From assembly GCA_964549735.1 (NCBI GenBank), contig CAZJWO010000003.1:4829-68828 (forward strand): a stretch of DNA of 64,000 nucleotides. The letters are read 5' to 3'. The notes under the pieces were generated by a model that was not told the DNA's origin, made no database searches, and worked only from the letters and a program-made list of their open reading frames with translations. Positions 1 to 64,000 of this stretch are shown in pieces. The number at the start of each line of letters is the position of its first letter. Position 1 is the stretch's first letter. The position numbers and the translations under genes were made by a program. The stretch is from an uncultured Fibrobacteraceae bacterium. GTDB taxonomy: Bacteria; Krumholzibacteriota; Krumholzibacteriia; LZORAL124-64-63.

Positions 1-1
1 G

Positions 2-169
2 CGGACGACAGCGCCGCGGGTCAGCCGCTCGATGCGCGCGGCGGTGTCAGATCTGCGGCTGCGGGAGCTGACGGTGGTCCACGCCGGCGAGCACTCGTTT
101 CCGCTCGCCGAACGCGTGCGGGCCGTCGCCCTGACGAGGCTCCTGGAGGATATCGAGCCGCTGGGGTGA
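2..169 (+). CDS. 3' end of an unknown protein-coding gene (partial, runs off the left edge); C-terminus ...ELTVVHAGEHSFPLAERVRAVALTRLLEDIEPLG*
   Basis: Open frame from the window edge to TGA at 167-169. Third codon positions are strongly G/C-biased, as expected for coding sequence in this GC-rich genome. The overlapping minus-strand ORF 21..314 is Arg-rich junk. Confidence 0.4.
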   Translation, partial: RTTAPRVSRSMRAAVSDLRLRELTVVHAGEHSFPLAERVRAVALTRLLEDIEPLG

Positions 170-219
170 GGGAGCTGTTAAACGTCTGGTTGCTGGTTCG
201 AGTCCAACCAGGGGAGCCA
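170..219 (+). other. tRNA-like 3' fragment (T-arm GGTTCGAGTCC followed by ...CCA); no complete cloverleaf can be folded
   Basis: The canonical T-loop GG-TTCGAGT-CC is present with a 4/5-bp T-stem. Seven nucleotides plus G-CCA follow. No 5' acceptor strand complementary to this exists upstream, because the CDS ends at 169. Possible att scar. Confidence 0.35.
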
Positions 220-511
220 AATCTTTTTGCGCGGAATTCGACAGGCATATCGGTTAGCGGTGCGGCCCGGCGGCGAGAGCTTCCGGGCTTTTCGTATATG
301 CGCAGTATTGGCAACGGGTTGGGCGGATTTTGCTGGGTCGGCGGGATTCTCTAGTTTTGGAGGGAGAGTACGGGGGTCGATGGGAACCGTTAGGGGTCAC
401 GATCGGACCCCGTTGGGTGGTCGGAAAACTCTCGGTTTCTCTGTTTTACGACCCTCTCCGTTTTAGCGGTGGGGAGATGGTTGGGGCCCGATCGTAATAG
501 TCGTCACGTCG
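211..511 (+). repeat. Repeat element copy R1 (~300 bp; starts GGGGAGCCA, ends ...CTGTTTTACGACCCTCTCCGTTTTAGCGG...GTCGTAATAGTCGTCA); ~75% identical to copies at 60423 and 60734
   Basis: Alignable by eye with 60423..60733 over ~260 bp. Shared blocks include GGAATTCGAC, GCCCGG...CCGGGCTTTTCGT, GGATTCTCT, GGGGGTCG and GGACCCC. Predicted hairpins are conserved with G-U/compensatory changes. Confidence 0.75.
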
Positions 512-530
512 GTTCAAAGGCCGGCGTCGG

Positions 531-935
531 TCAGAGCGACTCGAGCACCCGCTTCAACTTCTCCCGAATCTCGCCCGCAATCTGAACGAGAGCGGGGTTG
601 TCGATCGCCTGCATCGACGAGACCGGGTCGATCGCCGAAACCTCTACCTCCGTTTCGGACAATTCCCGGAGGATGACGTTGCATGGGAGCATCGTCCCGA
701 CCCGAGGTTCGCTCTGCAGGGCCTTGTGCGCGAATGGCGGGTTGCAGGCACCAAGGATCCGGTACGGCGGGAAATCGACATCGAGCTTTTTCTTCAGGGT
801 CCCTCGTACGTCGATCTCGGTGAGAACCCCGAATCCTTCCTTGGCCAGCGCGTCTCGCGTGAGAGCCTCCGCGTCGTCGATCGACATCTTCAACTGTCGG
901 CTGATGTAGTAGCTCATCGAATCATTCCTCTCCAC
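531..935 (-). CDS. DUF302 domain protein
   Basis: 134-aa ORF. The translation (MSYYISRQL...DVRGTLKKKLDVDFPPYRILGACNP...) matches the DUF302 family. It sits in a metal-resistance gene neighbourhood. Confidence 0.75.
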   Translation of the reverse strand: MERNDSMSYYISRQLKMSIDDAEALTRDALAKEGFGVLTEIDVRGTLKKKLDVDFPPYRILGACNPPFAHKALQSEPRVGTMLPCNVILRELSETEVEVSAIDPVSSMQAIDNPALVQIAGEIREKLKRVLESL

Positions 936-953
936 TCGGAAAAAGTCCGGTCG

Positions 954-1502
954 CTAATGGTGGTGGGCATGTTCTCCATGACCGGTTTCGCCCGCCATTT
1001 CACGGTACTGGTCCGGAGTCATGGAGGGTAGGCATTTGACGAATGCCGTGAGGTTCCAAAGCGTCTCGTCGTCATGTGTCGGCCCTAAAGCGGGCATTCC
1101 GGTCATCTTGATCCCATTCTTGATTATCCAGAAGACCTCTCGGGCAGAATGGTCAGAATCCATCTCGGCGAGGTTGGGCGCCGGTGGGTTCAGCCCTAAG
1201 CCAATCTCGCTCCTCTCTAATCCCGGAGCTCCGTGACAAGCCACGCACATCGCCTGGTAGTGCTGGAAGCCCTCGTCGAGATTGGGATCGCTGAAGGACG
1301 GGCTCAATTCAATGTCCGATGCATGACGCCGCACAGAGTTGTCCATCATCGTGGAGAGGATGGACTCGGTCATGGCGTGATGCGGTTTGGTCGCGGCTAC
1401 GTTGTAAGCACCAGATCTTATGGTCACGAGGCCGACGACGGCTGCGATGCCGGCGACGACGACAAGCGTCACCACGACCGGCTTGATTGTTCCGGATTTC
1501 AT
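954..1502 (-). CDS. Membrane-anchored class I c-type cytochrome (CxxCH)
   Basis: N-terminal TM helix (IKPVVVTLVVVAGIAAVVGLV). Single CVACHG haem-binding motif. Confidence 0.7.
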   Translation of the reverse strand: MKSGTIKPVVVTLVVVAGIAAVVGLVTIRSGAYNVAATKPHHAMTESILSTMMDNSVRRHASDIELSPSFSDPNLDEGFQHYQAMCVACHGAPGLERSEIGLGLNPPAPNLAEMDSDHSAREVFWIIKNGIKMTGMPALGPTHDDETLWNLTAFVKCLPSMTPDQYREMAGETGHGEHAHHH

Positions 1503-1540
1503 CTATGGACTCCTTCTTTGCCGTAGCGGGCAACGGTAGG

Positions 1541-3937
<2,397 letters not shown>

Positions 3938-3979
3938 ATCGTGATCTTCCTTCCGGGCAATTGACGAAACCGTGCCGGG

Positions 3980-4738
3980 TCACAGTCGCAAACTGACGAT
4001 CATCGAAAAGCCCCGATCCGGACTGGATGCCGTCGTGCCCTGGGTGTAGAGCGCCAGAACTCCTGTGCGGTTTCCGAGCCTGGCACCCAAACCTGCGGAC
4101 CACTCACCGAACCCCGGGACCCCTTCGACGACCGATCCGCCACGGGCATATGATGCAACAGGATAGAAAGGAACCCCTCGGGGGCGCCAACTCGCTGAGG
4201 CCGCGACGGAGATGCGGCTATTGTATGAGACGCCGACCGGATCTCCCGGACTGAGATAGCCCAGCTCGAGGAAGAGCAGAAAATCACGGACAAGATTGGT
4301 CGTCAGAAAACTGAAACCCCAATCGAACTCACCGCTGCTCAGAGGCGAAGGCTCGTCCGCAAGCGGAATGGTGCCCTTGACCTGTGCCCACCCCCGGCTG
4401 GCAGCCTTCGGGCCGTAGGACGTCCAAAGGCTGCGCCCCAGAGTGAGGTCTATAGTGCCGGCCCCGGACTCGGTGGGCAGACCGGAGCCGGCACCCGGGT
4501 CCCATCGCCACCAACTCACGGCTCCGCGAACGCGCCATCGCGTTCCGGTCTTTCCGACGGCCGTGTAGGAGACCGTGGTTTCGTTCTCGCTGTCATAGCG
4601 ATACAAACTCAGCGTCTGGGAAGCTATGACGGCAGCGGGAACGTCGGACGGAATCATCCCTACTGCCGTGATCAGAAGGCCAACGGTCCATGCGAGCGCC
4701 TTCGGCACGCCGTTGCTACTGACTCCAGTTGACCTCAA
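3980..4738 (-). CDS. Putative outer-membrane beta-barrel protein (CopB-like or transporter-like), signal peptide present
   Basis: N-terminal signal/TM segment. Alternating hydrophobic beta-strand pattern with aromatic residues. C-terminal ...SLRL. It sits between copA and the Met-rich protein. Confidence 0.45.
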   Translation of the reverse strand: MRSTGVSSNGVPKALAWTVGLLITAVGMIPSDVPAAVIASQTLSLYRYDSENETTVSYTAVGKTGTRWRVRGAVSWWRWDPGAGSGLPTESGAGTIDLTLGRSLWTSYGPKAASRGWAQVKGTIPLADEPSPLSSGEFDWGFSFLTTNLVRDFLLFLELGYLSPGDPVGVSYNSRISVAASASWRPRGVPFYPVASYARGGSVVEGVPGFGEWSAGLGARLGNRTGVLALYTQGTTASSPDRGFSMIVSLRL

Positions 4739-5259
4739 TGATTGTGCCCTTCGTGTTCGCTGCCAGTGGACTGGCCGGTCTCGCCACGCATGGCATGCAT
4801 CGCCGTCATCAGGTTCCGGCAGGACTCGACCATCTGGTCCATGTTGGTCATGACGTCCTGCATCTCCGCATGGTGATCGCCGATGGAGGAATCACCACTT
4901 CCCAGATACTCGTGCATGCTCTTCATCATCGACTCCATGTGGGGCATCAGGTTTTCCATTCCGCCTTCCATGTCCTCCATCCAGGAGGCCATGGGACCTA
5001 CGCCCATCTGGCCTGCGTGGCCATGACTCTCCATGCCCACTTGGTCATGGAACTCGCGCATCTGCTGCATCATCTGGGACATGTGGTCCATCATGGTGTC
5101 CATGTGCTCCATCATGCCCGCGTGGTCCTCCATCATGTGCCCGCCGTGCATGTCGCCCTGGCTTCCGCCGTGATCGCCCATTCCGCCGTGCTGGGCCAGA
5201 GCAGGACCCGCGATGAGAGCCGCGGTGGCGATCATCGTACCCAACGTCTTCTTGTTCAT
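4735..5259 (-). CDS. Periplasmic Met/His-rich metal-binding protein (Cu/Ag sponge, PcoE/SilE-like composition)
   Basis: Signal peptide MNKKTLGTMIATAALIAGPALA. The mature part is extremely Met/His/Asp/Glu-rich (HGGMGDHGG, MMEDHAGMMEHMDTMMDHMSQMM, EHEGHNH). Confidence 0.7.
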   Translation of the reverse strand: MNKKTLGTMIATAALIAGPALAQHGGMGDHGGSQGDMHGGHMMEDHAGMMEHMDTMMDHMSQMMQQMREFHDQVGMESHGHAGQMGVGPMASWMEDMEGGMENLMPHMESMMKSMHEYLGSGDSSIGDHHAEMQDVMTNMDQMVESCRNLMTAMHAMRGETGQSTGSEHEGHNH

Positions 5260-5284
5260 GACAGACTCCTCGGGTTGGTTGTTT

Positions 5285-5773
5285 CTAGTGCTTCGTTTCT
5301 GCCTGCGGCACGAATTGGCCGCAGCGCAACATCTTTGACCCGTAGTACGGATTGGAGATCTCGTCGCCCGTCTGGAGCCAGTGCTTCTTGGCCATCGAGC
5401 AGTAGGCGACCTTGACGTTTCCCTCGGGGATCAGATCGTAGGAATCGACGAGGATCTCGCTGAGATCTCCGAACGCGAGGCGGGCTCCCTGAAGGTCCTT
5501 GGCACCTGCAAGAGTCCCTGCAGCCGCGGCGAGACCCGCGGTGCGACTCTTGGTCCCGGCGCAACACGCGCCCTTTTGATCATCGCCAGCGCCGGTCAGG
5601 ATTTGCTCTATCGCCATGGCGTGTTCGCCAACTTCCTCCAGCGAATCACCGGCCAGTGCCGCTTGGATCGCCAGGTAGTGTTCCGCAAGTTCTGGTGTTG
5701 CTGCCGATGCCGGTATCGAAACCAGCGATGCGGCGACGACCAGAATCCCCAGTCCCAACAGTTTCTTTTTCAT
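5285..5773 (-). CDS. Periplasmic DUF3347-like protein (copper-resistance associated)
   Basis: Signal peptide MKKKLLGLGILVVAASLVSIPASA. ~140-aa mature domain with CC pair and conserved C/M. Typical neighbour of copA/cus genes. Confidence 0.6.
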   Translation of the reverse strand: MKKKLLGLGILVVAASLVSIPASAATPELAEHYLAIQAALAGDSLEEVGEHAMAIEQILTGAGDDQKGACCAGTKSRTAGLAAAAGTLAGAKDLQGARLAFGDLSEILVDSYDLIPEGNVKVAYCSMAKKHWLQTGDEISNPYYGSKMLRCGQFVPQAETKH

Positions 5774-5890
5774 GGTTGACTCCTTTGCTTCGTAAACTCG
5801 AGTGGTTGTTTGATGAGCCTTAATGCATCATCTGTGCCACGGATAATACATTGTAATTATTGCGCTTACGTGGACGAGGTTTGGGGCGGT

Positions 5891-5934
5891 GGAGAATATT
5901 CTCCAATCCGCGGCCGGGCGGTGTAGAGAATTCT
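5891..5934. promoter_or_regulatory. Two related palindromic sites (GGAGAATATTCTCC 14-bp perfect palindrome; AGAGAATTCT) in the cop-prophage intergenic region
   Basis: Perfect dyad at 5891-5904. A related AGAATTCT dyad is ~22 bp downstream. The region lies upstream of the minus-strand DUF3347 gene start and upstream of the integrase module. Confidence 0.35.
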
Positions 5935-6092
5935 TTATTGGTCAGGTTTGGAGTCGCGCCTGCGGGGCGAGGTCCGACCATAACCGGAAGCCGGATAGGC
6001 GAGACCTGGGAATCGGATCTGATTCTAGAAACCGGCTGGGCTTGATTCGACTGACACTTCGATGGGTCCCCGGGTAGGTAAACACCAGAGGT

Positions 6093-6329
6093 GTGACCGC
6101 TACCCGGAGACGACCGATGCCCCGATCGATTACCGATGAACTGACTCCCACCCAACGCCGCAAGGAGATCGCCGCAATCCTTGGCCGCGGTCTGCACCGC
6201 CTCGACAGTGCACGCGGGAACCAGCCGGCTGCATGCGATTCCTCGCCCGGTTCCACGGGCCAGAAAGCCCTTGATGTGTCCGCGCCCGGCGACCCTCATG
6301 TGTCCCGGTTAGCTGAACCGAGATCATGA
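6093..6329 (+). CDS. Small hypothetical basic protein (possible HTH / excisionase-like)
   Basis: 78-aa ORF immediately upstream of the DUF2924-recombinase pair. Basic, ...TPTQRRKEIAAILGRGLHRL.... Weak support. Confidence 0.25.
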   Translation: MTATRRRPMPRSITDELTPTQRRKEIAAILGRGLHRLDSARGNQPAACDSSPGSTGQKALDVSAPGDPHVSRLAEPRS

Positions 6330-6342
6330 GAGGAGATGCACC

Positions 6343-6832
6343 ATGGCATTGAACATCGGGAAAGAGATCACCGCGCTGAAGCGCATGACCGTGCCAGAAC
6401 TGAGGCGGAAGTACGCCCATGTGTTCGGTGAAGACACGACATCCCGGCACAAGGAGTACTTGATCCGCCGCATCGTCTGGCGTCTCCAGGTGAACCAGGA
6501 CGGCGGCCTGTCCGAACGAGCACGGCTGCGGGCCAGAGAACTGGCCGCTGATTCTGACGTCCGTTTGACCGCCCCGCGTCCTCGCCCGATCGCACCTGGC
6601 GGCGAGATGACCACCGCGCCCATCGAGTTCCCCCAGGACGACCGCCTGCCGATGCCCGGCGCGATCATCACGCGCCAGTACAAGAGCCAGACGGTCGCGG
6701 TGCGGGTCCTGCCGCGGGGATTCGAGTACGAGGGCGAGGTGTACCGGACCTTGAGTGCGGTGGCCAAGAAGGTCACCGGCACCCACTGGAACGGCTTCAA
6801 CTTCTTCAAGTTGGGCCGGGCAGGGGGCACCG

Positions 6833-6843
<11 letters not shown>
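6343..6843 (+). CDS. DUF2924 family protein (typical partner encoded upstream of large serine recombinases)
   Basis: 166 aa. Its stop overlaps the recombinase start (ATGGCCGGTAG). Gene pair arrangement. Confidence 0.65.
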
Positions 6844-8382
<1,539 letters not shown>

Positions 8383-8386
<4 letters not shown>

Positions 8387-8793
8387 CCCGGCCATTAAAG
8401 ATCACCAAGGCTGTCCATTTCCGGAGCATGAGGAAGGGGCGGAAGGAACTCAGAGAAGGTGTGGAGGAATCACCTCCGACGCTCGGCAGCGTGCCGCGCG
8501 TGTCGCGGTTGCTCGCCCTGGCCCTCCACATGGACGAGCTGCGCCGCCGTGGCGAGGTCACCGACTACGCCGAACTGGCCCGCCTGGCCATGGTGACCCG
8601 GGCAAGGATGACCCAGATCATGAGCCTGCTGCTGCTCGCGCCTGATATCCAAGAGGAGATCCTGTTCCTGCCCCGGTCCGACGGCGGCCGCGACCCGATC
8701 CGGGAGAAGGCGGTCCGGCCCATCGCCTCGGTGCCCGACTGGCGGAAGCAGCGGGTCATGTGGCGGGACCTTGTGCTGAATACCGAAATCTGA
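8383..8793 (+). CDS. Small HTH-containing protein coupled to the recombinase (possible regulator or RDF)
   Basis: Start overlaps the recombinase stop. Predicted HTH (DYAELARLAMVTRARMTQIMSLL). Confidence 0.45.
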
Positions 8794-8921
8794 TATTCAT
8801 ACGATTGCTCATATAGCCTGGCAACTCGCCCACCAGGGTACACGGACGCTTCTCGCTGGCGGAAACGTCGGCAGAGCGTCCTATATCTGTTTGTACGCTC
8901 TCAGGCAGGGAAGGAGCCTCG

Positions 8922-10094
8922 ATGCCTCAATTCAATCCCAAGCGAGTCCTTCGACAGACCAGCAACGCTCTGCTGAAGGAGTTTTTTGAACAGCAGAATT
9001 TGCATACACAGATTTCATGGGATCAACTGCGGGAAACCCAGGTTGATGAGGTGTTCCGTGCCCTGCAGGCGATCCCTGACGATCCGCGAGAGAAGATCGA
9101 GGTTGTCCTACAAGACCTGGATGACGTCGCGAATGAAGATGGCGTTCAGGTGATGATCGAGGAAGCCTTGTTCCGAGGCGTGGACATCGCCGACGACCTG
9201 GAGGCAATGGACAGCCGGTTCGACAAGGCGATGTGGGTTCTGCTTCGGTACCCGGATATCTGGAAAGCGGCATCGATGTTCGCCCGTGCTGACGATCTTT
9301 CGTCTGGTCGCTCATGGCGGCGGCGCTGTGATCTGCCGACGGTCAACCCCAACGTAGACGGTGATCACAGGGCGAAACTTGAGAATGCTCTGTCCGCGTT
9401 CTATCGGGAGCGTCAGGGCCGGGGACATCACTGCCACGTCGACCACTTCCTCCGCGGCGGCAAGCAGCACTACTTCTTCGTCTACCTCAGCGACTATGCC
9501 GGTACGCATATCAACTTTGACGACAGCGGTCAATTTCGGCGATCCCCGGAGCGTCGAGCATTCGAGGTGGTCTTCGCCTTTGAGCAGGATTCGGGAACAC
9601 TCGAGATGTTCGCCAAAGGCGGAATCAAGGTTGTGGAACCGCTTCAGCAGATCTTCAGCCGAGTGATTCTCGGCGAGTCGCTGCCCCCAGAAAACCCGAA
9701 GGCGAAGCCCTATAAGCTCGATCACCTGATGAAACGGGGGACGGGGTTTCCGACAGATCCCGAGGACGGCATCAGGGAAGTGTCCATCCGCCGCATGCGG
9801 CTCTCGGTTGTTGGGAATCGCCGCCGCCGGTTGTTGCTTGAGCCCGATGCTGAAGACGGCCCCGATGCAGTCTACGACATGCTCGAGGAGGACCTCAATC
9901 GGCAGATGCTCCCGCGGTCAATTCTCCACGTCACCAAGGTGACGTTCCGGTTCTTGTTCGACGGGCAGGGACGCCGGAAGTCCCTGACATTTGACGTGAC
10001 GTACCCCAACTCATGCAACTTGAAGAGCAAGAGGGAGGAACATCGGTTGCTCGGTGAGAAGTACCTCAAGAGGTTTGGGATCGATGTCACCTGA
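8922..10094 (+). CDS. Unknown protein A (390 aa) of a two-gene low-GC cassette
   Basis: Good-length ORF with an RBS-like GGAAGGAG upstream. GC is ~55% versus ~67% in flanking DNA. No recognisable domain. His/Cys cluster HHCHVDHF. Confidence 0.6.
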   Translation: MPQFNPKRVLRQTSNALLKEFFEQQNLHTQISWDQLRETQVDEVFRALQAIPDDPREKIEVVLQDLDDVANEDGVQVMIEEALFRGVDIADDLEAMDSRFDKAMWVLLRYPDIWKAASMFARADDLSSGRSWRRRCDLPTVNPNVDGDHRAKLENALSAFYRERQGRGHHCHVDHFLRGGKQHYFFVYLSDYAGTHINFDDSGQFRRSPERRAFEVVFAFEQDSGTLEMFAKGGIKVVEPLQQIFSRVILGESLPPENPKAKPYKLDHLMKRGTGFPTDPEDGIREVSIRRMRLSVVGNRRRRLLLEPDAEDGPDAVYDMLEEDLNRQMLPRSILHVTKVTFRFLFDGQGRRKSLTFDVTYPNSCNLKSKREEHRLLGEKYLKRFGIDVT

Positions 10095-11025
10095 TCCACT
10101 CGATCTCATTTGGCGAAGCAGCGACGTTAGGTTGCCGAGGTTTTCCGGCGCGGAGATCGCTTCATGGCAGGCTGGAGTCTTCGAGACGCTGCGCTCTCTC
10201 GGTCTGCTGGTCCCGTGTAAGACCGCCACTCACGCGGTTTGTGGCGCCTGCGATCAAGAGCATGTCGATGAGGTGACCTCGATCGAATACCCAGACGGAG
10301 CCGTTCGCTTCTACATCGTTTGTCCGGAACACGGGCGTGTCGAAATCCAGAAGGAGCAGCTTCTCCAGTGGTCAGTCTGCTTCGATCCGGTTCTTGAATG
10401 CCTCAGAGCCGGGCTTGGTGTGCAGGGAGATCCTGTTGAGGTTGTCCCGTCTCGGCTATGGAATGTAGGACGAACCGCTTTGGCTGGCCGTTCTCGCATC
10501 GTCTGGGTGGGGCGCGGACTGTCCTGGCCTGATGCGGCGTCCTTTGCTGAAGACATGCCATCAGGGGCATCGCCCGTGCTCTTCTATTTGGGACAGCCTC
10601 CCGGTGATGGACTTGTCTCCCTCCCACCGGACTCGGTGGTGGACATCGCCCACGTCATATCCCTGTCGGAGGGCAATCTGATCCTTGATCGTTCTAGCGT
10701 TGGGGATCTGGTCTCCACGCGCCCTTCGCCTCAGAAGAAGAAGCTTTCGAGGAAACGGGCGTCGCGCACGGCCGCCATGGAGGCGCTCAAGAAAGCGATT
10801 CAAGACCATTTGATCAGCGCTCGGGACCATGCCTACCGCCTGATTGAGGACGACAAGACGCCTGAGCTTCTTCCCAGACCGACCCAGCAGCTACTCGCGA
10901 AGCAGCTGGAACTTTCGAGATCGTCTGTAAGCCGTGCTCTTGCTGATGGGAGTGACAAGGAGCTGACGATCCTCTGGGAGATCGCCAATGACCTCGATCA
11001 GGTCATGAAATATAAAGCCCGTTGA
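10084..11025 (+). CDS. Unknown protein B (~313 aa), translationally coupled to A; N-terminal Cys/His zinc-ribbon-like motif, C-terminal HTH-like segment
   Basis: ATGTCACCTGA start/stop overlap with gene A. CKTATHAVCGAC...CPEHG. C-terminal LLAKQLELSRSSVSRALADG. Confidence 0.55.
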   Translation: MSPDPLDLIWRSSDVRLPRFSGAEIASWQAGVFETLRSLGLLVPCKTATHAVCGACDQEHVDEVTSIEYPDGAVRFYIVCPEHGRVEIQKEQLLQWSVCFDPVLECLRAGLGVQGDPVEVVPSRLWNVGRTALAGRSRIVWVGRGLSWPDAASFAEDMPSGASPVLFYLGQPPGDGLVSLPPDSVVDIAHVISLSEGNLILDRSSVGDLVSTRPSPQKKKLSRKRASRTAAMEALKKAIQDHLISARDHAYRLIEDDKTPELLPRPTQQLLAKQLELSRSSVSRALADGSDKELTILWEIANDLDQVMKYKAR

Positions 11026-11201
11026 ATTCACTTGTGCTCGTTATCTGCAACTGCAACCCCGATAAGTGCGCATGTAACCGACTGTGACGTAAAGACATAA
11101 GAATAAATCCATAGAATCCCGCCTATTTGCTGCAACTCCTCCGGAGGGTGAAGGGCCGTGCACGACGCGCAGCCCCATCACCCAACCCGCGAGGAGACAC
11201 A

Positions 11202-11528
11202 ATGCAGCTTGCAGTCAAGTCTCAACTAACTCCCAGCCAGGTCCAACTGGTCGAGCTGATGCAGCGTATCGCGTTCGGCGCAATCGAGGATCTCGTCATC
11301 TGTGACGGAACGCCGGTGTTCGACCCGCACCCCCGTGTAATCCGAGATGTGAAATTCGGCGGTAGCAATGGCCCGCGCCCGGAAGCGGATCTCTCGGATT
11401 TCTCCCTGAAGTCAAGTGTCCAGGAGCTCATGGCCGTTCTCTCCGCCCTCGGCAACGCAACCGTGCGCCGCCTCGAGGTCAAGCACGGCCTGCCCTTCCG
11501 GATGCAGGTGGAGGAGGTCGCTGCCTAA
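11202..11528 (+). CDS. Hypothetical phage early protein
   Basis: ORF starting MQLAVKSQLTPSQVQLVELMQRIAFG.... Preceded by an AT-richer region with CTGCAAC repeats. Confidence 0.4.
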   Translation: MQLAVKSQLTPSQVQLVELMQRIAFGAIEDLVICDGTPVFDPHPRVIRDVKFGGSNGPRPEADLSDFSLKSSVQELMAVLSALGNATVRRLEVKHGLPFRMQVEEVAA

Positions 11529-11713
11529 GACAAGGGGCCGGCCGCCCCAACGCAATCCCTGACTAATCGTCACCAGACATTCAACCGGCCACGAGGTGGA
11601 GGTGCATGTGGGTGTCGCCGTAACGGCGAACCACGTGCGCTTCCACCGCGCCGGTCTATGCGCTGCCTCGTGCGACACCTTCGCGCCTCTCCGCGGCCTC
11701 AGGAGAGGTTCCG

Positions 11714-12337
11714 ATGGAGAACACGAAGCAGCGCATCCTCGACGGATACGCCCGAGACGTCATTCGCCACAAAGCCAGGCAACTGATCGGCAAGTACGGA
11801 TTCACCCGCGACGACTTCGACGACCTGCAGCAGGAGATGATGCTGGACCTGCTGCGCCGCCTCGGCAAGTACGACCCCAGCAAGGCGGGCCTCAGCACCT
11901 TCGTGGCCCGCATCGTCGACCGCAAGGTCTCCACCCTGATCCGCCACCAGCGGCAAGAGAAGCGCGACTACCGTCGGCCGGTCTGCTCGCTGGATGCGCA
12001 GGTCGAGGACCAGGACGGCCAGGCGCGGGGGCTCGACGAGGTCCTCAGCCAGGATGCCTTCGACGATGAGGTCGCACGGCACGATCGGCCACAGGCCGAG
12101 CGCCTGGACCTGAGACTCGATCTCTCGCTGGTGCTCGACGAGTTGCCCGAAGATCTGCGGCAACTCGCCCTCCGCCTGCAGACCCGGACCGTGGCCGAGA
12201 TCGCCCGCGAGTTGGGCGTGCCGCGCAGCACGCTCTACGAGAAGAGCATCGCCCGCCTGCGGAAGATCTTCGAGGACAAGGGGCTGCGCGAATACCTGGG
12301 CGAGGCCCGACACCCCGGCAAGGGACCGGGTAAGTAA
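11714..12337 (+). CDS. Sigma-70 family (ECF-like) RNA polymerase sigma factor, phage-encoded
   Basis: Region-2-like FTRDDFDDLQQEMMLDLLRRLGKYDP...STFVARIVDRKV and a region-4 HTH (TVAEIARELGVPRSTLYEKSIARLRKI). Confidence 0.7.
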   Translation: MENTKQRILDGYARDVIRHKARQLIGKYGFTRDDFDDLQQEMMLDLLRRLGKYDPSKAGLSTFVARIVDRKVSTLIRHQRQEKRDYRRPVCSLDAQVEDQDGQARGLDEVLSQDAFDDEVARHDRPQAERLDLRLDLSLVLDELPEDLRQLALRLQTRTVAEIARELGVPRSTLYEKSIARLRKIFEDKGLREYLGEARHPGKGPGK

Positions 12338-12381
12338 CCACCAGAGGGCCGACGGCCCAGGACCTGAGGAGAGGAATCACG

Positions 12382-12687
12382 ATGAATCGAGAAGTCCACC
12401 GCTACGAGTTCGAGGCCTCGGTGCCCGCGGACGAGATCGAAAGCACGCTGCTTCTGGCCGTGCTCGCGGTCGAGGGTCTGCACGGCACCTCGCGGGTGCG
12501 GCTCGACGCGAAGTACTGCATCGACACCGAAAAGCACGCCTGCGTGATCGACGCCGACACCGTCGTCGGCCAGGACATCAGCCGCATCTTCACGGGCTTC
12601 GCCATCCGCGAGTTCGGCGAGGAGGCCTTCACGGTCGGCCGCGCCGAACGCATGCCCAAGACCGAAACGGAGGACCTGAGCGCATGA
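12382..12687 (+). CDS. Hypothetical protein
   Basis: 101-aa ORF. Its stop overlaps the start of the downstream nuclease gene. Confidence 0.45.
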   Translation: MNREVHRYEFEASVPADEIESTLLLAVLAVEGLHGTSRVRLDAKYCIDTEKHACVIDADTVVGQDISRIFTGFAIREFGEEAFTVGRAERMPKTETEDLSA

Positions 12688-13511
12688 ACCTGCCCGGAGT
12701 ATTCAAACGACGCGAGTGGAGCGTCCAGGACCTGATCCGCGAACCTGCCGACGTCTACCACGCCAAGGCCGGCGAGTATCTCTCCAGCCACATGCTGGCC
12801 GAGTTCCGCCGCAACCCTCTGCTCTTCCACAAGAAGGAACTCGGTCTGATCGAGGATCAGGACCGGCCGGCGTACGTCCTCGGCCGGGCCGCCCATGTTC
12901 TGATCCTCGAGGGTCGGGAAGCCTACGAGCAGGCCTACGCATTCGGTGGACCGATCAACCCCAGGACGGGCCAGCCGTTCGGCAGCCGCACCAAGGCATT
13001 CCGCGAGTGGGCGGAAGCCCAGGGCAAGCCCGTGCTCGATGACGACCAGGCAGCTCTAGTCGAGAACCTGAACACGTCGGTGCAGGCCCACGAGCATGCC
13101 TCGAACCTGCTGGCCGACGGCATCGCCGAGGGTGTGATCCGTGCCGAGTACTGCGGCCTGCCGTGCCAGGCGCGCCTGGACTGGCTGAACCCCGAGCGCG
13201 GGATCGTCGACCTGAAGACCTGCGACAACCTCGACTGGCTCCAGATGGACGCACGCAGCTACGGCTACGTCTACCAGCTGGCCTTCTACCGGTCCCTGGC
13301 TGCCACGCTCACCGGCGAGCGGCTTCCCGTCTACATGATCGCTGTGGAGAAACGCGAACCGTTGCGGACGGGCGTCTGGCGCATGAGCGAGGAGGTCCTC
13401 GGTCTCGCCCAGAAGGAGAACGAAGAAGCCATCGCGCGCCTGATCGCCTGCCGTGAGAAGGACGAGTGGCTCACCGGCTACGAGGACATCCGCACCTACG
13501 ACCTGATCTGA
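12684..13511 (+). CDS. PD-(D/E)XK family nuclease (phage exonuclease, RecB/Cas4-like fold)
   Basis: Motifs ...RLDWLNPERGIVDLKTCD... (D...D/E-x-K) and YVYQLAFY (QxxxY). Typical partner of Sak4/SSB recombination modules. Confidence 0.65.
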   Translation: MNLPGVFKRREWSVQDLIREPADVYHAKAGEYLSSHMLAEFRRNPLLFHKKELGLIEDQDRPAYVLGRAAHVLILEGREAYEQAYAFGGPINPRTGQPFGSRTKAFREWAEAQGKPVLDDDQAALVENLNTSVQAHEHASNLLADGIAEGVIRAEYCGLPCQARLDWLNPERGIVDLKTCDNLDWLQMDARSYGYVYQLAFYRSLAATLTGERLPVYMIAVEKREPLRTGVWRMSEEVLGLAQKENEEAIARLIACREKDEWLTGYEDIRTYDLI

Positions 13512-13515
13512 CACA

Positions 13516-13600
13516 GGCGGAAGCGGGCGGAATGGCGTGACGCGCAGTCGCCCGGGCGCGTCGGGACTCCCTGGGTCCGCCCGCTTCCCCACCAACCCTA
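13516..13600. terminator. Long inverted repeat (13-bp arms GGAAGCGGGCGGA / TCCGCCCGCTTCC) downstream of the nuclease gene
   Basis: Seen directly in sequence. The arms are separated by ~45 nt. Confidence 0.3.
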
Positions 13601-13619
13601 GTCGAATGGAGAAACGACC

Positions 13620-14402
13620 GTGAAACTCTTGCAGCAAGTCACCACAGGCCGGAGCCCGGCACCGAGGCGGGTGATGCTCTACGGCACCCATGGCATCGGC
13701 AAGTCCACCTTCGCCTCGTGCGCGCCGGCCCCGGTGTTCATCCAGACCGAGGACGGCCTCGGCGAGATCGACTGCGCCAAGTTCCCGGTCACCACGACGT
13801 TCGATGAGGCCATGCAGGCCCTGTCGGAGCTGTACACCGACGAGCACTCCTATCGAACCGTCGTGGTCGATTCGCTGGACTGGCTGGAGCGGCTGATCTG
13901 GGCCGACGTCTGCCGTCGCCGCAACGTCGAGAGCATCGAGGACATCGGCTACGCCAAGGGTTACGTGTTCGCCCTGACGCAGTGGCGCGAGTTCCTCGAC
14001 GGCCTGGCGGCACTGCGCGGCGAGAAGGGCATGACGACGATCCTGATCGCCCACGCCCGCATCGAACGCTTCGAGAACCCCGAGACGGAATCCTACGACC
14101 GCTACGTGCCGCGCCTGCACCGCCTGGCTTCCCAGGTCCTGCAGGAGTGGTGCGACGAGGTCATGTTCGCCACGTTCAAGGTCTACACCAAGCAGACCGA
14201 CGAGGGCTTCGACCGCAAGCGCAACCAGGGCATCGGCACTGGCGAGCGAGTCCTGCGCACCGTCGAGCGCCCCTCCCACGTGGCCAAGAACCGTCTCGCC
14301 CTTCCCGAAGAGATGCCTCTGGCCTGGAATGTCTACGCCCAGCACATCCACCCCGAACCTGTCAGCGCGCCCCAGAGCGGCAAGACCAAAGGAGCCAAGT
14401 AG
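13620..14402 (+). CDS. Sak4-like AAA/RecA-fold ATPase (phage single-strand annealing / recombination)
   Basis: Walker A (LYGTHGIGKST). GTG start. Size ~260 aa. Followed by DUF669 and RusA. Confidence 0.65.
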   Translation: MKLLQQVTTGRSPAPRRVMLYGTHGIGKSTFASCAPAPVFIQTEDGLGEIDCAKFPVTTTFDEAMQALSELYTDEHSYRTVVVDSLDWLERLIWADVCRRRNVESIEDIGYAKGYVFALTQWREFLDGLAALRGEKGMTTILIAHARIERFENPETESYDRYVPRLHRLASQVLQEWCDEVMFATFKVYTKQTDEGFDRKRNQGIGTGERVLRTVERPSHVAKNRLALPEEMPLAWNVYAQHIHPEPVSAPQSGKTKGAK

Positions 14403-14404
14403 CC

Positions 14405-14860
14405 ATGGCGAACCTCAACGGATTCGATGCAGCGACCGTCGACCCCGCGAACGATTTCGAGCCTCTGCCCGCGGGCAAGTACCTCGCGGTGATCACCGAC
14501 TCGGAGATGAAGCCGACCAAGGCCGGAACCGGCCACTACCTCCAGATGACGTTCCAGGTCATCGACGGCCCGTTCAAGAACCGGCTGCTGTGGTCCCGGC
14601 TCAACCTGGACAATCCGAACCGCCAGGCGGTCCAGATCGCCCAGGGCGAACTGTCGGCCATCTGCCGGGCGGTTGGCGTGCTGCAGCCCAAGGACTCGGT
14701 CGAGCTGCACAACCTGCCCCTGCAGATCACCGTGAAGTGCAAGAAGCGGGACGACACCGGCGACGTGGTCAACGAGATCCGCGGTTACGCCGGCAAGGAC
14801 GCCGCCGCGGGCGTGCCCCAGCAGGAGACCTCGAGCACTCCGCCCTGGGCCCGCCGATGA
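14405..14860 (+). CDS. DUF669 family phage protein (SSB-like partner of Sak4)
   Basis: 151 aa, MANLNGFDAATVDPANDFEPLPAGKYLAVITDSE.... Conserved order after Sak4. Confidence 0.6.
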   Translation: MANLNGFDAATVDPANDFEPLPAGKYLAVITDSEMKPTKAGTGHYLQMTFQVIDGPFKNRLLWSRLNLDNPNRQAVQIAQGELSAICRAVGVLQPKDSVELHNLPLQITVKCKKRDDTGDVVNEIRGYAGKDAAAGVPQQETSSTPPWARR

Positions 14861-15210
14861 TCGAGGTCGAGCTCCCGTTCCCCCCGTCGGTGAACCACTA
14901 CTACCGGCGGGTCGGCCCCCGGACGCTCATCAGCCGCGAGGGGCGCAGGTTCCGTGAACGGGTCTGCGCCACGCTCGCCCGCCTCGGGATCGAGCGTTTG
15001 GAAGGGCCGCTGCACCTGGAGATCGAGGTGTACCCGCCGGACCGGCAGCGCAGGGATATCGACAACGTTCAGAAGGCGCTCCTGGACGCCCTCCAGCACG
15101 GCGGTCTGTACGCCGACGATAGCCAGATCAAGAAGCTGAACATCGAGATGCGCGGGCGCGTCCGCGGCGGCCGTACCCTCGTGCGCTTGGAGGAACTCGC
15201 CGATGCTTGA
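14857..15210 (+). CDS. rusA: RusA-family Holliday junction resolvase
   Basis: 117 aa, MIEVELPFPPSVNHYYRR...DIDNVQKALLDAL...D. ATGA overlap with the upstream gene. Confidence 0.75.
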   Translation: MIEVELPFPPSVNHYYRRVGPRTLISREGRRFRERVCATLARLGIERLEGPLHLEIEVYPPDRQRRDIDNVQKALLDALQHGGLYADDSQIKKLNIEMRGRVRGGRTLVRLEELADA

Positions 15211-16924
15211 ACTGAGGCCGTACCAGCAAGCGTCGGTGGACGCGATCTACCGTCACCTCAGAGAACGGGACGACAACCCGTGCGTGGTGATCCCCACCGG
15301 CGGCGGCAAGACACCCGTCATGGCCACGGTCTGCCGCGACGCGGTGGGCCGGTGGGGCGGCCGGGTCCTGATCCTGGCTCACGTGAAGGAGTTGCTGGAG
15401 CAGGCGCTGGAGAAGATCCAGATCGTGGCGCCCGAGATGTGGATGAAGACCGGGCTCTACTCGGCCGGGCTGAAGAGCCGCGACACAGAGCACCCGATCA
15501 TCATCGCCGGCATCCAGTCGGTGTACAGGCGGGCCTGCGAACTCGACGCATTCGACCTGGTGATCATCGACGAGGCCCACATGATCCCGCCCGATGGCGA
15601 TGGGATGTACCGGACCTTCCTCGACGACGCCAGGAAGGTGAACCCGAATCTGCGGGTGATCGGCCTGACCGCGACGCCGTTCCGGATGAAGAGCGGGATG
15701 ATCTGCGAGCCCGGCAACGTCCTGAACGAGGTCTGCTACGAGATCGGCGTGAAGGAACTGATCGTCCAGGGCTACCTCTGCCCGTTGGTGACCAAGGGGG
15801 CGGCCCAACCGTTGGACACCTCGAGCCTGCACGTGCGCGCGGGCGAGTTCATCGCCAGTGAGGCCGAGGAGTTGATGGACACCGACGAACTCGTGGAGTC
15901 GGCCTGTCGGGAGATCGTCGAGCAGGCGCAGGCGCGCCGGTCGGTGCTCGTGTTCACCACCGGTATCCGGCACGCGGAGCACGTCGCCGCGGTGCTGGGC
16001 CGGATGGCGAGCGAGCCCGTGGCCACGGTGTTCGGCGAGACGGCGAGCGAGGAGCGCGACCGGGTCCTGGCTCAGTTCAAAGAGGGTCGGATCAAGTACC
16101 TGGTCAATGTCAACGTGCTCACCACTGGGTTCGACGCCCCGAACATCGACTGCGTGGCCATGATGCGGCCGACGCTGTCCCCGGGCCTCTACTACCAGAT
16201 GGTCGGGCGGGGCTTCCGTCTGTGCGAGGGGAAGGAGAACTGCCTGGTTCTGGACTTCGGCGGCAACGTGCTGCGGCACGGGCCGGTCGACGCCATCCGG
16301 GTCCGGGAGGTCCACCACCGTGCGGGCGGCGAGGCGCCGGCCAAGCAGTGCCCCGTGTGCAGGAGCCTGATCGCCACCGGCTATACTGTCTGCCCTGACT
16401 GCGGCTACGAGTTCCCACCGCCGGAACGGCAACAGCACGACGCCACAGCATCCACCGAGGGCATCCTGTCGGGCGAGGTCGCGACGTCGGTCCACGAGGT
16501 CCGCGAGGTCTTCTACAGTGTCCACACGAAGAAGGGCGCGCCGGAGGATGCGCCCAAGACGCTGCGGGTCGAGTACGAGGTGGGGTTCCACCAGTACTAC
16601 AGCGAGTGGATCTGCTTCGAGCACGGCGGCTGGGCCCGCCACAAGGCCGAGTCGTGGTGGCGGAAGCGGTCGAACGCTCCGGTGCCGCTGACGGCGGCCG
16701 AGGCCGCGGCCCTGGCCCAGGACGGAGCCCTCTGCGAGACCGGCACCATCACCGTGCGGACGGTGGTCGGGGAGCAGTTCCCGCAGATCGTGGGCTACGA
16801 GCTGGGCGACCGGCCGCCATGGCGGGAGCCCGGGATGGATGATGTCCTCGAGCCGGTGGGCGCGATGGTCGAGGGCGGCGTGCGGGTGTACGACCCGCAC
16901 GATGACGACGATCTACCCTTCTGA
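15203..16924 (+). CDS. SF2 DEAD/DEAH-box helicase (phage replication helicase) with C-terminal Cys4 zinc finger
   Basis: Walker A (TGGGKT), DEAH box (IIDEAHM), helicase C-terminal motifs. CPVCRSL...CPDCGYEF. Confidence 0.8.
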   Translation: MLELRPYQQASVDAIYRHLRERDDNPCVVIPTGGGKTPVMATVCRDAVGRWGGRVLILAHVKELLEQALEKIQIVAPEMWMKTGLYSAGLKSRDTEHPIIIAGIQSVYRRACELDAFDLVIIDEAHMIPPDGDGMYRTFLDDARKVNPNLRVIGLTATPFRMKSGMICEPGNVLNEVCYEIGVKELIVQGYLCPLVTKGAAQPLDTSSLHVRAGEFIASEAEELMDTDELVESACREIVEQAQARRSVLVFTTGIRHAEHVAAVLGRMASEPVATVFGETASEERDRVLAQFKEGRIKYLVNVNVLTTGFDAPNIDCVAMMRPTLSPGLYYQMVGRGFRLCEGKENCLVLDFGGNVLRHGPVDAIRVREVHHRAGGEAPAKQCPVCRSLIATGYTVCPDCGYEFPPPERQQHDATASTEGILSGEVATSVHEVREVFYSVHTKKGAPEDAPKTLRVEYEVGFHQYYSEWICFEHGGWARHKAESWWRKRSNAPVPLTAAEAAALAQDGALCETGTITVRTVVGEQFPQIVGYELGDRPPWREPGMDDVLEPVGAMVEGGVRVYDPHDDDDLPF

Positions 16925-16926
16925 CG

Positions 16927-19080
16927 GTGAATCGGGTGTGTATGGGCGATCCCAAGACGACAATGCTGCAGGCCGCGTTGAGGTATGCGGAGCTCGGATA
17001 CCCGGTCTTTCCGTGCGTTTCGGGCGGGAAGGCCCCCGCGACGGCCCATGGCTTCCTGGACGCCACGACGGACGCCGGGCAGATTGAAGCCTGGTGGACG
17101 GCGCGGCCGGACTCGAACATCGGCATGCCGACCGCAGGCCTTCTGGTCGTTGACGTCGACGGGGCCGAGAACCCCTGGCCAGGCGGTGACCGGGAGGGAA
17201 TGACCAACTGCCCGGTGTCGCTGACTCCTCGCGGCGGTCGGCACCACGTCTTCCGGCAGCCACCGGGCAAAGCATGGAGCAGTACGGCGAGTCGGCTCGC
17301 GCCGAAGGTCGACACCCGGGCCAACGGCGGCTACATCGTCCTGCCGCCCTCGGCGGTGGGCGGGAAACCGTACAAATGGGCCGGGGGATTCGAGACCGCC
17401 CCGGCCGACCTGCCCGAACCCCCCGCGTGGCTCGTGGCGCAGGTTGAGGGAGGGACGGACCTCTTTGAACAGGCGACGGGCGTGGCCACAGTGGGCGGGC
17501 CAGTCGCGCCCCAGGACGCGCCCGTGGCGCCCCAGTGCGCGCCGGCGGCCACCGGTGGCAATGTGATACCAGCCGGGCACAGGAACGCCACGTTGGCGCG
17601 CCTGGGCGGGGCCATGCGCCGGGTTGGGATGAGCCAGGCGGAGATCCTGGCTGCCCTGGCCCGGGCCAACGAGGACCGCTGCAACCCACCGCTCAAGGAC
17701 CGCGAAGTCGAGCGGATCGCGGCGAGCATCGCCCGGTACGAGCCCGATCAGGTGGCCGTCGCGGTGGCGGAGAACCACTGGGGGCAGGACAACGACGAAG
17801 CTCCGGAAGACGAAGTGCCCCAGGATGTCCAGGACCCGGGGCCGATGCCGGACGAGCTGTTCAGGATCCCCGGTTTCGTGTCCGAGGTCATGGACCACTG
17901 CCTGGACACGGCCCCGTATCCGAACCTGGTGATGAGCTTCGCCGGGGCTCTGGCACTGCAGGCGACGCTTGCCGGCCGGAAGGTCCGCGACCCCGGGAAC
18001 AACCGGACGAACCTCTATCTGTTGGGTCTGGCGCACTCGGCAGCCGGCAAGGACAGGCCTCGGAAGCTCAACACCGAGATCCTGCACGCGGTCGGGCTGT
18101 CGCACCAACTCGGAGGACGGTTCGCTTCGGGTGAGGGCATCCAGGATGCCCTCTTCAGCGAGCCTTGCATGCTGTTCCAGACCGACGAGATCGACGGCAT
18201 GCTGCAGTCGATCAACAAGGCCCGCGATGCCCGCCACGAGAACATCATGGGCGCGATGCTGACGATCTATTCGTCGGCCGACTCAGTGTTTCCCATGCGC
18301 CGCAAGGCCGGCCGGGATGCCCCTGGGGCCATCGACCAGCCGTGCCTCGTGGTGTTCGGGACCGCCATCCCGAAGCACTACTACGAGGCACTTTCCGACC
18401 GAATGCTGACCAATGGGTTCTTCGCCCGCATGATCATCCTCGACTGCGGAGGGCGATCGCCAGGGCAGGAGCCGAAGCTCAAGCCCTTGCCGGATCGGGT
18501 TCTCGAGACTGCGCAGTGGTGGGCGGACTTTCAGCCCGGGACAGGCAACCTCGAGAACTGGCACCCGGAACCACGAGTCATCCAACACACGGACGAGGCG
18601 AAGGAGATCCTGGTCGAGATGCGCCTCGAGGCGGAGGCCGAGTACGCGCGGGCCGAGACTGTGGAGGACGAGGCCGGTACGACGGTCTGGGGGCGAGTCA
18701 GCGAGCACGCGAGAAAGCTCGCCCTTCTCTACGCGATCAGCGAGAACCACATCGAGCCGAAGATCGGCGCTGAGGCTGTCGAGTGGGCACGGCGATTCGT
18801 CACGCACCAGGCCCGGCGCATGCTTTTCATGGCCCAGTCCCACGTAGCGGAGAACCCGTTCCAGGGGGAGTGCTTGAAGTTCCTCAAGAAGCTCGGCGGA
18901 GCACCCGGCGGAGAGCTCGCCCACAGCGTTCTCTTGAAGCGGATGAAGGTCGACGCCAAGACCTTCCAGGGGCTCGTGACTACTCTCGAACAGCGCGGAG
19001 ATATCATCACCAGGACCTCCTGCGCGCGCGGCACCACGGCGCGCTTCTACCGGTTGGTGAGCCGCCGTCCCGAGCGGTGA
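16927..19080 (+). CDS. Bifunctional primase-polymerase (Prim-Pol N-terminal domain) with a large C-terminal replication-associated domain
   Basis: N-terminal ...YAELGYPVFPCVSGGKAP...GLLVVDVDG... (Prim-Pol signature). 717 aa. Confidence 0.7.
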   Translation: MNRVCMGDPKTTMLQAALRYAELGYPVFPCVSGGKAPATAHGFLDATTDAGQIEAWWTARPDSNIGMPTAGLLVVDVDGAENPWPGGDREGMTNCPVSLTPRGGRHHVFRQPPGKAWSSTASRLAPKVDTRANGGYIVLPPSAVGGKPYKWAGGFETAPADLPEPPAWLVAQVEGGTDLFEQATGVATVGGPVAPQDAPVAPQCAPAATGGNVIPAGHRNATLARLGGAMRRVGMSQAEILAALARANEDRCNPPLKDREVERIAASIARYEPDQVAVAVAENHWGQDNDEAPEDEVPQDVQDPGPMPDELFRIPGFVSEVMDHCLDTAPYPNLVMSFAGALALQATLAGRKVRDPGNNRTNLYLLGLAHSAAGKDRPRKLNTEILHAVGLSHQLGGRFASGEGIQDALFSEPCMLFQTDEIDGMLQSINKARDARHENIMGAMLTIYSSADSVFPMRRKAGRDAPGAIDQPCLVVFGTAIPKHYYEALSDRMLTNGFFARMIILDCGGRSPGQEPKLKPLPDRVLETAQWWADFQPGTGNLENWHPEPRVIQHTDEAKEILVEMRLEAEAEYARAETVEDEAGTTVWGRVSEHARKLALLYAISENHIEPKIGAEAVEWARRFVTHQARRMLFMAQSHVAENPFQGECLKFLKKLGGAPGGELAHSVLLKRMKVDAKTFQGLVTTLEQRGDIITRTSCARGTTARFYRLVSRRPER

Positions 19081-19152
19081 AGAACCCCCGAAGGTGAATC
19101 ACGTCCTGGCTCAGACGCCACAAACCGTTTTCATGCAACCCGTTACAGGTCG

Positions 19153-19330
19153 TTTCACCGTTTCACCCCATCTCGCAGGGGGTGAAAGAGGGTGAAGCGA
19201 GAATGCTGTAACTTATTATATACAAACACACTCTCTCTCCTTTTCCCCTTTCACCCACCCCCGCGCATATTCCTCTCCGTCTCCGCGCGCGTATATGAGA
19301 CCCCGGGGGTGAAAGGTGAAAAAGGTGAAA
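19153..19330. repeat. Iteron-like cluster: >=8 copies of GGTGAAA / TTTCACC in both orientations around an AT-rich core (putative phage replication origin or partition site)
   Basis: GTTTCACCGTTTCACCCC; GGGGGTGAAAGAGGGTGAAGCG; TTATTATATACAAACACAC; CCCCTTTCACCC; GGGGGTGAAAGGTGAAAAAGGTGAAACGG. Confidence 0.6.
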
Positions 19331-19344
19331 CGGCGGAATCCGGG

Positions 19345-19980
19345 TTAGGGATGCTCACTGCCCGATGCGGACAGAATGCTGTAACCGGCTTTGTTGACGG
19401 CGGCCTCGATGGTGTCGGGGTCGACGACGGCATTACCGCCGACACTGACCACGGCCGATCTGTCCTCGTAGGACACTTTCGCGCCGATCACTCCGGGAAC
19501 ATCGGCCAGGGCCTTCGTGAGGATGCCTGCGCATCCTTCACACGTCATCCCGCCGATCGCCAGATGGAGGGTTCGGACTTCGCCGGTCACCGGTTGGCCG
19601 AGCTCCGATGATGCTCCCCCGACGACAAGCCCGACATAGCTGGGGAAGAATGCAAACGCCACGACGAATACGGTTGCGATCCAAAGCATGATGCGATTGA
19701 AACGCTGAAGGCGGGGCCGGGGTGTGGCGCACATCGAGCCAGGAGCACATCGCTCCTTGCGGAAGTAGTTGAAGTAGAAACCGGTCGCCAGCAAGAAGGT
19801 CGCCATGGCTAGGAAGACCAGGCGGTACTTCTCGAAGAACGAGGCGACTCCGACCGCCGAGGCCCCGAAGGCGATCAGGGCGAGCGGCAGCCAGCAGCAG
19901 GCCGATGATGCGATGGCCGAGACCACGGAGCCCACCGTGGCGAAAACGCCCAAGCGCTGGGATGTCCCGGAGGCGTTCAT
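19345..19980 (-). CDS. merT: MerT-MerP fusion: mercuric/heavy-metal transporter (CC motif in TM1, cytoplasmic Cys pair) fused to a C-terminal HMA domain (GMTCEGC)
   Basis: SAIASSACCWLPLALIAFG (MerT TM1 signature); ...CAPGSMCATP...; C-terminal LAIGGMTCEGCAGILTKALADVPGVIGAKVSY. Start set at MNASGTS (ATGA overlap with the upstream gene). The annotated longer N-terminus is Arg-rich junk. Confidence 0.75.
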   Translation of the reverse strand: MNASGTSQRLGVFATVGSVVSAIASSACCWLPLALIAFGASAVGVASFFEKYRLVFLAMATFLLATGFYFNYFRKERCAPGSMCATPRPRLQRFNRIMLWIATVFVVAFAFFPSYVGLVVGGASSELGQPVTGEVRTLHLAIGGMTCEGCAGILTKALADVPGVIGAKVSYEDRSAVVSVGGNAVVDPDTIEAAVNKAGYSILSASGSEHP

Positions 19981-20282
19981 GCGGTTGCCTGTTCCCGGAT
20001 GGCATCCTCGATCATCTGCCGTGGGGGCGTGCCGGAACTCCCGTACATCCGGCAGCCGTAGGCATAATCGGTACGCGACCGAACTGCAGGATCGGCATCG
20101 ATGCCGTTGATCTGCACCGACGGCGAGCCGAAGAAGCGGTGCCGGTGCGCCTGCTCGGGGTCGTTCACTTCGACGGTGGTGACGGCTGCGTCGACGCCCA
20201 GTTCCGACACCACCTGCTCCACGATCTCCATCGTGGGGAGAAAATTCGGGCATCCTTCGAAATAGAGCACTTCGATCTTCAT
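19977..20282 (-). CDS. Small thioredoxin-fold protein (MKIEVLYFEGCPN...) in a mer-like operon
   Basis: ~101 aa. Cys in FEGCPN plus a later YGCRMYG. Positioned between merR and merTP with 4-nt overlaps on both sides. Confidence 0.55.
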   Translation of the reverse strand: MKIEVLYFEGCPNFLPTMEIVEQVVSELGVDAAVTTVEVNDPEQAHRHRFFGSPSVQINGIDADPAVRSRTDYAYGCRMYGSSGTPPRQMIEDAIREQATA

Positions 20283-20710
20283 GTTCTCTCCTCCTCGAGA
20301 GCTTCCAGAATTGGACATTCACTGGCGGGCCCGGAGCCGTGGCAAGAGGCGGCAAGCATCGCGAGAGCGCGTTTCATGCGCTTGAGTTCGCGGATCCGCT
20401 CCTCGATGCCGGCGATCTTCGTTTCCGCTCGGGCTTTGACATCGGCGCAAGTCGTATTGGTGTCCACCCGCAGCGCGAGCAGATCCGCGATCTCGTTCAG
20501 GGTGAACCCCAGATCCTTCGCGCGCCGGATGAACATGACCCTGGCTACGGTATCGGCCGGGTACTCCCGATAGCCGGAACTGTTGCGCGGCGGTTCCTTG
20601 AGCAGCCCCGAGCGTTCGTAGAAACGGATGGTTTCGACGCCGACTCCGGCTTGTTTCGCGACCTGGCCAATGGTGAACACGCTCACGGTAATCTCCTCGT
20701 CAATGGACAA
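20279..20710 (-). CDS. merR: MerR-family metal-responsive transcriptional regulator (Hg/heavy-metal type, three conserved Cys)
   Basis: N-terminal HTH FTIGQVAKQAGVGVETIRFYERSGLL. Coiled-coil dimerisation region. Cys at ~86, ~121, ~130 (TTCADV, ASCHG, ECP). Confidence 0.8.
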   Translation of the reverse strand: MSIDEEITVSVFTIGQVAKQAGVGVETIRFYERSGLLKEPPRNSSGYREYPADTVARVMFIRRAKDLGFTLNEIADLLALRVDTNTTCADVKARAETKIAGIEERIRELKRMKRALAMLAASCHGSGPASECPILEALEEERT

Positions 20711-20715
20711 GATAC

Positions 20716-20737
20716 ACCCTGTACCATACTACAGGGT
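20716..20737. promoter_or_regulatory. Perfect dyad ACCCTGTA-N6-TACAGGGT immediately upstream of merR, flanked by TTGACC (-35-like) on the minus strand: MerR-type operator/promoter
   Basis: Seen directly in sequence. On the minus strand it reads TTGACC-ctgtagtatggtacagggtg-TATCTT (long-spacer promoter with internal dyad). Confidence 0.55.
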
Positions 20738-20882
20738 CAAGGGGCAAACAGGAGAAAATCGCAACTATATCAATTGGGGGCGGTCAGTCTTGGAAGTGGG
20801 TGGGGGGGATATATCCGTTCCTGAAGCCGACAGACCCCTCGCATCGCCGAGAGGTCGTCGGTTCATAGCGGGTTCCAGCGAG

Positions 20883-21137
20883 CTAGGCTTCGGTCTGGAC
20901 CTCCTTCATGATCGCCCGCACCGCCGCATCGTCCTTCCGCGCAGCGGCCACCAGAAGACTGCGAGCGAACTTCGAGGCCTTCCCCGGTCCGGCCGCCTTG
21001 TGGATGTCGTTCCGCTCCTCCTCGGTCAGCCGGAAGGCGAACACGCAGAGTTCCTCGCGCGGGGCCTTGGCTTTGGAGGCGGGTTTCTCGGCCGCAGGCT
21101 TGCGGGCCCGCGTGGTCTTCTTGGTCGTCTTGGCCAT
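20883..21137 (-). CDS. Ribbon-helix-helix (CopG/MobC-like) DNA-binding protein with Lys-rich N-terminal tail
   Basis: ...ELCVFAFRLTEEERNDIHKAAGPGKASKFARSLLVAAA.... Confidence 0.5.
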   Translation of the reverse strand: MAKTTKKTTRARKPAAEKPASKAKAPREELCVFAFRLTEEERNDIHKAAGPGKASKFARSLLVAAARKDDAAVRAIMKEVQTEA

Positions 21138-21140
21138 CGG

Positions 21141-21392
21141 TCAGTTCCTTTCGCTCGGGTCCAGACGCGCGATCCGGCTGGGCTCCTTGCCGCAGCCTTC
21201 GCACGCCACTCGCCCGCCCTGGCGGTCGATCTCCGCCATGTCAGCGGGCGTGATCTCTTCCCACCGTTCCCAGATCCAGGTGTCGGACCCGGGATAGGGG
21301 ATGTGGCAGCAGGCGCAGACGATGCTGCCCCGCTCGTTCCAGAACACCTGGTGGGCCTTCAGGCCGAATCGCGGGGTCGCGTTCTTCGCCAT
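21141..21392 (-). CDS. Small Cys-rich (zinc-finger-like) hypothetical protein
   Basis: CACCH...CEGCGKE motifs. 83 aa. Confidence 0.45.
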   Translation of the reverse strand: MAKNATPRFGLKAHQVFWNERGSIVCACCHIPYPGSDTWIWERWEEITPADMAEIDRQGGRVACEGCGKEPSRIARLDPSERN

Positions 21393-21393
21393 G

Positions 21394-21720
21394 TCAGTCC
21401 ACCTCCCGCGGGATATCCGCCGCGAACACCAGCGTCCCGTCAGCGCCGTAGATCTCGACGCGGTCGATCCTGGTGTCGGGGTTCTCGCGGCCGGCGCGCA
21501 GGATGGCCTGGCTGGCCCGCATGGCGGTCAACCGCCCGTAGGCTTCGAGGCGTGCCTCCTGCCGGTCGGTGAACAGGGTCGGGTTCTCGTCGATCTGGAG
21601 TCCGCCCCGGAACTGCAACTCGAGGTCGCGGAGCGAGGCCTCGAACACGAGATCCTCGAGCGTGCTGTTCGGCTTCGGGTCGACTACGACCCAGAACTTG
21701 TCGTCAGGTCCGTAGCGCAT
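21394..21720 (-). CDS. Hypothetical protein
   Basis: 108-aa ORF coupled to its neighbours. Confidence 0.45.
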   Translation of the reverse strand: MRYGPDDKFWVVVDPKPNSTLEDLVFEASLRDLELQFRGGLQIDENPTLFTDRQEARLEAYGRLTAMRASQAILRAGRENPDTRIDRVEIYGADGTLVFAADIPREVD

Positions 21721-21916
21721 CGTCGCTGCCTCCTTCGTTCGTCATCTGGGCGACCGTGCGGTCGCCTTCTTCGCGATCGGCGACGGGGATGAGCATCCCC
21801 TGGCCGACGACGTACCATCCGTCGCGCCGGTGAATGACCCGCAGGTCGCCGCTGAGGTCGAATTCCATCCCGTCGCTGAAGCGCAGCCTGGCGGGGCGGT
21901 CATGATTGGATGCCAT
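21704..21916 (-). CDS. Small hypothetical protein
   Basis: ~70 aa starting MASNHDRPARLRF.... The upstream part of the annotated ORF is junk. Confidence 0.3.
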   Translation of the reverse strand: MASNHDRPARLRFSDGMEFDLSGDLRVIHRRDGWYVVGQGMLIPVADREEGDRTVAQMTNEGGSDDALRT

Positions 21917-22109
21917 GATTTGCTCCTTTCGGGACGCCGGGCCCCGTGCCCGCCGCATTGACAGTGACGAGCTTTCTGGGCCGAATGGGAAGGCAAATCG
22001 ACCCGGTAAATGCATTATTTCCAGTGATTTAAGTGCTCGCGAGGATCGGCGGATCGGGGCCGGATTCTGGCGCTTCACGGGGCCTCGCCCAGGCCGGGAT
22101 TGGCCCCCG

Positions 22110-23960
22110 TTACCCCCGCCAGCCATCGATCCACCCCCGGGGGCGTCGCACAGGCATCGACGGCTCGGACTCGGCCGCCGCCTGGACCTCTCGCTGGTGG
22201 GCCAGGGCCGCCGCTCGCTCGGGCAGAGACTTCACGAACGCGGGGCCGAGGATATAGAGGGCCGCCAGGCAATAGACCTCGAGGTCGAGGGCCTCGTTGC
22301 GGTCGCGGGTCTTGATCCACTCACGGACCGTGCCACGGTTCTTCACCCACTTGCGGATGGCCTTCTCCGCGGTCAGCTGGGCGATGTACTCTTCGTCAGT
22401 CCATTCGGGGAGGTGGCAGTAGCCGGGGCCCGGCGACCCGATGCGTAAACGCGAGTAGACGATCTCCTTGCCTGTGTCCACGCAGAGGGTGAACAGCTTC
22501 GCGCGGTACCGGTTGTGAGTAGATGGGCGACCGACCAGGGGCTTGCCTCGCTCGGAACCGCCGCGGACAGCGAACACGCGCCGGTCGATCCTGGCACGGC
22601 AGAACCGGTAGACCTGCTCGGAGTGGTGTCCGCCGCTGTCGACGGCGACGCAGGAGATCGGGACCTTCTGCCCGCTCTCGTGGGCGAACTCGGTTCGCAG
22701 GAAGCGGTCGAGGTCGAGCCAGACCTGGTCGCGCCCCGGATCACCGTGGAACTGGGAGAACGCGACGAGCCAGGACTCCTCCGACGCGCCGTATCCCTTT
22801 ACAGCGCACTCGAGCCGGTCGCCCTGGACATCGACCGAGGCTACGAGCACGCCCACGCCGTTGGGTACCTCGGCTTCGTATCGCTCCGCCCGGGCCAGCA
22901 GGCTGTCCGGGTCGACGGTCTCTCCGCGCTCCTCCCAGGTCTCTCCGAGTACGCTGTTGACCCAGTTCTTCAGCTTGAGGGGGTTCTCCTTGGCCTCCCG
23001 GAACTCGGTGACGGTGGCCGACCACGGGAGCCAGCCCAACGGCGAGTAGAGGCTGGACAGATGAAACCCGATCGTCTCGCCGGTGCCCTTGGCGGTGGGG
23101 CGCCACTGGCCGGATGCGAGCATCTGCGGCTTGAATCGTTCCTCGATCAGGACACCGCAGTTCACGCAGGCCAGAGCCGCGGTCTTGGGGTCATCGTCAC
23201 GCCACCGGATGTTCTCCCACCGCATCCAGTCGAAGTTGCCGCATTCGGGGCAGGGGACGAAGTACCGCCGCTGATCCGAGGCCAGGAATTCCCGCTCGAT
23301 CCGGGAGATGCCCTTGATCGTGGGTGTCGAGACCAGGAACACCTTGCGGCGCGAGTACAGTGGCCCAGTGGTGCGCTTCTCCGCCAGTGCGATCGGATCG
23401 CCCTGGCCGTCGACATCGCCCGGGTACTCGTCGATCTCGTCGCAGAAGAGCCAGCGGATCGGCATCGATTTGACGCCGGTCGCGGAGTTGGAGCCCGTCA
23501 GGAACAGCACGCCGCCGGGGAATTCCTTGATCAGGAGGCTGTTGCCGCCGTCTCGGGACCGCGCCTCGCGGACAAGCTCGTGCAGCACCGGCGTAGTGGC
23601 GATCATGGGATCGAGGCGCTGCCGACTGAACCGCCGGGCTTCGTCCACGGTGGGGCGCAGGACCAGGATCGGCCCAGGTGCGTGGTGCATCACGTAGCCG
23701 AGCCAGTTGTTGCCGGCCTCGGTGCCACCGAGCTGCGAGCCCTTCATGAAGACGACCCGGCGAGCCGGCGACCGCGGACCCAGGGCGTCCATGATCTCGC
23801 GCAGGTAGGGCGTCGTGTCCGTGTGCCAGTGGACAGCAGCATGGCCCGAGCGGTTGCCTAGCACGCGGTGTTCGTCGGCCCATTCGCTGACCGTCAGCCG
23901 CGGCTCCGGCCGCCATCCCGCCCGATAGGCGGCTTCGTAGACGTCACGGCCGTTCTGCAT
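22110..23960 (-). CDS. Phage terminase large subunit, GpA (lambda) family
   Basis: 616 aa. N-terminal ...LTVSEWADEHRVLGNRSGHAAVHWHTDTTPYLREIMDAL...KGSQLGGTEAGNNW... matches GpA-type terminases. Confidence 0.85.
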   Translation of the reverse strand: MQNGRDVYEAAYRAGWRPEPRLTVSEWADEHRVLGNRSGHAAVHWHTDTTPYLREIMDALGPRSPARRVVFMKGSQLGGTEAGNNWLGYVMHHAPGPILVLRPTVDEARRFSRQRLDPMIATTPVLHELVREARSRDGGNSLLIKEFPGGVLFLTGSNSATGVKSMPIRWLFCDEIDEYPGDVDGQGDPIALAEKRTTGPLYSRRKVFLVSTPTIKGISRIEREFLASDQRRYFVPCPECGNFDWMRWENIRWRDDDPKTAALACVNCGVLIEERFKPQMLASGQWRPTAKGTGETIGFHLSSLYSPLGWLPWSATVTEFREAKENPLKLKNWVNSVLGETWEERGETVDPDSLLARAERYEAEVPNGVGVLVASVDVQGDRLECAVKGYGASEESWLVAFSQFHGDPGRDQVWLDLDRFLRTEFAHESGQKVPISCVAVDSGGHHSEQVYRFCRARIDRRVFAVRGGSERGKPLVGRPSTHNRYRAKLFTLCVDTGKEIVYSRLRIGSPGPGYCHLPEWTDEEYIAQLTAEKAIRKWVKNRGTVREWIKTRDRNEALDLEVYCLAALYILGPAFVKSLPERAAALAHQREVQAAAESEPSMPVRRPRGWIDGWRG

Positions 23961-24507
23961 CCGCGATCTCCTGGCAGATCCGTTCGATTTCTTCCTCGAG
24001 GATGCGCTGGACCTCGGCGGGTTCCTGGACGGCGGCCAGGACGGTGGCGAGACGCTCGGGCAGGGCGATCAGCTGGTCGCGCGCCTTGCGGGCCATGTTG
24101 AACGCGCCGAGGCGGACCTCGTCGGCGGGGACGAGTGCACCGCGCCGGCGATCCAGCTCGAGCTTGGCCAGCTGCGCCTGGTACAACTCGCGAGCGGCGC
24201 GGGCTTTGGCGTAGCCGGTGGCTGTGGATGGCGCACCGATGGTCTCGTCGGCCGAGCCCAGGTCCATGGGTTCAGACGGCTCGCCCGGTGTCTTGGCTTG
24301 CTTTGGGTTGCCGGTGATCCGGTTGCGGGGCTTGCTCTGGTCGGTGTTCTGCTGCCACTCCTGGTCGGCAACGACAGGGTCGATTTTCCCGTTCACAGTC
24401 GAGATCCGGCCCGCCTTGATGGCGCGCTGAACTGCGACGTGGGTGACGCCACGCCGACGGGCGTACTCCCGTTGGGAGATCAGCTCCTTCTTCGCTTCCC
24501 TGACCAC
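23944..24507 (-). CDS. Phage terminase small subunit (HTH, Nu1/P27-like)
   Basis: N-terminal HTH ISQREYARRRGVTHVAVQRAIKAGRI. Overlaps the terL start. Acidic coiled-coil C-terminus. Confidence 0.6.
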   Translation of the reverse strand: MVREAKKELISQREYARRRGVTHVAVQRAIKAGRISTVNGKIDPVVADQEWQQNTDQSKPRNRITGNPKQAKTPGEPSEPMDLGSADETIGAPSTATGYAKARAARELYQAQLAKLELDRRRGALVPADEVRLGAFNMARKARDQLIALPERLATVLAAVQEPAEVQRILEEEIERICQEIADAERP

Positions 24508-24510
24508 CGC

Positions 24511-26007
24511 CTATCCATCCTGGTCGGCCCTGCGGTCGGCGGCGATCTCGTCGAAGGCCCGGCCGTCGCCGTCCAGGATGGCCTTCTGGCCGGTGGCTTC
24601 CTGCCAGCGCATCACGATCACGTCCGTGTACGCGGGATCGAGTTCCATGAGGAAGGCATGGCGGCCGGTTTGCTCCGCTCCCATCAGGGTCGAGCCGCTG
24701 CCGCCGAACAGGTCGAGCACGTTCTGGCCGGGCTTCGACGAGTACTGGATGGCCCGCACGGCCAACTCGACCGGCTTCTCGGTCAGGTGGACCATGCTCT
24801 GTGGGTTGACCTTCTTGACCGCCCAGACGTCGACGGCGTTGGTGGGGCCGTAGAACTTGTGGCCGGCTCCTTCGCGCCAGCCGTAGAACGCCCACTCGTG
24901 GTTGCCCATGTAGTCTTTGCGGGTGAGCACGGGGTGCTCCTTCACCCAGATGACCGCCTGGCTGAAGTACAGGCCGCAGGCCTTCAGCACCGGAGGGTAG
25001 TTGGCGCAGTTGGCGTAGCCGCCCCAGATGTAGAACGAGTGCCCCGGCTGCAGCACGCGGGCGATGTTCCCGAACCACGCCAGGAGCATCTCGTCGAAGG
25101 CCTCGTCCGTGACGAAGTCGTTGGCCAGTGGGCGGTCCTTGGGGCGCATCTTCCCGGTGGCCTTCGACTTGGTCTTGTGCCGCGCGAGGTCGAAACCCTG
25201 GTGGTGCATGCCTTTCGCATCGGAGGCCTCGACGGCGCTCTTGGTGGACGGCGGGAAGCTGGACAAGCCGGCGGCAATGGCGTTGTTGGACCGCGGTTCG
25301 ACCTTCACGTTGTAGGGAGGGTCGGTGTTCACGAGGTGGATCTTCTCGCCGCCCAGCAGTCGGTCGACGGCGGCAGAGTCGCAGCTGTCGCCGCACAGTA
25401 GGCGGTGGTTGCCAAGGACCCACAGGTCGCCAAGGCGACTCGTAGGCTCCTCAGGCGGCTCGGGGGCGGCGACCTCCTCCGGGATCTCCTCGTCGAGCAG
25501 GGTGTTGAGTTCGTCCAGGTCGAAGCCGGTCAGCTCGAGGTTGAAGTCGAGATCCTCGAGTGCCTTCAACTCCTCGGACAGCAGATCCTCATCCCAGCCG
25601 GCGTCCAGCGCGAGCCGGTTGTCGGCGATGACGTAGGCCCGCTTCTGGGCCTCGGTCAGGTGGGTGAGCTCGATCACCGGGACCGTGGTCATGCCCAGCT
25701 CGCGGGCCGCCAGCAGCCGACCGTGGCCCGCGATGATGCCGGCCTCGCCGTCGACCAGGATCGGGTTGGTCCACCCGAACTCGAGCAGGCTGGCCGCGAT
25801 CTTGGTGACCTGCTCGGCGCTGTGGGTCCGCGGGTTTCGCTCGTAGGGGCGGAGCCGGTCGATGTTCCAGTGTTCCAGTTTCCCGGGCAGTCTCACGGGA
25901 GACTCGGCACGCGCGGAATCGTCCGTAGGGGCCGTTTCGGGCGCGTCTGAGGCCTTCTTCGATTTACCAGCACTGGAACGTTTGGTGTCGGTGGTAACTT
26001 GTTTCAT
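24511..26007 (-). CDS. ParB-like nuclease domain fused to a DNA N6/N4 methyltransferase (phage anti-restriction/orphan MTase)
   Basis: ParB-N motif (...RNPRTHSAEQV...GHGRLLAAREL...) followed by DPPY (VNTDPPYNV) and SAM-binding motifs. Confidence 0.8.
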   Translation of the reverse strand: MKQVTTDTKRSSAGKSKKASDAPETAPTDDSARAESPVRLPGKLEHWNIDRLRPYERNPRTHSAEQVTKIAASLLEFGWTNPILVDGEAGIIAGHGRLLAARELGMTTVPVIELTHLTEAQKRAYVIADNRLALDAGWDEDLLSEELKALEDLDFNLELTGFDLDELNTLLDEEIPEEVAAPEPPEEPTSRLGDLWVLGNHRLLCGDSCDSAAVDRLLGGEKIHLVNTDPPYNVKVEPRSNNAIAAGLSSFPPSTKSAVEASDAKGMHHQGFDLARHKTKSKATGKMRPKDRPLANDFVTDEAFDEMLLAWFGNIARVLQPGHSFYIWGGYANCANYPPVLKACGLYFSQAVIWVKEHPVLTRKDYMGNHEWAFYGWREGAGHKFYGPTNAVDVWAVKKVNPQSMVHLTEKPVELAVRAIQYSSKPGQNVLDLFGGSGSTLMGAEQTGRHAFLMELDPAYTDVIVMRWQEATGQKAILDGDGRAFDEIAADRRADQDG

Positions 26008-26135
26008 GGTTCTCCCACGCTACGAGAGCCGAGGTCGCCGGCACCCGCGGTTGATGCCGCCGGAAGTACCTACAGCATCGTCGGTTGTAATTCGGAGGCT
26101 TCGCGGGGGCGAAGCGGTGAGCGATTCTCTCGGGT

Positions 26136-26801
26136 TCACAGACCCTGCCCCTTCGACCTCGCAATGGCGTTGAGGACTTCCTTCTCCATCTCCTCACGGA
26201 ACCAGCGGTCGGACTCCTTCTTGGCCGTCTCGACGAACCGCAGCCGCGGTTTGAGCTTCTTGCCGCTCGAGAAGAAATAGACCAGGCGCGAGGCCGCAGG
26301 CCCTGTGCGCTGGAAGATGCCGACCTCGGGCACGAGGTAGGTCTTGGTGCGCGTGACCCCGACGCGACGACGGCCGGTCTTGGTGAGATCGAAGCGGAGA
26401 CGGCGGACGCGCAGCTCGGGCGGGACGGGCTGCGTGAACCGCGGGCGGGCGGGTCCGCCGACCACGGGCTCGGCCACGCGTCGTGCCCCCTGCGTGGACG
26501 GTTTGCGTTCGGCACCACGCTCGAAGGCGGAAAGCAGGAGGCGGGGCTTCTGTCCGACCCCGATCTCGGCGTAGGACCGGCCCTGTTTCACGTTGGCGAA
26601 GGGCTTGATGACCGCGGCCTGGCGGAGGATGAACTCCTTCTTGCGGATCGTGAACTCATCCTCGACGCGCCGACGTTCGGCGGCCTGGATCCGCTTTGCC
26701 GTGTTGTTGATGGCGTTGACGACGGCATAGGCCAGCCGGCGCTGTCCGTTCTGCAGGCGCAGGACCAGCGGGGCGGAGTCGATCTGCAGGTCGATCCTCA
26801 T
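26136..26801 (-). CDS. Hypothetical phage protein
   Basis: Start set at MRIDLQID. The annotated N-terminal extension is Arg/Pro-rich junk. Confidence 0.45.
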   Translation of the reverse strand: MRIDLQIDSAPLVLRLQNGQRRLAYAVVNAINNTAKRIQAAERRRVEDEFTIRKKEFILRQAAVIKPFANVKQGRSYAEIGVGQKPRLLLSAFERGAERKPSTQGARRVAEPVVGGPARPRFTQPVPPELRVRRLRFDLTKTGRRRVGVTRTKTYLVPEVGIFQRTGPAASRLVYFFSSGKKLKPRLRFVETAKKESDRWFREEMEKEVLNAIARSKGQGL

Positions 26802-27106
26802 CGCGGCCCTCCAGAGTCGCCCCCGGACTGCTTGACCTGCTGGCTGTGCTGGTAGATGGCCTCGAGGGTGAGGCGGCCCCGGGACATCTCGACGAGGGCC
26901 ATGGCGCGAGCTGGGCTGGGTGCATGGCCCTGGAGCCACTCGTAGACAGCCTGGTTCGTGACGCGTAGGTCGGGATCGTAGGCCAGGCCGGCGACGATGC
27001 GAGGCACACCGAAATCGGCCACCCAGCGGCCGAACTCGGTCTGCCAGCGATCGGGGGCGCGCTTGAACCTGCCGCGTTCAAGCGCTTCGTCGCGGAACAT
27101 CGTCAC
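26798..27106 (-). CDS. Hypothetical phage protein
   Basis: 102-aa ORF. Confidence 0.45.
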   Translation of the reverse strand: MTMFRDEALERGRFKRAPDRWQTEFGRWVADFGVPRIVAGLAYDPDLRVTNQAVYEWLQGHAPSPARAMALVEMSRGRLTLEAIYQHSQQVKQSGGDSGGPR

Positions 27107-27205
27107 TCCCGGGGTGGACCGCAGGTCCGCCAGCGGCGAACAGAAAGCTTCTGCTGGTTACCTACCCCGTTTGTGATCGATGTGTCGGAATGAAACGCTC
27201 ACAGA

Positions 27206-27811
27206 CTAGCGCGAAGCGGCTCTCTCTTGCGCGGCATCCTTGAGAATCTCGAGCGCTTCTCGTGTCACGTAGAGCCCGATGCCGAAACCCACAACGAGAT
27301 CTGGATAGCGCGAGCCGGTAACGAATACCAACATGGCCGCGACCAGAACGGCCACGTTGGCGACCACGTCGGCGCGGGTGAAGATCCAGGTGGCGCGGAG
27401 ATGGACCTCGCCGTTGCGGTGCTTGGAGAGCAACCGAAGGACGATGGTGTTCACCACGAGGGCCGGAATGGCCAGAGCGGCCATGATCAGACTCTCCGGT
27501 TCGCTCCCGGTGATGGCTCGGGCGATGACGGCCACGCAAGCACCGAGGCCGAGCAGGAGGAGTATGGCGCCGCTGACTGTCGCCGCGCGCGCCTTGAAGA
27601 GCGATCCGCGGCTCACGGCCGCGATGGCGATCGCGTAGGCGGAAGCGTCGGCGAGCATGTCCAGAGAGTCCGCGATGAGTCCAGACGATTCACCAATGAC
27701 CCCGCCGATCATTTCGACCACGAACATCCCTGCGTTCAAGGCCAGGGCGAGACGGAGGGTCCTGCCCGCCTCGACAGAGGTCACCTCTGCGTGGCATCCA
27801 CAATCACTCAT
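27206..27811 (-). CDS. Cation diffusion facilitator-like membrane protein (TM domain only, ~200 aa)
   Basis: N-terminal CGCH. 5-6 TM helices with the CDF signature (SLIADSLDMLAD). Confidence 0.65.
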   Translation of the reverse strand: MSDCGCHAEVTSVEAGRTLRLALALNAGMFVVEMIGGVIGESSGLIADSLDMLADASAYAIAIAAVSRGSLFKARAATVSGAILLLLGLGACVAVIARAITGSEPESLIMAALAIPALVVNTIVLRLLSKHRNGEVHLRATWIFTRADVVANVAVLVAAMLVFVTGSRYPDLVVGFGIGLYVTREALEILKDAAQERAASR

Positions 27812-27871
27812 TCGAGCCGCTCCTCATGGACCGCGGTGCTATTCTGGTAAACATGGGGGTGAAGGCCCGGA

Positions 27872-28777
27872 CTAAGCGCATGGCCCGCACCCGTCCGTGT
27901 TTCCCCCGAAGTGTTCGAATTCAAGAGTGCTATGCTCGATAGCGAATTCCTTGCTCAGGAGTTTCTTCAATGCCCGCTTTGTCGTCTCAGCATCTTCGAT
28001 GTCATTCCAAGTAACGACGTGAGCTTCGAGAGCGCGACGGTGCTCATCGATCTGCCATACGTGAACGTGGTGCACGTCATGGACGCCCGGTACGGTGGCC
28101 ATCCGTTCGGTCAGCCGATCGAGATCCAGGTCGTCTGGAACGCTGTCCATGAGAATGCGGATCGATTCGGCCATCAACCGATATCCCTGGACCAGGATGT
28201 AGATGGCCAGCAACAGGGTGGCGATCAGGTCGGCAACGTACCATTGAAACACCAGCACGACGACCCCGACGCAGATGACGACGAGAGATCCAAGCGCGTC
28301 CGCGACGTTGTGGATGAAAGCGGCCTTGATGTTGAGGTTCTTCTTGGCCATCGAAAACGTCATAACGGCGGTCGCGACATCCACGACAAGAGCGAATCCG
28401 GCAACGATGACCACGATCCAGCCGTCGATGGGTTCCGGGTTCAGGAATCGGGCGAACGCCTCATAGACAAGGTACAACCCGACGATGATCAACGTCGTCG
28501 TATTGATCAGTGCGCCGATGACCTCGGCCTTGCGGTATCCGAATGTGCGTACCTTGTCGGCTGGTCGTCGCGCGATCCGCCGCGCGATGAGGGCGATTCC
28601 CAGCGACGCGGCGTCGTTCAGGTTGTGCAGGGCGTCCGCGACCAGCGACAGGCTGCCGGAGATGACGCCTCCGACAACCTGTGCGCCGGTCAGCAGCACA
28701 TTGACAGCAATGGCGACCAGCAGTCGGCGATCACCCGATCGTTCGGAATCAAAGTGGTGCGAGTGGCCATGGCCCAT
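27872..28777 (-). CDS. Cation diffusion facilitator family transporter (CzcD/ZitB-like) with His-rich N-terminus
   Basis: MGHGHSHH.... TM domain plus C-terminal cytoplasmic domain (...VHDVHHVHVWQID...). Confidence 0.85.
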   Translation of the reverse strand: MGHGHSHHFDSERSGDRRLLVAIAVNVLLTGAQVVGGVISGSLSLVADALHNLNDAASLGIALIARRIARRPADKVRTFGYRKAEVIGALINTTTLIIVGLYLVYEAFARFLNPEPIDGWIVVIVAGFALVVDVATAVMTFSMAKKNLNIKAAFIHNVADALGSLVVICVGVVVLVFQWYVADLIATLLLAIYILVQGYRLMAESIRILMDSVPDDLDLDRLTERMATVPGVHDVHHVHVWQIDEHRRALEAHVVTWNDIEDAETTKRALKKLLSKEFAIEHSTLEFEHFGGNTDGCGPCA

Positions 28778-28807
28778 TCCTGCTACCTCTTGTCGCGGCG
28801 CCTGCTG

Positions 28808-29146
28808 TCACACCGCGCTTTCGCCGGTCTCGCCGGTACTGATGCGAACGGCGTGACCGATGTCGGCGACGTAGATCTTCCCGTCCCCCTTCAGGCCGGT
28901 ATGCGCGGCGTTCTGGATCGCTGCCACGACATCATCGACGAGCTCGTCGCGACAGCATACTTCGATCTTCACGCCTTTTCGATAGCTGAGAGTGTCCGAC
29001 CCGGATGCGTCCTTCGTGGAGCTCCAACCCGCGCCGTAGCCGCGGCAGTCGACGACACTCATTCCCGTCAATCCTGCGATGCCGTGAAGCGCCGACGTGA
29101 CTTCGGAAAGCTTGTGCACCTGGATGTAGGCTTTGATCTCCTTCAT
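28808..29146 (-). CDS. P-II (GlnB/GlnK) family signal-transduction protein coupled to the RND pump gene
   Basis: MKEIKAYIQVHKLSEV...GLTGMSVVDCRGYG...KIEVCC...GDGKIYVADIGHAVRISTGE aligns with P-II along its full length. ATGA overlap with the czcA/cusA stop. Confidence 0.7.
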   Translation of the reverse strand: MKEIKAYIQVHKLSEVTSALHGIAGLTGMSVVDCRGYGAGWSSTKDASGSDTLSYRKGVKIEVCCRDELVDDVVAAIQNAAHTGLKGDGKIYVADIGHAVRISTGETGESAV

Positions 29147-32100
29147 GACGGATCTCCTTCGCGACTTCTCTCGTGTTCCACCTTGACCGCAAACCACTTG
29201 TAGAAGGCGGGGATCACGAGGAGGGTCAGTACGGTCGAGGTGACAAGGCCTCCGACGACCACGGTGGCCAGCGGCCGCTGGACCTCGCTGCCGGTCCCGT
29301 GCGAGAACAGCAGCGGCAAGAGTCCGAGAGCCGTTGTCGTCGCCGTCATCAGAACCGGTCGGAGCCTCTGACAGGCCCCCTGGACTGACGCTTCGGCCAG
29401 CGGGACGCCATCCCGCAACAACTGGTTGAGGTAGGTCACCAGCACCATGCCGTTCTCGAGCGCGATGCCGAATAGCGCGATGAATCCCACAGACGCCGGT
29501 ACGGAGAGGTTCTGGCCCGTAAGCCAGAGCCCGACAACGCCGCCGACCAGGGCCAGCGGAATATTCAACAGGATCAGCATCGAGTTGCGGATCGAGCCGA
29601 AGTTGCCGAAGAGCAGCAGGAACACGAACAGGAGCGTGACCGGCACGACCACCGCCAGACGCCGGTTGGCCTCCTGCTGGAGCCGGAACTGTCCGCCCCA
29701 GGTGACGAGATACCCCGCAGGCAGATCCACCGACGCGTCGATGGCCTCCTGCGCCTCGGCGACGAAGGAGCCGATGTCCCGGTTCACGACGTTGCACTGG
29801 ATGGAAACGAAGCGTTGGTTGTCCTCGCGGGTGATCTGCCGCGGACCGATGATCTCCTCGATGGAGGCCAGTTGATCGAGCGGAACCCGCGCTCCGTCCG
29901 GTGCCGTGATCAGGACGTGGCGGATGTCCTCGGCCGTGCTCCTCGCATCGGTCACGTAACGCACCAGGATGTCGAAGCGGCGAATCCCCTCGTAGATCTG
30001 CCCTGCGACCTCGCCGCCTATGGCGGCCCGGACGACCGCCTGCACCTCGTCGACGTTGATGCCGTACCTGGCGATCGCTTTGCGATCGATGCGCAGCAGG
30101 AGCTGAGGCGTACCGCTGACCTGGTCAACCTGGACATCGGCCGCTCCAGGCACCTGGCCGACGACCGCCGCCACTTGGGCAGCCTGTGCCATGAGGACGT
30201 CGAGGTCGGCACCGAAGATCTTGACTGCGAGTTCCGCCCGGACGCCTTCCAGGAGCTCGTCCACGGTCATCTCGATGGGCTGGGTCAGGTTGACCAGGAC
30301 GCCGGGCACGTTGCCGAGTTCCTCGCGAATGAGGTCCTCGATCCCTTCCTGACCGCCCGTGACCCGCCACTCCGATTCTGGTTGGAGGATAACGTAGATC
30401 TCCGCGCTGTTGATCGGGTCGGTGTGAGCGCCGACCTCTCCACGACCGATGCGGCTGATGACCTCCCGGATTTCGGGGATGGCCAGAAGCCTTCGCTCCA
30501 CGATCTGGGTCGTCCGCCGGCTTTCGGTCAAGGAGATGGACGGAGCCATCGTCAGGCGCACGACGATGGTCCCTTCGCGCAGCTTGGGTGTGAATTCCGA
30601 TCCGAGCCGGGGAACGATCAGGCCGCCGACGACTAGCAATACCACGGCCACCATCGCGGCGGCCCAGCGCCGGCGGACGAAGAAGGCGACGACCGGACGG
30701 TAGGGCACCTGCAGCCACCGGACTATCCGCGGCTCCTCCCCTGCTCCGCCATCCGCGCTCTTCTTGCCCGACCGCATCAGGAGACTGCTGAACGTAGGGG
30801 CGAGGAAGAGTGCGAAGACCAGGGAGCCGGACATAGCCATGGCCACCGTATAGGCGAGCGGCCGGAAGGTCTTGCCTTCGACACCCTGCAGCGTGAACAG
30901 CGGCACGAACACAAGGATGATGATGGAGATGGCGAAGAGGATTGGCCGCCCGACCTCCCCACAGGCCCCAGAGATGACGCTGAGTCGGGATTCATCCCGG
31001 CTCGCCAGCCGCAGGCGGCGGTCGACGTTCTCGACCATCACGATGGTGCCGTCGACCATCATGCCGATGGCGATGGCCAGGCCGCCGAGTGACATGAGGT
31101 TGGCCGAGATGCCGAAGCGCCCCATGAGCAGGAAGGCGAACAGCACCGAGAAGGGTAACGAGAGCGCCACGACGACGCTCGGGCGCAGGCCGCCCATGAA
31201 CACCAGCAGGACGATCGCCACCAGGACGATCCCCTGCAAGAGAGCGCTGGTCACGGTCTTCACGGCCGCCTCGACAAGGGCCTTCTGCTGGTAGTAGGGA
31301 ACGATCCGCACGCCCTCGGGCAGGATCTTGTTGATCTCCTCCAGCTTGCTCTCGACGCGGCTGATCACGGTCGAGGAATTCGTCCCGAACAGCTTGACGA
31401 CCTGCCCGGAAACGACCTCTCCCATGCCGTTGCGTGACTGCAGCCCGCGTCTTACCGCACCGCCTGTGCCGATCTCCGCCAGATCCGACAGGAAAATGGG
31501 CGTGCCGTCCTCGGTCTTGATGACGATCGAACGGAGATCCTCCGTGCCGGTGGCCAATCCCACCGAACGGACGATGAACTCCTCGGCGTTCTTCTCGATG
31601 AACTGGGCACCCACGTTGAGGTTGTTGGAGCGGATCGCGTCGATCACCTCGTCGAGCGTGACGTCGTATCGTAGGAGTTGTTCGGGCCTGATCTGGACGT
31701 GGAATTGCTTCTCGTGCCCCCCGATACCCAGGACCTCGGTGACGCCAGGCACGGTCTGCAGGTGGAATTTGATCAGCCAGTCCTGGATCGTGCGCAACTC
31801 CTCGAGGGAGTACTTTCCCGTCGTGTCGTCGAGGTAGTAGAAGAGGACAAGCCCCATCCCGGTCGAGATCGGCCCCATCTGGGGGTCCCCGAAACCCTCG
31901 GGGATCTGCTCGCGCGCTTCCTGCAGGCGCTCGCCGACGATCTGGCGGGCGAAGTAGATGTCCAAGCCGTCCTGGAAGTAGACGTTCACCACCGATAGGC
32001 CGAAATTGGATACCGATCGGACTTTCTCTACGCCCGGCAGGCCGGTCATGGCAGCCTCGACCGGAAAGGTGACGTATTTCTCTATCTCTTCAGGCGCGAG

Positions 32101-32265
32101 CCCATCTGTAACCGTGAAGACCTGCACCAGGTTGGGCGAGACGTCGGGAAAGGCGTCCACAGGCAGGCGCGTGTAGGCGAAGTAACCCACACCCATCACA
32201 AGCAGCGAGACGACGATCACCAGCAGCCGGTTCCTGAGGCTGAAACCTATGACTCGTTCAAGCAT
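29143..32265 (-). CDS. Heavy-metal efflux RND transporter, CusA/CzcA family
   Basis: 1040 aa, 12-TM RND architecture. Family-typical N-terminus MLERVIGFSLRNRLLVIVVSLLV. Confidence 0.9.
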   Translation of the reverse strand: MLERVIGFSLRNRLLVIVVSLLVMGVGYFAYTRLPVDAFPDVSPNLVQVFTVTDGLAPEEIEKYVTFPVEAAMTGLPGVEKVRSVSNFGLSVVNVYFQDGLDIYFARQIVGERLQEAREQIPEGFGDPQMGPISTGMGLVLFYYLDDTTGKYSLEELRTIQDWLIKFHLQTVPGVTEVLGIGGHEKQFHVQIRPEQLLRYDVTLDEVIDAIRSNNLNVGAQFIEKNAEEFIVRSVGLATGTEDLRSIVIKTEDGTPIFLSDLAEIGTGGAVRRGLQSRNGMGEVVSGQVVKLFGTNSSTVISRVESKLEEINKILPEGVRIVPYYQQKALVEAAVKTVTSALLQGIVLVAIVLLVFMGGLRPSVVVALSLPFSVLFAFLLMGRFGISANLMSLGGLAIAIGMMVDGTIVMVENVDRRLRLASRDESRLSVISGACGEVGRPILFAISIIILVFVPLFTLQGVEGKTFRPLAYTVAMAMSGSLVFALFLAPTFSSLLMRSGKKSADGGAGEEPRIVRWLQVPYRPVVAFFVRRRWAAAMVAVVLLVVGGLIVPRLGSEFTPKLREGTIVVRLTMAPSISLTESRRTTQIVERRLLAIPEIREVISRIGRGEVGAHTDPINSAEIYVILQPESEWRVTGGQEGIEDLIREELGNVPGVLVNLTQPIEMTVDELLEGVRAELAVKIFGADLDVLMAQAAQVAAVVGQVPGAADVQVDQVSGTPQLLLRIDRKAIARYGINVDEVQAVVRAAIGGEVAGQIYEGIRRFDILVRYVTDARSTAEDIRHVLITAPDGARVPLDQLASIEEIIGPRQITREDNQRFVSIQCNVVNRDIGSFVAEAQEAIDASVDLPAGYLVTWGGQFRLQQEANRRLAVVVPVTLLFVFLLLFGNFGSIRNSMLILLNIPLALVGGVVGLWLTGQNLSVPASVGFIALFGIALENGMVLVTYLNQLLRDGVPLAEASVQGACQRLRPVLMTATTTALGLLPLLFSHGTGSEVQRPLATVVVGGLVTSTVLTLLVIPAFYKWFAVKVEHERSREGDPS

Positions 32266-32286
32266 GTCAGACTCTCCGTTCTCCGA

Positions 32287-33261
32287 TCAATGATCGTGGT
32301 CGCCGCCGAATGATTCCTTGCCCAGTTCCGCCTTGAGCGTGAACCCGCCCTGGGAGACGTAGAGTTCACCTAGCGTGAGACCCGATACGATCTCGAGGCG
32401 ATTCGCATCCGCCCGGCCGACGACGACCGGCCGGGGTACGAATCCCTCCTCGGTCTGGACGAAGACGACGTCGCGGCCTTCGAACATCTGGAGGGCGGTT
32501 CTCGGCACGGCCACCGGGACCTCGATCCGATCCACCACGATCTGCGCGGTGATGAACGTTCCCGGCCGCCAGATGCCTTCGCCGTTCGGCAAAACGACAC
32601 GGGCGAGCGCCGTGCGGGTCGTCTCGTCCACGATCGGGGCGACATAGGAGACCACGCCGGAGGCCAGGGGGAGGTCGTGTCCCCCGACGATGGTCACCCG
32701 TTGTCCTTTCGAGACGTGAGTGAGAACACGCTGGTAGACGGTGATGTCGACCCAGACACTGCTCAGATCGGCGACGACGAAGGCGGCGTGCTCCCGCGAT
32801 ACGGCTTCGCCGAGCGTGATGTGCTTGTCGATGACGGTCCCCGAGATCAGGGTCTTCATCTCGTACGGGGAGAGGCTCTCGTCGCTCTCGATCACGGCTA
32901 GGACCTCTCCCGCCGACACTAGATCGCCGACCTGGCTACGGACTTCGGTGACGATGCCCGAGAAGCGCGGAACGATGTGCGCGAGGGCGCTGTCGTTGGC
33001 CTGGATCTCGCCGGGCAGTTCGAGGACCTGCTCCAGGATCGCCGGACCTGCTTCGGTCACGATGATCCCGAATTCCTGCATTTCCGCCGCTCCGAGCCGG
33101 ACCACATCTTCATGCTCTTCACCGTGGTCATGGCCGGTGTGTTCGTCTTCGTGCTCCTGGGCGAGTGCCGGCCGCGCCTGGAGGGTCAAGAGGACGCCGA
33201 GCATGACAAGAAGTTGGAAGTGCCTTGTGGCACGGTGGATTCGATAGCTGGGATTTCTCAT
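32287..33261 (-). CDS. RND efflux periplasmic adaptor (CusB/CzcB-like) with His/Glu-rich N-terminal metal-binding region
   Basis: Start set at MRNPSYRIH... just after the OMF stop. QEHEDEHTGHDHGEEHED then the beta-barrel/lipoyl MFP domains. Confidence 0.8.
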   Translation of the reverse strand: MRNPSYRIHRATRHFQLLVMLGVLLTLQARPALAQEHEDEHTGHDHGEEHEDVVRLGAAEMQEFGIIVTEAGPAILEQVLELPGEIQANDSALAHIVPRFSGIVTEVRSQVGDLVSAGEVLAVIESDESLSPYEMKTLISGTVIDKHITLGEAVSREHAAFVVADLSSVWVDITVYQRVLTHVSKGQRVTIVGGHDLPLASGVVSYVAPIVDETTRTALARVVLPNGEGIWRPGTFITAQIVVDRIEVPVAVPRTALQMFEGRDVVFVQTEEGFVPRPVVVGRADANRLEIVSGLTLGELYVSQGGFTLKAELGKESFGGDHDH

Positions 33262-33262
33262 G

Positions 33263-34654
33263 TCAGGGACGCTCCTGTTCCTGCTCGTTTCCGGTGATCG
33301 GTCCGGCGACGAGTCGCTCGATGTCCGCAACCGCACGGTGATAGGTGGCGAGGGATTCGATGTACCGTCCGCGGAGTTCGAAGTACGTCGTTCTGACCGC
33401 GAGAACATCGGTGTAGCTGAAAAGGCCCTTCAGGTAGGCGCTCTCGGCCGTCGCCATAGCTTCCTGGGCCTCGGGTATGATCTCGTCGCGAAGCATTTCC
33501 GCCGACTTGTACGCCGCCGTCAGCTCGGCGTAGCTGGTCGCCAGGGCGGCGCTGGCTGTCAGCACCTCCGCCTGACGCTCCTTGTCGATCTGGCCGAGCC
33601 GCAGCTCGGCGGCCTCGACATTGCCCTGGTTCCGGTCGCCGAACGGCAATGGAATGGAGAGCCCGGCGACGAACGCATTGTCTCCGGTCTCCTCGATGCG
33701 CCGGAAACCACCACCGGCCACGAGGTCGATCTTCCCCACCGCGCGCTCCAGGGCCACTGTAGCCTTCCGCTGGGCGAGTTCCGTCTGCCAGCGCGCGATG
33801 TCCGGATTGGCGTCGAGACGATCCCTGAGGTGATCCAAACCGGGCGGAGTTGAGATCCGTTCGAGGGTGCCGCGTGCATCGGCGAATTCGGGCTCGACGC
33901 TGCCCCAGGTCGCGGCGAGGCGGGCCCGGGCCGCAGTCAGGGCCAGCGCAAAGGATTCCCGGTCCATCTTCGCGGTGGCCAGGGCCACCCGCGCCCGGGT
34001 CAACTCGACCGGTGAGGTCGCGCCGGCCTTGACGCGCCTGTCGACCGCAGCGAGGTCCTGCTGGGCCACCTCGACCAGGCCATCTGCGAGTTCTACTTCC
34101 TGCTGGGCCGATATCACGTCGACGAACGCCCTGGTGACCTCACCGAGAACCTCGAGGCGGACGGCCTCGTAGTCCCACGTCGCCAGTTCACCGTCGAGAG
34201 CAGCGACGTCCTGCCGACTGGATCTCTTGCCGCCGAGTTCGAAGAGCTGGGCCAGAGACAGGGTGTACTCCGCGCCCCCGAAGCCGGAGAAGTCGCCGCT
34301 TCCGGCGAAGTTCTCGACATCGAGAGAGAGTTCGGGACTCGGGCGCAGGGACGCCTGAAGGGCCAGGGCGTCACGGACCCGTCGTTCCAGGTCGAAGACC
34401 GAGAGACGCGGGTTGTTCGCCAGGGCGAGAGCGAGAGCATCTCCCAAGGCCAATGGCCCGCCGGCCGGTTCCGTGGGCGCCAGGGACATGGGGCCGGTCT
34501 CTGCCGGGGCGTCCGAGGCTTCGCTCTGCCGCGCATCAGCCACCGCTATCGCGGCAACCAGGAGCAGCAGAGCCGATGCGCGCCGCAAGCGGCACGGCCA
34601 AAGCACATTCATGTTCGAATTCCTTGTCAGATGGTCACGCGGACTACACCGCAA
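33263..34654 (-). CDS. TolC-family outer membrane efflux protein (CusC/CzcC-like)
   Basis: Signal peptide. Two repeated coiled-coil/barrel halves. The true start may be MNVLWP (34612). Confidence 0.8.
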   Translation of the reverse strand: MRCSPRDHLTRNSNMNVLWPCRLRRASALLLLVAAIAVADARQSEASDAPAETGPMSLAPTEPAGGPLALGDALALALANNPRLSVFDLERRVRDALALQASLRPSPELSLDVENFAGSGDFSGFGGAEYTLSLAQLFELGGKRSSRQDVAALDGELATWDYEAVRLEVLGEVTRAFVDVISAQQEVELADGLVEVAQQDLAAVDRRVKAGATSPVELTRARVALATAKMDRESFALALTAARARLAATWGSVEPEFADARGTLERISTPPGLDHLRDRLDANPDIARWQTELAQRKATVALERAVGKIDLVAGGGFRRIEETGDNAFVAGLSIPLPFGDRNQGNVEAAELRLGQIDKERQAEVLTASAALATSYAELTAAYKSAEMLRDEIIPEAQEAMATAESAYLKGLFSYTDVLAVRTTYFELRGRYIESLATYHRAVADIERLVAGPITGNEQEQERP

Positions 34655-34708
34655 CGTCGCGGGTCGGCCAGAGCCGACTCGAACCAGGATGATCGGGCTG
34701 GGTGGGTA

Positions 34709-35053
34709 CTAGCAGACGAGCGGAAGGGCCGCTGCGGGAAGCGGAAGGGTGGGCGTATCCGGGACGATCACCTGGGTCAACGGGAGGGAGACCCAACCGA
34801 GAATGTTCCCACCAGGTGTATCGGGAAGATCTACCGAGACATCTACGTCAAGCAAAGAGACATCGAAAGATCGTACTTGGGAAACGGGGACCAGGAGGAC
34901 ATTGCACGGGTCCGAGGAGCACCCCACTTCATGTCCGCACGATACCTCCGGACAGCATGCGCAGAAATGGTCGAACATCCCTGACAGGCACGCCGAAGGG
35001 GCCAGAAACAGGGTCCAGACAAGTGCGACAAAAAGAATCCGATTTGCATTCAT
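34709..35053 (-). CDS. Small secreted Cys-rich protein
   Basis: Signal peptide MNANRILFVALVWTLFLAPSACLSG. Cys cluster HFCACCPEVSCGHEVGCSSDPC. Confidence 0.4.
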   Translation of the reverse strand: MNANRILFVALVWTLFLAPSACLSGMFDHFCACCPEVSCGHEVGCSSDPCNVLLVPVSQVRSFDVSLLDVDVSVDLPDTPGGNILGWVSLPLTQVIVPDTPTLPLPAAALPLVC

Positions 35054-35204
35054 GGGACGAATGATAGTTCCCACTCGATTGGTCCGCAACGCAAGGCCAC
35101 GAAATTGGCCAACTCGCGATCGACGTATAAACCACCTACCGATAGAAGTTCCTGACTTCTATCGACGTGCAATTGACGCTGAGACGCCACCGGGCTCTGC
35201 CCAT

Positions 35205-35726
35205 CTAGGGCAGAAGGTTGACCATCACGTCCATTCGATTGCTTTCGTGGCCGTGCTGGTCGTATCCACAGAACTCGTAGTGGTATTCGCCCGGATTCGC
35301 TCCCGCACGATGGCACCCATACTGCTGGGCATCGTCCACGAAGCAGAATATCCCGTCGCCCGGGACGGGGTCGCCGTGAGTTCCATCGTCGTAGCAATAG
35401 AACTCGCCCTGGTGCATGTAACCACCCATGTGCCCCATCATGCCGGACATCCCGTATCGAACCCGGACCTGTCCACCAACAATGGGATTGCCATGATGAT
35501 CGGCGAGCCGGGCCTCGTAGTGCATTGGCCCCGAGTATTCTCCCTGCTGGATGTCCAGGCCGTCGAGGGACTGGCCATCGACACTGACCTTGGCTACGCT
35601 GAGCGTGAGGTCACCAGGATTCGAATCGACGGGCTCGGTGGGATCGTCATGACCGCACCCCCCGACTGTGAGCATCAGGAAGGTGGCGGCTATGAACGTC
35701 ATGGATCGTACTGTCCGCTTCAGCAT
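35205..35726 (-). CDS. Lipoprotein with Met/His-rich Cu(I)/Ag(I)-binding-like motif
   Basis: Lipobox LTVGGCG. MSGMMGHMGGYMHQG plus multiple His/Cys. Confidence 0.55.
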   Translation of the reverse strand: MLKRTVRSMTFIAATFLMLTVGGCGHDDPTEPVDSNPGDLTLSVAKVSVDGQSLDGLDIQQGEYSGPMHYEARLADHHGNPIVGGQVRVRYGMSGMMGHMGGYMHQGEFYCYDDGTHGDPVPGDGIFCFVDDAQQYGCHRAGANPGEYHYEFCGYDQHGHESNRMDVMVNLLP

Positions 35727-35890
35727 GATGTACCTCCCATTCGAACTGCCGACGAAGGCTGCTTCAAAGCTAGTTCACTAATTCATAGTGGTCAAGTAGG
35801 CGAAAAGGAGGAGCCGTTGACTAGATACAATTGAGCATGAAGCGGCCATGGATCTTATTCCTGAGCAAGGGATTACCCGCTCTCCGGTTC

Positions 35891-38341
35891 CTAGATCCTG
35901 TCCATCTCCCATTCGATCTCCCGAATCGCGTCATGAGCCCGCCCCGCCCCGTACGTCCTGACGATCACCCGCAGATGATCGTTGAGCCGCCCCAGCCCAG
36001 ATTCGGCAATCTCAGTTGCCTCAAGGTAGGTCCAGGAGGTGCCTGTCAATCCTGATTCGGTATGGACCAGCGTGTCGGACTCTCCATAGACCAGGATGTC
36101 GTACTCGGTACCTGCCTCAGGCGATGTCGTCTTTCCCGAATCGGCATAGCTCCACGATCCCAGACGATTCCGGTACGACCACGACACGGTCAGTTCGCCG
36201 GTGATCGAAGCCGGATAGCTCTCCCCGTTGAAGCGGACATCGGTCGGGCAGTAGACCTTCGCCGACCGCGCCGGCGTCGTGGCCACGACCTGCGACGTCG
36301 GGCACGACGTGAACGTGAACTCGCTCTGGTTGTTGTAGGACTGGAAGCGGATGTCGTTATAGACGTTGATGGTCGGGGGAACCGGCCCCCGGATGTTCAC
36401 GATCTGGCTGCCGTAGGAGAGAAACCAGACGCGAGTTCCAGCGGGGAATGCCGTCGGCGAAGTATCGAGGCACCCCCGCGCGACGACCTGCAAGGTGACG
36501 TCGCTTTCGCCCTGCACCACGGTCTGGAACGCGATGAACTCCTCAAGACCGTCGTATTCGATCCAGGCGACGTTGACGCCGAGGGAGAAGTCGGGCGCGC
36601 TGACCGACTCGACCAGGTCGGTGTCCAACCCCGAGGCCACGACGATCTCACTGGTCAGTTCGTCGATCGCCGTGCTGAGAACCCCAGAGGGCGTGAAGAA
36701 CGGTACATCGACCGGTGGCGCCCATCCTCCCGCACCGTCCGAGACGTAGGCCCGGTATCCGAGGGAGACCCCGGTCAGCCCGGCGGCGGCGAGCGTGATG
36801 GCCAACTGCACGTCGGCCGCCAAGCTGCCGTAGTCCTTCACCGCCTCGTAGGGCGCGGCCAGGGCCACCTGGTCGGTCAGAGCCGGGACGTCTCCGGAGG
36901 GGTCCTGCCAGCCGGAGTCCGGTGGCGTCGAATAGCCCGTCCAGTCCACCGCGAAGACGTCCTCCATGGCCTCGATCTCGATCTTCCCGGAGTCCAAGCG
37001 TCCCGTCCCGACCCGAACAACTCTGCAGACCATGCCGGTGATGCCCAATGGGTCCCAGATCAGTTTGAACACTGCCCCCGGGCGGAAAGCCCAGGCGGAG
37101 CGGTCGGCCTCGACCGTGATCGTGGCCAGCGGGTAGGCCAGGGCGGCCAAGGACCGGGCGGCCGCCTGCTGGGCGGTCGTCGAGTTTGACAGCCCGCGAA
37201 GGGTGAGGTCCTGAAGCGAGACTTCGCCACCCTGCACTTCGATCCCAGCGAGGTCTTGGGCCTGGGCCGTCTTCTCGATGAACCCGGCATCACGGCTCAC
37301 ATAGCCGATCCGCACCGAGTTCTTGAGGTCACCCCAAGACGGCCTGGCGAACGACTTCACCGTGCACGAGTCCGCATCAAGCACCGGGATCGTCTCGGGA
37401 TCGTAGTCGCTGCGGATGAGCCGAATCGTCAGAAGCCCTGTCGTGGGCTCGACGTAGATGACCCCGTCGATGTGCCGCAGGATCTCGAGGACCAGGTCCT
37501 TCGCCGTGGTGCCGCGGTCCTGCAGCATCGAAAGCCCGAGGCCTTCGTCGGCCAGCGTCTGGCCCACCGAGCGGAAGGCGTCCACGTCCAGAAATCCCAC
37601 CGGCAACCCGAGGCCGTTCTCGGAAGGCGGCGAGATCAGAATGTCGTAGATCATGGCCGCCGGGTTGGCGTCGCCGTCGATGTTGTGGGCGCCATCAGCC
37701 AGGCCGAGGCCATTGGGGCAGCGGCGGACCACGAAGGAGACGGCCTTGATGTAGGGACTCGTCCCCAGGTAGACGCGCCGGAACACCGCGTAACAAACCC
37801 GCCTCCAAGCGGGGAGGCTCTCTCCGATACGCGCCTCGAGGTAGGAGTCCGCCGGCTGGGTGGGTGTGCCGTGGTAGACGTAGATGCTGCCTTTGACCCC
37901 GCCTTCGGAGTCCTCCCCGCCGAAGAAGCCGGGGGCATTGATGCTGATCTGCGTGAGGTCGGGCACATGCGCGTACCCGGCCGGTGGCCGCCTGTCGTCG
38001 AACCGGATCTGCAGGACCTCGTCGATCTCGCCGCTGCACAGCACCAGCTGGATGCCGAGGTAGTACTTGTAGCCGGTGGTGATCTCCTTCGAGGAGAACA
38101 ATCCCGTTTTGACCTTCTCCTTGATAGCCTGGATGCGCAGGTCACCGTACCACGTAACCATGGGGCCCGAGAGCTTGCAGGTGCCCCACACAACCGGGAT
38201 GGTCCGGCCCTCGCCGATCGTGGGGAACTGGAAGTCGCCCAGGCTGGAGGGCGTCGGCGCGTCGAACTGCGGCTTCGGGCGCAGGACTTCGTATAGGACC
38301 GTGCCGACGAGGTAGACCAGGGCTATGACCCAGAAGGCCAT
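35891..38341 (-). CDS. Phage tail host-specificity / tail-fibre protein (lambda gpJ or GTA gp15-like)
   Basis: Start set at MAFWVIALVYLV. ~816 aa. Confidence 0.7.
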   Translation of the reverse strand: MAFWVIALVYLVGTVLYEVLRPKPQFDAPTPSSLGDFQFPTIGEGRTIPVVWGTCKLSGPMVTWYGDLRIQAIKEKVKTGLFSSKEITTGYKYYLGIQLVLCSGEIDEVLQIRFDDRRPPAGYAHVPDLTQISINAPGFFGGEDSEGGVKGSIYVYHGTPTQPADSYLEARIGESLPAWRRVCYAVFRRVYLGTSPYIKAVSFVVRRCPNGLGLADGAHNIDGDANPAAMIYDILISPPSENGLGLPVGFLDVDAFRSVGQTLADEGLGLSMLQDRGTTAKDLVLEILRHIDGVIYVEPTTGLLTIRLIRSDYDPETIPVLDADSCTVKSFARPSWGDLKNSVRIGYVSRDAGFIEKTAQAQDLAGIEVQGGEVSLQDLTLRGLSNSTTAQQAAARSLAALAYPLATITVEADRSAWAFRPGAVFKLIWDPLGITGMVCRVVRVGTGRLDSGKIEIEAMEDVFAVDWTGYSTPPDSGWQDPSGDVPALTDQVALAAPYEAVKDYGSLAADVQLAITLAAAGLTGVSLGYRAYVSDGAGGWAPPVDVPFFTPSGVLSTAIDELTSEIVVASGLDTDLVESVSAPDFSLGVNVAWIEYDGLEEFIAFQTVVQGESDVTLQVVARGCLDTSPTAFPAGTRVWFLSYGSQIVNIRGPVPPTINVYNDIRFQSYNNQSEFTFTSCPTSQVVATTPARSAKVYCPTDVRFNGESYPASITGELTVSWSYRNRLGSWSYADSGKTTSPEAGTEYDILVYGESDTLVHTESGLTGTSWTYLEATEIAESGLGRLNDHLRVIVRTYGAGRAHDAIREIEWEMDRI

Positions 38342-39148
38342 CAGTCGATCCTCCCGGAGAAGGGATTGCGGCCCGGAAGTCGCGACCAACCGAGGTGGTT
38401 CGCTAGGTTGCTGAACTTGTTCTGGCAGGTGGCCTCGAGGTGATCGCAGCCCCAGTAGGCCCAGACCTGGTCGAGGGACGACAACCCCGGGATCGGCGAG
38501 ATGAGCGAGACGGTGTCGCCCTGGTGGTCGACGATGAAGCGGGTCTCTCCGGTGGCGGATTCGAGGCGGCCCCCGCGGAACCACTGGTCAGGGCGAAGGG
38601 CGAACCCGCTCGAGATCACCGTCGCACCCGAAACCGAAGTGACCGTAACCTGGTCGCGGCATGCCCCGGGGTCAGCGCCGCAGGCCGCCGAGTACAGCAC
38701 GTGGTTGCATGGCGTCTGCATGGCCAGGATCGGCACCGTGCGGGCCAGCATAGCCATCAGGCTCGCCCCGGTCAGAATGGCCTCGGATTCCTCGAAGCGG
38801 GCGCGGTTCACCTTGCCGCTGAAGATGGTCACCGCGAGGGACTCCTCGCCGCGATGGGCGCGGTAGACCGTCACCCAGACCGACGTGGACGGCAGATCCC
38901 CGACGAACAGGGCGGCCACAGGGTTCGCGCGCGGCAGCGTCAGGTCGATGGTCTCGCCGGTGTCCTCCTGGGAGAAGTCGAGCTCGCTTCGGGTGATGGC
39001 CTCGGGAGCGAACACGCCGGCGGGCAATGTGATCGTCCGGTCCGCCGACGTGTAGAGCCACAGGTTGCTGCCCTGGGCGAACCGGAAACCCTCGACGGGC
39101 TGACCCAGGTACCGGCTCTTCTCCCGCGCGTCGTAAGTCACAACGGAG
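38341..39148 (-). CDS. Phage tail protein (distal tail / hub-associated, GTA gene-13-like)
   Basis: GTG start overlapping the upstream stop (GTGA). The annotated N-terminal 200 aa of ORF 38341..39774 is out-of-frame junk overlapping the previous gene. Confidence 0.5.
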
Positions 39149-39758
39149 CCTCCAGGGGGAGTTCCCGGACCCGGATCGTCGCCTCCGCCACCTGCTGGCT
39201 CGGGTAGGAGATCTCGATGCGGTCCTCGTCCAGGCGGCAGAACTTCAGGAACGACAGCACGGTCTTGGAGCGGCCGTATTCGCGCTGGGCCACCGGGTCG
39301 AGGGTGAGGGTCTCGGTCTGGTAGTTCGCCACATCGACGGCATCGACGATCCTGCAGAAGTCCATGGTGCCATCGCCCAGGGACCAGAGCGCCAGGTGGC
39401 GTCGGGCTGCGGTCGTGCCCCACATCTGCTGCTTGTACCTGACCCAGTAGATGGTGGCGCTGGACTGGTTCTGGGAGACGTCTTCGGCCAGGGCGAGGTC
39501 CCACTGGAAACTGGGCAGCCAGAACGGGACGGCCCGGCCGCAGCGAGCGTCCAGGAACGAGCGCATGGCCGCGATCTCGTCGCGGCCGATAGCGGTCCAG
39601 GTGAACGGGCGCATGGACGCGGGGGCCGGAGCCTGCTCGTCGGCGGTGCGCCGCCCCGTCTTCGAGTTCAGGAGCACGAACTTCCGACGCAGGCGCTCCT
39701 CGAACGCGCCGACGCGGTTGTAGTTGAGCTCCAGGACGTCGTAGCCGAGATAGCTCAT
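39138..39758 (-). CDS. Phage tail protein (GTA gene-12 / DUF2460-like)
   Basis: 206 aa, MSYLGYDVLELNYNRVGAFEERL.... Confidence 0.5.
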   Translation of the reverse strand: MSYLGYDVLELNYNRVGAFEERLRRKFVLLNSKTGRRTADEQAPAPASMRPFTWTAIGRDEIAAMRSFLDARCGRAVPFWLPSFQWDLALAEDVSQNQSSATIYWVRYKQQMWGTTAARRHLALWSLGDGTMDFCRIVDAVDVANYQTETLTLDPVAQREYGRSKTVLSFLKFCRLDEDRIEISYPSQQVAEATIRVRELPLEAPL

Positions 39759-40833
39759 GGCGTAAACCCGTCAATGTCGAAGGTGAGCGAGGTCGAGCCG
39801 ATGCTCAGGGCGTTCCAGGTGAAGCCTTCGTCCGCCGAGAGGCGGCCGACAACGATCGGCAGGACGACCGTCGGCCCCACTGTCCAGGACTGGATGAGAC
39901 CGAAACTCAGGATCACGCGGTCCGGCAGGACGCTCTCGATGGTCTGGACCTCCCAGTGGTAGGGATCGGTCCACAGCAGGACCATGCCGCCGGGCTCGAA
40001 CGGAATGTCGGACGTGTCGCAGAAGACCTCGTGGTCGTCCGCGCTGGCGTTCTGCAGCAATCGAGTCTGGAACTGCCAGCGGCCGACGCCGAAAGCCCGG
40101 GCCTGGTTGCCGAAGAGGATGGCGTTGGCCATCTGGGCGTTGCGCAGGTCGTCCAGCAGCGTCGCGTAGCGGATCGTGCCCACCGGGACGGCTCGCAGCT
40201 GGATGCGCTGCTCCATGCCCCGGTACGAGACGATGATGTCGGTCATGAACCCGAACGTCTCGGTCACCGGCTGCGCCCAGTTCGGGGGGAACGGGAAGGG
40301 GATCAGCCGGAACCCGAGCACACGCAGGTTGGTCCCCGCCGGGTCCAGCCCGGTGAACACCCAGGTGACGAGGTTGTCGATCAGGGCGTCGCCATCGGTG
40401 AGCGCCCTCACCAGGTAGACCTGGGAGTCCGAGGCCGGGAAGTGGGCAGGCAGGCCGAAGGGGTCCTCGACTTCGATCCCCGTGGGGCCGTCGACGGTGA
40501 TTTCCCCGAGGACCTGGGCGCGGTCGATGGCGGCATTCCAGACCTCGACCTCGGCCTCCTGCTCCGACACGACCGCCCCGAGGTCGAACCTGCGCGGGAT
40601 CACGTGGACGCGGCCGAGGACGACGTGGCCGTAGACGGGGGCGACGCCGCCGTCCTTCTGCATCGCGACGGGCCGCGCATCGGCAAGGGCCATGCGGACC
40701 CCGACATCCATCCCGACGACATGCAGCGGACGGGTGCTGACCGGATCGAGGACGGCCCCGGCCAGGTCTATCGAGAGGTCGGTCCCTGAGACCAGGTTCA
40801 GGGGGCCGGGGACGGTGATCGCGGTGGCCATCA
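39755..40833 (-). CDS. Phage tail protein
   Basis: Start set at MATAITVPGPLN. Confidence 0.5.
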
Positions 40834-41907
40834 GGCGGCCTTCCTGACGGCGAAGAACGGGAACAGCATGTAGTCCTGGCCGCCCAGTTGGTAGATGTCG
40901 CCGGCGCTGTAGCCATGGCCAACGGCCTCGGTCCAGAACACGGTGGGCGGATAGCCGATCGGAGCCCAGCGGCCCTGGGGGTCGGTCTCCACGAAGCAAT
41001 GCAGGGGGAGCATGAGGGCTCCGCCGAAGGCGCTCTGCAGGGTGCGCTCGCCGGGGCCGCCGGAGCCGTCGTCCCACAGGTACTGGTAGTTGACGTACTC
41101 GTCCTCTTCCATACCGCCCTGGGCGGCCAGGCACTTGTTCAGAGCGTCACGCATGCGCCGGCCGGTCCAGCCGTATCCCTCGTTCTCGTCCTTGCAGTCG
41201 CCGATCCAGCGGCCCGAGAACGTCGTGGCATCCACGCGGACGAACGCAGTGCAGTGGGTCAGGGCCGTCGAACCGCCCATCGTCGAGTAGTCCTCGTCCG
41301 TGTGCGACATGGGTGGGTAGGCAGTCAGATCGATCCCGTGCCGGTTGCCGGTCAAGAGGTCGGCGGTTTCGGCGGTGTTGAGCCTCGTGCTCGAGCTCGC
41401 GTAGAAGTAGGGGAAGGGCTCGGGCAACGAGGCCCGCTCGAGGGTCGGACCCCACCCCATGTGGCAGAAAATCCCCGCGGCGCGTTCGACGACGACGGTG
41501 ATGTGGTCGTTGCCGTCGTCGAAGAAGTGATAGGCCGAGATCTGCCCCTGGGGCAGGTTCATGCCGCAGCCCGAGGTCGTCAGGTCGTAGGGGCGCATGG
41601 GACCGCCCGCCTGGGCGTCCCAGAACTCCTCGCCGTCCCAGCCGGTCCCCAGGTACAGGCCGATCCCGTAGCCGCCGTCCCCCAGGTCGTGATAGCCGCC
41701 GCTGCCCTTGGTCCAGAGCCTCTCGTTCTCAGCGGCGCGGAGGTTCACGTTCAGGCTGCCGGCCTTCACCAGGTGGGCGCGCCAGCCGGTGCCGTCCTGT
41801 TCGGACTGGTTCACGGTCCAGCCCTGGGCCATGAGCCAGGCCACCAGCGTCTGCAGGAGGTTCGTGGGCGAACTGGCGATTCCGGTCTGGTAGGAGGCGG
41901 CCATCAA
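40831..41907 (-). CDS. Phage tail protein
   Basis: 358-aa ORF, Trp/Gly/Tyr-rich. Confidence 0.5.
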   Translation of the reverse strand: MMAASYQTGIASSPTNLLQTLVAWLMAQGWTVNQSEQDGTGWRAHLVKAGSLNVNLRAAENERLWTKGSGGYHDLGDGGYGIGLYLGTGWDGEEFWDAQAGGPMRPYDLTTSGCGMNLPQGQISAYHFFDDGNDHITVVVERAAGIFCHMGWGPTLERASLPEPFPYFYASSSTRLNTAETADLLTGNRHGIDLTAYPPMSHTDEDYSTMGGSTALTHCTAFVRVDATTFSGRWIGDCKDENEGYGWTGRRMRDALNKCLAAQGGMEEDEYVNYQYLWDDGSGGPGERTLQSAFGGALMLPLHCFVETDPQGRWAPIGYPPTVFWTEAVGHGYSAGDIYQLGGQDYMLFPFFAVRKAA

Positions 41908-43541
41908 TCCAACCTCACGGCGCAGAAGTCGTCACGGTCGACGCGGAAGACGTTGGGGATGACGATCCAGTCGACCGCGCCCTGGCGGATCAGGGTCTCG
42001 GCACTCAGATCTTGGCCGGTGACCAGGGCGATGCCCGGCAACTGGCCCGGCGTGTTGTAGCCGTTGCCGACGTCCCCCAGCATGGGCATCACCGGCCACA
42101 AATCGTAGGTCGCCCCGGGGCCGGGATCGAGCTGCGACAGTCCGCACCGGGTCGGCCAGAGGATGTGGTAGTAGGTCTGCGGCGTGGAGGTGATGGCATC
42201 GAGCTGCGACCCCTCCACGGCCTTCCAACTGCCGTCGAGGTTCCGGACCCGCAGCTGCGTGTCCCACGGATCACGCTCTCCGGTGCCGATCGGCGCGTTC
42301 CCCGTGTCGGCGTGGGTCGGAATGCGGTGGCGGTTGTCCGTGACCGACCACCGGTAGTCGGTGTCGTCCCAGAGCGAGAACTCACCGTGGGACATCGAGC
42401 CGCCCAGGACCAGCGGATACGGCCACTGGCCGGGGGAGTAGTAGGGCTCGAGCAGGCCGAAGACCGCGACCTCGTACTGCGTGGAGACCTTGGCCACTAC
42501 GACGGCGCGGCGGCCGTCGCAGACGAACCAGTAGGGGATCGGCGCATTCCAGAGCGGCACGTAGAGGTTCCCCTGGAATCCCACCTGCTCGTAGAAGCGC
42601 GATCCGGAGAGCCAGCCGTCCATGCCGGCGATCTCCCAGTCGTAGTAGTCGGCGTCCTGGCGCTCGAAGCCGTGAAGGCCGGTATAGATCTCCGAGTTGC
42701 CATCGTTGCCCGGGGCCTTCCAGGCGTACTCGTGGAAGCAGGCGTCGACCCCGTCCGACTGCCGGAACATGCGCAGCGTGCCCATGTGCAACTGGGTGTA
42801 GCGCAAGCTCGTGATGTGCCACCGGTAGCGGGTCGCTTCGACCGGCGAGGCGATGGTGAAGGTCTGCGGGATGCCGTTGTAGAAGATGATCCCGGTCCGC
42901 GAGTCGAGAGTCACCCAGGCGCCGCCATCCCAGTACTGCATCTCCCAGACGTTGGGGCCCTGGCCAGTGGTGTCGTGCAGCGTCAGCTCGTAGGCAGCGA
43001 TGGTCACCGGCTCGAAGAAGGTGATCTCCACCTCCTGGGGCAGGGTGATCGTCGTGTAGATGTTCCAGGACCGGCTCGTGAGGCTGGAGGTGGTGAACGG
43101 CCAGATGTTGAGCTTGCCGTCCACGAGGTTCTGGACGGCGTAGGTGCCCTCGTTGCCCTGGGTGGCCACGAGCCGGCAGCCGCGGGAACGGCGCAGGCCG
43201 GTCCACTTCGGCGCGGTCGAAAGGACGAACTGATCGCCGCCGACGAAGGCGGTCGCCCCGGCCGAGATCAGGAACTCCAGCGTGGCATGCGCGAACGGCG
43301 TCCCCACCGTCGCGGGTCCGATCGATCCGGTCACGCTGCCGATCACGTCGAACGACGTCGGCGAGGTCGCCGTGATGGTGAAGGTCTCGGCCACCGACGA
43401 GGTGCCCCCGGAGTAGTCGGTCAGGCGTCCGTCGCCGGTCCCGGCGTAGGTGAGCCCGAACGCGGACCCCTTCGCGGTCAGGAACGTGTTCAGCCGCTCG
43501 GCAAGGTCGTTATAGTCGGTGGCGGTTCCGGTGGTGAACAT
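41904..43541 (-). CDS. Phage tail protein (large, 545 aa)
   Basis: Coupled to the tape measure gene. Confidence 0.55.
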   Translation of the reverse strand: MFTTGTATDYNDLAERLNTFLTAKGSAFGLTYAGTGDGRLTDYSGGTSSVAETFTITATSPTSFDVIGSVTGSIGPATVGTPFAHATLEFLISAGATAFVGGDQFVLSTAPKWTGLRRSRGCRLVATQGNEGTYAVQNLVDGKLNIWPFTTSSLTSRSWNIYTTITLPQEVEITFFEPVTIAAYELTLHDTTGQGPNVWEMQYWDGGAWVTLDSRTGIIFYNGIPQTFTIASPVEATRYRWHITSLRYTQLHMGTLRMFRQSDGVDACFHEYAWKAPGNDGNSEIYTGLHGFERQDADYYDWEIAGMDGWLSGSRFYEQVGFQGNLYVPLWNAPIPYWFVCDGRRAVVVAKVSTQYEVAVFGLLEPYYSPGQWPYPLVLGGSMSHGEFSLWDDTDYRWSVTDNRHRIPTHADTGNAPIGTGERDPWDTQLRVRNLDGSWKAVEGSQLDAITSTPQTYYHILWPTRCGLSQLDPGPGATYDLWPVMPMLGDVGNGYNTPGQLPGIALVTGQDLSAETLIRQGAVDWIVIPNVFRVDRDDFCAVRLD

Positions 43542-43544
43542 GGC

Positions 43545-46103
43545 TCACGTCCCCAGGGCCGAGCGGATCGCCCGGCGGTTCTTGGCCATGGCCTTGACCA
43601 GGATGCGCTGGCCGGCGGGGCTTTCCAGGTGGCGGAGGATCAATCCCTCCTCGAGGCCGATCAGCACCTGGCTGTCCTTGGATTCTTGCGGGTCCGCGGC
43701 GGCGGGTGCGTCGACCAGGCCGCCCTCGGCGAACCGGGGCACGGGGGCCTCGACCAGGACCGGGGTCTGGACGAGGGCCTGAGACCCGCGGCGGTTCAGG
43801 TCGTCGAGGTGGCGCAGGACGCCCGGCTCGCGGACCACTGCGGCGCGCACCAGGTACTCCCCGCGGGAGAACCAGGCGAGGTTGGAGTCCGACGTGCCGG
43901 TGCCGATCCCGCCCAGGACGCCGCCGGTGGCCTTCTTCTCGGTGCCGCCGACCTGACCGCCGCCGCTGAACACTCCGGCGATCTTCTTGATGATGGCTGT
44001 GGCCAGAAGCTGGGCGGCCATGCGCTTCAGGTCGGCGATGATCGAAAGCGCCAGGTTGCGGAAGGCGTCGCCGAGGGACTTCGCGCCGGTGATCCCGGTG
44101 TCGAAGAACTCGGTCAGTGCGTCGCGGCCGGAATCGAGCGCGGTCTTGCCGAAGGCGGCGAACGAGACGCGGGCTCCCTCGACGGCGAAGCCGAGGTCGC
44201 GCACCGCCTCGGTGAAGCCTCGGGCCTGGGCGATCCGCTCGGGGTCGCCGGTGGCCCAGGCGGCCTGCTCCAGTTCCGTGGCCAGACTCTGCAGTGCGAC
44301 AAGGCGCTCGGTTTCGATGGCCAGGATCTGTTGCTCGCCCTCGACCTGGGACAGCAGGCCCGCCGAGACGCGGGCCTCGATTTCGGAGCGGGCCGCGTCC
44401 AGGTCCGCCAGCGTAGCTTCGGCCTGGCGCTTGATCTCGTCGAAGTTGGCCCCGGACTCCATCGAGCTGCGCAGCCGGGCCAGGGTGGCTTCGCGCTCGG
44501 CGTCGGACGCGCCCTGCTTCTTGAGCAGCAGATCGGCCCTGCGGATCTCCTCGTCGATTCCCAGGAGCGCGGCCTCGTGGCGGCGGCCCTGGGCTTCCAG
44601 GAGGGTCTTCTCCAGGGCGAGCCGTTCCTGGGCGAGCTTCTGGACGGCGTCGCGTTCCTCGGACATCAACGCCGCGATGCGCTCCTCCTGGGTCGCCCGG
44701 GCCTTGGCCAGTTCGGCGTCGATCTTTCCCTGCTCCTGCAGGCGACGGCTCGGGTCGACTTCGCTATCCAGCAGGGCGCGCTTCTGTTCGAGGACCTCGA
44801 TCTCCTTGGCGAACTCCTCCTCGGCGGCCCGCCGGCGGTCCTCGTAGTAGGCGTGGACGTCCTTCAGACCCTGGTCGAAGGCGCGCTTCTCGGCCGCGTT
44901 GCGCAGGGCTCCCATGGATCGGACCAGGGCCAGCTCGCGATCCAGGGTCATCTGCATGGCCTGGGCGCGTTTGGCAGCCAGGGCGGCCGGGTCCTCGGAG
45001 TAGTCCTGCGCAGGGGCTTCCTCGCGCGCGGTGGGTTCGGTCGGCGTCGAGATGGTCAACTCGAACCGGGCTTTCAGCCGCTCGAAGAGCGCGTTCTGTT
45101 CGGCGCTGATCGCTTCGCCCGCGGTCTTGAGGTAGGTCTTGGCCTCATCCAGATTGCCGTGCAGCAGGGCCCACACCGCCCGTACGCTCGAATCGATCCG
45201 CATCATCACGAACGACAGCGCGGTGCCCACTACGTCGAACGCGGACGAGACGACCGCGACGATGAACTTCAACACGAGCCCGATGCCCTGGCCGAACTTC
45301 TCCCAGGCCTCGGTGGTTTGCTTCAGGTCGCCGCTCATGATCTGCAGGGCCTGGGACAGCTGCGGGACCAGCCCAGCGGCCAGCCGCGTCCCGAGGCCTT
45401 CGCTCTGGGCTTTCAGGAGTTCGAAGTCGTCGTTCATCTGCCGGGCCGATTCCGCCAGCCGGGTGTCGATCAGGACGCCCAGTTCGCGGGCGCGCTCGAT
45501 GACCCCGCCGAGGCCTTCGTCCGCCAGAGCATTCATCGTCGGGATGAGGTTCGCGCCGGCCCGCCCGAAGATGTCCATGGCGGTCTTGGTCTTTTGGATC
45601 GGCGAGGGCATGGCGGTGATCCGCTGGGCAAGGATCTCGAAGATCTGGACCGAGTCCTTGCCCTTGAAGTCGTTGAGGGTCAGCCCCAGATCCCGCCGCG
45701 TGGCCACGGCCTTGGGATTCCCCTCGGCCACGTCGCCGATGAACTTGTTCTGCTTGGCCAGGGCCGCGCCCATCTCCCCGAGGCTCGAGGCGGAGGTACG
45801 AGCCAAGAGGTGCAGGGCGGACAGGTTCTCGGTGGAGGCGCCCACCTTCTGGCCCAGCTTCTGGATCTGGTCCGCGGCGTTGACCGAAGACTGGATCCAC
45901 TGCTGGAACTGGCGCACCCCGAGGGCGACGCCGAGCCCGGTAAGGAGCGAGGACGTCGAACCCAGGACGCGATTCAGGCCGGAGAAGCCGCGCGTCTGCT
46001 GCGCCGAGGCCTTCTGGCCCTCGGCCTGGACCTTCTTGAGGGCGGCCACGACCTCGGCGACGCCTTCGGCCGTTAGCCGGACTCGCACATCAGGTGTGGC
46101 CAT
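43545..46103 (-). CDS. Phage tail tape measure protein
   Basis: 852 aa with long coiled-coil-rich Ala/Glu/Leu/Arg segments, downstream of a chaperone with a frameshift site. Confidence 0.8.
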   Translation of the reverse strand: MATPDVRVRLTAEGVAEVVAALKKVQAEGQKASAQQTRGFSGLNRVLGSTSSLLTGLGVALGVRQFQQWIQSSVNAADQIQKLGQKVGASTENLSALHLLARTSASSLGEMGAALAKQNKFIGDVAEGNPKAVATRRDLGLTLNDFKGKDSVQIFEILAQRITAMPSPIQKTKTAMDIFGRAGANLIPTMNALADEGLGGVIERARELGVLIDTRLAESARQMNDDFELLKAQSEGLGTRLAAGLVPQLSQALQIMSGDLKQTTEAWEKFGQGIGLVLKFIVAVVSSAFDVVGTALSFVMMRIDSSVRAVWALLHGNLDEAKTYLKTAGEAISAEQNALFERLKARFELTISTPTEPTAREEAPAQDYSEDPAALAAKRAQAMQMTLDRELALVRSMGALRNAAEKRAFDQGLKDVHAYYEDRRRAAEEEFAKEIEVLEQKRALLDSEVDPSRRLQEQGKIDAELAKARATQEERIAALMSEERDAVQKLAQERLALEKTLLEAQGRRHEAALLGIDEEIRRADLLLKKQGASDAEREATLARLRSSMESGANFDEIKRQAEATLADLDAARSEIEARVSAGLLSQVEGEQQILAIETERLVALQSLATELEQAAWATGDPERIAQARGFTEAVRDLGFAVEGARVSFAAFGKTALDSGRDALTEFFDTGITGAKSLGDAFRNLALSIIADLKRMAAQLLATAIIKKIAGVFSGGGQVGGTEKKATGGVLGGIGTGTSDSNLAWFSRGEYLVRAAVVREPGVLRHLDDLNRRGSQALVQTPVLVEAPVPRFAEGGLVDAPAAADPQESKDSQVLIGLEEGLILRHLESPAGQRILVKAMAKNRRAIRSALGT

Positions 46104-46232
46104 CGGTGGACCTTCCTCTCAGGATATCGGGCACGGCCGGAGGCCGCGGCCGCGATCCCTTGGCGCTGTGAGGGGCCAAGACGCACCAGCAGAGGAACCT
46201 GTGGCGGTAATCCTCGAGCGCCTGCTCTCTCA

Positions 46233-46802
46233 TCAACCGGCGGTAGGAGGCGAGGGCGACGCGGAGCGGCCAACGGACGATCCGCTCGGCGCGGTCGTGG
46301 TCGCCCGCGGCGAGTTCCCGGACGAGCTCCGTCCAGGGTCCGTACCGGCCGGGTGCGCCGGGCTGTCCTTGGGGTTCGGGATCGCCTCGGCGGAGGACGT
46401 CGTTGAAGTCCACAAAGAGACGATCCCGCTCTCGAAAAAAGAGACCAGCAGCGACAGGACCAGGCCGCGCACCTCCGCCTTGTCCTTGGGGTCGCGCAGC
46501 TGCCCGAGGAACCGCGCGGTCTCCTGGCCCATCTCCGGAGTCCAGGCCTCCCCGGGGTCCCGGTCCTGGGGCGCACTGTCCTCCGGGATCAGGAGGCACC
46601 CGAGGAGGTCCAGGATCGCGCCGCTCTCGATCGTGACCTCGAGCAGCCTGCGGGCGAAGACCTCGGGGCTTTCGCCGGGCTGCATGACCACCTCGTCGAT
46701 CCTGGCCCGCTTGACCAGGGCCAGGAACCGGAAGTCCTGCTCGACGGTGGACTCGCGGAGCGGCAGGAACGTGCGGCCGCCGATCGTGTGCTTGTCGCTC
46801 AT
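46233..46802 (-). CDS. Tail assembly chaperone (gpG-like); -1 frameshift at 46434-46440 (T TTT TTC on minus strand) would give a GT-like extension ending ~46090
   Basis: Start MSDKHTIGG overlaps the major tail stop (ATGA). The slippery heptamer is in frame (tcT TTT TTC). The -1 frame continues with plausible protein (FFRERDRLFVDFNDVLRRGDPEP...). Confidence 0.5.
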   Translation of the reverse strand: MSDKHTIGGRTFLPLRESTVEQDFRFLALVKRARIDEVVMQPGESPEVFARRLLEVTIESGAILDLLGCLLIPEDSAPQDRDPGEAWTPEMGQETARFLGQLRDPKDKAEVRGLVLSLLVSFFESGIVSLWTSTTSSAEAIPNPKDSPAHPAGTDPGRSSSGNSPRATTTAPSGSSVGRSASPSPPTAG

Positions 46803-47569
46803 CACGCGATCCTGATCAGCCGGTAGTGCGGCTCGTTGGGGTGGTTGGAGGCGTCGGACTCGATGTCCCCAGCCAGGGTGAAGCTCGCGTACTCGTCGGA
46901 GATGAACCCGATGGCGCCGTCGGCGCGGATCGAAGCCCGCCAGATCTCGCACTCGTACTTGGGGCCGCGGGCCGGATCGGCGATGAAGCGGATGTATCCC
47001 TTCACCGAGGTCTGGTTCATGCCGCGGACGGTCGGCAGGTCGATGGAGCCGTAGGTGTAGTCGACCTCGATGTCGGTGCCGTCGGTGATCGCGCCGCCTT
47101 CGACGATGTAGATACGGCCGGTCACCGCATCGACCTTGTAGTCATCGTCCTCGACGTAGGTCGGGGTGCCGCCCGTACCGGTGACGGTGACCAGGCTCAC
47201 CTGGCGCATCGACAGCGGGTAGTACCGGCCCTGCAGGACACCAGCGATCTCCTCGGCGGTGACGGTCGATCCGGTCTGGGCCAGCGTCGCCGTGTCGCCG
47301 AACAGGGCCATGGCGAGGTTCTCCTTGGAGAACTCGTCGCCCACGATGCGGATCGCGAGCGTGGTGCGCAGCACATCCGAGGCGATCAGGTCGGCCGACT
47401 TGTCGGCGCTGGAGTACTTCTTGATGTCCTCGCTGGTGGGCGTGATCTCGAACGTGGGGCAGTTGCCCAGGAACAGCTCGCCTGTCTTCGCGCCGTTCGC
47501 ATCGAAGCGGTCGAAGTAGATCTTGCCCCTGCCGAGCAAGATGTTGTTGCCGTTGACGACCTCGGGCAT
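46802..47569 (-). CDS. Phage major tail (tube) protein
   Basis: 255 aa, position between head-tail connector genes and chaperone/TMP. Confidence 0.65.
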   Translation of the reverse strand: MPEVVNGNNILLGRGKIYFDRFDANGAKTGELFLGNCPTFEITPTSEDIKKYSSADKSADLIASDVLRTTLAIRIVGDEFSKENLAMALFGDTATLAQTGSTVTAEEIAGVLQGRYYPLSMRQVSLVTVTGTGGTPTYVEDDDYKVDAVTGRIYIVEGGAITDGTDIEVDYTYGSIDLPTVRGMNQTSVKGYIRFIADPARGPKYECEIWRASIRADGAIGFISDEYASFTLAGDIESDASNHPNEPHYRLIRIA

Positions 47570-47582
47570 GGCTTCCTTCCTC

Positions 47583-48053
47583 TCAGGTCAGGTTCTCCGC
47601 GTCATCTGCGCGGGACTGGTACTCGATCCGGAACGTCTGCGAGGCCCGGCAGAACGATGTCTCGGCCTGCTCGTACTCGAACTTCGTGCCGAGCTCGTCG
47701 GCTGGGCCGTTCGCGAGGCCCCCGAAGCTGCCTGCCGCAGCCAGCGCGGCCGTGGCCCAGGCCAGGATCGGATCGGCCGCCTTGTCGGGTTCGTCGCCCG
47801 CTCCGGTCTTGGTCAGGACCTCGACGCTCAGCAGCACCGAGCGCCGCACGATGGGGCCGCGGCTGGCCGTTCCGGTCTTGGCATCCCGCATCGACTCGAC
47901 CGTTTCGACACCCTGGTAGACCGTCAGTGCGGGCAACTGGTCCGCGCTTGGCGAATCGAGGCGCGTCCGCACCGGGTCGGGAACTCCTGCGGGGGCGTCC
48001 GTGGCCAGCGCCAGGACGGCCGCCGAGACGATCTGCTCGCGGATCGTGCTCAT
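47583..48053 (-). CDS. Phage head-tail joining / tail terminator-like protein
   Basis: 156-aa ORF in conserved position. Confidence 0.45.
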   Translation of the reverse strand: MSTIREQIVSAAVLALATDAPAGVPDPVRTRLDSPSADQLPALTVYQGVETVESMRDAKTGTASRGPIVRRSVLLSVEVLTKTGAGDEPDKAADPILAWATAALAAAGSFGGLANGPADELGTKFEYEQAETSFCRASQTFRIEYQSRADDAENLT

Positions 48054-48355
48054 GGCGTCCTCAGCGCGACGCGGACCATGGCCCCGTCTCCGTAGGGCAG
48101 GACCTTCAGGACGATGTAAGCAGTTCCGCCAACGGTGATCGCGGCTCCGGACTGCAGGCCCGGCAGCACCCCGCTCTGGACGTGGACGATCTCATCGGCG
48201 GCGACGACCGCGGGCATCTCGCCGCCCAGGATCTCGACGGCCTCGCGGTCGAGCAGCCCGAAGACGGTGGCATCGCCGAGGATGACCTCGACCACGCCAC
48301 CGGCTTCCGCCAGATCCGCGAGCATCGCGGGGATGTCCAGGCCGCCGAAGACCAT
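48050..48355 (-). CDS. Phage head-tail adaptor-like protein
   Basis: 101-aa ORF. Confidence 0.45.
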   Translation of the reverse strand: MVFGGLDIPAMLADLAEAGGVVEVILGDATVFGLLDREAVEILGGEMPAVVAADEIVHVQSGVLPGLQSGAAITVGGTAYIVLKVLPYGDGAMVRVALRTP

Positions 48356-48358
48356 GGC

Positions 48359-48748
48359 TCAGCCCGCCTTCGTGATCCCGACGAACTCCACGCCGAAGTC
48401 GAACGACGGCGTGGTACCGGCGATCGTGCCGACGATCCGCAGGTAGCGTTTCAGGTCGGAGACGTTCAGCTTCATGACCTTCACGCCGGCGGTCTCGGCC
48501 GCGTCGGTGACCTGGGAGAACGCGCCGCTGGTGACGTCCTCGTAGGTCGAGTCGTCGTCCGAATGCTGGAGCTTCACGTCCAGGGTGGGAGTGGTGCCGG
48601 TTCCGGCCGAGGCGTTCAGCAGCACCAGGGCCACGCCCTCGTACTCGAGCACGTCGATGCCGGTCCCGGTCAGGGTCGAGGTTCGGCTGGCCGCCGGGGC
48701 CAGCTCTACGCCCGTCGCCTGGGCCAGGGCGTTCAGTAGGTGGGTCAT
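48359..48748 (-). CDS. Phage structural protein (Thr/Gly-rich)
   Basis: 129-aa ORF. Confidence 0.45.
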   Translation of the reverse strand: MTHLLNALAQATGVELAPAASRTSTLTGTGIDVLEYEGVALVLLNASAGTGTTPTLDVKLQHSDDDSTYEDVTSGAFSQVTDAAETAGVKVMKLNVSDLKRYLRIVGTIAGTTPSFDFGVEFVGITKAG

Positions 48749-48752
48749 GCGG

Positions 48753-49067
48753 TTACCTCCCGCCGGCCCGCGGCCGGCCTTTGCGCCTGTTCGGCGCTGG
48801 GGAATCCGGGTCCCGATCCTCGGGAGCCGGGTCTCCGTGACTGATGGCGGCGGGCCCGGAAGCCTCGTGAGCCTCCGGACCCGCCTCGGGCGCGGACGGG
48901 ACGATGCGGGCGTAGCCCATCCGGACCTTCTTGCGGGCCTCCGCGATCGACAGGTCCTTCGGGGCCACCAGGATCTGCCCGGGGACGACGTCGTTGCCTT
49001 CGCCTCCCAGGCAGTGACCGGTGGTGACCTCGATGGTGAGCGTGCCTTGCTCCGTCATGCGCTTCAT
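48753..49067 (-). CDS. Small phage head-associated protein (DUF2190-like size/position)
   Basis: Start set at MKRMTEQGTLTIEV. Confidence 0.4.
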   Translation of the reverse strand: MKRMTEQGTLTIEVTTGHCLGGEGNDVVPGQILVAPKDLSIAEARKKVRMGYARIVPSAPEAGPEAHEASGPAAISHGDPAPEDRDPDSPAPNRRKGRPRAGGR

Positions 49068-49081
49068 CCCTTCGTGCCCGG

Positions 49082-51061
49082 CTACGACAGCGTCGCGCCG
49101 GTCCCCTTGACGAATGACTCGCCGCGACGGACGGCGGTGTCGGCCATCGAGTAGCTGGTGATCAGGATCTGACCGCGGGCGGCCTTCGTGACGACGTCGA
49201 CCACGATCTCGAGGTCGTTGCCCCACATGCCCACCAGCAGGTCGTTCCAGTTCCCGAAGACCAGGCCGTGCTCGTTGCTGCCGGCCCCCAGCGTCTTGGA
49301 GATCTGGTTCGTGGTGCGGGCGGGGTAGCCGCCGAGCTCGCCCTCGCGGTAGGTGCCCGACCACAGGAAGACCGGGTAGCCGCTGACCAGGGGCGTGCGC
49401 TTCAGCACGCCGGCCATCAGCGGGGTGGTCATCCAGGAGAGGGCCCCGAGGTCGGCGTTCTTGTCCGCGACCAAGGCGGGCATCGTGGTGATGTCCGTCA
49501 GGTCGGGCACGCCGCCCACAGCGTGGGACTGGACGTCGGCCGCCCCGTAGATGCCCACGGGCTGCTTGTCCGTGCCCTTGCCGTGCAGCGCGCCGAGATC
49601 CAGGGCCAGGCCGTGGCCGGTCGCCAGGTCGCTGCGGATGTCAGCCTCGACGTCGATCGAGGACATCACCAGCAGCTGCCGGGGGATCTGCACCTGGCCG
49701 ATCAGGGTCTTGGGCGAGAGGGACACGTAGCCGTACGAGGGCTCGGACTGCGGAGCGTCGCTCGGGGGGTTCTCCTCCATCCAGGACACCGTGGGAGCGC
49801 CGGTCTTCTTGTTGAAGTACACGACGCCCTGCAGGCCGGGATAAAGCTTCGCGCCCGAGACCAGCACCAGGGCCCGGTTGCGCAGCAGGTCGATCATGTC
49901 GGGCATGATCTGCTGGCCGACCAGGGTCGCGCCGCCGCTCTGCTGGGTGGTGCCCAGGACGCGCTGCTGGTCGTCGTCGCTCAGTCGCCACGGCACCAGT
50001 ACGCCGCCGTGGTCAGCGCCGGTGCGGTGCTTGGACAGCTCCTCGTGGACCTCGGCCTCCAGGCCGTCGTACCGGCTGCGTTTGCCGTCCATCAGCTCGG
50101 CCTGCAGGCGGATCGCGCGGTGGATGGAGTAGCGCTTCTTGTCCCGGGCCGGCATCTCGGCCAGCGCCTCGGCCGAGGGCTGGGCGGGCCCCTGGGTGCG
50201 GAGGGCTCCCAGGATCTCGCGTGAGACCTGGTCCGGCGTCAGGCCCTTCCTGATCCAGCCGGCGGCTTTGTCGGTCACACCGTGGGCCTGGGCCATCTCC
50301 ATGATCTCGGCTGCTTCCGCGCCGCGATCCCGGGTCTCGACCACCTTGGGTGCCGGCGCAGGCGCCGCCGGCGCTTCTCGGGTCTCGGTGCCCGAGGCGG
50401 GCCGTTCGACCGCGGCGGGCGGGGTTCCTGCTTCGACACTCATGGTTCGTTCTCCTTCGGTAACGGGCTCTTCGATCGTGAATTCGACCAGGTCGACCTC
50501 GGGAGCGCCGCGTGTGCGCCCGAAGCCGACCTCGTGGTCGGCGGGAATGGGTTCGGTGGAGACCTCGTAGGGCATCCAGCGGCAGCGGTAGGTCGCGAGG
50601 CCCGACTTCTTGTCCTTCGAGACCATCTCCATCGAGAGGACCTGGTAGCCCACCGAGACGGTCTTGATGTGCCCCTCGCGGAGCATCGTCTCCTGCTCCT
50701 GGCCCAGTGGGATCGACGAGAAGCTGGCCAGGCCGCGGAGGCGGCCGCGCTTCGCGTCGAGCTCGATGTCGTTCACCGAGCCGAAGTGCAGGAGGCGCTG
50801 GTGGGACTTGATCAGCGGCAGGCCGTTCTTGGCCCGGCTGAGGTCGACGTCGCGGGCCTCGTGGGACAGGACCTCGTCGTACTCCTCCCAGGTGTCCCAG
50901 GAGTAGCGGCGGACGGGGGCCTCGCTGGAGAAGGACACCGGGTAGAGCCGGATCTGACCCTCGCCGCCGTCGGCGCGGGTTTCGACCTCGACCTCGAAGT
51001 CCCGGTACTGGATGCGCGGCACCTTCACGGTTCGCGTTTTGATGGCAGTCGGTGTGTCCAT
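49082..51061 (-). CDS. HK97-family prohead protease fused to HK97-fold major capsid protein
   Basis: N-terminal protease-like ~200 aa, then an Ala/Pro/Glu linker, then an MCP-like C-terminal ~330 aa. Confidence 0.75.
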   Translation of the reverse strand: MDTPTAIKTRTVKVPRIQYRDFEVEVETRADGGEGQIRLYPVSFSSEAPVRRYSWDTWEEYDEVLSHEARDVDLSRAKNGLPLIKSHQRLLHFGSVNDIELDAKRGRLRGLASFSSIPLGQEQETMLREGHIKTVSVGYQVLSMEMVSKDKKSGLATYRCRWMPYEVSTEPIPADHEVGFGRTRGAPEVDLVEFTIEEPVTEGERTMSVEAGTPPAAVERPASGTETREAPAAPAPAPKVVETRDRGAEAAEIMEMAQAHGVTDKAAGWIRKGLTPDQVSREILGALRTQGPAQPSAEALAEMPARDKKRYSIHRAIRLQAELMDGKRSRYDGLEAEVHEELSKHRTGADHGGVLVPWRLSDDDQQRVLGTTQQSGGATLVGQQIMPDMIDLLRNRALVLVSGAKLYPGLQGVVYFNKKTGAPTVSWMEENPPSDAPQSEPSYGYVSLSPKTLIGQVQIPRQLLVMSSIDVEADIRSDLATGHGLALDLGALHGKGTDKQPVGIYGAADVQSHAVGGVPDLTDITTMPALVADKNADLGALSWMTTPLMAGVLKRTPLVSGYPVFLWSGTYREGELGGYPARTTNQISKTLGAGSNEHGLVFGNWNDLLVGMWGNDLEIVVDVVTKAARGQILITSYSMADTAVRRGESFVKGTGATLS

Positions 51062-51090
51062 GCACCCAGTAGTGATGCATCCGCGAAAGG

Positions 51091-51123
51091 CCGACCAATC
51101 TAAATGTCATTTAGATTGGTCGG
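51091..51123. promoter_or_regulatory. Perfect 33-bp palindrome CCGACCAATCTAAATG-T-CATTTAGATTGGTCGG between divergent capsid and portal-side genes
   Basis: Seen directly. 16-bp perfect arms. Confidence 0.6.
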
Positions 51124-51151
51124 CTCGTTAGCGCGGTGTCACCGTGGGCGC

Positions 51152-51709
51152 ATGGCACAGGAACTCGCATACCTCCCCGATCAGTTCGCGGCCGGGACCA
51201 CCGTCTGCTATCGCAGGCGGCTGACGGATTACCCTGCATCCGCCGGTTGGACGCTCCAGGTCCACCTGGCCGGCGCGAGCGTGCTCGCCAAGACGGCCGC
51301 CGCCGATGGCGACGACTTCATCGTCACGATCGAGGCCACGGACACCGAGGCCGACTTCGCCGCCGGGCTGTACAAGTGGGTCGAGCGGGTCTCGAACGCG
51401 GGCGGCGAGGTCTACGAGGTGGGCCGCGGCTCCGTCACGATCCTGCCCAACCTGGCCGAGGCCTCCGAGGGCAGCGAGCAGGAGTGGATCGAGAGGGCGA
51501 TCGCCATGCTGCGGGCCCACATCGAGGGCCGGCTGCCGGCCGGCATGGAGAGCTACCAGATCGCCGGGCGTGTGGTGGCGAAGATGCCGATCCGGGAGGC
51601 TGTCAGCCTCCTGTCCAGCCTCGAGTCCCGCCTGGCTGGTCTGCAGAAGCCGGGATTCGTCACCCGACCCGTGCTCGTGTCGTTCACCAAGCCCGGGTTC
51701 GAGCGATGA
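51152..51709 (+). CDS. Phage protein upstream of portal
   Basis: Start MAQELAYLPDQ. Stop overlaps the portal start (ATGA). Confidence 0.45.
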   Translation: MAQELAYLPDQFAAGTTVCYRRRLTDYPASAGWTLQVHLAGASVLAKTAAADGDDFIVTIEATDTEADFAAGLYKWVERVSNAGGEVYEVGRGSVTILPNLAEASEGSEQEWIERAIAMLRAHIEGRLPAGMESYQIAGRVVAKMPIREAVSLLSSLESRLAGLQKPGFVTRPVLVSFTKPGFER

Positions 51710-53238
51710 AGCGGCCGCTGCACAAGCGTCTCGGGCGGGCGGTCCGACTCGCCTGGCGCGAACTCCGCGGCCAGCGAGGCGTGTTCGACGGGGCGGGAGT
51801 CCACCGGTTGCTCCTGGACTGGATCGCCCAGACCCGGTCTGCGGACGAAGAAGTCCGCGGCGACATCCGCATGCTGCGGGCCCGCGCCCGCGAGCTCGGC
51901 CGCAACAACAGCTACGTCAAACGCTACTTCCGCCTGCTGGTGAACAACGTGATCGGGCCCATGGGGATCAAGCTGCAGGCCCAGGTCTGGGCCGGGGAAC
52001 AGCCCGACTCCAAGGCCAACGCCGCGATCGAAGAGGCGTGGAACGCCTGGGCCAATGCTCCGGTGACGGTCGACGGTCGGCTCACGCTGCGCCGATTCGA
52101 GAAGGTGATCCTCAAGACCATGGCCTGCGACGGCGAGGCCTTCGTCCGTCTGTGGCGGGGGTTCGAGGGCAACGCCCATGGCCTGGCCCTGCAGGCGATC
52201 GATGCCGACCTGATCGACGAGACTCTCAACCGCCCTCGTCGCGGAACGCAGAACGAGATCCGTATGGGCGTGGAGATCGACGCCATCGGGAGGGCGGTCG
52301 GATTCTGGGTGTGGGATTCGGTCGGCACGGACCTGTTGCGCGAGCGGTACTTCGTCCCGGCCGCGGAAATGCTCCACCTCTACGACCCCGAGCGCGTGAA
52401 CCAGACCAGGGGCGTGACGTGGGTGCACTCGGTCATGGTGCCGGCGCACATGCTGAACGCCTACGAGGAGTCGGAGGCGGTCGCGGCCAGGATCGGGGCC
52501 TCGAAGATGGGGCTGTTCGAGAAGCGAAGCGATTCGCTGGCCGGCGACCTGGCCAGCGATCCCAAGCCCGCGACCATGGAGGCCAACCCCGGGACGTTCG
52601 AGATTGTCCCCGATGGCTACGAGTTCAAGGCCTGGGAGCCGGATCACCCGACGGCTCAGTTCCCGGCGTTCATCAAGCAGATGCTCCGGAAGATCGCCTC
52701 CGGGTTCAGCGTCTTCTACAACGTCCTGGCCAACGACGCCGAGGGCGTCAGCTACTCCACGATGCGGAGCTTTGCCTTGGTGGAGCGCGACGATTGGCGC
52801 TCCATCCAGCAGGACTTCATCGACATGTGGCGGCGGCCGCTGTACGCGGCCTGGCTCGGCATGGCGCTGCTGACTGGCAGCCTGAAGCTCGGCTCCCGCG
52901 ATCCCTCCCGCTACATGGCGGTCCGACACCGTCCTCGGGGTTGGCAGTGGATCGATCCCGAGAAAGAGGCGAAGGCCGCCGTGCTCTCGATTCAGAACGG
53001 CCTGGGGACGAGGACCGGGTTCCTGGCGGAGAAGGGCGAGGACATCGAGGACGTCTTTGCCGAGTTGGCCCGGGAGCAGGATCTGGCCAAGGAGTACGGG
53101 TTGTCGATCTCCGGGGCAACAGCGGCGACGAGCGAGCCGGCGGAGGATCAACCCAAGGACGCCGAGGGTGACGAGGAAGAGATTGACGAGGACCAGGCCG
53201 AAGTCGAAGACGAGGAAACGGAGTCGGCGACTCGATGA
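51706..53238 (+). CDS. Phage portal protein, lambda (gpB) family, with acidic C-terminus
   Basis: ...NNSYVKRYFRLLVNNVIGPMGIKLQ.... C-terminal DEEEIDEDQAEVEDEE. Confidence 0.8.
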   Translation: MKRPLHKRLGRAVRLAWRELRGQRGVFDGAGVHRLLLDWIAQTRSADEEVRGDIRMLRARARELGRNNSYVKRYFRLLVNNVIGPMGIKLQAQVWAGEQPDSKANAAIEEAWNAWANAPVTVDGRLTLRRFEKVILKTMACDGEAFVRLWRGFEGNAHGLALQAIDADLIDETLNRPRRGTQNEIRMGVEIDAIGRAVGFWVWDSVGTDLLRERYFVPAAEMLHLYDPERVNQTRGVTWVHSVMVPAHMLNAYEESEAVAARIGASKMGLFEKRSDSLAGDLASDPKPATMEANPGTFEIVPDGYEFKAWEPDHPTAQFPAFIKQMLRKIASGFSVFYNVLANDAEGVSYSTMRSFALVERDDWRSIQQDFIDMWRRPLYAAWLGMALLTGSLKLGSRDPSRYMAVRHRPRGWQWIDPEKEAKAAVLSIQNGLGTRTGFLAEKGEDIEDVFAELAREQDLAKEYGLSISGATAATSEPAEDQPKDAEGDEEEIDEDQAEVEDEETESATR

Positions 53239-53296
53239 GTGATCTACAAAGCCCGATGGATGCCCCAAGCAAGGGGCGGAACGGAGAGGTTGGAAC

Positions 53297-53674
53297 GTGA
53301 GAACGATGGTCATCTGCTCGGTGCTGCTGGTCCTGGCTGCGGCACTGTTCCCTCTGCTCGGCAAGGCCGCACAGGACGGCACGGTCGCCGAAGCCACCGG
53401 GTTTGTGCCGTTCTATGGTACCGGACCGGTGGGATCGAAAAAGGCGCACATCCTCGACATGTACGCGTTGCCCGACCTGGGGACGGTCTACATGTCGTTC
53501 TGGGTCTACGACGACGCTGCCGAGATCTGGTCCCGGCTCAAGCCGAAGGCGGCGCTGGGGGACACAATCTTCCCTCTGAGAGAGGGACTACCGGTCCGCT
53601 TCATCTTCGAGCCGAACGCGCCGGACGCGGTCTATCTCTCGGGAGATGGCCGGGCGGACCTGATGTGGGAGTGA
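53297..53674 (+). CDS. Secreted small hypothetical protein (signal peptide)
   Basis: MRTMVICSVLLVLAAALFPLLGKAAQ. Confidence 0.45.
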   Translation: MRTMVICSVLLVLAAALFPLLGKAAQDGTVAEATGFVPFYGTGPVGSKKAHILDMYALPDLGTVYMSFWVYDDAAEIWSRLKPKAALGDTIFPLREGLPVRFIFEPNAPDAVYLSGDGRADLMWE

Positions 53675-53680
53675 TTCGCC

Positions 53681-54172
53681 ATGCGTAGCCGATCCTGCAT
53701 CGTGATCATCCTCTGGCTGGTGGCGGCTCCCATTGGTGCCTGGGCCCAGTACGGCGGAGAAGTGCACAACGGTGGTTGGGCCAATGGCACCGGCGTGCTC
53801 TTGCCACCGCGGACTCCAGTCGAGGCGCCCGATCCGGTCCTACTGGTCCTCCTGCCGCAGACGTCCTTCACAGCCGGCGGCACCAACGCGTTCGCCTACA
53901 TCTTCATGAACGCTCCGCTGTCGGAGGCCAGAGCCAGGATACGGATCGTCCGCGTCAGCGATTCGGTGGTCGTGGGGACCGGCAATTGGACGTCGACATC
54001 GACCAACCGGACTCTGGTATCCGGCCTGGTGGTCGGGGAGACCTACCGGGTCGATGTGGAACTCGAGGCCCTGACACAAGCGTGGCTGAGCGTGCCCTGG
54101 TACACCCTGATCGCCTCCTACGTGCAGCCGAGCAAATTCGATCCGCCGTTCGATTGGGACCTGCAAGGGTGA
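53681..54172 (+). CDS. Secreted hypothetical protein (signal peptide)
   Basis: MRSRSCIVIILWLVAAPIGAWAQ. Confidence 0.45.
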   Translation: MRSRSCIVIILWLVAAPIGAWAQYGGEVHNGGWANGTGVLLPPRTPVEAPDPVLLVLLPQTSFTAGGTNAFAYIFMNAPLSEARARIRIVRVSDSVVVGTGNWTSTSTNRTLVSGLVVGETYRVDVELEALTQAWLSVPWYTLIASYVQPSKFDPPFDWDLQG

Positions 54173-54182
54173 AAGGCAGTCG

Positions 54183-54542
54183 ATGGAACTGACGTTGGAA
54201 GTGGCCCGCAGCTTGGGGCTCGGAGGGCTCGGATTGATGGCGACGATGCTGGCCGTGAGGTTGGCCATCCAGACCGTCGACCTCGCGCGGACCCAGCTGT
54301 GGCGACGGAACGGAAACAACGGGACGAAGGTCGCCTTCGACGAACTGAAGGTCGTCTGCCCGCTGGCTCCGGGACGCCACTCCCTGGACGACGTGCACGA
54401 GGTGCTCGTCCAGATCCAGTCGGGCATGGAGCGGCTCAACGAGACCCAGAAGGTGATCGAGTCGGACATGAAGGACCGCAGCCAGCGGCTGTGCGACATC
54501 CTCGGGGCCCTGCGCCTCGAACTGGCCCGAAGGGAGGGCTGA
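54183..54542 (+). CDS. Hypothetical membrane protein adjacent to lysis genes
   Basis: N-terminal TM (LGGLGLMATMLAV). Stop abuts the endolysin start. Confidence 0.4.
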   Translation: MELTLEVARSLGLGGLGLMATMLAVRLAIQTVDLARTQLWRRNGNNGTKVAFDELKVVCPLAPGRHSLDDVHEVLVQIQSGMERLNETQKVIESDMKDRSQRLCDILGALRLELARREG

Positions 54543-54543
54543 C

Positions 54544-55038
54544 GTGACCAGCAGAGAACTCTTCGACCGAGCGATCGAGGTCGTCCTCGAGCACGAGGGA
54601 GAGGCATACACCGACAACCCGCTCGACCGGGGCGGGCCGACCAAGTTCGGGATTGCCCAGCGGTGGAATCCGGATCTGGACGTGGCGAGCCTCACGCGAG
54701 AGCAAGCGATCGAGGTCTACTGGGAGAGGTACTGGCACGGACACCGGTACGAGTTCCTGCCCGAGGCGATCGCCATCAAGGTGTTTGATCTGGCTGTCAA
54801 CCTGGGGAACCGAACGGCAGTGAAGTGTCTCCAGCGGGCGCTACAGGCTTGCGACCTGCGGGTCGTGATCGACGGTCTCTTGGGCACCGAAAGCTGTGGG
54901 GCTGCAAGACAAGCTGATCAGAAGGCTCTGATGGCGGCATTAAGGTCCGAGGCTGCTGGCGAATACCGGCTCCTTGTGGCTCGGCACTCGGACCAGATCG
55001 TGTTCCAGGGCGGTTGGCTTAACCGCGCGTACGCCTGA
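54544..55038 (+). CDS. Endolysin, glycoside hydrolase family 108 with C-terminal peptidoglycan-binding domain
   Basis: EHEGEAYTDNPLDRGGPTKFGIAQ (GH108 signature with catalytic Glu), ...YWERYW.... Confidence 0.75.
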   Translation: MTSRELFDRAIEVVLEHEGEAYTDNPLDRGGPTKFGIAQRWNPDLDVASLTREQAIEVYWERYWHGHRYEFLPEAIAIKVFDLAVNLGNRTAVKCLQRALQACDLRVVIDGLLGTESCGAARQADQKALMAALRSEAAGEYRLLVARHSDQIVFQGGWLNRAYA

Positions 55039-55049
55039 GAGGAGACCAC

Positions 55050-55454
55050 ATGGTAGGAGAAATCCTGGGCATTTTGGGGAAGGTTGCCGGCGGAGTCGCT
55101 GACCGCCTTTTCCCGGACCCGGAGCAGGAACTGAAACGGATCGAGCTGCAGCAGGCGCTGCAGGCGGCGGTCCTGGAACGGACCTCTGAGATCGAACGGG
55201 CGGCCGCGGAGGTCGTCAAGGCCGAGGCGCAGGGCCAGAGCTGGCTCCAGCGGACCTGGCGGCCGATCACCATGTTGGTCTTTGTCGGGTTGATCGTGGC
55301 CCGATGGCTGGGATGGTCGGCACCGAATTTGCCCGAGGCTGAGGCGCTCAAACTCTGGAGCATTGTTGAAATCGGCCTCGGTGGCTACGTTATCGGCCGA
55401 TCTGCTGAAAAGACCCTTCCGGGCCTCATTCAGGCGATGAAGAAAGGCGATTGA
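55050..55454 (+). CDS. Putative holin
   Basis: 134 aa, hydrophobic N-terminus plus a TM helix (ITMLVFVGLIVARWLGW). Directly follows the endolysin. Confidence 0.5.
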   Translation: MVGEILGILGKVAGGVADRLFPDPEQELKRIELQQALQAAVLERTSEIERAAAEVVKAEAQGQSWLQRTWRPITMLVFVGLIVARWLGWSAPNLPEAEALKLWSIVEIGLGGYVIGRSAEKTLPGLIQAMKKGD

Positions 55455-55640
55455 TCAATACCATGCAATGCTGCTAGGCATTTAGGGGGCGGGCGGCACT
55501 GCACGATGTCGGAGGATCGCACGCCACGCAGGCGTCGACCTGCACGTGCCGTGTATTCTGTTTTAATATAATCAGTTACAAAACATTTTGCCGAAAATGA
55601 GACTACGCTAGGACGGCATAAATTAGGCGAAAAAAAACTT

Positions 55641-55680
55641 GTGAATGCACCAGAATGGTGTAAAGTGGTGCACCCTAGGA
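55641..55680. promoter_or_regulatory. Clustered short palindromes (GCACCA-gaa-TGGTG; GGTGCACC) upstream of the RHH gene (C-box-like operator)
   Basis: Seen in the AT-rich region immediately 5' of the RHH/MTase operon. Confidence 0.35.
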
Positions 55681-55687
55681 GGGTGCT

Positions 55688-55900
55688 ATGGCGAGAAAGA
55701 GAAAGCGGCCTGATCCAGGCATGTCCCGCGCGTCCGTGAGCTTACCTGTGGAAGACTACGCGGAGATCGAGCGTATAGCACAGCAGAACCGCGTGTCTAT
55801 CGCATGGGTGATCCGAGAGGCAGTCACTCAGTACCTAGCGGAGAGGAGTCCGCTTTTTCGCGCCTCCGAGATTGCTCGCACACACCAAGGCGGCCAATAG
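55688..55900 (+). CDS. Ribbon-helix-helix (CopG/Arc-type) small DNA-binding protein, possible R-M controller
   Basis: ...RASVSLPVEDYAEIERIAQQNRVSIAWVIREAVTQYL... = RHH. Confidence 0.55.
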   Translation: MARKRKRPDPGMSRASVSLPVEDYAEIERIAQQNRVSIAWVIREAVTQYLAERSPLFRASEIARTHQGGQ

Positions 55901-58130
55901 GGCAGGCCGTATCCTGCAGATTTTGGATTCAAGCAAGGGAGTGCCTTCAAGAATGGGCCCAGGAACGACACTAAGTGCAGCTACCGAAACCCGGGCTCGC
56001 CATATCAGGCGTGCGGTTTTGCTACTGCAGCGAGGCCTGAAAGACCAAGCCATTGCCAAGTCGTTCAAGAGTCAATTCGGACCACGGTGGCAGTCGTCTA
56101 TCCAGGTTGATGTCGACATACCTAGTCGAGCCGCGTGGGCGTTGGTCACGAGTCGAATCGTAGGCCGGCTGACTGGGGGGCTTGGTTGCACTGCAAACCT
56201 CCAAGACACCGAAGCCTGGTTCTTGGGTCCGTTGGCGGGCCATGTAGATTCTCTTGCAAGGCAAATCTCGGCGTCGACAGATAAGTTTGTCTGCGAGGAG
56301 ATGGAGCGAATCCGATTCGACCAGGAGTTATCGGACCTGCTGCCCTATGTGTTGGAAATACACGGTCCCGGCAGTCGGGCGAGTGTCATGCGTGACCCGA
56401 GTACTCGAGTTGCCCGAGACACGAAACGTACTAATGGAGTTTTCTACACGCCGCCAGATGTAGCGAAATACATGGCGAGGGTGGCTCTGAACGGGCCGTC
56501 CTTTCGCAACCAGGGTTCGCGCTGCCTAGACCCGGCCTGTGGGACGGGCGTCTTCCTTCGCGCGGTGTTGAATGATAGTTCGGTCAAGCAGAAGGAGTCT
56601 TTCCAGTTTGCGTTGGACTCCCTTTTCGGAATCGATATTTCTCCGCATGCAGTTGAATCTGCATGCTTCGTTCTACTCCACGACTTGCTTCAGCGATGCA
56701 GGCCCATGCAAGTAGATCCGTGGTCTGTGTGGCATGCACTCAGACTTAATTTTGCCGTAGCTGATTCGACCGAGCTCGTGCCGCCATCTGGCGATCAATC
56801 TAGGTCTGCTGATGTCAGAAAAGAGGTTCAGCAAGAGCTCATCCAGGGGAAAGCTCTTCATGCGGCAGAGGGTGGTCCAGACACCTTGAACCTTGATCGT
56901 GGTTCGTCTCTCTTCAATGGAACTCGAAGACTAGATGGGCTCTTTCCTGACGTATTCGAGGGCTTCGATGTACTCATCTGCAATCCGCCGTATGCTCAAA
57001 TTGCGCGTAGGGGTTCTGTCGATAGTTCGTTCCCAGAATACGAGTGCCTGCGTTCTGGTGTGGGCCCATCTGGCAATCTGTATCCGCTCTTCATTGAGAT
57101 GACTTGGCGTTTCACGCGTCCAACGCACTCGTCTTCGGCGCTCGTTGTTCCCCTGTCAATCGCCTACCATCGCGGGCGGCAGTTTGTAGAGTGTCGAAAA
57201 GCTATGGTGAATAAAGGCGGCGCGTGGAAGTTCGCGTTTTTCGATCGTGAACCTCATGCTCTATTTGGAGAGGACGTAAAGACCCGCAACGCTATCATCT
57301 TCCGAAATGAACGATCTGGGGACAGACCGCGAGGGGACTCATCTGCGGTATACAGTGGGCCTCTGCGGAGATGGACAAGCAGAACTCGGCAAGAACTCTT
57401 TGAATCCATTGATTTCACCCGACTGCCTACTTCCGACATTGGGGAAGGGATACCCAAAATCGGGGGAGAGGAGCAAACAAGAACTCTCGGGGTTCTGAGG
57501 GGCCTCTCCCAGCGCTTGCGTACTAGTTGGGTGACGGCTGGCTCCTGTCTGCCAGAAGAAACTTTTTGTGAGCAATTCGAGCCAGTCGTCTATGTCGCCG
57601 GGACAGCGTATAACTTCTTGAATGTCTTCAGGCCCCAGGCTACGAGAACCTGTGGCGATCGGGTTATGAGCCAAAGTCGCGTGGCTCGCCTACAGTTCTC
57701 TGATGAGAATGATGCGTCGGCCGTATTCGCGATTCTAAGTAGCCGATTCGTGTTTTGGATGTGGCACGTTTATGGCGACGGTTTTCATGTGCCGCGGTGG
57801 TTTTTAGAGGGAATTCCCTTCGACAGGACTAGCTTTACGTCCCAACAGCGAAGACAATTGTCTGGGCTGGGCACGGTACTTTGGAAGGAGCTTCAGCACC
57901 ACACTGTTGTAAGTGTGAATGGTGGTCGTACGACGATCGCCTATCGCCCACTCGCCTGCGATTCGATTCGAGCCAAGATCGACAGGGTTCTGATTGAGGC
58001 CGCGGGCGTCGATATTTCGTTTCAAGAGCATCTTGGTCGCTTCATTCGCGACGTAGTTGTCGTTGATGAGGCCGATGAACGCCGGGCATCGCTTTGGCCA
58101 GGTCTTTCCCGGCAGGAGGCCGCAACATGA
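55872..58130 (+). CDS. N6-adenine DNA methyltransferase, gamma-class (FxGxG then NPPY), Eco57I/TaqI-like with large C-terminal TRD
   Basis: GVFYTPPDVAKYM; LDPACGTGVFL; DVLICNPPYAQ. Alternative start at 55953. Confidence 0.8.
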   Translation: MLAHTKAANRAGRILQILDSSKGVPSRMGPGTTLSAATETRARHIRRAVLLLQRGLKDQAIAKSFKSQFGPRWQSSIQVDVDIPSRAAWALVTSRIVGRLTGGLGCTANLQDTEAWFLGPLAGHVDSLARQISASTDKFVCEEMERIRFDQELSDLLPYVLEIHGPGSRASVMRDPSTRVARDTKRTNGVFYTPPDVAKYMARVALNGPSFRNQGSRCLDPACGTGVFLRAVLNDSSVKQKESFQFALDSLFGIDISPHAVESACFVLLHDLLQRCRPMQVDPWSVWHALRLNFAVADSTELVPPSGDQSRSADVRKEVQQELIQGKALHAAEGGPDTLNLDRGSSLFNGTRRLDGLFPDVFEGFDVLICNPPYAQIARRGSVDSSFPEYECLRSGVGPSGNLYPLFIEMTWRFTRPTHSSSALVVPLSIAYHRGRQFVECRKAMVNKGGAWKFAFFDREPHALFGEDVKTRNAIIFRNERSGDRPRGDSSAVYSGPLRRWTSRTRQELFESIDFTRLPTSDIGEGIPKIGGEEQTRTLGVLRGLSQRLRTSWVTAGSCLPEETFCEQFEPVVYVAGTAYNFLNVFRPQATRTCGDRVMSQSRVARLQFSDENDASAVFAILSSRFVFWMWHVYGDGFHVPRWFLEGIPFDRTSFTSQQRRQLSGLGTVLWKELQHHTVVSVNGGRTTIAYRPLACDSIRAKIDRVLIEAAGVDISFQEHLGRFIRDVVVVDEADERRASLWPGLSRQEAAT

Positions 58131-58990
58131 CCGTAAAAACGAGCGTGGACATTAAGGAAAAGAGCAAGGTCACCAAAGAAGAGTGGCGGGAGTTTACTAA
58201 GACGGTTTGGCACATTGCCAACACAAGCCATGAGAAACACCCCGCTGTTTTTCCTCGGGAGATCCCGCATCGATTGGTGAAGATGTTCACTTTTTACGGT
58301 GAGACCGTCCTTGATCCTTTTGCTGGGACGGGTACGACGGCAGCAGCGGCGATTCCATTGGGGCGGCGTGCGGTTTGTGTCGATCAAAGCCAGAAGTACA
58401 TCAAGATCATTGAGAGTGAGTGTGGGGGGCTGCGCAATGGGCATCCCGAAGATGAGAAGCCGCTGATGGCCGTGCGGGCAGACAGCCGCAAGCTGCAGTT
58501 CATCGAAGACGATTCCATTGGCCTTGTGGTGACCAGCCCTCCGTACTGGAACAAGGCCGACTATGGGAAGGGGCGAGCCAATCTCGGCAACATTCCGAGC
58601 TATGTTCGCTTCATCGAAGAAACTCGGCCCGTTTTTGAGGAGTGCTATCGAGTTCTCAGGCCCGGCAGGAAGATCTGCCTCGTAACCGCGAACGTTAACC
58701 AACACACTGATCATGGACTCCTGACGTTCCCCCTCGCGACGGATTTCGGCGTACTACTGCGCGACATCGGCTTTGTGATGATCAACGAGATCATCTGGTC
58801 GAAGGACGGAACGGGCGGAAAGTGGGGGTCCTATGGCCAGCAGCGGCCGATTTTTGGGAGCTACCCGTACCCTCCCAACTTCCTATTCAAGAATGTACAC
58901 GAGTATGTTCTTATTTTCGCGAAGCCCAACGGAAAGAAGGTTCGCGGTCCCAAGGCGCTGCCCTATGATCAGATCATGGAACGCGAATGA
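58094..58990 (+). CDS. Second SAM-dependent DNA methyltransferase (motifs DPFAGTGTT and SPPY)
   Basis: VLDPFAGTGTTAAAA...LVVTSPPYWNKADY...LRPGRKICL. Confidence 0.7.
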   Translation: MARSFPAGGRNMTVKTSVDIKEKSKVTKEEWREFTKTVWHIANTSHEKHPAVFPREIPHRLVKMFTFYGETVLDPFAGTGTTAAAAIPLGRRAVCVDQSQKYIKIIESECGGLRNGHPEDEKPLMAVRADSRKLQFIEDDSIGLVVTSPPYWNKADYGKGRANLGNIPSYVRFIEETRPVFEECYRVLRPGRKICLVTANVNQHTDHGLLTFPLATDFGVLLRDIGFVMINEIIWSKDGTGGKWGSYGQQRPIFGSYPYPPNFLFKNVHEYVLIFAKPNGKKVRGPKALPYDQIMERE

Positions 58991-59002
58991 TCGACAGTGC
59001 GA

Positions 59003-60169
59003 TCAAATAAACCTGTACCAGGTTGAATGGTCCGGATCACTTGGCTTTGTCAGTACAGTCTGCGTTGGTGTTGCATTGATCCCGTCTTCTAGAGATTCGA
59101 GGATCGCTTTGCCTTGTGGTGAATCGCCGTCATAAGCATAGTACCGGATCCCGTCTACAGACCGTTCAAGACGAATCACGGGAACCGCCATCCCTCTTGT
59201 TTCGGGTATCTCGAGTTTGTACGTGTTGACCTGGCCGCCGGCACGTTCTGGATGAGTTGCGCTAATAGCACGTCGCTGATCATCATGAGAGCTCGTAACT
59301 GCGTCTTCTCCCGTAAAAAAGGCACAGTTTCTCAAGGGAATCGGTATCTGAATCTGGGTCCCACGCGCTGGGCGGACCCGCATAATCAATACGTTCGTGA
59401 TAGTAACCGGGTCATTGCCCCGAGTCGACAGTGTTCCTGAGACAGTGGGGCGTGCAGTCCTACTGCTAGGTTCTTCGTCCTCGGCACGCCCGGTGGCGCG
59501 GCCTTCGGGTGGAGCTGGGGCGGGAACAACCTTCGATTGGAACAAGCGCGTTCGTCGCCGGCCACCGGTGGTTCCTCGGGTTGTAGTGCGACTCGAAATT
59601 CTACGGCGAGAAAGTTCTCGCTCGCTAAAAATATAGCCCTCGTTTTGAAGCTCTTGAAGCAGCGCGTTATCGAGGATTCGCGCCAAGCCGTTCTCGACGT
59701 CAGCCCAGCTGTCAATCGCGGCGAGCGCATCCAAAACCAGGTCGTCGTTTGAACCAAGATCGATCTGAAGACTTGCTTCGGTATTCGTAAAGAGACCTGG
59801 CTCGGTAATGTTGTTGGAGCCGACGATTAGGCGCGCGTCATTATCCGCACGGAGAAGGTAGAGTTTCGGGTGAAAGGTAGGACTTGCTTCGTTGTGGCAA
59901 ATGGTGGTCCGGCAGTCTCCGAGTTGTTCAAGTGACAGCAAATCGGATAGTCCTTCAACCGACGTGTTTTCAATGTCAATGCCCACCCCGAAGCGAACGC
60001 GGCCCCCGGATTGAACAAAGCCACGAAGGGCAGGGAGTAGGTGCCTAGTTCCTGACCGTCTGACCCAGGCGACAGCTACATCAAGGGAGTTCCAATGGCC
60101 GCTCGAAATGAATTCAATTAGCGCCGTACCAAGTCTATGCGTAGAAGCTTGATTATACAGAATGGCCAT
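59003..60169 (-). CDS. Phospholipase-D (HKD) family restriction endonuclease (NgoFVII/BfiI-like)
   Basis: FHPKLYLLRADNDARLIVGSNNIT (HxK...D...GSxN HKD motif). Convergent with the two MTases. Lowest GC in the window. Confidence 0.6.
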   Translation of the reverse strand: MAILYNQASTHRLGTALIEFISSGHWNSLDVAVAWVRRSGTRHLLPALRGFVQSGGRVRFGVGIDIENTSVEGLSDLLSLEQLGDCRTTICHNEASPTFHPKLYLLRADNDARLIVGSNNITEPGLFTNTEASLQIDLGSNDDLVLDALAAIDSWADVENGLARILDNALLQELQNEGYIFSERELSRRRISSRTTTRGTTGGRRRTRLFQSKVVPAPAPPEGRATGRAEDEEPSSRTARPTVSGTLSTRGNDPVTITNVLIMRVRPARGTQIQIPIPLRNCAFFTGEDAVTSSHDDQRRAISATHPERAGGQVNTYKLEIPETRGMAVPVIRLERSVDGIRYYAYDGDSPQGKAILESLEDGINATPTQTVLTKPSDPDHSTWYRFI

Positions 60170-60422
60170 ACGGACTCCTCATCCTTGGTCTTGGGCTGGT
60201 CTCCTCGTTCCTCAGCTATGTCGGAGAGTCTATTGATGAGATGCTAGCAGAATCGCCCCGTGGAGTCACTCTTCGGATTCTCGCTTGTGCAATGCCGCGG
60301 AGCGTGGATGCGGCGTGCCGATAAGTCGTGAATACCCAGAGAGATACTTTGATCTGGACTGGTGGGTCGTTGCGCACTATCTTGTGGTCGGTCTCCGGAA
60401 GAGTTCGATGTGCGTTACGTCC

Positions 60423-60733
60423 GGGGAGCCAATCCTTTTTCAGCGGAATTCGACATACCTTCCGGTTAACGACGCGGCCCGGGGCGAGAGCTCTCGGGCT
60501 TTTCGTTTATTCCCAAGTCTGGCAACGGATTGCGCGGTTCTGGGGGGTGGGGGCGGATTCTCTGGTTCGCGGGTGAGAGTTTGGGGGTCGGTGGGAACAG
60601 TCAGGGTTCACGTTTGGACCCCGGTCGGTGGTAGAAAAACTCTCTCCGTCTCCGTTTTACAACCCCCTCAAATTTAACGCATGGGAGTGGAGCGATTGCC
60701 GGTCGTAACCGTCAAGAAGACGGGGGGAGCCAC
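60423..60733 (+). repeat. Repeat element copy R2 (full length, starts GGGGAGCCA)
   Basis: ~75% identity to 211..511 across ~260 bp. Ends with GTCGTAACCGTCA. Confidence 0.75.
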
Positions 60734-60925
60734 CTCGCTGCTGTGCCGAACCAGCCGAAAACTCCTTCACGCAAATTCTCGACACGAAGAGCCGGATGCG
60801 GGAATGCCGCACGTCCGGATCTGTGGGGGGCGGGGGAGGTGACTTCCCTGGCCTACCTGACTGTTTTACGACCCTCTCGGGTTTAGCGGTTGATGGCCGC
60901 GTGACAACCAGTCGTAACCGTCAGT
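60734..60925 (+). repeat. Repeat element copy R3 (truncated, internally deleted; starts GGGGGGAGCCA, retains ATTCTCGACAC, CTGTTTTACGACCCTCTCGGGTTTAGCGG and GTCGTAACCGTCA blocks)
   Basis: Direct tandem to R2. Confidence 0.6.
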
Positions 60926-61013
60926 CTATCCCCATCCTTGGAAAAATGTGCTACAATCAACAGCAAACGCGCGATGTAGCTCAATAACCAAGTCTTACTG
61001 GCGAGGTCTGAAT

Positions 61014-63287
61014 ATGGAACATAAGACGAAAGCTTGGGTGGTTTTGACAGTTGCTACCAGTATCTTGTTAGGTACATCACCATCCTATTCAGCAACATGG
61101 ACTGTACCCACCGTGGAATGCCCCACCTTTGTTGCCGCATTAGATTCTGCAAGAGGGGGCGATATAATTGAATTGGAGTGCGGGGTATATGACTTTTGTG
61201 GAGCCATCATTACAGAACAATATGACCTATATCCCGGCATTACGATTCGAAGTGTGACAGGCGATCCAGAGTGTGTCGAGATGCGTTCGACCCAGCCTTG
61301 CGCATATACGTTCTACTTCATTGGAAACCAGACAGCTCATCATACCATTCAGGGTATAACATTCACTGGCGATGGGGATTCTCAGGATGGTGTTAAAGCA
61401 GGCGGCCAGTACATCACGGTAGATATTGAGAATTGTACTTTTAAGGACTGTCGATACGGAGCGACCCTAACTTATGGCGGCTCCGTTCACGGCTCCACAT
61501 TTGTAAATAATCGCGGTTCCATTGGTGGAAGTTGGCCGATAGAGATTTCGAATTGCTTAATCGCGAACAATCTTTACGGGCCAAATTGGTCACATGATTT
61601 TACGGTGGAGTGTACCAACATATTTGGAAATTTCTATAGCAACTGGGAGAACGTAGGCTGTTCGCAGCCTGGGCTGGATGGCAATATTTCGGAGGATCCC
61701 GAGTTTTGTGATTACGACAATCAGGATTTTTCCCTCACAGACGAATCCCCATGCGCTCCGGCAAATTCTGGCTGTGGATTGATCGGGTCACTTCCTGTTG
61801 GCTGCGCTTCCCCACCGGAGTATGAAGTTGTCTCGATAACGCCAGATCTAGGCTACTACGAGAACGGCGTTGACCAGGTGAATCTGACGGCCAGCATTCG
61901 AAATAACAGCGGAATCACGTATCCCTCCCTCGTCGCCGAAGTCCGAGGGGCCAATGGATTCTCGGAAGAGGTCTATACGACATTTGTGAGCCTGCCAGCC
62001 GGTCAAGTGACGTCAGTGCCAATCAGTTTCACCGCGCCGGACCCTGGCGCGTCGTTAGAGTACGACGTCGTCCTGACGATCGATGGCGTACATTATACCT
62101 ATCACGATGCTTTTGTGGGTACTGCGGTGCCACGAGAAGAAGTCGAGATTGCTTGGGTGGCCGCCGATGAGTGCTGGATGGATGAAGACCGTGAATGCCT
62201 TGCATACGCGTTGTCGGTCATCCCATTCGTTTCCATCGGAACTCATGCGGCGCTCTTGGCGGAGCATATGTGCGAAGCCGCCATCTACAGAAATACGGGG
62301 CGAATGGAGGAAAGTTGGGCCGCCATGAGGTTGGCCATAGGCCATGGGGTATGGTCCTACATCGGGATGATCCCGGGCTTGGGAGAGGTTGGCTGGGTGC
62401 TTACGGCCGCTGACGCTCAAGGCTCCGCGGCAGATTGGGCGGAACGCTGTTATGATGAAGAATTCGAAGCCTACGAAGGGACCATGAAGGCTTCTTTGGA
62501 TGACACCGTCAGTACAATGGGTGCGTGGTTCTCGAGCGCTGTTGACTCCTTGGATGCTTCCATTGCAGATATCGTGCTGGCAAGAGGGGATTTGCTCCAC
62601 TGGGTGGAAGCCGATAGTAGTTGGGCTCGAGAGGACTCGCTAGGGCTGCGATATGCACACATTTCGCGGATCTTCGAAGATGTGGTGATGTCTCAAACGA
62701 CCCCGAACTTGCACCGAATCGGGTTCGACGAAACAAACAATCCGATGAGCCTGATCGAATATCATTGGGAAGCCCAATCGGCACATGATTTCGATGCTGG
62801 GCTTCTGCATTCGATGTATGACGGGACGAAAGTCTGGGCGAGATTTGACCCGGTCTCGATCCCCTCGGGATCGCATCTGAGACTCACGGTGTGCGACACG
62901 ACCACGGTCTTTCAATTGCTGATCGACGATGAGAACGACGGTGTATTCGACCGATCTGTCTACGCGAATGGATACGTGCCGGTATCAGTAGTCGAAGACC
63001 TACCTGCCCATCGTTTGTCTTTAACCTGCTTTCCGAATCCGTTCAACCCGCATACAACGATCGTGTACGAAGCCATAGCTGGCGACCATACAGAGTTGGC
63101 AATCTACGATATGGCCGGTCGCCTTGTTCGTGTGTTGGTCGACGAATCGGCGTCGGTCAGCGGACGCCAGGAGGTTGTTTGGAATGGTCGCGATAATCGG
63201 GGGAGGCTTTCGGCAGCGGGGGTCTACTTCTGCAACCTGAAGTCGGGCGGACATTCGGAGATGGAGAAACTCGTTCTAGTCAAATGA
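61014..63287 (+). CDS. Secreted right-handed beta-helix protein with T9SS (Por) C-terminal sorting domain
   Basis: Signal peptide MEHKTKAWVVLTVATSILLGTSPSYSA. Repeated NCxFxxC / NN beta-helix motifs. C-terminus ...CFPNPFNPHTTIVYEAIAGDHTELAIYDMAGRLVRVL...GVYFCNLKSGGHSEMEKLVLVK. Confidence 0.8.
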   Translation: MEHKTKAWVVLTVATSILLGTSPSYSATWTVPTVECPTFVAALDSARGGDIIELECGVYDFCGAIITEQYDLYPGITIRSVTGDPECVEMRSTQPCAYTFYFIGNQTAHHTIQGITFTGDGDSQDGVKAGGQYITVDIENCTFKDCRYGATLTYGGSVHGSTFVNNRGSIGGSWPIEISNCLIANNLYGPNWSHDFTVECTNIFGNFYSNWENVGCSQPGLDGNISEDPEFCDYDNQDFSLTDESPCAPANSGCGLIGSLPVGCASPPEYEVVSITPDLGYYENGVDQVNLTASIRNNSGITYPSLVAEVRGANGFSEEVYTTFVSLPAGQVTSVPISFTAPDPGASLEYDVVLTIDGVHYTYHDAFVGTAVPREEVEIAWVAADECWMDEDRECLAYALSVIPFVSIGTHAALLAEHMCEAAIYRNTGRMEESWAAMRLAIGHGVWSYIGMIPGLGEVGWVLTAADAQGSAADWAERCYDEEFEAYEGTMKASLDDTVSTMGAWFSSAVDSLDASIADIVLARGDLLHWVEADSSWAREDSLGLRYAHISRIFEDVVMSQTTPNLHRIGFDETNNPMSLIEYHWEAQSAHDFDAGLLHSMYDGTKVWARFDPVSIPSGSHLRLTVCDTTTVFQLLIDDENDGVFDRSVYANGYVPVSVVEDLPAHRLSLTCFPNPFNPHTTIVYEAIAGDHTELAIYDMAGRLVRVLVDESASVSGRQEVVWNGRDNRGRLSAAGVYFCNLKSGGHSEMEKLVLVK

Positions 63288-63308
63288 GTTGGAAGCATGT
63301 GGCGAATG

Positions 63309-63334
63309 CGACCCGAATTCGCGGGTCGATTTCT
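63309..63334 (+). terminator. Hairpin CGACCCG-aattcg-CGGGTCG followed by ATTTC after the T9SS-cargo gene
   Basis: 7-bp GC-rich stem seen directly. The U-tract is weak. Confidence 0.3.
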
Positions 63335-63582
63335 GGCGCGATTCAGTGTTCAGTTGGTAGCACCAAGTTGGGCAAAGTACACCAAGGGTCGATTCGGAAG
63401 GCCCCGTCGACATGATCGCTATAATCTCGCTATTGGCATCAGCAACGGGAACGCCAGAAGCATTGCAGTCAGTGGGGCCAATTGTAGGTACGACAGTAGA
63501 ACCAACAAATCTGGCTTCTACTGCAACTGATTCGTTACGCAGAATATTGCCTGACGGAGACGCGTCGCTCGCGATTGATGCG

Positions 63583-64000
63583 ATGAAAAGCGAATATATT
63601 CAGATACTAGAAAAGACAAATCAGCAGCTCAGTCTATGGCTAAATCCCTATGGGGTTATGGTTGGTGCGCTGGGTGTATTGTTCGCGATTCTCGCAGTCG
63701 TGGCAACAGTATTGATCTGGCGCCAAAGCGAGGACCACAAGAAGACCGTTCAGAAATCTATCGATGAACAAGAGAAGCTAATGAAAGCGCTCTTTAAGTC
63801 CGAAGTTGAGGCCATGGAGAATAGAGTTTTTGCACAGATAGAAGATCAGAACAGTAAGCAGCAGAAAGATAGCGAAGAAAGACGTGAAGAGATACATTAC
63901 AAGTTCGAGACTCTACAGAATGATCTTAGAAAACTAAAGAGATTGAGAAATGCACGCGCGTTGTATACGTCGGGAGGACTTACAGATGAAGATTGGGATA
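63583..64000 (+). CDS. 5' part of a low-GC gene for a membrane-anchored coiled-coil protein (partial, runs off the right edge)
   Basis: Open frame from ATG 63583 to the window end. TM helix (VMVGALGVLFAILAVVATVLIW) then a charged coiled-coil. GC is ~45%. Confidence 0.4.
   Translation, partial: MKSEYIQILEKTNQQLSLWLNPYGVMVGALGVLFAILAVVATVLIWRQSEDHKKTVQKSIDEQEKLMKALFKSEVEAMENRVFAQIEDQNSKQQKDSEERREEIHYKFETLQNDLRKLKRLRNARALYTSGGLTDEDWD

Follow-up and report, generated by a model that had tools for sequence, protein, structure and literature searches.

What does a phage-borne cassette that encodes a MerR-type regulator and a MerT-type importer, with no mercuric reductase gene beside it, do with the metal that it would take up? 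This question is raised by a three-gene module located within the window (the whole 64-kb stretch of DNA that was analysed). The features of the module and of its downstream border are as follows.

20735-20740, minus strand: -35 box TTGACC of the merR-DF-merTP promoter, as read from the sequence
20716-20737 (strand not applicable): MerR operator, perfect dyad ACCCTGTA-GTATGG-TACAGGGT
20709-20714, minus strand: -10 box TATCTT, 20 nt downstream of the -35 box
20279-20686, minus strand: merR, 135 aa from the GTG at 20686; RBS GAGGAG at 20693-20698
19977-20282, minus strand: gene of the DF-family thioredoxin-fold protein (DF), 101 aa, signal peptide absent
19345-19980, minus strand: MerT-HMA fusion gene (merTP), 211 aa
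19081-19344 (strand not applicable): operon-end intergenic region, facing the convergent Prim-Pol gene (ORF list and Pfam)
16927-19080, plus strand: Prim-Pol gene, convergent, downstream of merTP

The sequence-only reading had described a three-Cys MerR-type regulator, a thioredoxin-fold protein and a MerT-HMA fusion, encoded on one strand with ATGA overlaps, and all of these features were recovered at the same positions. Both gene junctions (ACA TGA / ATG AAG and GCA TGA / ATG AAC) are ATGA overlaps, in which the merR stop codon is overlapped by the DF start codon and the DF stop codon by the start codon of MerT-HMA. The longer merR ORF of the ORF list (20279-20710, starting from TTG) was disfavoured, its TTG falling within the -10 box; the GTG at 20686 is most likely the true start, and the same 135 aa are called in homologous contigs. 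Since the Prim-Pol gene converges on merTP, the transcript includes no other gene past merTP, and no merA can be present further along it. Intrinsic terminator prediction in the operon-end region (19081-19344) gave none. Clustered GGTGAAA/TTTCACC heptamers were observed in the same intergenic region.

The dyad, ACCCTGTA-N6-TACAGGGT, is placed between TTGACC and TATCTT in a spacer of 20 nt, which confirms the earlier description of a perfect dyad (20716-20737) in a long-spacer promoter of the minus strand. It is the sole match in the 64-kb window even when 3 mismatches are allowed (chance expectation 0.09). The dyad is kept upstream of merR in related contigs, and in two of them (L002 and L004) it carries a compensatory double change (ACCCCGTA...TACGGGGT). 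Equivalent promoter boxes, with TTGACC, TTTACC or TTGACT as the -35 box and spacers of 19-20 nt, were found in related loci, and the same operator type occurs throughout the MerR clade described below.

The signal of firmicute Hg-MerRs is a 9-4-9 palindrome, ACCGTGTAC-(4)-GTACAGGGT, in a 20-bp spacer, and in Gram-positive mer operons merR comes first and is co-directional with the other genes (Permina et al. 2006, PMC1526738). When written as 9-4-9, the window dyad reads ACCCTGTAG-TATG-GTACAGGGT. Comparison with the published consensus sequences (PMC1526738) revealed that this operator (ACCCTGTAG-N4-GTACAGGGT) fits the firmicute Hg-MerR signal, whereas the ZntR, CueR and CadR/PbrR signals do not fit; a GTAC-core palindrome within a spacer of 19-20 bp, as expected of an Hg-MerR operator, is thus present. 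The co-directional gene order had previously been set against the classical divergent arrangement. The order itself was confirmed, but it is no departure from mer biology, since the cassette agrees with the Gram-positive Hg-MerR type in its operator as well as in having merR first (PMC1526738). The cassette therefore resembles the mer operons of Bacillus RC607 and S. aureus pI258 (merR first, co-directional, 9-4-9 palindrome in a 20-bp spacer). It differs from them in (i) the lack of merA and merB in the window, (ii) the presence of DF between merR and the transporter gene, (iii) a transporter that is a MerT-HMA fusion, and (iv) a MerR that scores 7 bits under the TIGR02051 cut-off and belongs to a clade of its own.

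The MerR protein exceeds the cut-offs of the Pfam models MerR, MerR_1 and MerR-DNA-bind, indicating that both the HTH and the dimerisation helix are present. Its best family model is TIGR02051 (Hg-MerR; 143.9 bits, cut-off 150.85), and the ZntR model NF007069 gave 137.8 bits (cut-off 143). The closest solved structures are those of the Hg-MerRs 4ua1 (Bacillus) and 5crl, with which the three Cys residues align column for column. These residues correspond to C79/C114/C123 of Bacillus MerR and C82/C117/C126 of Tn501 MerR, they are spaced as in Hg-MerRs (35 residues, then x8), and the ZntR hallmark Cys-Cys...His is missing. A MerR phylogeny, by which the sequence-only reading had hoped to assign the regulator to a metal, placed it in neither the Hg nor the ZntR/PbrR/CueR group: in a neighbour-joining tree (no bootstrap) the window MerR clade stands apart from Tn501 MerR, Bacillus MerR, ZntR, PbrR and CueR. 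Members of this clade adjoin MerT-type genes as well as P1B ATPases. A plasmid-encoded MerR with 60% identity (L095) precedes a P1B ATPase and not mer genes, as does the second merR of a Tautonia locus (L030). Because the tree gives MerR no metal, the type of operator and the arrangement of the Cys residues were used for the metal assignment.

The transporter matches Pfam MerT over profile positions 8-109 of 116 (residues 12-113; 43.9 bits, cut-off 32.9) and Pfam HMA over residues 140-200, which include GMTCEGC (44.0 bits, cut-off 24.8). It carries SACCWLP in TM1, a cytoplasmic CAPGSMC motif and a C-terminal HMA domain, which would be periplasmic. The K/R-rich TM2-TM3 loop bears the C-x5-C pair, as it does in MerT. 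The six Cys residues form three pairs, C28/C29 (TM1), C78/C84 (cytoplasmic C-x5-C) and C147/C150 (HMA), and all of them are invariant or nearly so in 29 sequences aligned with Tn-type MerT. The best full-length NCBIfam match is the MerTP_fusion model NF033556, with which the protein shares the order of MerT followed by an HMA/MerP-like domain; at 95.6 bits, far under the equivalog cut-off of 180, the window fusion is not an equivalog. Its lineage is distinct from that of NF033556 proteins: the members encountered here come from Planctomycetota, Phycisphaerae, Verrucomicrobiota and Acidobacteriota, and often have an N-terminal DF domain or, in its place, a zf_CopZ domain. One DF-MerT-HMA variant (L011) is encoded after a CsoR-type regulator, and its surroundings, which include YHS and cupredoxin genes, are copper-like.

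The second gene encodes a protein matching the complete NCBIfam profile NF049942, "DF family (seleno)protein" (positions 1-96 of 96; 114.5 bits, cut-off 70). The family comprises 4985 representatives at 50% identity. The AF2 model of the protein has a thioredoxin-like fold (pLDDT 94.7); a Foldseek search of this model against the PDB returned generic thioredoxin and SelW-like matches alone, all weak (E ~2e-3), and no informative structural relative. Homologs of the thioredoxin-like gene in other mer loci, the search for which had been proposed earlier, proved to be numerous: MerT is adjacent or fused in 50 of the 80 genomic DF loci, and a co-directional merR is located upstream in 47 loci of this set. 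DF is fused N-terminally to MerT-HMA in 21 of the 80 loci, and likewise in P0041, P0046, P0015 and P0093; among the best 150 NF049942 representatives, at least 43 contain MerT in the same polypeptide. Such N-terminal fusions place DF at the cytoplasmic face of the transporter. DF was also found fused to MerB-like and MerC-like proteins (L084, L045), and in two further loci (L085 and L090) to a canonical MerT followed by MerP, L090 additionally containing MerA fragments. The view of the thioredoxin-like gene as an incidental neighbour is therefore untenable: linkage or fusion to MerT, MerC and MerB is systematic in the family and extends in some cases to MerA, and these four are the only DF partners of known function. 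No PHROGs family matched either DF or the small ORFs at 20883-21720.

A literature search on the DF family or on a thioredoxin-like mer gene yielded nothing specific. The nearest published protein is SaoT of the SAO organometallic system, a small thioredoxin-fold (seleno)protein with unusual Cys/Sec motifs, which is encoded together with a MerB-related enzyme and metal transporters and for which direct binding of a mercury-like metal species has been suggested (preprint 10.1101/2022.07.06.499078). SaoT differs from DF in its family (NF040730), its CxxC-type motif, its distribution (anaerobic Firmicutes) and its lack of a MerT partner.

The cassette might serve another thiophilic metal (Cd, Zn, Pb, or Cu/Ag/Au), which would be sensed by MerR and trafficked by MerT-HMA and DF. 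The sequence-only reading had already offered another soft metal as an alternative. The missed TIGR02051 cut-off, the scores of ZntR models within 6-11 bits of the TIGR02051 score and the P1B ATPases controlled by the closest plasmid MerR relative and by the Tautonia paralogue still favour it, as does the position of MerR in no characterised Hg clade of the neighbour-joining tree. The CsoR-linked variant with YHS and cupredoxin neighbours and the replacement of DF by zf_CopZ in some family members point in the same direction, and the prophage itself also encodes an RND system of the CzcA type and two divalent-cation transporters of the CDF family. This explanation is nevertheless weakened by the operator, the GTA-N4-TAC core of which, within ACCyyGTAs, is of the Hg-MerR type and not that of ZntR (CTGGAG), CadR/PbrR or CueR, as well as by a regulator that has the Cys spacing of Hg-MerRs and no Cys-Cys...His. 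The known partners of DF all being mer proteins also argues against it. Finally, by the established logic of mer systems, a MerR-activated importer is sensible only if the imported metal is then detoxified intracellularly. We regard a dedication to another metal as rather unlikely.

We consider it equally improbable that DF acts as a thiol-disulfide oxidoreductase that maintains the cytoplasmic Cys pair in MerT, or the C-terminal one in MerA, in the reduced state while the metal passes directly to low-molecular-weight thiols or to MerA. Such a role would agree with the thioredoxin fold and its conserved cis-Pro motif (GSP), and with Cys11 being located where helix 1 begins, the canonical place of the active site. 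It would also agree with the inclusion of selenoproteins in the NCBIfam family name, which is usually a pointer to redox chemistry. However, the protein fails the classical thioredoxin/glutaredoxin criterion of a CxxC active site: its motif, GCPNF, has only one Cys, at the canonical position, and F, H, S or Y takes the second place of the would-be pair in the family. The residues invariant in alignments are Cys11 (GCP) and Cys77 (CRxY), 66 residues further on. Moreover, Sec is also found in place of metal-binding Cys residues among MerT-family and HMA proteins (NF045683, NF041115; preprint 10.1101/2022.07.06.499078), and an obligate fusion to the transporter suits a hand-off partner at least equally well.

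In a phmmer search with reference MerA against all ORFs of at least 50 aa in the 64-kb window, only the HMA domain of the fusion was matched, and the merA gene of a complete mer resistance operon is therefore absent from these 64 kb. This upholds the previous statement that no mercuric reductase lies in the window, the transcript being ended by the convergent Prim-Pol gene without merA. Lack of merA is not a peculiarity of the phage, since it characterizes the commonest form of the module in genomes: no MerA was found in 24 of the 26 well-flanked MerT-linked DF loci. MerA proteins passing TIGR02053 are encoded near the module in Gemmata sp. IIL30 (L051), Tautonia sociabilis (L030), Bryobacter (L070) and L019, in the last case ~2.2 kb upstream and in opposite orientation. 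Three of these four MerA genes lack NmerA. Flavoproteins of three other loci (L026, L050 and L076; ~200 bits to MerA) fail TIGR02053 and were rejected as MerA; the flavoprotein of L029 (210 bits to MerA) is the counterpart of that of L026 (206 bits), located in the same place of a near-identical locus.

The Gemmata, Tautonia and Bryobacter loci resemble the window cassette in their gene order (merR, DF, MerT, HMA) and encode DF proteins that are 42-52% identical. They differ from it in that they continue into a MerA that passes TIGR02053 (486-527 bits) and is devoid of NmerA, and none of them is phage-borne. DF is fused to MerT in the former two and is a separate gene in Bryobacter; the merR genes of Gemmata and Tautonia represent another branch of the family, and the Bryobacter contig is cut off just upstream of DF. 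As Ledwidge and colleagues are said to have reported in 2005, NmerA is a cytoplasmic two-Cys domain that passes Hg(II) from MerT or cellular thiols to the MerA core. By analogy, the same role may be proposed for DF, although the folds are unrelated (thioredoxin versus ferredoxin-like HMA) and DF occurs free or on the transporter, whereas NmerA is part of the reductase. Two earlier suggestions, that the module pairs with a distant merA and that the thioredoxin-like protein handles the metal, are both strengthened by these results.

The location of the module inside a prophage, recognized earlier, is supported by the genes that surround it: Prim-Pol, a helicase and a serine recombinase on one side, with a replication module among the prophage genes, and GpA terminase, tail, capsid and portal genes on the other. 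The same trio occupies the same phage slot in L001, L003, L006 and L008, so that phage genes on both sides and a constant position in related phage contigs identify it as prophage cargo (a moron). Elsewhere in the window, a T9SS sorting-domain protein is encoded at 60948-63287, a hint of a host from the FCB group. Near-identical cassettes were found in MAGs labelled Fibrobacteraceae or unclassified. A search of 50,697 deposited phage genomes gave no MerT-HMA homolog, and IMG/VR yielded none that was close; on five IMG/VR contigs there are DF genes that are distant and stand alone, one of them together with merR and none with MerT. Phage carriage of the cassette thus looks rare.

The cassette is under purifying selection. 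Comparison with homologs of 40-86% identity gave dN/dS values of 0.09-0.25 across the three genes (merR, 0.09-0.19; DF, 0.11-0.23; MerT-HMA, 0.10-0.25). The GC3 of the cassette genes (~0.66) is lower than that of the flanking phage genes (0.85-0.92), suggesting a foreign origin. It is highly improbable that the cassette is what is left, functionless and decaying, of a full mer operon from which merA disappeared at phage capture, as the missing merA and the deviating GC3 might suggest, because the three ORFs are intact and translationally coupled, the dN/dS values are low, the operator has been upheld through compensatory change and the trio without merA was found again in several samples as well as in chromosomes.

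Taken together, the module is probably an autoregulated three-gene operon that a temperate phage carries as cargo and that is switched on by Hg(II) or a comparable soft metal; the metal would be relayed from HMA to MerT to DF. What we infer here is which metal is handled, in which direction it is passed on, that DF accepts it and where it finally goes. In the proposed mechanism, MerR would be bound to the dyad in the over-long 20-nt spacer, and metal binding at its three-Cys site would activate transcription of merR, DF and merTP in the manner of Gram-positive systems. The metal would be captured by the periplasmic HMA CxxC of MerT-HMA and passed to the TM1 Cys-Cys pair and then to the cytoplasmic C-x5-C loop. 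Cytoplasmic DF, with Cys11 and Cys77 on its thioredoxin scaffold, might then strip the metal from the transporter, as NmerA does for MerA. From DF, the metal could be delivered to a host-encoded MerA core elsewhere in the genome or remain thiol-bound (uptake and sequestration).

Several findings count against this relay. There is no MerA homolog either in the window or in the 24 well-flanked loci mentioned above, and to our knowledge reduction is the only established end-point of MerT import. The regulator falls short of the Hg-MerR cut-off with a nearly equal ZntR score, its clade is separate in the tree, and the L095 gene and the second merR of L030 precede P1B ATPases. The L011 variant lies behind a CsoR-type regulator, and the fusion scores far under the MerTP equivalog cut-off. 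Import coupled to a sink has a precedent in engineered bioaccumulation strains, in which MerT-MerP import is combined with a cytoplasmic metallothionein that replaces MerA. That system is artificial, and with a single Cys pair the capacity of DF as a sink would be low.

A broader proposal, which we advance tentatively as possible but less than probable, is that DF is an unrecognised, widespread mercury component: a cytoplasmic Hg(II) acceptor that docks on MerT, MerC and MerB and replaces NmerA, the merA-less modules being MerA-independent. If this is true, merA-less merR-DF-merT(-HMA) modules represent import with thiol hand-off or sequestration, and are the majority form in Planctomycetota, Acidobacteriota and their relatives. 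A large mercury survey recorded one Planctomycetes genome with MerA and did not mention the thioredoxin-like protein (PMC8261052).

Modules that would sense and import Hg(II) with no reductase gene linked to them are common in poorly studied soil and water phyla, and surveys of mercury resistance anchored on merA and merB may undercount the capacity for mercury handling. DF would be a new mer accessory protein, acting as a MerT-to-MerA acceptor or as a sink. The presence of the cassette in a prophage that also carries a czc/CDF island suggests that metal-handling genes can travel between environmental bacteria as cargo of temperate phages; if the broader proposal holds, such modules are mobilised here by a temperate phage together with czc-type efflux genes, and phages could spread them between hosts.

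The merR gene, the DF gene (encoding a thioredoxin-fold protein) and the MerT-HMA gene (merTP) are arranged head to tail and tightly packed on the minus strand of the window, as judged from the ORF list and the sequence. The three same-strand genes, the ATGA overlaps (present at both gene junctions) and the perfect dyad within a long-spacer promoter, which the sequence-only reading had described, were all found. Phage genes are located on both sides of the trio:

Features of the window (coordinates, strand, description)
6755-8386, plus: serine recombinase
12684-13511, plus: PDDEXK nuclease
13620-14402, plus: AAA_24 protein
15203-16924, plus: helicase
16927-19080, plus: Prim-Pol
19345-20686, minus: mer-like cassette
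19345-19980, minus: MerT-HMA gene, 211 aa
19977-20282, minus: DF gene, 101 aa
20279-20686, minus: merR, GTG start at 20686, 135 aa
20709-20714, minus: -10 box TATCTT
20716-20737: perfect dyad ACCCTGTA-N6-TACAGGGT, spanning the promoter spacer
20735-20740, minus: -35 box TTGACC, 20 nt before the -10 box
22110-23960, minus: TerL (GpA)
23944-24507, minus: DUF1441 protein
24511-26007, minus: ParB-methylase
26136-26939, minus: minor tail protein
27206-34654, minus: metal efflux island
27206-27811 and 27872-28777, minus: two CDF transporters of the island
29143-32265, minus: CusA/CzcA-family RND pump (TIGR00914, 1101 bits; cut-off 701)
32287-33408, minus: adaptor of the island
33263-34654, minus: outer-membrane factor of the island
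35891-38584, minus: tail protein
39755-41134, minus: tail assembly protein
43545-46103, minus: tape measure protein
49082-51061, minus: protease-capsid fusion
51136-53238, plus: portal

The merR ORF was originally listed as 20279-20710, starting from a TTG codon that falls within the -10 box. The GTG codon is preceded by GAGGAG (20693-20698), and its 135-aa product is the one obtained by gene callers in homologous contigs. The dyad is the sole such site in the window, even when 3 mismatches are permitted (0.09 expected by chance). The MerT-HMA gene is followed by a 264-bp intergenic stretch and then by the 3′ end of the convergent Prim-Pol gene, so the trio transcript cannot run on into a merA gene. 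This gap is occupied by a cluster of GGTGAAA/TTTCACC heptamers (7 of the 12 exact window copies, at 19153-19330, in both orientations). Similar numbers were counted in the nearest relatives (7 in contig L001, 8 in L006) and none in L003, L008 or L002; the cluster could represent iterons, an origin or a protein-binding array.

The MerR protein passes the Pfam MerR models, and its best NCBIfam equivalog is the Hg-MerR model TIGR02051 (143.9 bits, under the cut-off of 150.85), with ZntR a close second (137.8 bits vs a cut-off of 143), CueR scoring 129 and CadR-PbrR 105.7. The top two solved structures are both Hg(II) sensors, Bacillus MerR (4ua1, 100.5 bits) and Tn501 MerR (5crl, 98.7 bits), ranked above CueR (83 bits), PbrR (81 bits) and CadR (78 bits), and the three metal-binding Cys residues all align with 4ua1 and 5crl. 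The -35 box, dyad and -10 box are retained upstream of merR in six related contigs. The operator shared by L002 and L004, ACCCCGTA...TACGGGGT, carries a compensatory change in both arms. The promoter design recurs, with spacers of 19-20 nt, in more distant MerRs of this clade; the promoter of L056 reads TTGACA-CCGTAGTGCGGTACGGGGTG-CATCCT, and the operator of the second merR of L030 (Tautonia sociabilis) is TCCGTAC-TTAG-GTACGGG.

The published firmicute MerR signal is of the 9-4-9 type, ACCGTGTAC-(4)-GTACAGGGT, with a 20-bp spacer and the mer genes organized as one operon; the proteobacterial signal is TCCGTAC-(4)-GTACGGA, that of ZntR ACTCTGGAGTCGACTCCAGAGT and that of CueR ACCTTCCC-(5)-TGGAAGGT (Permina et al. 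2006, PMC1526738). By our count, the window site ACCCTGTAG-TATG-GTACAGGGT shares 16 of the 18 specified positions with the firmicute Hg signal and 14 of 22 with the ZntR signal. The site is thus a genuine operator, and its type is that of Hg-MerR. Since operator, spacer and one-operon organization match the firmicute signal, the co-directional layout, which had been correctly noted but taken as a departure from the classical one, is not atypical: it is common to the trio and the known Gram-positive mer operons (PMC1526738).

The MerT-HMA protein passes Pfam MerT and Pfam HMA and resembles the NCBIfam MerTP fusion over its full length, but scores 95.6 bits against a cut-off of 180. An alignment of 26 homologues from a protein search with the MerT-HMA protein of L056 and a Tn-type MerT revealed three Cys pairs that are invariant or nearly so and in register with the reference MerT: (i) C28/C29 in TM1, (ii) C78-x5-C84 in the K/R-rich TM2-TM3 loop and (iii) C147/C150 of the HMA domain. 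MerT has three helices and its N-terminus inside; given this topology, the HMA domain of the fusion is predicted to be periplasmic, like MerP. Many remoter homologues are longer (305-369 aa). The DF domain is fused N-terminally to MerT-HMA in proteins P0041, P0046, P0015 and P0093, and in P0043 and P0102 its place is taken by zf_CopZ (PF18423), a Cys-rich N-terminal cytoplasmic domain found in some of the 350-370-aa homologues. Because zf_CopZ replaces DF in some of these proteins, the cytoplasmic accessory domain appears interchangeable.

The DF protein is a member of NF049942, "DF family (seleno)protein" (114.5 bits, cut-off 70), and clears Pfam Thioredoxin_3 only narrowly. Its AlphaFold model (20 homologues, pLDDT 94.7) has a thioredoxin-like beta-alpha-beta-alpha-beta-beta-alpha fold, for which Foldseek returned just generic thioredoxins and SelW-like proteins (E about 2e-3). 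Three sites are invariant: Cys11 in GCP, which occupies the canonical active-site position but lacks the second Cys of a CxxC; GSP52-54 at the cis-Pro position; and Cys77 in CRxY.

A DF-profile scan of one genome per species identified 80 DF loci, from Planctomycetota, Acidobacteriota, Gaiellales, Myxococcota/Deltaproteobacteria, Eisenbacteria and others, and the neighbours were counted by profile searches on all their ORFs. Homologues of the Trx-like gene do occur in other mer loci: a MerT-like gene is adjacent or fused to DF in 50 of the 80 (in the same ORF in 21), and a MerR-like gene lies at most 1.2 kb upstream in 48, co-directionally in 47. Neighbours in the remaining 30 include MerR (6), ArsR-type regulators (3) and MerB (2). 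Other fusion partners of DF are a MerB-like lyase domain (L084, 9836-11077, Gaiellaceae MAG), a MerC-like membrane domain (L045, 5432-6265, Planctomycetota MAG) and, in L085 and L090, a canonical MerT that scores 156-160 bits to the Tn-type protein. In both of the latter loci MerP comes next, and L090 has MerA fragments after it. Searching a library of 1.84 billion representatives with the DF profile yielded 4985 proteins (E up to 1e-3); among the best 150, 71 are at least 150 aa long, and these contain Pfam MerT (43), HMA (38), MerC (2) and the MerB N-terminal HTH (1). These associations argue that DF is a mer-system component. With the N-terminus of MerT in the cytoplasm and no signal peptide on DF, the site of DF action would be the cytoplasmic side of the transporter.

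MerA-equivalog genes (TIGR02053, cut-off 454 bits) were detected near the module in four loci: L051 of Gemmata sp. IIL30 (486 bits), L030 of T. sociabilis (507 bits), L070 of Bryobacter (527 bits) and L019 (554 bits; opposite strand, about 2.2 kb upstream). The MerAs of the first three are 476-495 aa long and lack NmerA, the N-terminal HMA domain. Of the 26 MerT-linked DF loci that have 5 kb or more of sequence on each side, just 2 have MerA within 10 kb. In the 64-kb window, a search of the ORFs of 50 aa or more with a reference MerA matched only the HMA domain of the fusion and so found no MerA, in agreement with the earlier reading. The occurrence of MerA beside some modules, and not beside most, points to a module that belongs to mercury biology and whose commonest form has no linked reductase. 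The flavoproteins of L026, L050 and L076 were rejected as MerA, being below the TIGR02053 cut-off; in L076 (9974-12186, Bryobacterales MAG) a 587-aa FAD oxidoreductase that fails this cut-off comes directly after DF.

Because of the regulator score, the tree, the P-type ATPase neighbours and locus L011, we put mercury no higher than the probable substrate of the cassette; another soft metal is considered unlikely. MerR remains below the Hg-MerR equivalog cut-off, and a neighbour-joining tree set the window MerR clade apart from all reference sensors, so that the proposed phylogeny assigned it no metal. The nearest plasmid MerR relative (60% identity) precedes two P-type ATPases, although its depositors annotated it as Hg(II)-responsive. 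Among chromosomal relatives, the one closest to the window MerR is the second merR of the Tautonia locus (L030, 6572-10809); it is followed by a gene for a double-HMA protein and then by one for a P1B ATPase with HMA domains at both ends. In L011, a DF-MerT-HMA fusion (9683-10927) lies directly 3′ of a CsoR-type (Trns_repr_metal) regulator and near a cupredoxin-family (Copper-bind) gene. The sister contig L012 gives a faint YHS match, and the two contigs possibly represent a copper-regulated branch of the family.

MerT-HMA homologues of 68-93% identity are present in metagenomes. In L001, L003, L006 and L008 the trio occupies the same slot, with a convergent Prim-Pol/PriCT gene on one side and, on the other, a small-ORF block downstream of the GpA terminase; its neighbours in L002 are a serine recombinase, a DNA methylase and an S24 peptidase protein. 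The window gene order supports the earlier placement inside the prophage, and the trio is conserved phage cargo. Its GC3 (about 0.66, vs 0.85-0.92 in flanking phage genes) suggests acquisition from elsewhere. The dN/dS values against L002, L008 and L013 (0.09-0.25 in all three genes) speak strongly against a remnant and show that selection maintains the cassette. A search of 50,697 deposited phages gave no MerT-HMA homologue, and IMG/VR contained no close one. Five IMG/VR contigs (L097-L101) carry distant stand-alone DF genes (35-38% identity), with a merR-like gene upstream in L101 only and MerT in none.

The heavy-metal efflux island lies within the prophage tail module, between the minor tail protein and tail protein genes, so that metal cargo is present in this phage as two separate modules. 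At 1541-3937 (minus strand), just left of the serine recombinase, lies the gene for a copper-type P1B ATPase whose N-terminal part has YHS and HMBD domains. The lambda-family portal gene is divergent from the protease-capsid gene and 27 kb from the GpA terminase, which is not the usual order of a lambda-like head module. Between 55000 and 64000 the GC content falls from about 0.67 to 0.49-0.58; encoded here are a type II/BREX-like adenine methyltransferase-like protein (55872-58130) and a T9SS sorting-domain protein (60948-63287), a hint of an FCB-group host or of another island.

In the proposed mechanism, binding of Hg(II) to MerR would switch on the 20-nt-spacer promoter. Within MerT-HMA, Hg(II) would move from the periplasmic HMA domain first to the Cys pair of TM1 and next to the cytoplasmic pair, and DF would receive it through Cys11 and Cys77; the metal would then reach a host MerA core in trans or remain bound in the thiol pool. 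What is proposed beyond transcription builds on homology, Cys conservation, topology and the patterns of fusion. E. coli becomes more sensitive to Hg(II) when MerT and MerP are expressed in the absence of MerA; a merA-less importer may be tolerated because of its constant pairing with DF.

The initial observation was thus confirmed, and its interpretation was supported in part and sharpened. The parts are recognizable, NCBI models existing for all three proteins. No description of the DF family or of a Trx-like mer gene was found in the literature; a large mer survey, with one MerA-containing Planctomycetes genome, mentions no such thioredoxin-like protein (PMC8261052). The nearest published idea concerns SaoT, a Trx-like (seleno)protein for which binding of a mercury-like species has been proposed (preprint 10.1101/2022.07.06.499078). 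What appears to be new is a phage-carried, Gram-positive-style mer regulatory unit driving a putative reductase-less relay of DF and MerT-HMA, the importance of which rests on the DF-MerT linkage and on phage carriage.

Follow-up and report, generated by a model that had tools for sequence, protein, structure and literature searches.

A prophage-borne cluster predicted to export divalent metals lies in a variable slot between phage tail and packaging genes

The window analysed here, a stretch of 64,000 nucleotides, contains a prophage that extends from about 6.3 to 55.5 kb, and inside this prophage, on the minus strand, lies a block of eight metal-efflux genes (positions 27,206–35,726; 8.8 kb, in a slot of 8,790 nt). 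The left prophage end carries genes for a DUF2924 protein and a large serine recombinase (6343..8386, plus strand; PF11149, PF00239, PF07508 and PF13408), and at roughly 55.5 kb the GC content drops from about 0.66 to about 0.53. PHROG matches identified tail assembly genes within 38341..55454, a tape measure gene (43545–46103), a major tail protein gene (46802–47569) and a protease-capsid fusion (49082–51061), all on the minus strand. The portal gene (about 51736–53238; PHROG match) is on the plus strand, opposite to the capsid, tail and terminase genes, which is unusual. The final conserved gene of the tail operon (35891..38341, minus strand) encodes an 816-aa protein that matches PF13550 (Phage-tail_3) and phrog_1101 (E 4e-214) and is gpJ/'megatron'-like; the original prediction placed the end of this gene correctly, at 35891, but called it a tail-fibre gene, whereas its product is a distal-tail/host-specificity protein and, strictly speaking, no fibre. 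On the other side of the block, again on the minus strand, are two conserved phage genes present in about 30 relatives, g100 (26798–27100; 100 aa) and g221 (26136–26801; weak match to phrog_1924, 'minor tail protein'), followed by genes for a ParB-N/N6_N4 DNA methyltransferase (24511–26007; phrog_498), the small terminase TerS (23944–24507; phrog_57) and the large terminase TerL (22110–23960; phrog_15, E 1e-245). Homologues of this terminase region (22110..26007) contain GpA_ATPase and GpA_nuclease domains. The cargo shares the orientation of the tail and packaging genes, as had been predicted. Judged by its genes, the phage is classed as temperate and siphovirus-like with a serine integrase. 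Relatives of the prophage are embedded in chromosomal contigs of 0.9–4.7 Mb, and the host is most likely an uncultured FCB-group bacterium of the Krumholzibacteriota/Eisenbacteria type, an assignment based on MAG labels, which conflict for short contigs.

To define the edges of the block, we compared the locus with those of about 35 related phages by systematic tblastn synteny across all fetched loci. On the upstream side, homology between relatives ends at the stop codon of the tail gene (35,891). Downstream, homology resumes about 90 nt upstream of g100 (27,100), in a conserved non-coding element (27101..27195, minus strand) seen in the window and in L009, L019, L013 and L017; this element probably serves the packaging operon as promoter/leader. 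The slot between these edges ranges from 243 nt (L032) to 9,255 nt (L135), that is, 0.24–9.3 kb, and in the relatives is either empty or filled with 1.4–9.3 kb of other cargo. In particular, it holds a Na+/H+ exchanger in L007, L008 and L013, a radical SAM protein and an ABC transporter in L009, RelA_SpoT, sulfatase and IS genes in L017, and YaaC-like genes in L014, L019 and L142. Tripartite RND(+P-II) clusters also occupy the slot of other relatives, among them at least three non-orthologous types besides that of the window. Classified by the TM4 motif of the pump, clusters of the window's own AIG-DGT-VEN type occur in diverged form (L135, L136/L140 and L141), and there are in addition an inverted AIG-DDA-VEN cluster (L137), inverted DFG-DGA-TEN clusters with a P-type ATPase (L143 and L153), and an inverted DFG-DGA-VEN cluster with EamA (L152). 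Between the window and L136, the backbone is 92% (tail) to 95% (TerL) identical, and the cargo 85–86% (RND), 78% (P-II) and 60% (OMF). These comparisons bear out the predicted moron position as a slot bounded at the nucleotide level, with cargo that differs between phages, and by this evidence the block is classed as an accessory moron-type, lysogenic-conversion module, a kind of cargo that is already known.

Every gene of the predicted inventory was found, all on the minus strand. The first cargo gene (35205..35726) encodes a Met/His/Cys-rich lipoprotein of 173 aa with its lipobox Cys at position 24 and the motif MSGMMGHMGGYMHQG. It has no Pfam match, and its score against 'choice-of-anchor X' is marginal (23.3, cutoff 25); an AF2 model (pLDDT 82) has an Ig-like beta-sandwich fold. 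The family comprises 41 homologues, in which the Met-rich loop (PGMMGHMxGY) and the His/Cys-rich C-terminus are conserved. One homologue adjoins a YHS/HMBD P1B-ATPase and a CusB-type RND cluster, and because of these neighbours and the Met-rich loop this accessory may be linked to copper. The second gene (34709..35053, with its true start at the ATG at 35053) encodes a small secreted Cys/His-rich protein of 114 aa with a signal peptide. This ORF is usually missed by gene callers, although it was called, at 114 aa, in L135, and its product has no Pfam or NCBIfam match. It lies upstream of the OMF gene, the place of a CzcI-like accessory, is 77% identical to its counterpart in L040 and 43% to that in L041, and shares with both the invariant pattern C..DH..C..SCGHE..C..DPC and a C-terminal LPLxC.

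The next three genes specify a tripartite pump. The outer-membrane factor (OMF; 33263..34612, 449 aa, start taken from independent gene calls) matches PF02321 (OEP) with 157 bits, and its best NCBIfam match is IhpA. The periplasmic adaptor (MFP; 32287..33261, 324 aa) is of the CzcB type: it matches HlyD_D23 with 104 bits, has precomputed Pfam matches to BSH_CzcB and CzcB_C, and among NCBIfam models scores highest with IhpB. The His/Glu-rich N-terminal stretch foreseen for the adaptor is indeed there, in the form of QEHEDEHTGHDHGEEHED immediately C-terminal to the signal/anchor segment. The inner-membrane pump (29143..32265, 1040 aa) is an HME-RND protein that matches the CusA/CzcA family model TIGR00914 with 1101 bits (cutoff 701). 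Its TM4 motif, AIG-x3-DGT-x3-VEN, matches neither CzcA nor CusA; the Asp that opens the DFG motif of CzcA is missing from it, as it is from CusA and from the HME3b class, for which Nies predicted a monovalent substrate. Twenty homologues show no variation in the TM4 motif or the candidate ligand residues, and five invariant residues (H614, D616, E622, D669 and E670) fall on or close to positions of the proximal site of ZneA.

The stop codon of the pump gene overlaps the start codon of a gene for a P-II family protein (28808..29146, 112 aa; PF00543, 64 bits, cutoff 25) in the sequence ATGA at 29143–29146, an overlap that independent gene calls reproduce in L124 (RND 13462–16584, P-II 16581–16919). 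The protein stays far below the GlnB and GlnK equivalog models (74 bits, cutoff 202, and 70 bits, cutoff 181), and in an alignment to GlnZ its T-loop lacks Tyr51 and Gln39. P-II proteins co-operonic with czc-type pumps are a described class, PII-NG (PMC7726332), and the operon context together with the sub-cutoff scores suggests that this P-II is PII-NG-like. The RND gene is also followed by a P-II gene in L040, L135, L136, L143 and L152. The predicted ATGA overlap of the P-II and pump genes is therefore real, but the linkage was over-read: it has been described before and is kept in non-phage copies of the cluster. The last two genes encode CDF transporters, both of which resemble ZitB/CzcD. 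The longer (27872..28777, 301 aa; TIGR01297, 254 bits; PF01545, 157 bits; PF16916, 38 bits) combines a C-terminal ZT_dimer domain with a His-rich N-terminus and reaches 202 bits with the ZitB model (cutoff 408). The shorter (27206..27811, 201 aa; PF01545, 73 bits; TIGR01297, 87 bits, cutoff 82), the final cargo gene, has the membrane domain only, its C-terminal domain being missing.

A second metal-related cargo module of the same prophage, mer-like in content, lies at 19345..20765 on the minus strand. It encodes a MerR-family regulator (20279–20710; 144 bits with the MerR model, threshold 151, and 138 with ZntR, threshold 143), a DF-family thioredoxin-like protein (19977–20318; NF049942, 114 bits, threshold 70) and a MerT-HMA fusion (19345–19980; PF02411 and PF00403, 44 bits each). 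Its promoter is of the MerR type, with TTGACC, a 20-nt spacer containing the perfect dyad ACCCTGTA-N6-TACAGGGT, and TATCTT; within the prophage this operator occurs only at the module's own promoter. Among the cargo genes we found no cluster regulator, and a scan with the sigma-70 consensus detected no promoter in the cargo region; the host probably uses promoters of another kind.

On the strength of the Met-rich lipoprotein, the original prediction had favoured Cus rather than Czc, that is, Cu(I)/Ag(I) efflux, a reading in which the lipoprotein would be the periplasmic copper chaperone of the system. The Met-triad alignment that had been proposed as a check came out against a CusA type: M573, M623, M672 and M271 of CusA are replaced by R570, S620, E670 and Val, and these replacements are invariant or nearly so in 20 homologues. 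Further, the TM4 motif reads DGT/VEN as opposed to DAA/IEN, the adaptor scores 41 bits with CusB compared with 290 for IhpB and 135 for CzcB/NccB and has a His/Glu-rich, not Met-rich, N-terminus, a CusF homologue is absent, and the cluster includes the two ZitB-like CDFs. Among solved structures, the full-length pump is closest to ZneA (697 bits, compared with 643 for CusA), although its N-terminal third scores slightly higher with CusA (270 bits) than with ZneA (242 bits), two of the ZneA residues are exchanged (E136 for Leu, D654 for Met), and TM4 starts with Ala, a feature shared by CusA and the 'monovalent' HME3b class. The signatures of a Cus system are absent, and we rejected a Cus-type pump; even with the Met-rich loop and the copper-related neighbours of the lipoprotein family counted in its favour, Cu(I)/Ag(I) efflux is improbable. 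The residues and families present point instead to divalent transition-metal cations as the likely substrate class.

A system for divalent metals might also be a homeostatic exporter of an essential ion (Fe2+, Co2+ or Mn2+) and not a resistance determinant, carried by the phage to adjust metal homeostasis in the manner of IhpABC or the Geobacter PII-NG-czcABC operon. For the OMF and the adaptor, the NCBIfam models that score highest are IhpA and IhpB, annotated 'divalent metal ion exporter'; the title of the IhpABC paper (Bradyrhizobium) names iron homeostasis; the Geobacter operon is Fur-regulated and Co(II)-induced (PMC7726332); and many chromosomes of the host lineage carry the cluster. However, the two scores are far under their equivalog cutoffs (256 bits, cutoff 650, for IhpA; 290 bits, cutoff 450, for IhpB), and ZitB-like CDFs accompany the pump. 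The mer-like module of the prophage, together with the P1B-ATPases and CzcA-type pumps in the slot of relatives, looks more like a theme of resistance, and we regard a purely homeostatic role as a minority possibility.

The cluster also occurs outside phages. Copies with the same gene order and 87–89% RND identity lie outside phages; non-phage copies were found in L040 and L041, and that in L040 consists of the Cys-rich protein, OMF, MFP, RND, P-II and CDF genes with a truncated 3' end of the lipoprotein gene. Together with the gene content and family membership of the cargo, this leads us to propose, with a probability of roughly 0.7, that the module is a complete, envelope-spanning divalent-metal export system borne by a prophage and captured from the host lineage. 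The two CDF antiporters would move metal from the cytoplasm to the periplasm, from which the OMF–MFP–RND pump would expel it across the outer membrane, driven by the proton gradient; the adaptor N-terminus, the Cys/His-rich protein and the lipoprotein may serve as metal-binding accessories of the periplasm and envelope, and P-II, whose gene is translationally coupled to that of the pump, presumably adjusts the system to the energy or metal status of the cell. An operon of a type found in the host lineage would have been captured into the hot spot between the tail and packaging operons, and in a lysogen the module, if expressed, would raise metal tolerance to the benefit of host and prophage alike.

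Two other accounts of the arrangement itself have to be weighed. In one, a defective or domesticated prophage never packages the cargo, and the cluster is an ordinary chromosomal island in phage-derived DNA. The inverted portal gene fits such an account, as do the failure to identify a lysis cassette, a cargo of 8.8 kb that is near the top of the slot-size range, and IMG/VR contigs of the closest relatives that end exactly at the cargo edge. Against it, the integrase, replication, TerS, TerL, portal, protease-capsid, tail and tape measure genes are all present; the backbone is 92–99% conserved, both across many metagenomes and among several species-level MAGs; one chromosome holds two related copies; cargo turnover is confined to defined slots whose size is seemingly capped near 9 kb, as expected from a packaging limit; and an RND pump has been found in an induced, cultured phage. 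We consider a defective prophage unlikely, and infer that the cargo is packaged into virions. The other account, an assembly chimera or host DNA caught between two separate phage remnants, draws on several short-read contigs that break at the end of the tail gene and on the GC content of the cargo (0.61–0.65), slightly below that of the structural genes. Yet the identical order tail, cargo, g100, with both junctions, recurs in 23 or more contigs whose samples and assemblers were independent (JGI, Logan, ENA and NCBI assemblies), which argues against a chimera, and in about 30 relatives the same flanks are contiguous over a short or different insert (243 nt apart in L032); this account is very hard to credit. 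Should a prophage-borne export system of this kind be packaged, phages could transfer whole metal-pump systems among uncultured bacteria.

Phage-borne RND pumps had been predicted to be rare, and this broadly holds. Only 55 of 50,697 phage records gave a match, and the majority of those 55 seem to be bacterial or metagenome contigs with wrong labels, but precedents exist: the Mu-like, induced Burkholderia thailandensis phage vB_E427 with an MFP and a CzcA-type RND pump, Paracoccus prophages with AcrABCR, ZitB and ZntA, and the soil virome contig VC-2 with efflux/metal cargo. As in these, host-derived transporter genes here lie between conserved phage modules and vary among close relatives. Unlike in these, the set is a complete one of eight genes (OMF, MFP, RND, P-II, two CDFs and two accessories), the edges of the slot are known at nucleotide resolution, the host comes from an uncultured phylum, and within a single phage lineage the slot repeatedly holds RND clusters that are unrelated to one another. 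The phage itself shares a homologous tail-tip module with Casjensviridae-like siphophages (Xylella phage Salvo, Pseudomonas PaMx25 and Ab18) and RcGTA-type tails, with a tail protein 33–36% identical (Salvo, 35%), corresponding phrog families, similarity to 'megatron' at the N-terminus and Phage_BR0599 in the adjoining gene. In Salvo, however, tail-assembly, fibre and lysis genes follow the tail protein gene, whereas here the cargo slot follows directly; the present phage also differs from the Casjensviridae-like phages in being temperate, with a serine integrase, and in its portal on the opposite strand.

Among efflux systems, CzcCBA and ZneCAB of Cupriavidus metallidurans share with the cluster the OMF–MFP–RND architecture, associated CDFs (CzcD-type there), a CzcB-type adaptor with a His-rich N-terminus and a small periplasmic protein gene before the OMF gene, in the CzcI position. 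ZneA, the top-scoring solved structure, also has carboxylates at positions equivalent to those of the pump (602, 610 and 658 in ZneA), but differs at E136 and D654; further, TM4 reads AIG-DGT-VEN here and DFG-DGA-VEN/MEN there, and the present cluster has no two-component or sigma/anti-sigma regulator, includes P-II and resides in a prophage. CusCFBA of E. coli falls under the same TIGR00914 model, its TM4 likewise opens with Ala and not Asp, and a small periplasmic metal-binding accessory could serve a comparable role in both. Its Met triad and M271 relay residue are, however, lacking in our pump, the adaptor here is not CusB-like and is without N-terminal Met ligands, CusF has no homologue, and CDFs and P-II belong to the cluster. 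The OMF and adaptor resemble IhpABC of Bradyrhizobium japonicum in that IhpA and IhpB are their top NCBIfam models, a comparison by model score only and with scores well under the equivalog cutoffs. Finally, the PII-NG-czcABC operon of Geobacter sulfurreducens (GSU2134–2137), from the PII-NG group (Sant'Anna et al. 2009, as cited in PMC7726332), likewise combines a P-II protein that falls outside the canonical GlnB/GlnK models with a Czc-type RND pump; there the P-II gene precedes the operon, whereas here it follows the RND gene, with the ATGA overlap, in a prophage.

The eight genes at 27,206–35,726 form a minus-strand metal-efflux block inside a prophage of approximately 6.3–55.5 kb. From upstream to downstream they encode a 173-aa lipoprotein that contains MSGMMGHMGGYMHQG (35205–35726), a secreted Cys/His-rich protein of 114 aa (34709–35053, with its true start at the ATG at 35053 and not at an upstream TTG), an outer-membrane factor (OMF; 33263–34612; OEP, 157 bits), a periplasmic adaptor (MFP; 32287–33261), an RND pump of 1040 aa (29143–32265; TIGR00914, 1101 bits against a cutoff of 701), a P-II protein of 112 aa (28808–29146; PF00543, 64 bits against a cutoff of 25), a CDF protein of 301 aa (27872–28777; TIGR01297, 254 bits against a cutoff of 82) and a second CDF protein of 201 aa that is without the cytoplasmic domain (27206–27811; TIGR01297, 87 bits against the same cutoff of 82). 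The original prediction, made from the sequence alone, had described this block as a Cus-type Cu(I)/Ag(I) RND cargo with a P-II protein in a prophage moron position. The eight-gene cluster itself is borne out by Pfam and NCBIfam scores of the cargo proteins far above chance, and two of its finer details held as well. In particular, the stop codon of the RND gene overlaps the start codon of the P-II gene in an ATGA, with the identical 4-nt overlap found in independent gene calls on identical contigs, and the N terminus of the adaptor is rich in His and Glu, with QEHEDEHTGHDHGEEHED following the membrane anchor.

The genes on either side of the block are those of a phage. Upstream, on the minus strand, are genes for a protease–capsid fusion, a tail terminator, a major tail protein, a tape measure protein, tail-assembly proteins and an 816-aa distal-tail/host-specificity protein (Phage-tail_3 and phrog_1101, E 4e-214) that shares 33–36% identity with its counterparts in Xylella phage Salvo and Pseudomonas PaMx25-like phages. 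Downstream of the cargo are two conserved phage genes, g100 (26798–27100) and g221 (26136–26801), a ParB-N/N6_N4 methyltransferase gene, TerS and TerL and, farther on and on the plus strand, genes for a sigma factor, an exonuclease, Sak4, a helicase and a primase. A DUF2924 protein and a large serine recombinase are encoded at the left prophage end (6343–8386), and the GC content drops from ~0.66 to ~0.53 near 55.5 kb. The temperate-phage gene set (integrase, replication, terminase, portal, capsid and tail) is complete. In the methyltransferase protein (24511–26007, directly upstream of TerS) a ParB-N nuclease-like domain is fused to the N6_N4 DNA methyltransferase, and this fusion is kept in all relatives possessing that region. 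The portal gene (~51736–53238; phrog_21, E 3e-100) and five small ORFs occupy the plus strand at 51104–55454, divergent from the strand that carries the capsid (49082–51061, minus), tail, cargo and terminase genes, which is unusual in a siphovirus; inversion as the source of the plus-strand portal was dropped, since no simple inversion gives the canonical order.

The left flank and another part of the prophage hold further metal-related genes. The left flank (1–6.3 kb) is a host metal locus that encodes, at 531–6299, a DUF302 protein, a cytochrome c and a copper-type P1B-ATPase (YHS, HMBD; 1541–3937), and one protein of this flank has a weak, sub-threshold match to DUF3347; the prophage is thus integrated beside a host metal-homeostasis locus. 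A second metal module within the prophage, comprising genes for a MerR-family regulator, a DF-family thioredoxin-like protein and a MerT-HMA fusion (19345–20765, minus strand), lies between the convergent primase gene and the small ORFs that follow TerL. The merR promoter is of the textbook type, with TTGACC, a 20-nt spacer containing the perfect dyad ACCCTGTA-N6-TACAGGGT, and TATCTT. No merA was seen with the module, and a MerR gene is found at the corresponding place in one relative (L135) but not in another (L136). To the right of the prophage is a low-GC island (55500–64000; 0.52–0.55) that encodes two DNA methyltransferases, one of the Eco57I type and one of the N6_N4 type (restriction-modification), and has a match to a group II intron domain (60787–60861; RF00029, 45.7 bits). 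The right flank also encodes a protein of 779 aa whose T9SS Por_Secre_tail domain points to a host in the FCB group. Short contigs of this phage have been binned as Hyphomonas, Fibrobacteraceae, Thioalkalivibrio, Verrucomicrobia, Desulfocapsa and Spirochaetaceae; these labels are probably binning errors. Contigs of the phage at megabase scale carry the labels Krumholzibacteria or Eisenbacteria.

Searching IMG/VR with the tail protein yielded 37 related loci (45–99% identity), and the GTDB species representatives gave 22 more, some of which sit inside chromosomal contigs of 0.9–4.7 Mb, with two copies in one contig. In DNA alignments the homology of the relatives stops at the tail stop codon (35,891 in the window) and restarts ~90 nt upstream of g100. 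The length of the slot between these two points, as determined by tblastn synteny, ranges from 243 nt in a locus that is effectively empty (L032) to 9,255 nt in L135, the window cargo being 8,790 nt. At least eight kinds of slot content, with sharp boundaries, were found in ~35 relatives. This variation, together with the position of the block between conserved phage genes, identifies it as phage cargo within the moron slot, as had been proposed. The slot holds a Na+/H+ exchanger with TrkA_C in L007, L008 and L013, a radical SAM protein with an ABC transporter in L009, radical SAM, IS, RelA_SpoT and sulfatase genes in L017, YaaC-like genes in L014, L019 and L142, and unidentified genes in several loci. 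Diverged efflux clusters of the window type occupy the slots of L135, L136/L140 and L141. In addition, tripartite RND clusters that are inverted and non-orthologous to the window cluster occur in four loci: one with a CDF gene and the TM4 signature AIG-DDA-VEN, in which no P-II was detected (L137, 3280–7866), one with DFG-DGA-TEN, P-II, a P-type ATPase and a homologue of the lipoprotein (L143, 12881–21103, and L153), and one with the canonical DFG-DGA-VEN, P-II and an EamA transporter (L152, 12546–20583). RND clusters have therefore entered the slot on several occasions, and one is present in about a quarter of the informative loci. A separate observation concerns two related prophages, L148 and L156, that lie ~60 kb apart in a single 909-kb chromosomal contig (CAVSKL010000003.1); their tail proteins are 78% and 70% identical to that of the window, and the pair suggests polylysogeny.

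The order tail gene, lipoprotein, Cys-rich protein, OMF, MFP, RND, P-II, two CDFs, g100, g221 and ParB-methyltransferase is found, with cargo 99–100% identical, in at least 23 contigs from different samples and from JGI, Logan, ENA and NCBI assemblies, and the junction is not an artefact. Among IMG/VR contigs of the closest relatives, L003 (99% identical) and L004 (98%) stop 31 nt past the tail gene; over those 31 nt the L003 sequence agrees with that of the window. Many IMG/VR contigs of this phage (L003, L004, L005, L006, L012 and L033) end 0–31 nt from the tail stop codon, at the edge of the slot. Such ends would fit breaks in assembly at a polymorphic site, or the trimming of ‘host-like’ sequence, and in both cases virus catalogues would tend to under-report this cargo. 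When IMG/VR was searched with RND peptide patterns, no relative came up; because the closest contigs end at the cargo edge, this may itself be an effect of trimming or assembly. Catalogues that trim ‘host-like’ regions may lose such cargo systematically.

As to where the cargo came from, a megablast search against plasmids gave one 80-nt match and nothing more, and, with phages as the target, 25 kb of the window gave no match. In a search for repeats, neither direct nor inverted copies of the kind that would mark a transposon turned up on either side of the cargo; the best inverted pair is of 35 nt and 77% identity, with one arm within the CDF gene. The closest homologues of the RND pump (85–89% identity) are encoded in MAGs labelled Krumholzibacteria or Krumholzibacteriia, and slightly more distant ones in Latescibacterota, Eisenbacteria, Planctomycetota and others. 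Phage tail genes do not adjoin two of the closest copies. One of these (L040) has the order Cys-rich protein, OMF, MFP, RND, P-II and CDF and is preceded by the end of the lipoprotein gene (its final ~110 nt); the lipoprotein was therefore part of the ancestral unit. The other (L041) has Cys-rich protein, OMF, MFP and RND genes, followed by an unrelated 127-aa gene, which takes the place of P-II and is not a diverged form of it. Comparison of the window with L136 bears on whether phage and cargo simply descended together. The backbones (tail, TerL) are 92–95% identical, whereas the cargo proteins are less so (RND 85–86%, P-II 78%, CDF 84%, MFP 71%, OMF 60%), and this greater divergence of the cargo points to its replacement or exchange over simple co-descent.

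These findings raise the possibility, to which we give roughly one chance in four, that this phage lineage is a dedicated shuttle for envelope-spanning metal-efflux operons, with at least four non-orthologous tripartite RND clusters acquired independently in one slot and with cargo exchanging with chromosomal copies. Were this so, there would be selection or a mechanism favouring metal-efflux operons as cargo, and the slots would provide a natural comparative set for asking whether a PII-NG trimer docks on an RND trimer and gates it, in the way that GlnK gates AmtB. In a broader sense, that a single slot holds at least four RND clusters, some with P-II, as well as ion exchangers and P-type ATPases suggests that phages of these uncultured FCB-group bacteria carry envelope transport systems from host to host. 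The interest of the locus comes mostly from this comparative pattern and less from the single locus, in which the efflux system makes up ~18% of the phage genome.

The two small proteins at the head of the cluster were characterized by comparison with their homologues. The lipoprotein belongs to a family of ~40 sequences that has no Pfam model and that conserves the Cys of the lipobox, a loop rich in Met and a C-terminal half rich in His and Cys (YDDGTHGD..PGDG.YCF...YGCH...GEYHYEFCG). Its AF2 model (pLDDT 82) is an Ig-like β-sandwich, and a Foldseek search of the PDB with this model returned generic Ig-like matches alone (TM 0.3–0.46). One homologue has a YHS/HMBD P1B-ATPase and a CusB-type RND cluster as its neighbours, and another is encoded in an unrelated context. 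A role in binding copper or another soft metal is possible, and is uninformative as to the specificity of the pump. With its predicted fold, its Met-rich loop and its conserved His and Cys, the protein is a candidate new metal-binding envelope protein. (Three proteins of 164–166 aa encoded upstream of the L041 cluster were excluded as homologues, at 19–25% identity.) The 114-aa Cys-rich ORF is missed by gene callers in most contigs and is called as a gene in L135. Its homologues of 112–114 aa are encoded upstream of the OMF gene in the two non-phage copies of the cluster (L040, 7222–7566, 77% identity; L041, 7168–7506, 43% identity), and keep the signal peptide, an invariant C..DH..C..SCGHE..C..DPC and a C-terminal LPLxC. 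On this conservation we treat the ORF as a real gene, the product of which may be an analogue of the CzcI-type small periplasmic proteins.

A scan for σ70 promoters and terminators gave no promoter and one terminator-like site, itself inside a gene; a candidate promoter of the Bacteroidota type, TTG-N20-TAGCTTTG, upstream of the lipoprotein gene, was spotted by eye only. Rfam at the gathering threshold revealed no riboswitch, NiCo/czcD included, in or near the cargo. A dyad upstream of the lipoprotein gene, CACTA-N5-TAGTG, occurs once, a count reached in 27 of 100 shuffles, and so lacks significance. The only copy of the MerR operator dyad is at the merR promoter, and there is therefore no sign that the prophage MerR controls the efflux cluster.

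The P-II protein matches GlnZ and GlnB structures over its full length (residues 1–111, E 1e-19) and keeps the B-loop GDGK, and it is a genuine member of the P-II fold. It scores far below the cutoffs for canonical GlnB (74 bits against 202) and GlnK (70 bits against 181), and its T-loop, GAGWSSTKDASGSD, is without both Tyr51, the site of uridylylation, and Gln39. P-II genes that cluster with those of Czc-type proton/cation antiporters have been described as the PII-NG group, and a Geobacter PII-NG-czcABC operon is under Fur control and is induced by Co(II) (PMC7726332). By gene context the window protein falls within this group: a P-II gene adjoins the RND gene here and in L040, L135, L136, L141, L143, L152 and L153, and comes after it in the non-phage L040 and also in L143, L152 and L153, whose RND clusters are unrelated and whose P-II proteins are 38–43% identical to that of the window. 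P-II follows RND in four of the five cluster variants examined, L137 being the one in which none was detected. P-II and pump form a conserved pair, but a linkage of this kind is not new. Because both proteins are trimers, it is an attractive idea that P-II may dock directly on the RND pump, and the repeated, translationally coupled pair offers a tractable system for the function of PII-NG proteins.

Claims of metal-resistance genes in phages have often been based on doubtful contigs. A tblastn search with the pump found matches in 55 of 50,697 deposited phage records, most of which seem to be either bacterial contigs deposited as phage or contigs from gut metagenomes that carry no annotation. 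The prediction that phage-borne RND systems are rare therefore stands as to frequency, but precedents exist. A credible one is the Burkholderia thailandensis Mu-like phage vB_E427 (L159, PQ789820), which was induced and sequenced as phage and which encodes at 7481–12234 an adaptor and a full-length CzcA-type pump (DFG-DGA-VEN, 42% identity), the pump being entered as a ‘hypothetical protein’; the published description mentions the adaptor only, and the RND adaptor is annotated as such (PQ789820). Czc genes have also been reported in a soil virome contig, and AcrABCR, ZitB and ZntA in Paracoccus prophages. Phage-borne metal or efflux cargo as a kind, and the linkage of P-II to Czc-type pumps, were thus already known; what is new is the complete eight-gene system, the precisely mapped slot, the recurrent RND cargo in one phage lineage and the host phylum. 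Since the cargo is mapped to the nucleotide in a conserved backbone and recurs in independent assemblies, the locus is a clean case of a virus with a whole multi-component efflux system. The observation behind the original prediction, of phage cargo in the moron slot, therefore survives, whereas the assignment of the pump to the Cus type does not.

With respect to that assignment, the pump is an HME-RND protein (CusA/CzcA family, TIGR00914) over its full length, every multidrug RND model scoring below its own cutoff, and among solved structures ZneA is the top match (697 bits), with CusA near (643 bits). In gap-free stretches of the alignment with CusA PDB chains, the Met triad M573/M623/M672 corresponds to R570/S620/E670, and the relay residue M271 aligns to Val. 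This alignment, proposed as a check along with the original prediction, decides against the Cus type. R570 and E670 do not vary among 20 pump homologues (71–89% identity), and conservation of S620 there is at least 90%. The TM4 of the pump is AIGMMVDGTIVMVEN, that is, AIG-MMV-DGT-IVM-VEN. The published TM4 signatures are DFG-DGA-VEN for HME1/2, DFG-DGA-MEN for ZneA, AVG-DAA-IEN for CusA/SilA, AIG-DGS-VEN for HME3b and AIG-DD[SA]-[MV]EN for HME5 (PMC7060636 supplement). The pump matches neither the CusA-type (HME4) signature, A[VI]G-x3-DAA-x3-IEN, nor that of the CzcA/CnrA type (HME1/HME2), DFG-x3-DGA-x3-VEN, having Ala for the first Asp and DGT for DGA. The nearest signature is that of HME3b (HmyA-like), AIG-x3-DGS-x3-VEN, with Thr replacing Ser, so that none fits exactly, and despite this resemblance the proximal-site pattern differs from that of HmyA (E D T D E). 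The ZneA proximal-site residues E136/D602/E610/D654/D658 correspond to L139/D616 (or H614)/E622/M666/E670, so that three of five are acidic; the equivalent of position 654 is Leu or Met in CzcA-type pumps also. Invariant in the same 20 homologues are A399, I400, G401, D405, G406, T407, E412 and N413, and also H614, D616, E622, M666, D669 and E670. Such a His/carboxylate site would suit divalent cations and not thioether-bound Cu(I).

The partners of the pump also contradict the Cus reading. The adaptor scores 41 bits with the CusB model (cutoff 390) against 290 with IhpB and 135 with CzcB/NccB; its precomputed domains are BSH_CzcB and CzcB_C, and its His/Glu-rich N terminus is without the Met ligands of the CusB type. 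No CusF-like gene is present in the cluster, and both CDF proteins are ZitB-like, with neither reaching the equivalog cutoff for ZitB, FieF or DmeF. We conclude, from these residues and family scores, that the pump is probably a divalent-metal exporter of a distinct HME clade, the main caveat being that the first TM4 Asp is missing. This exporter differs from CusA, the Cu(I)/Ag(I) pump, in having none of the Met triad, M271 and DAA/IEN TM4 that are features of CusA.
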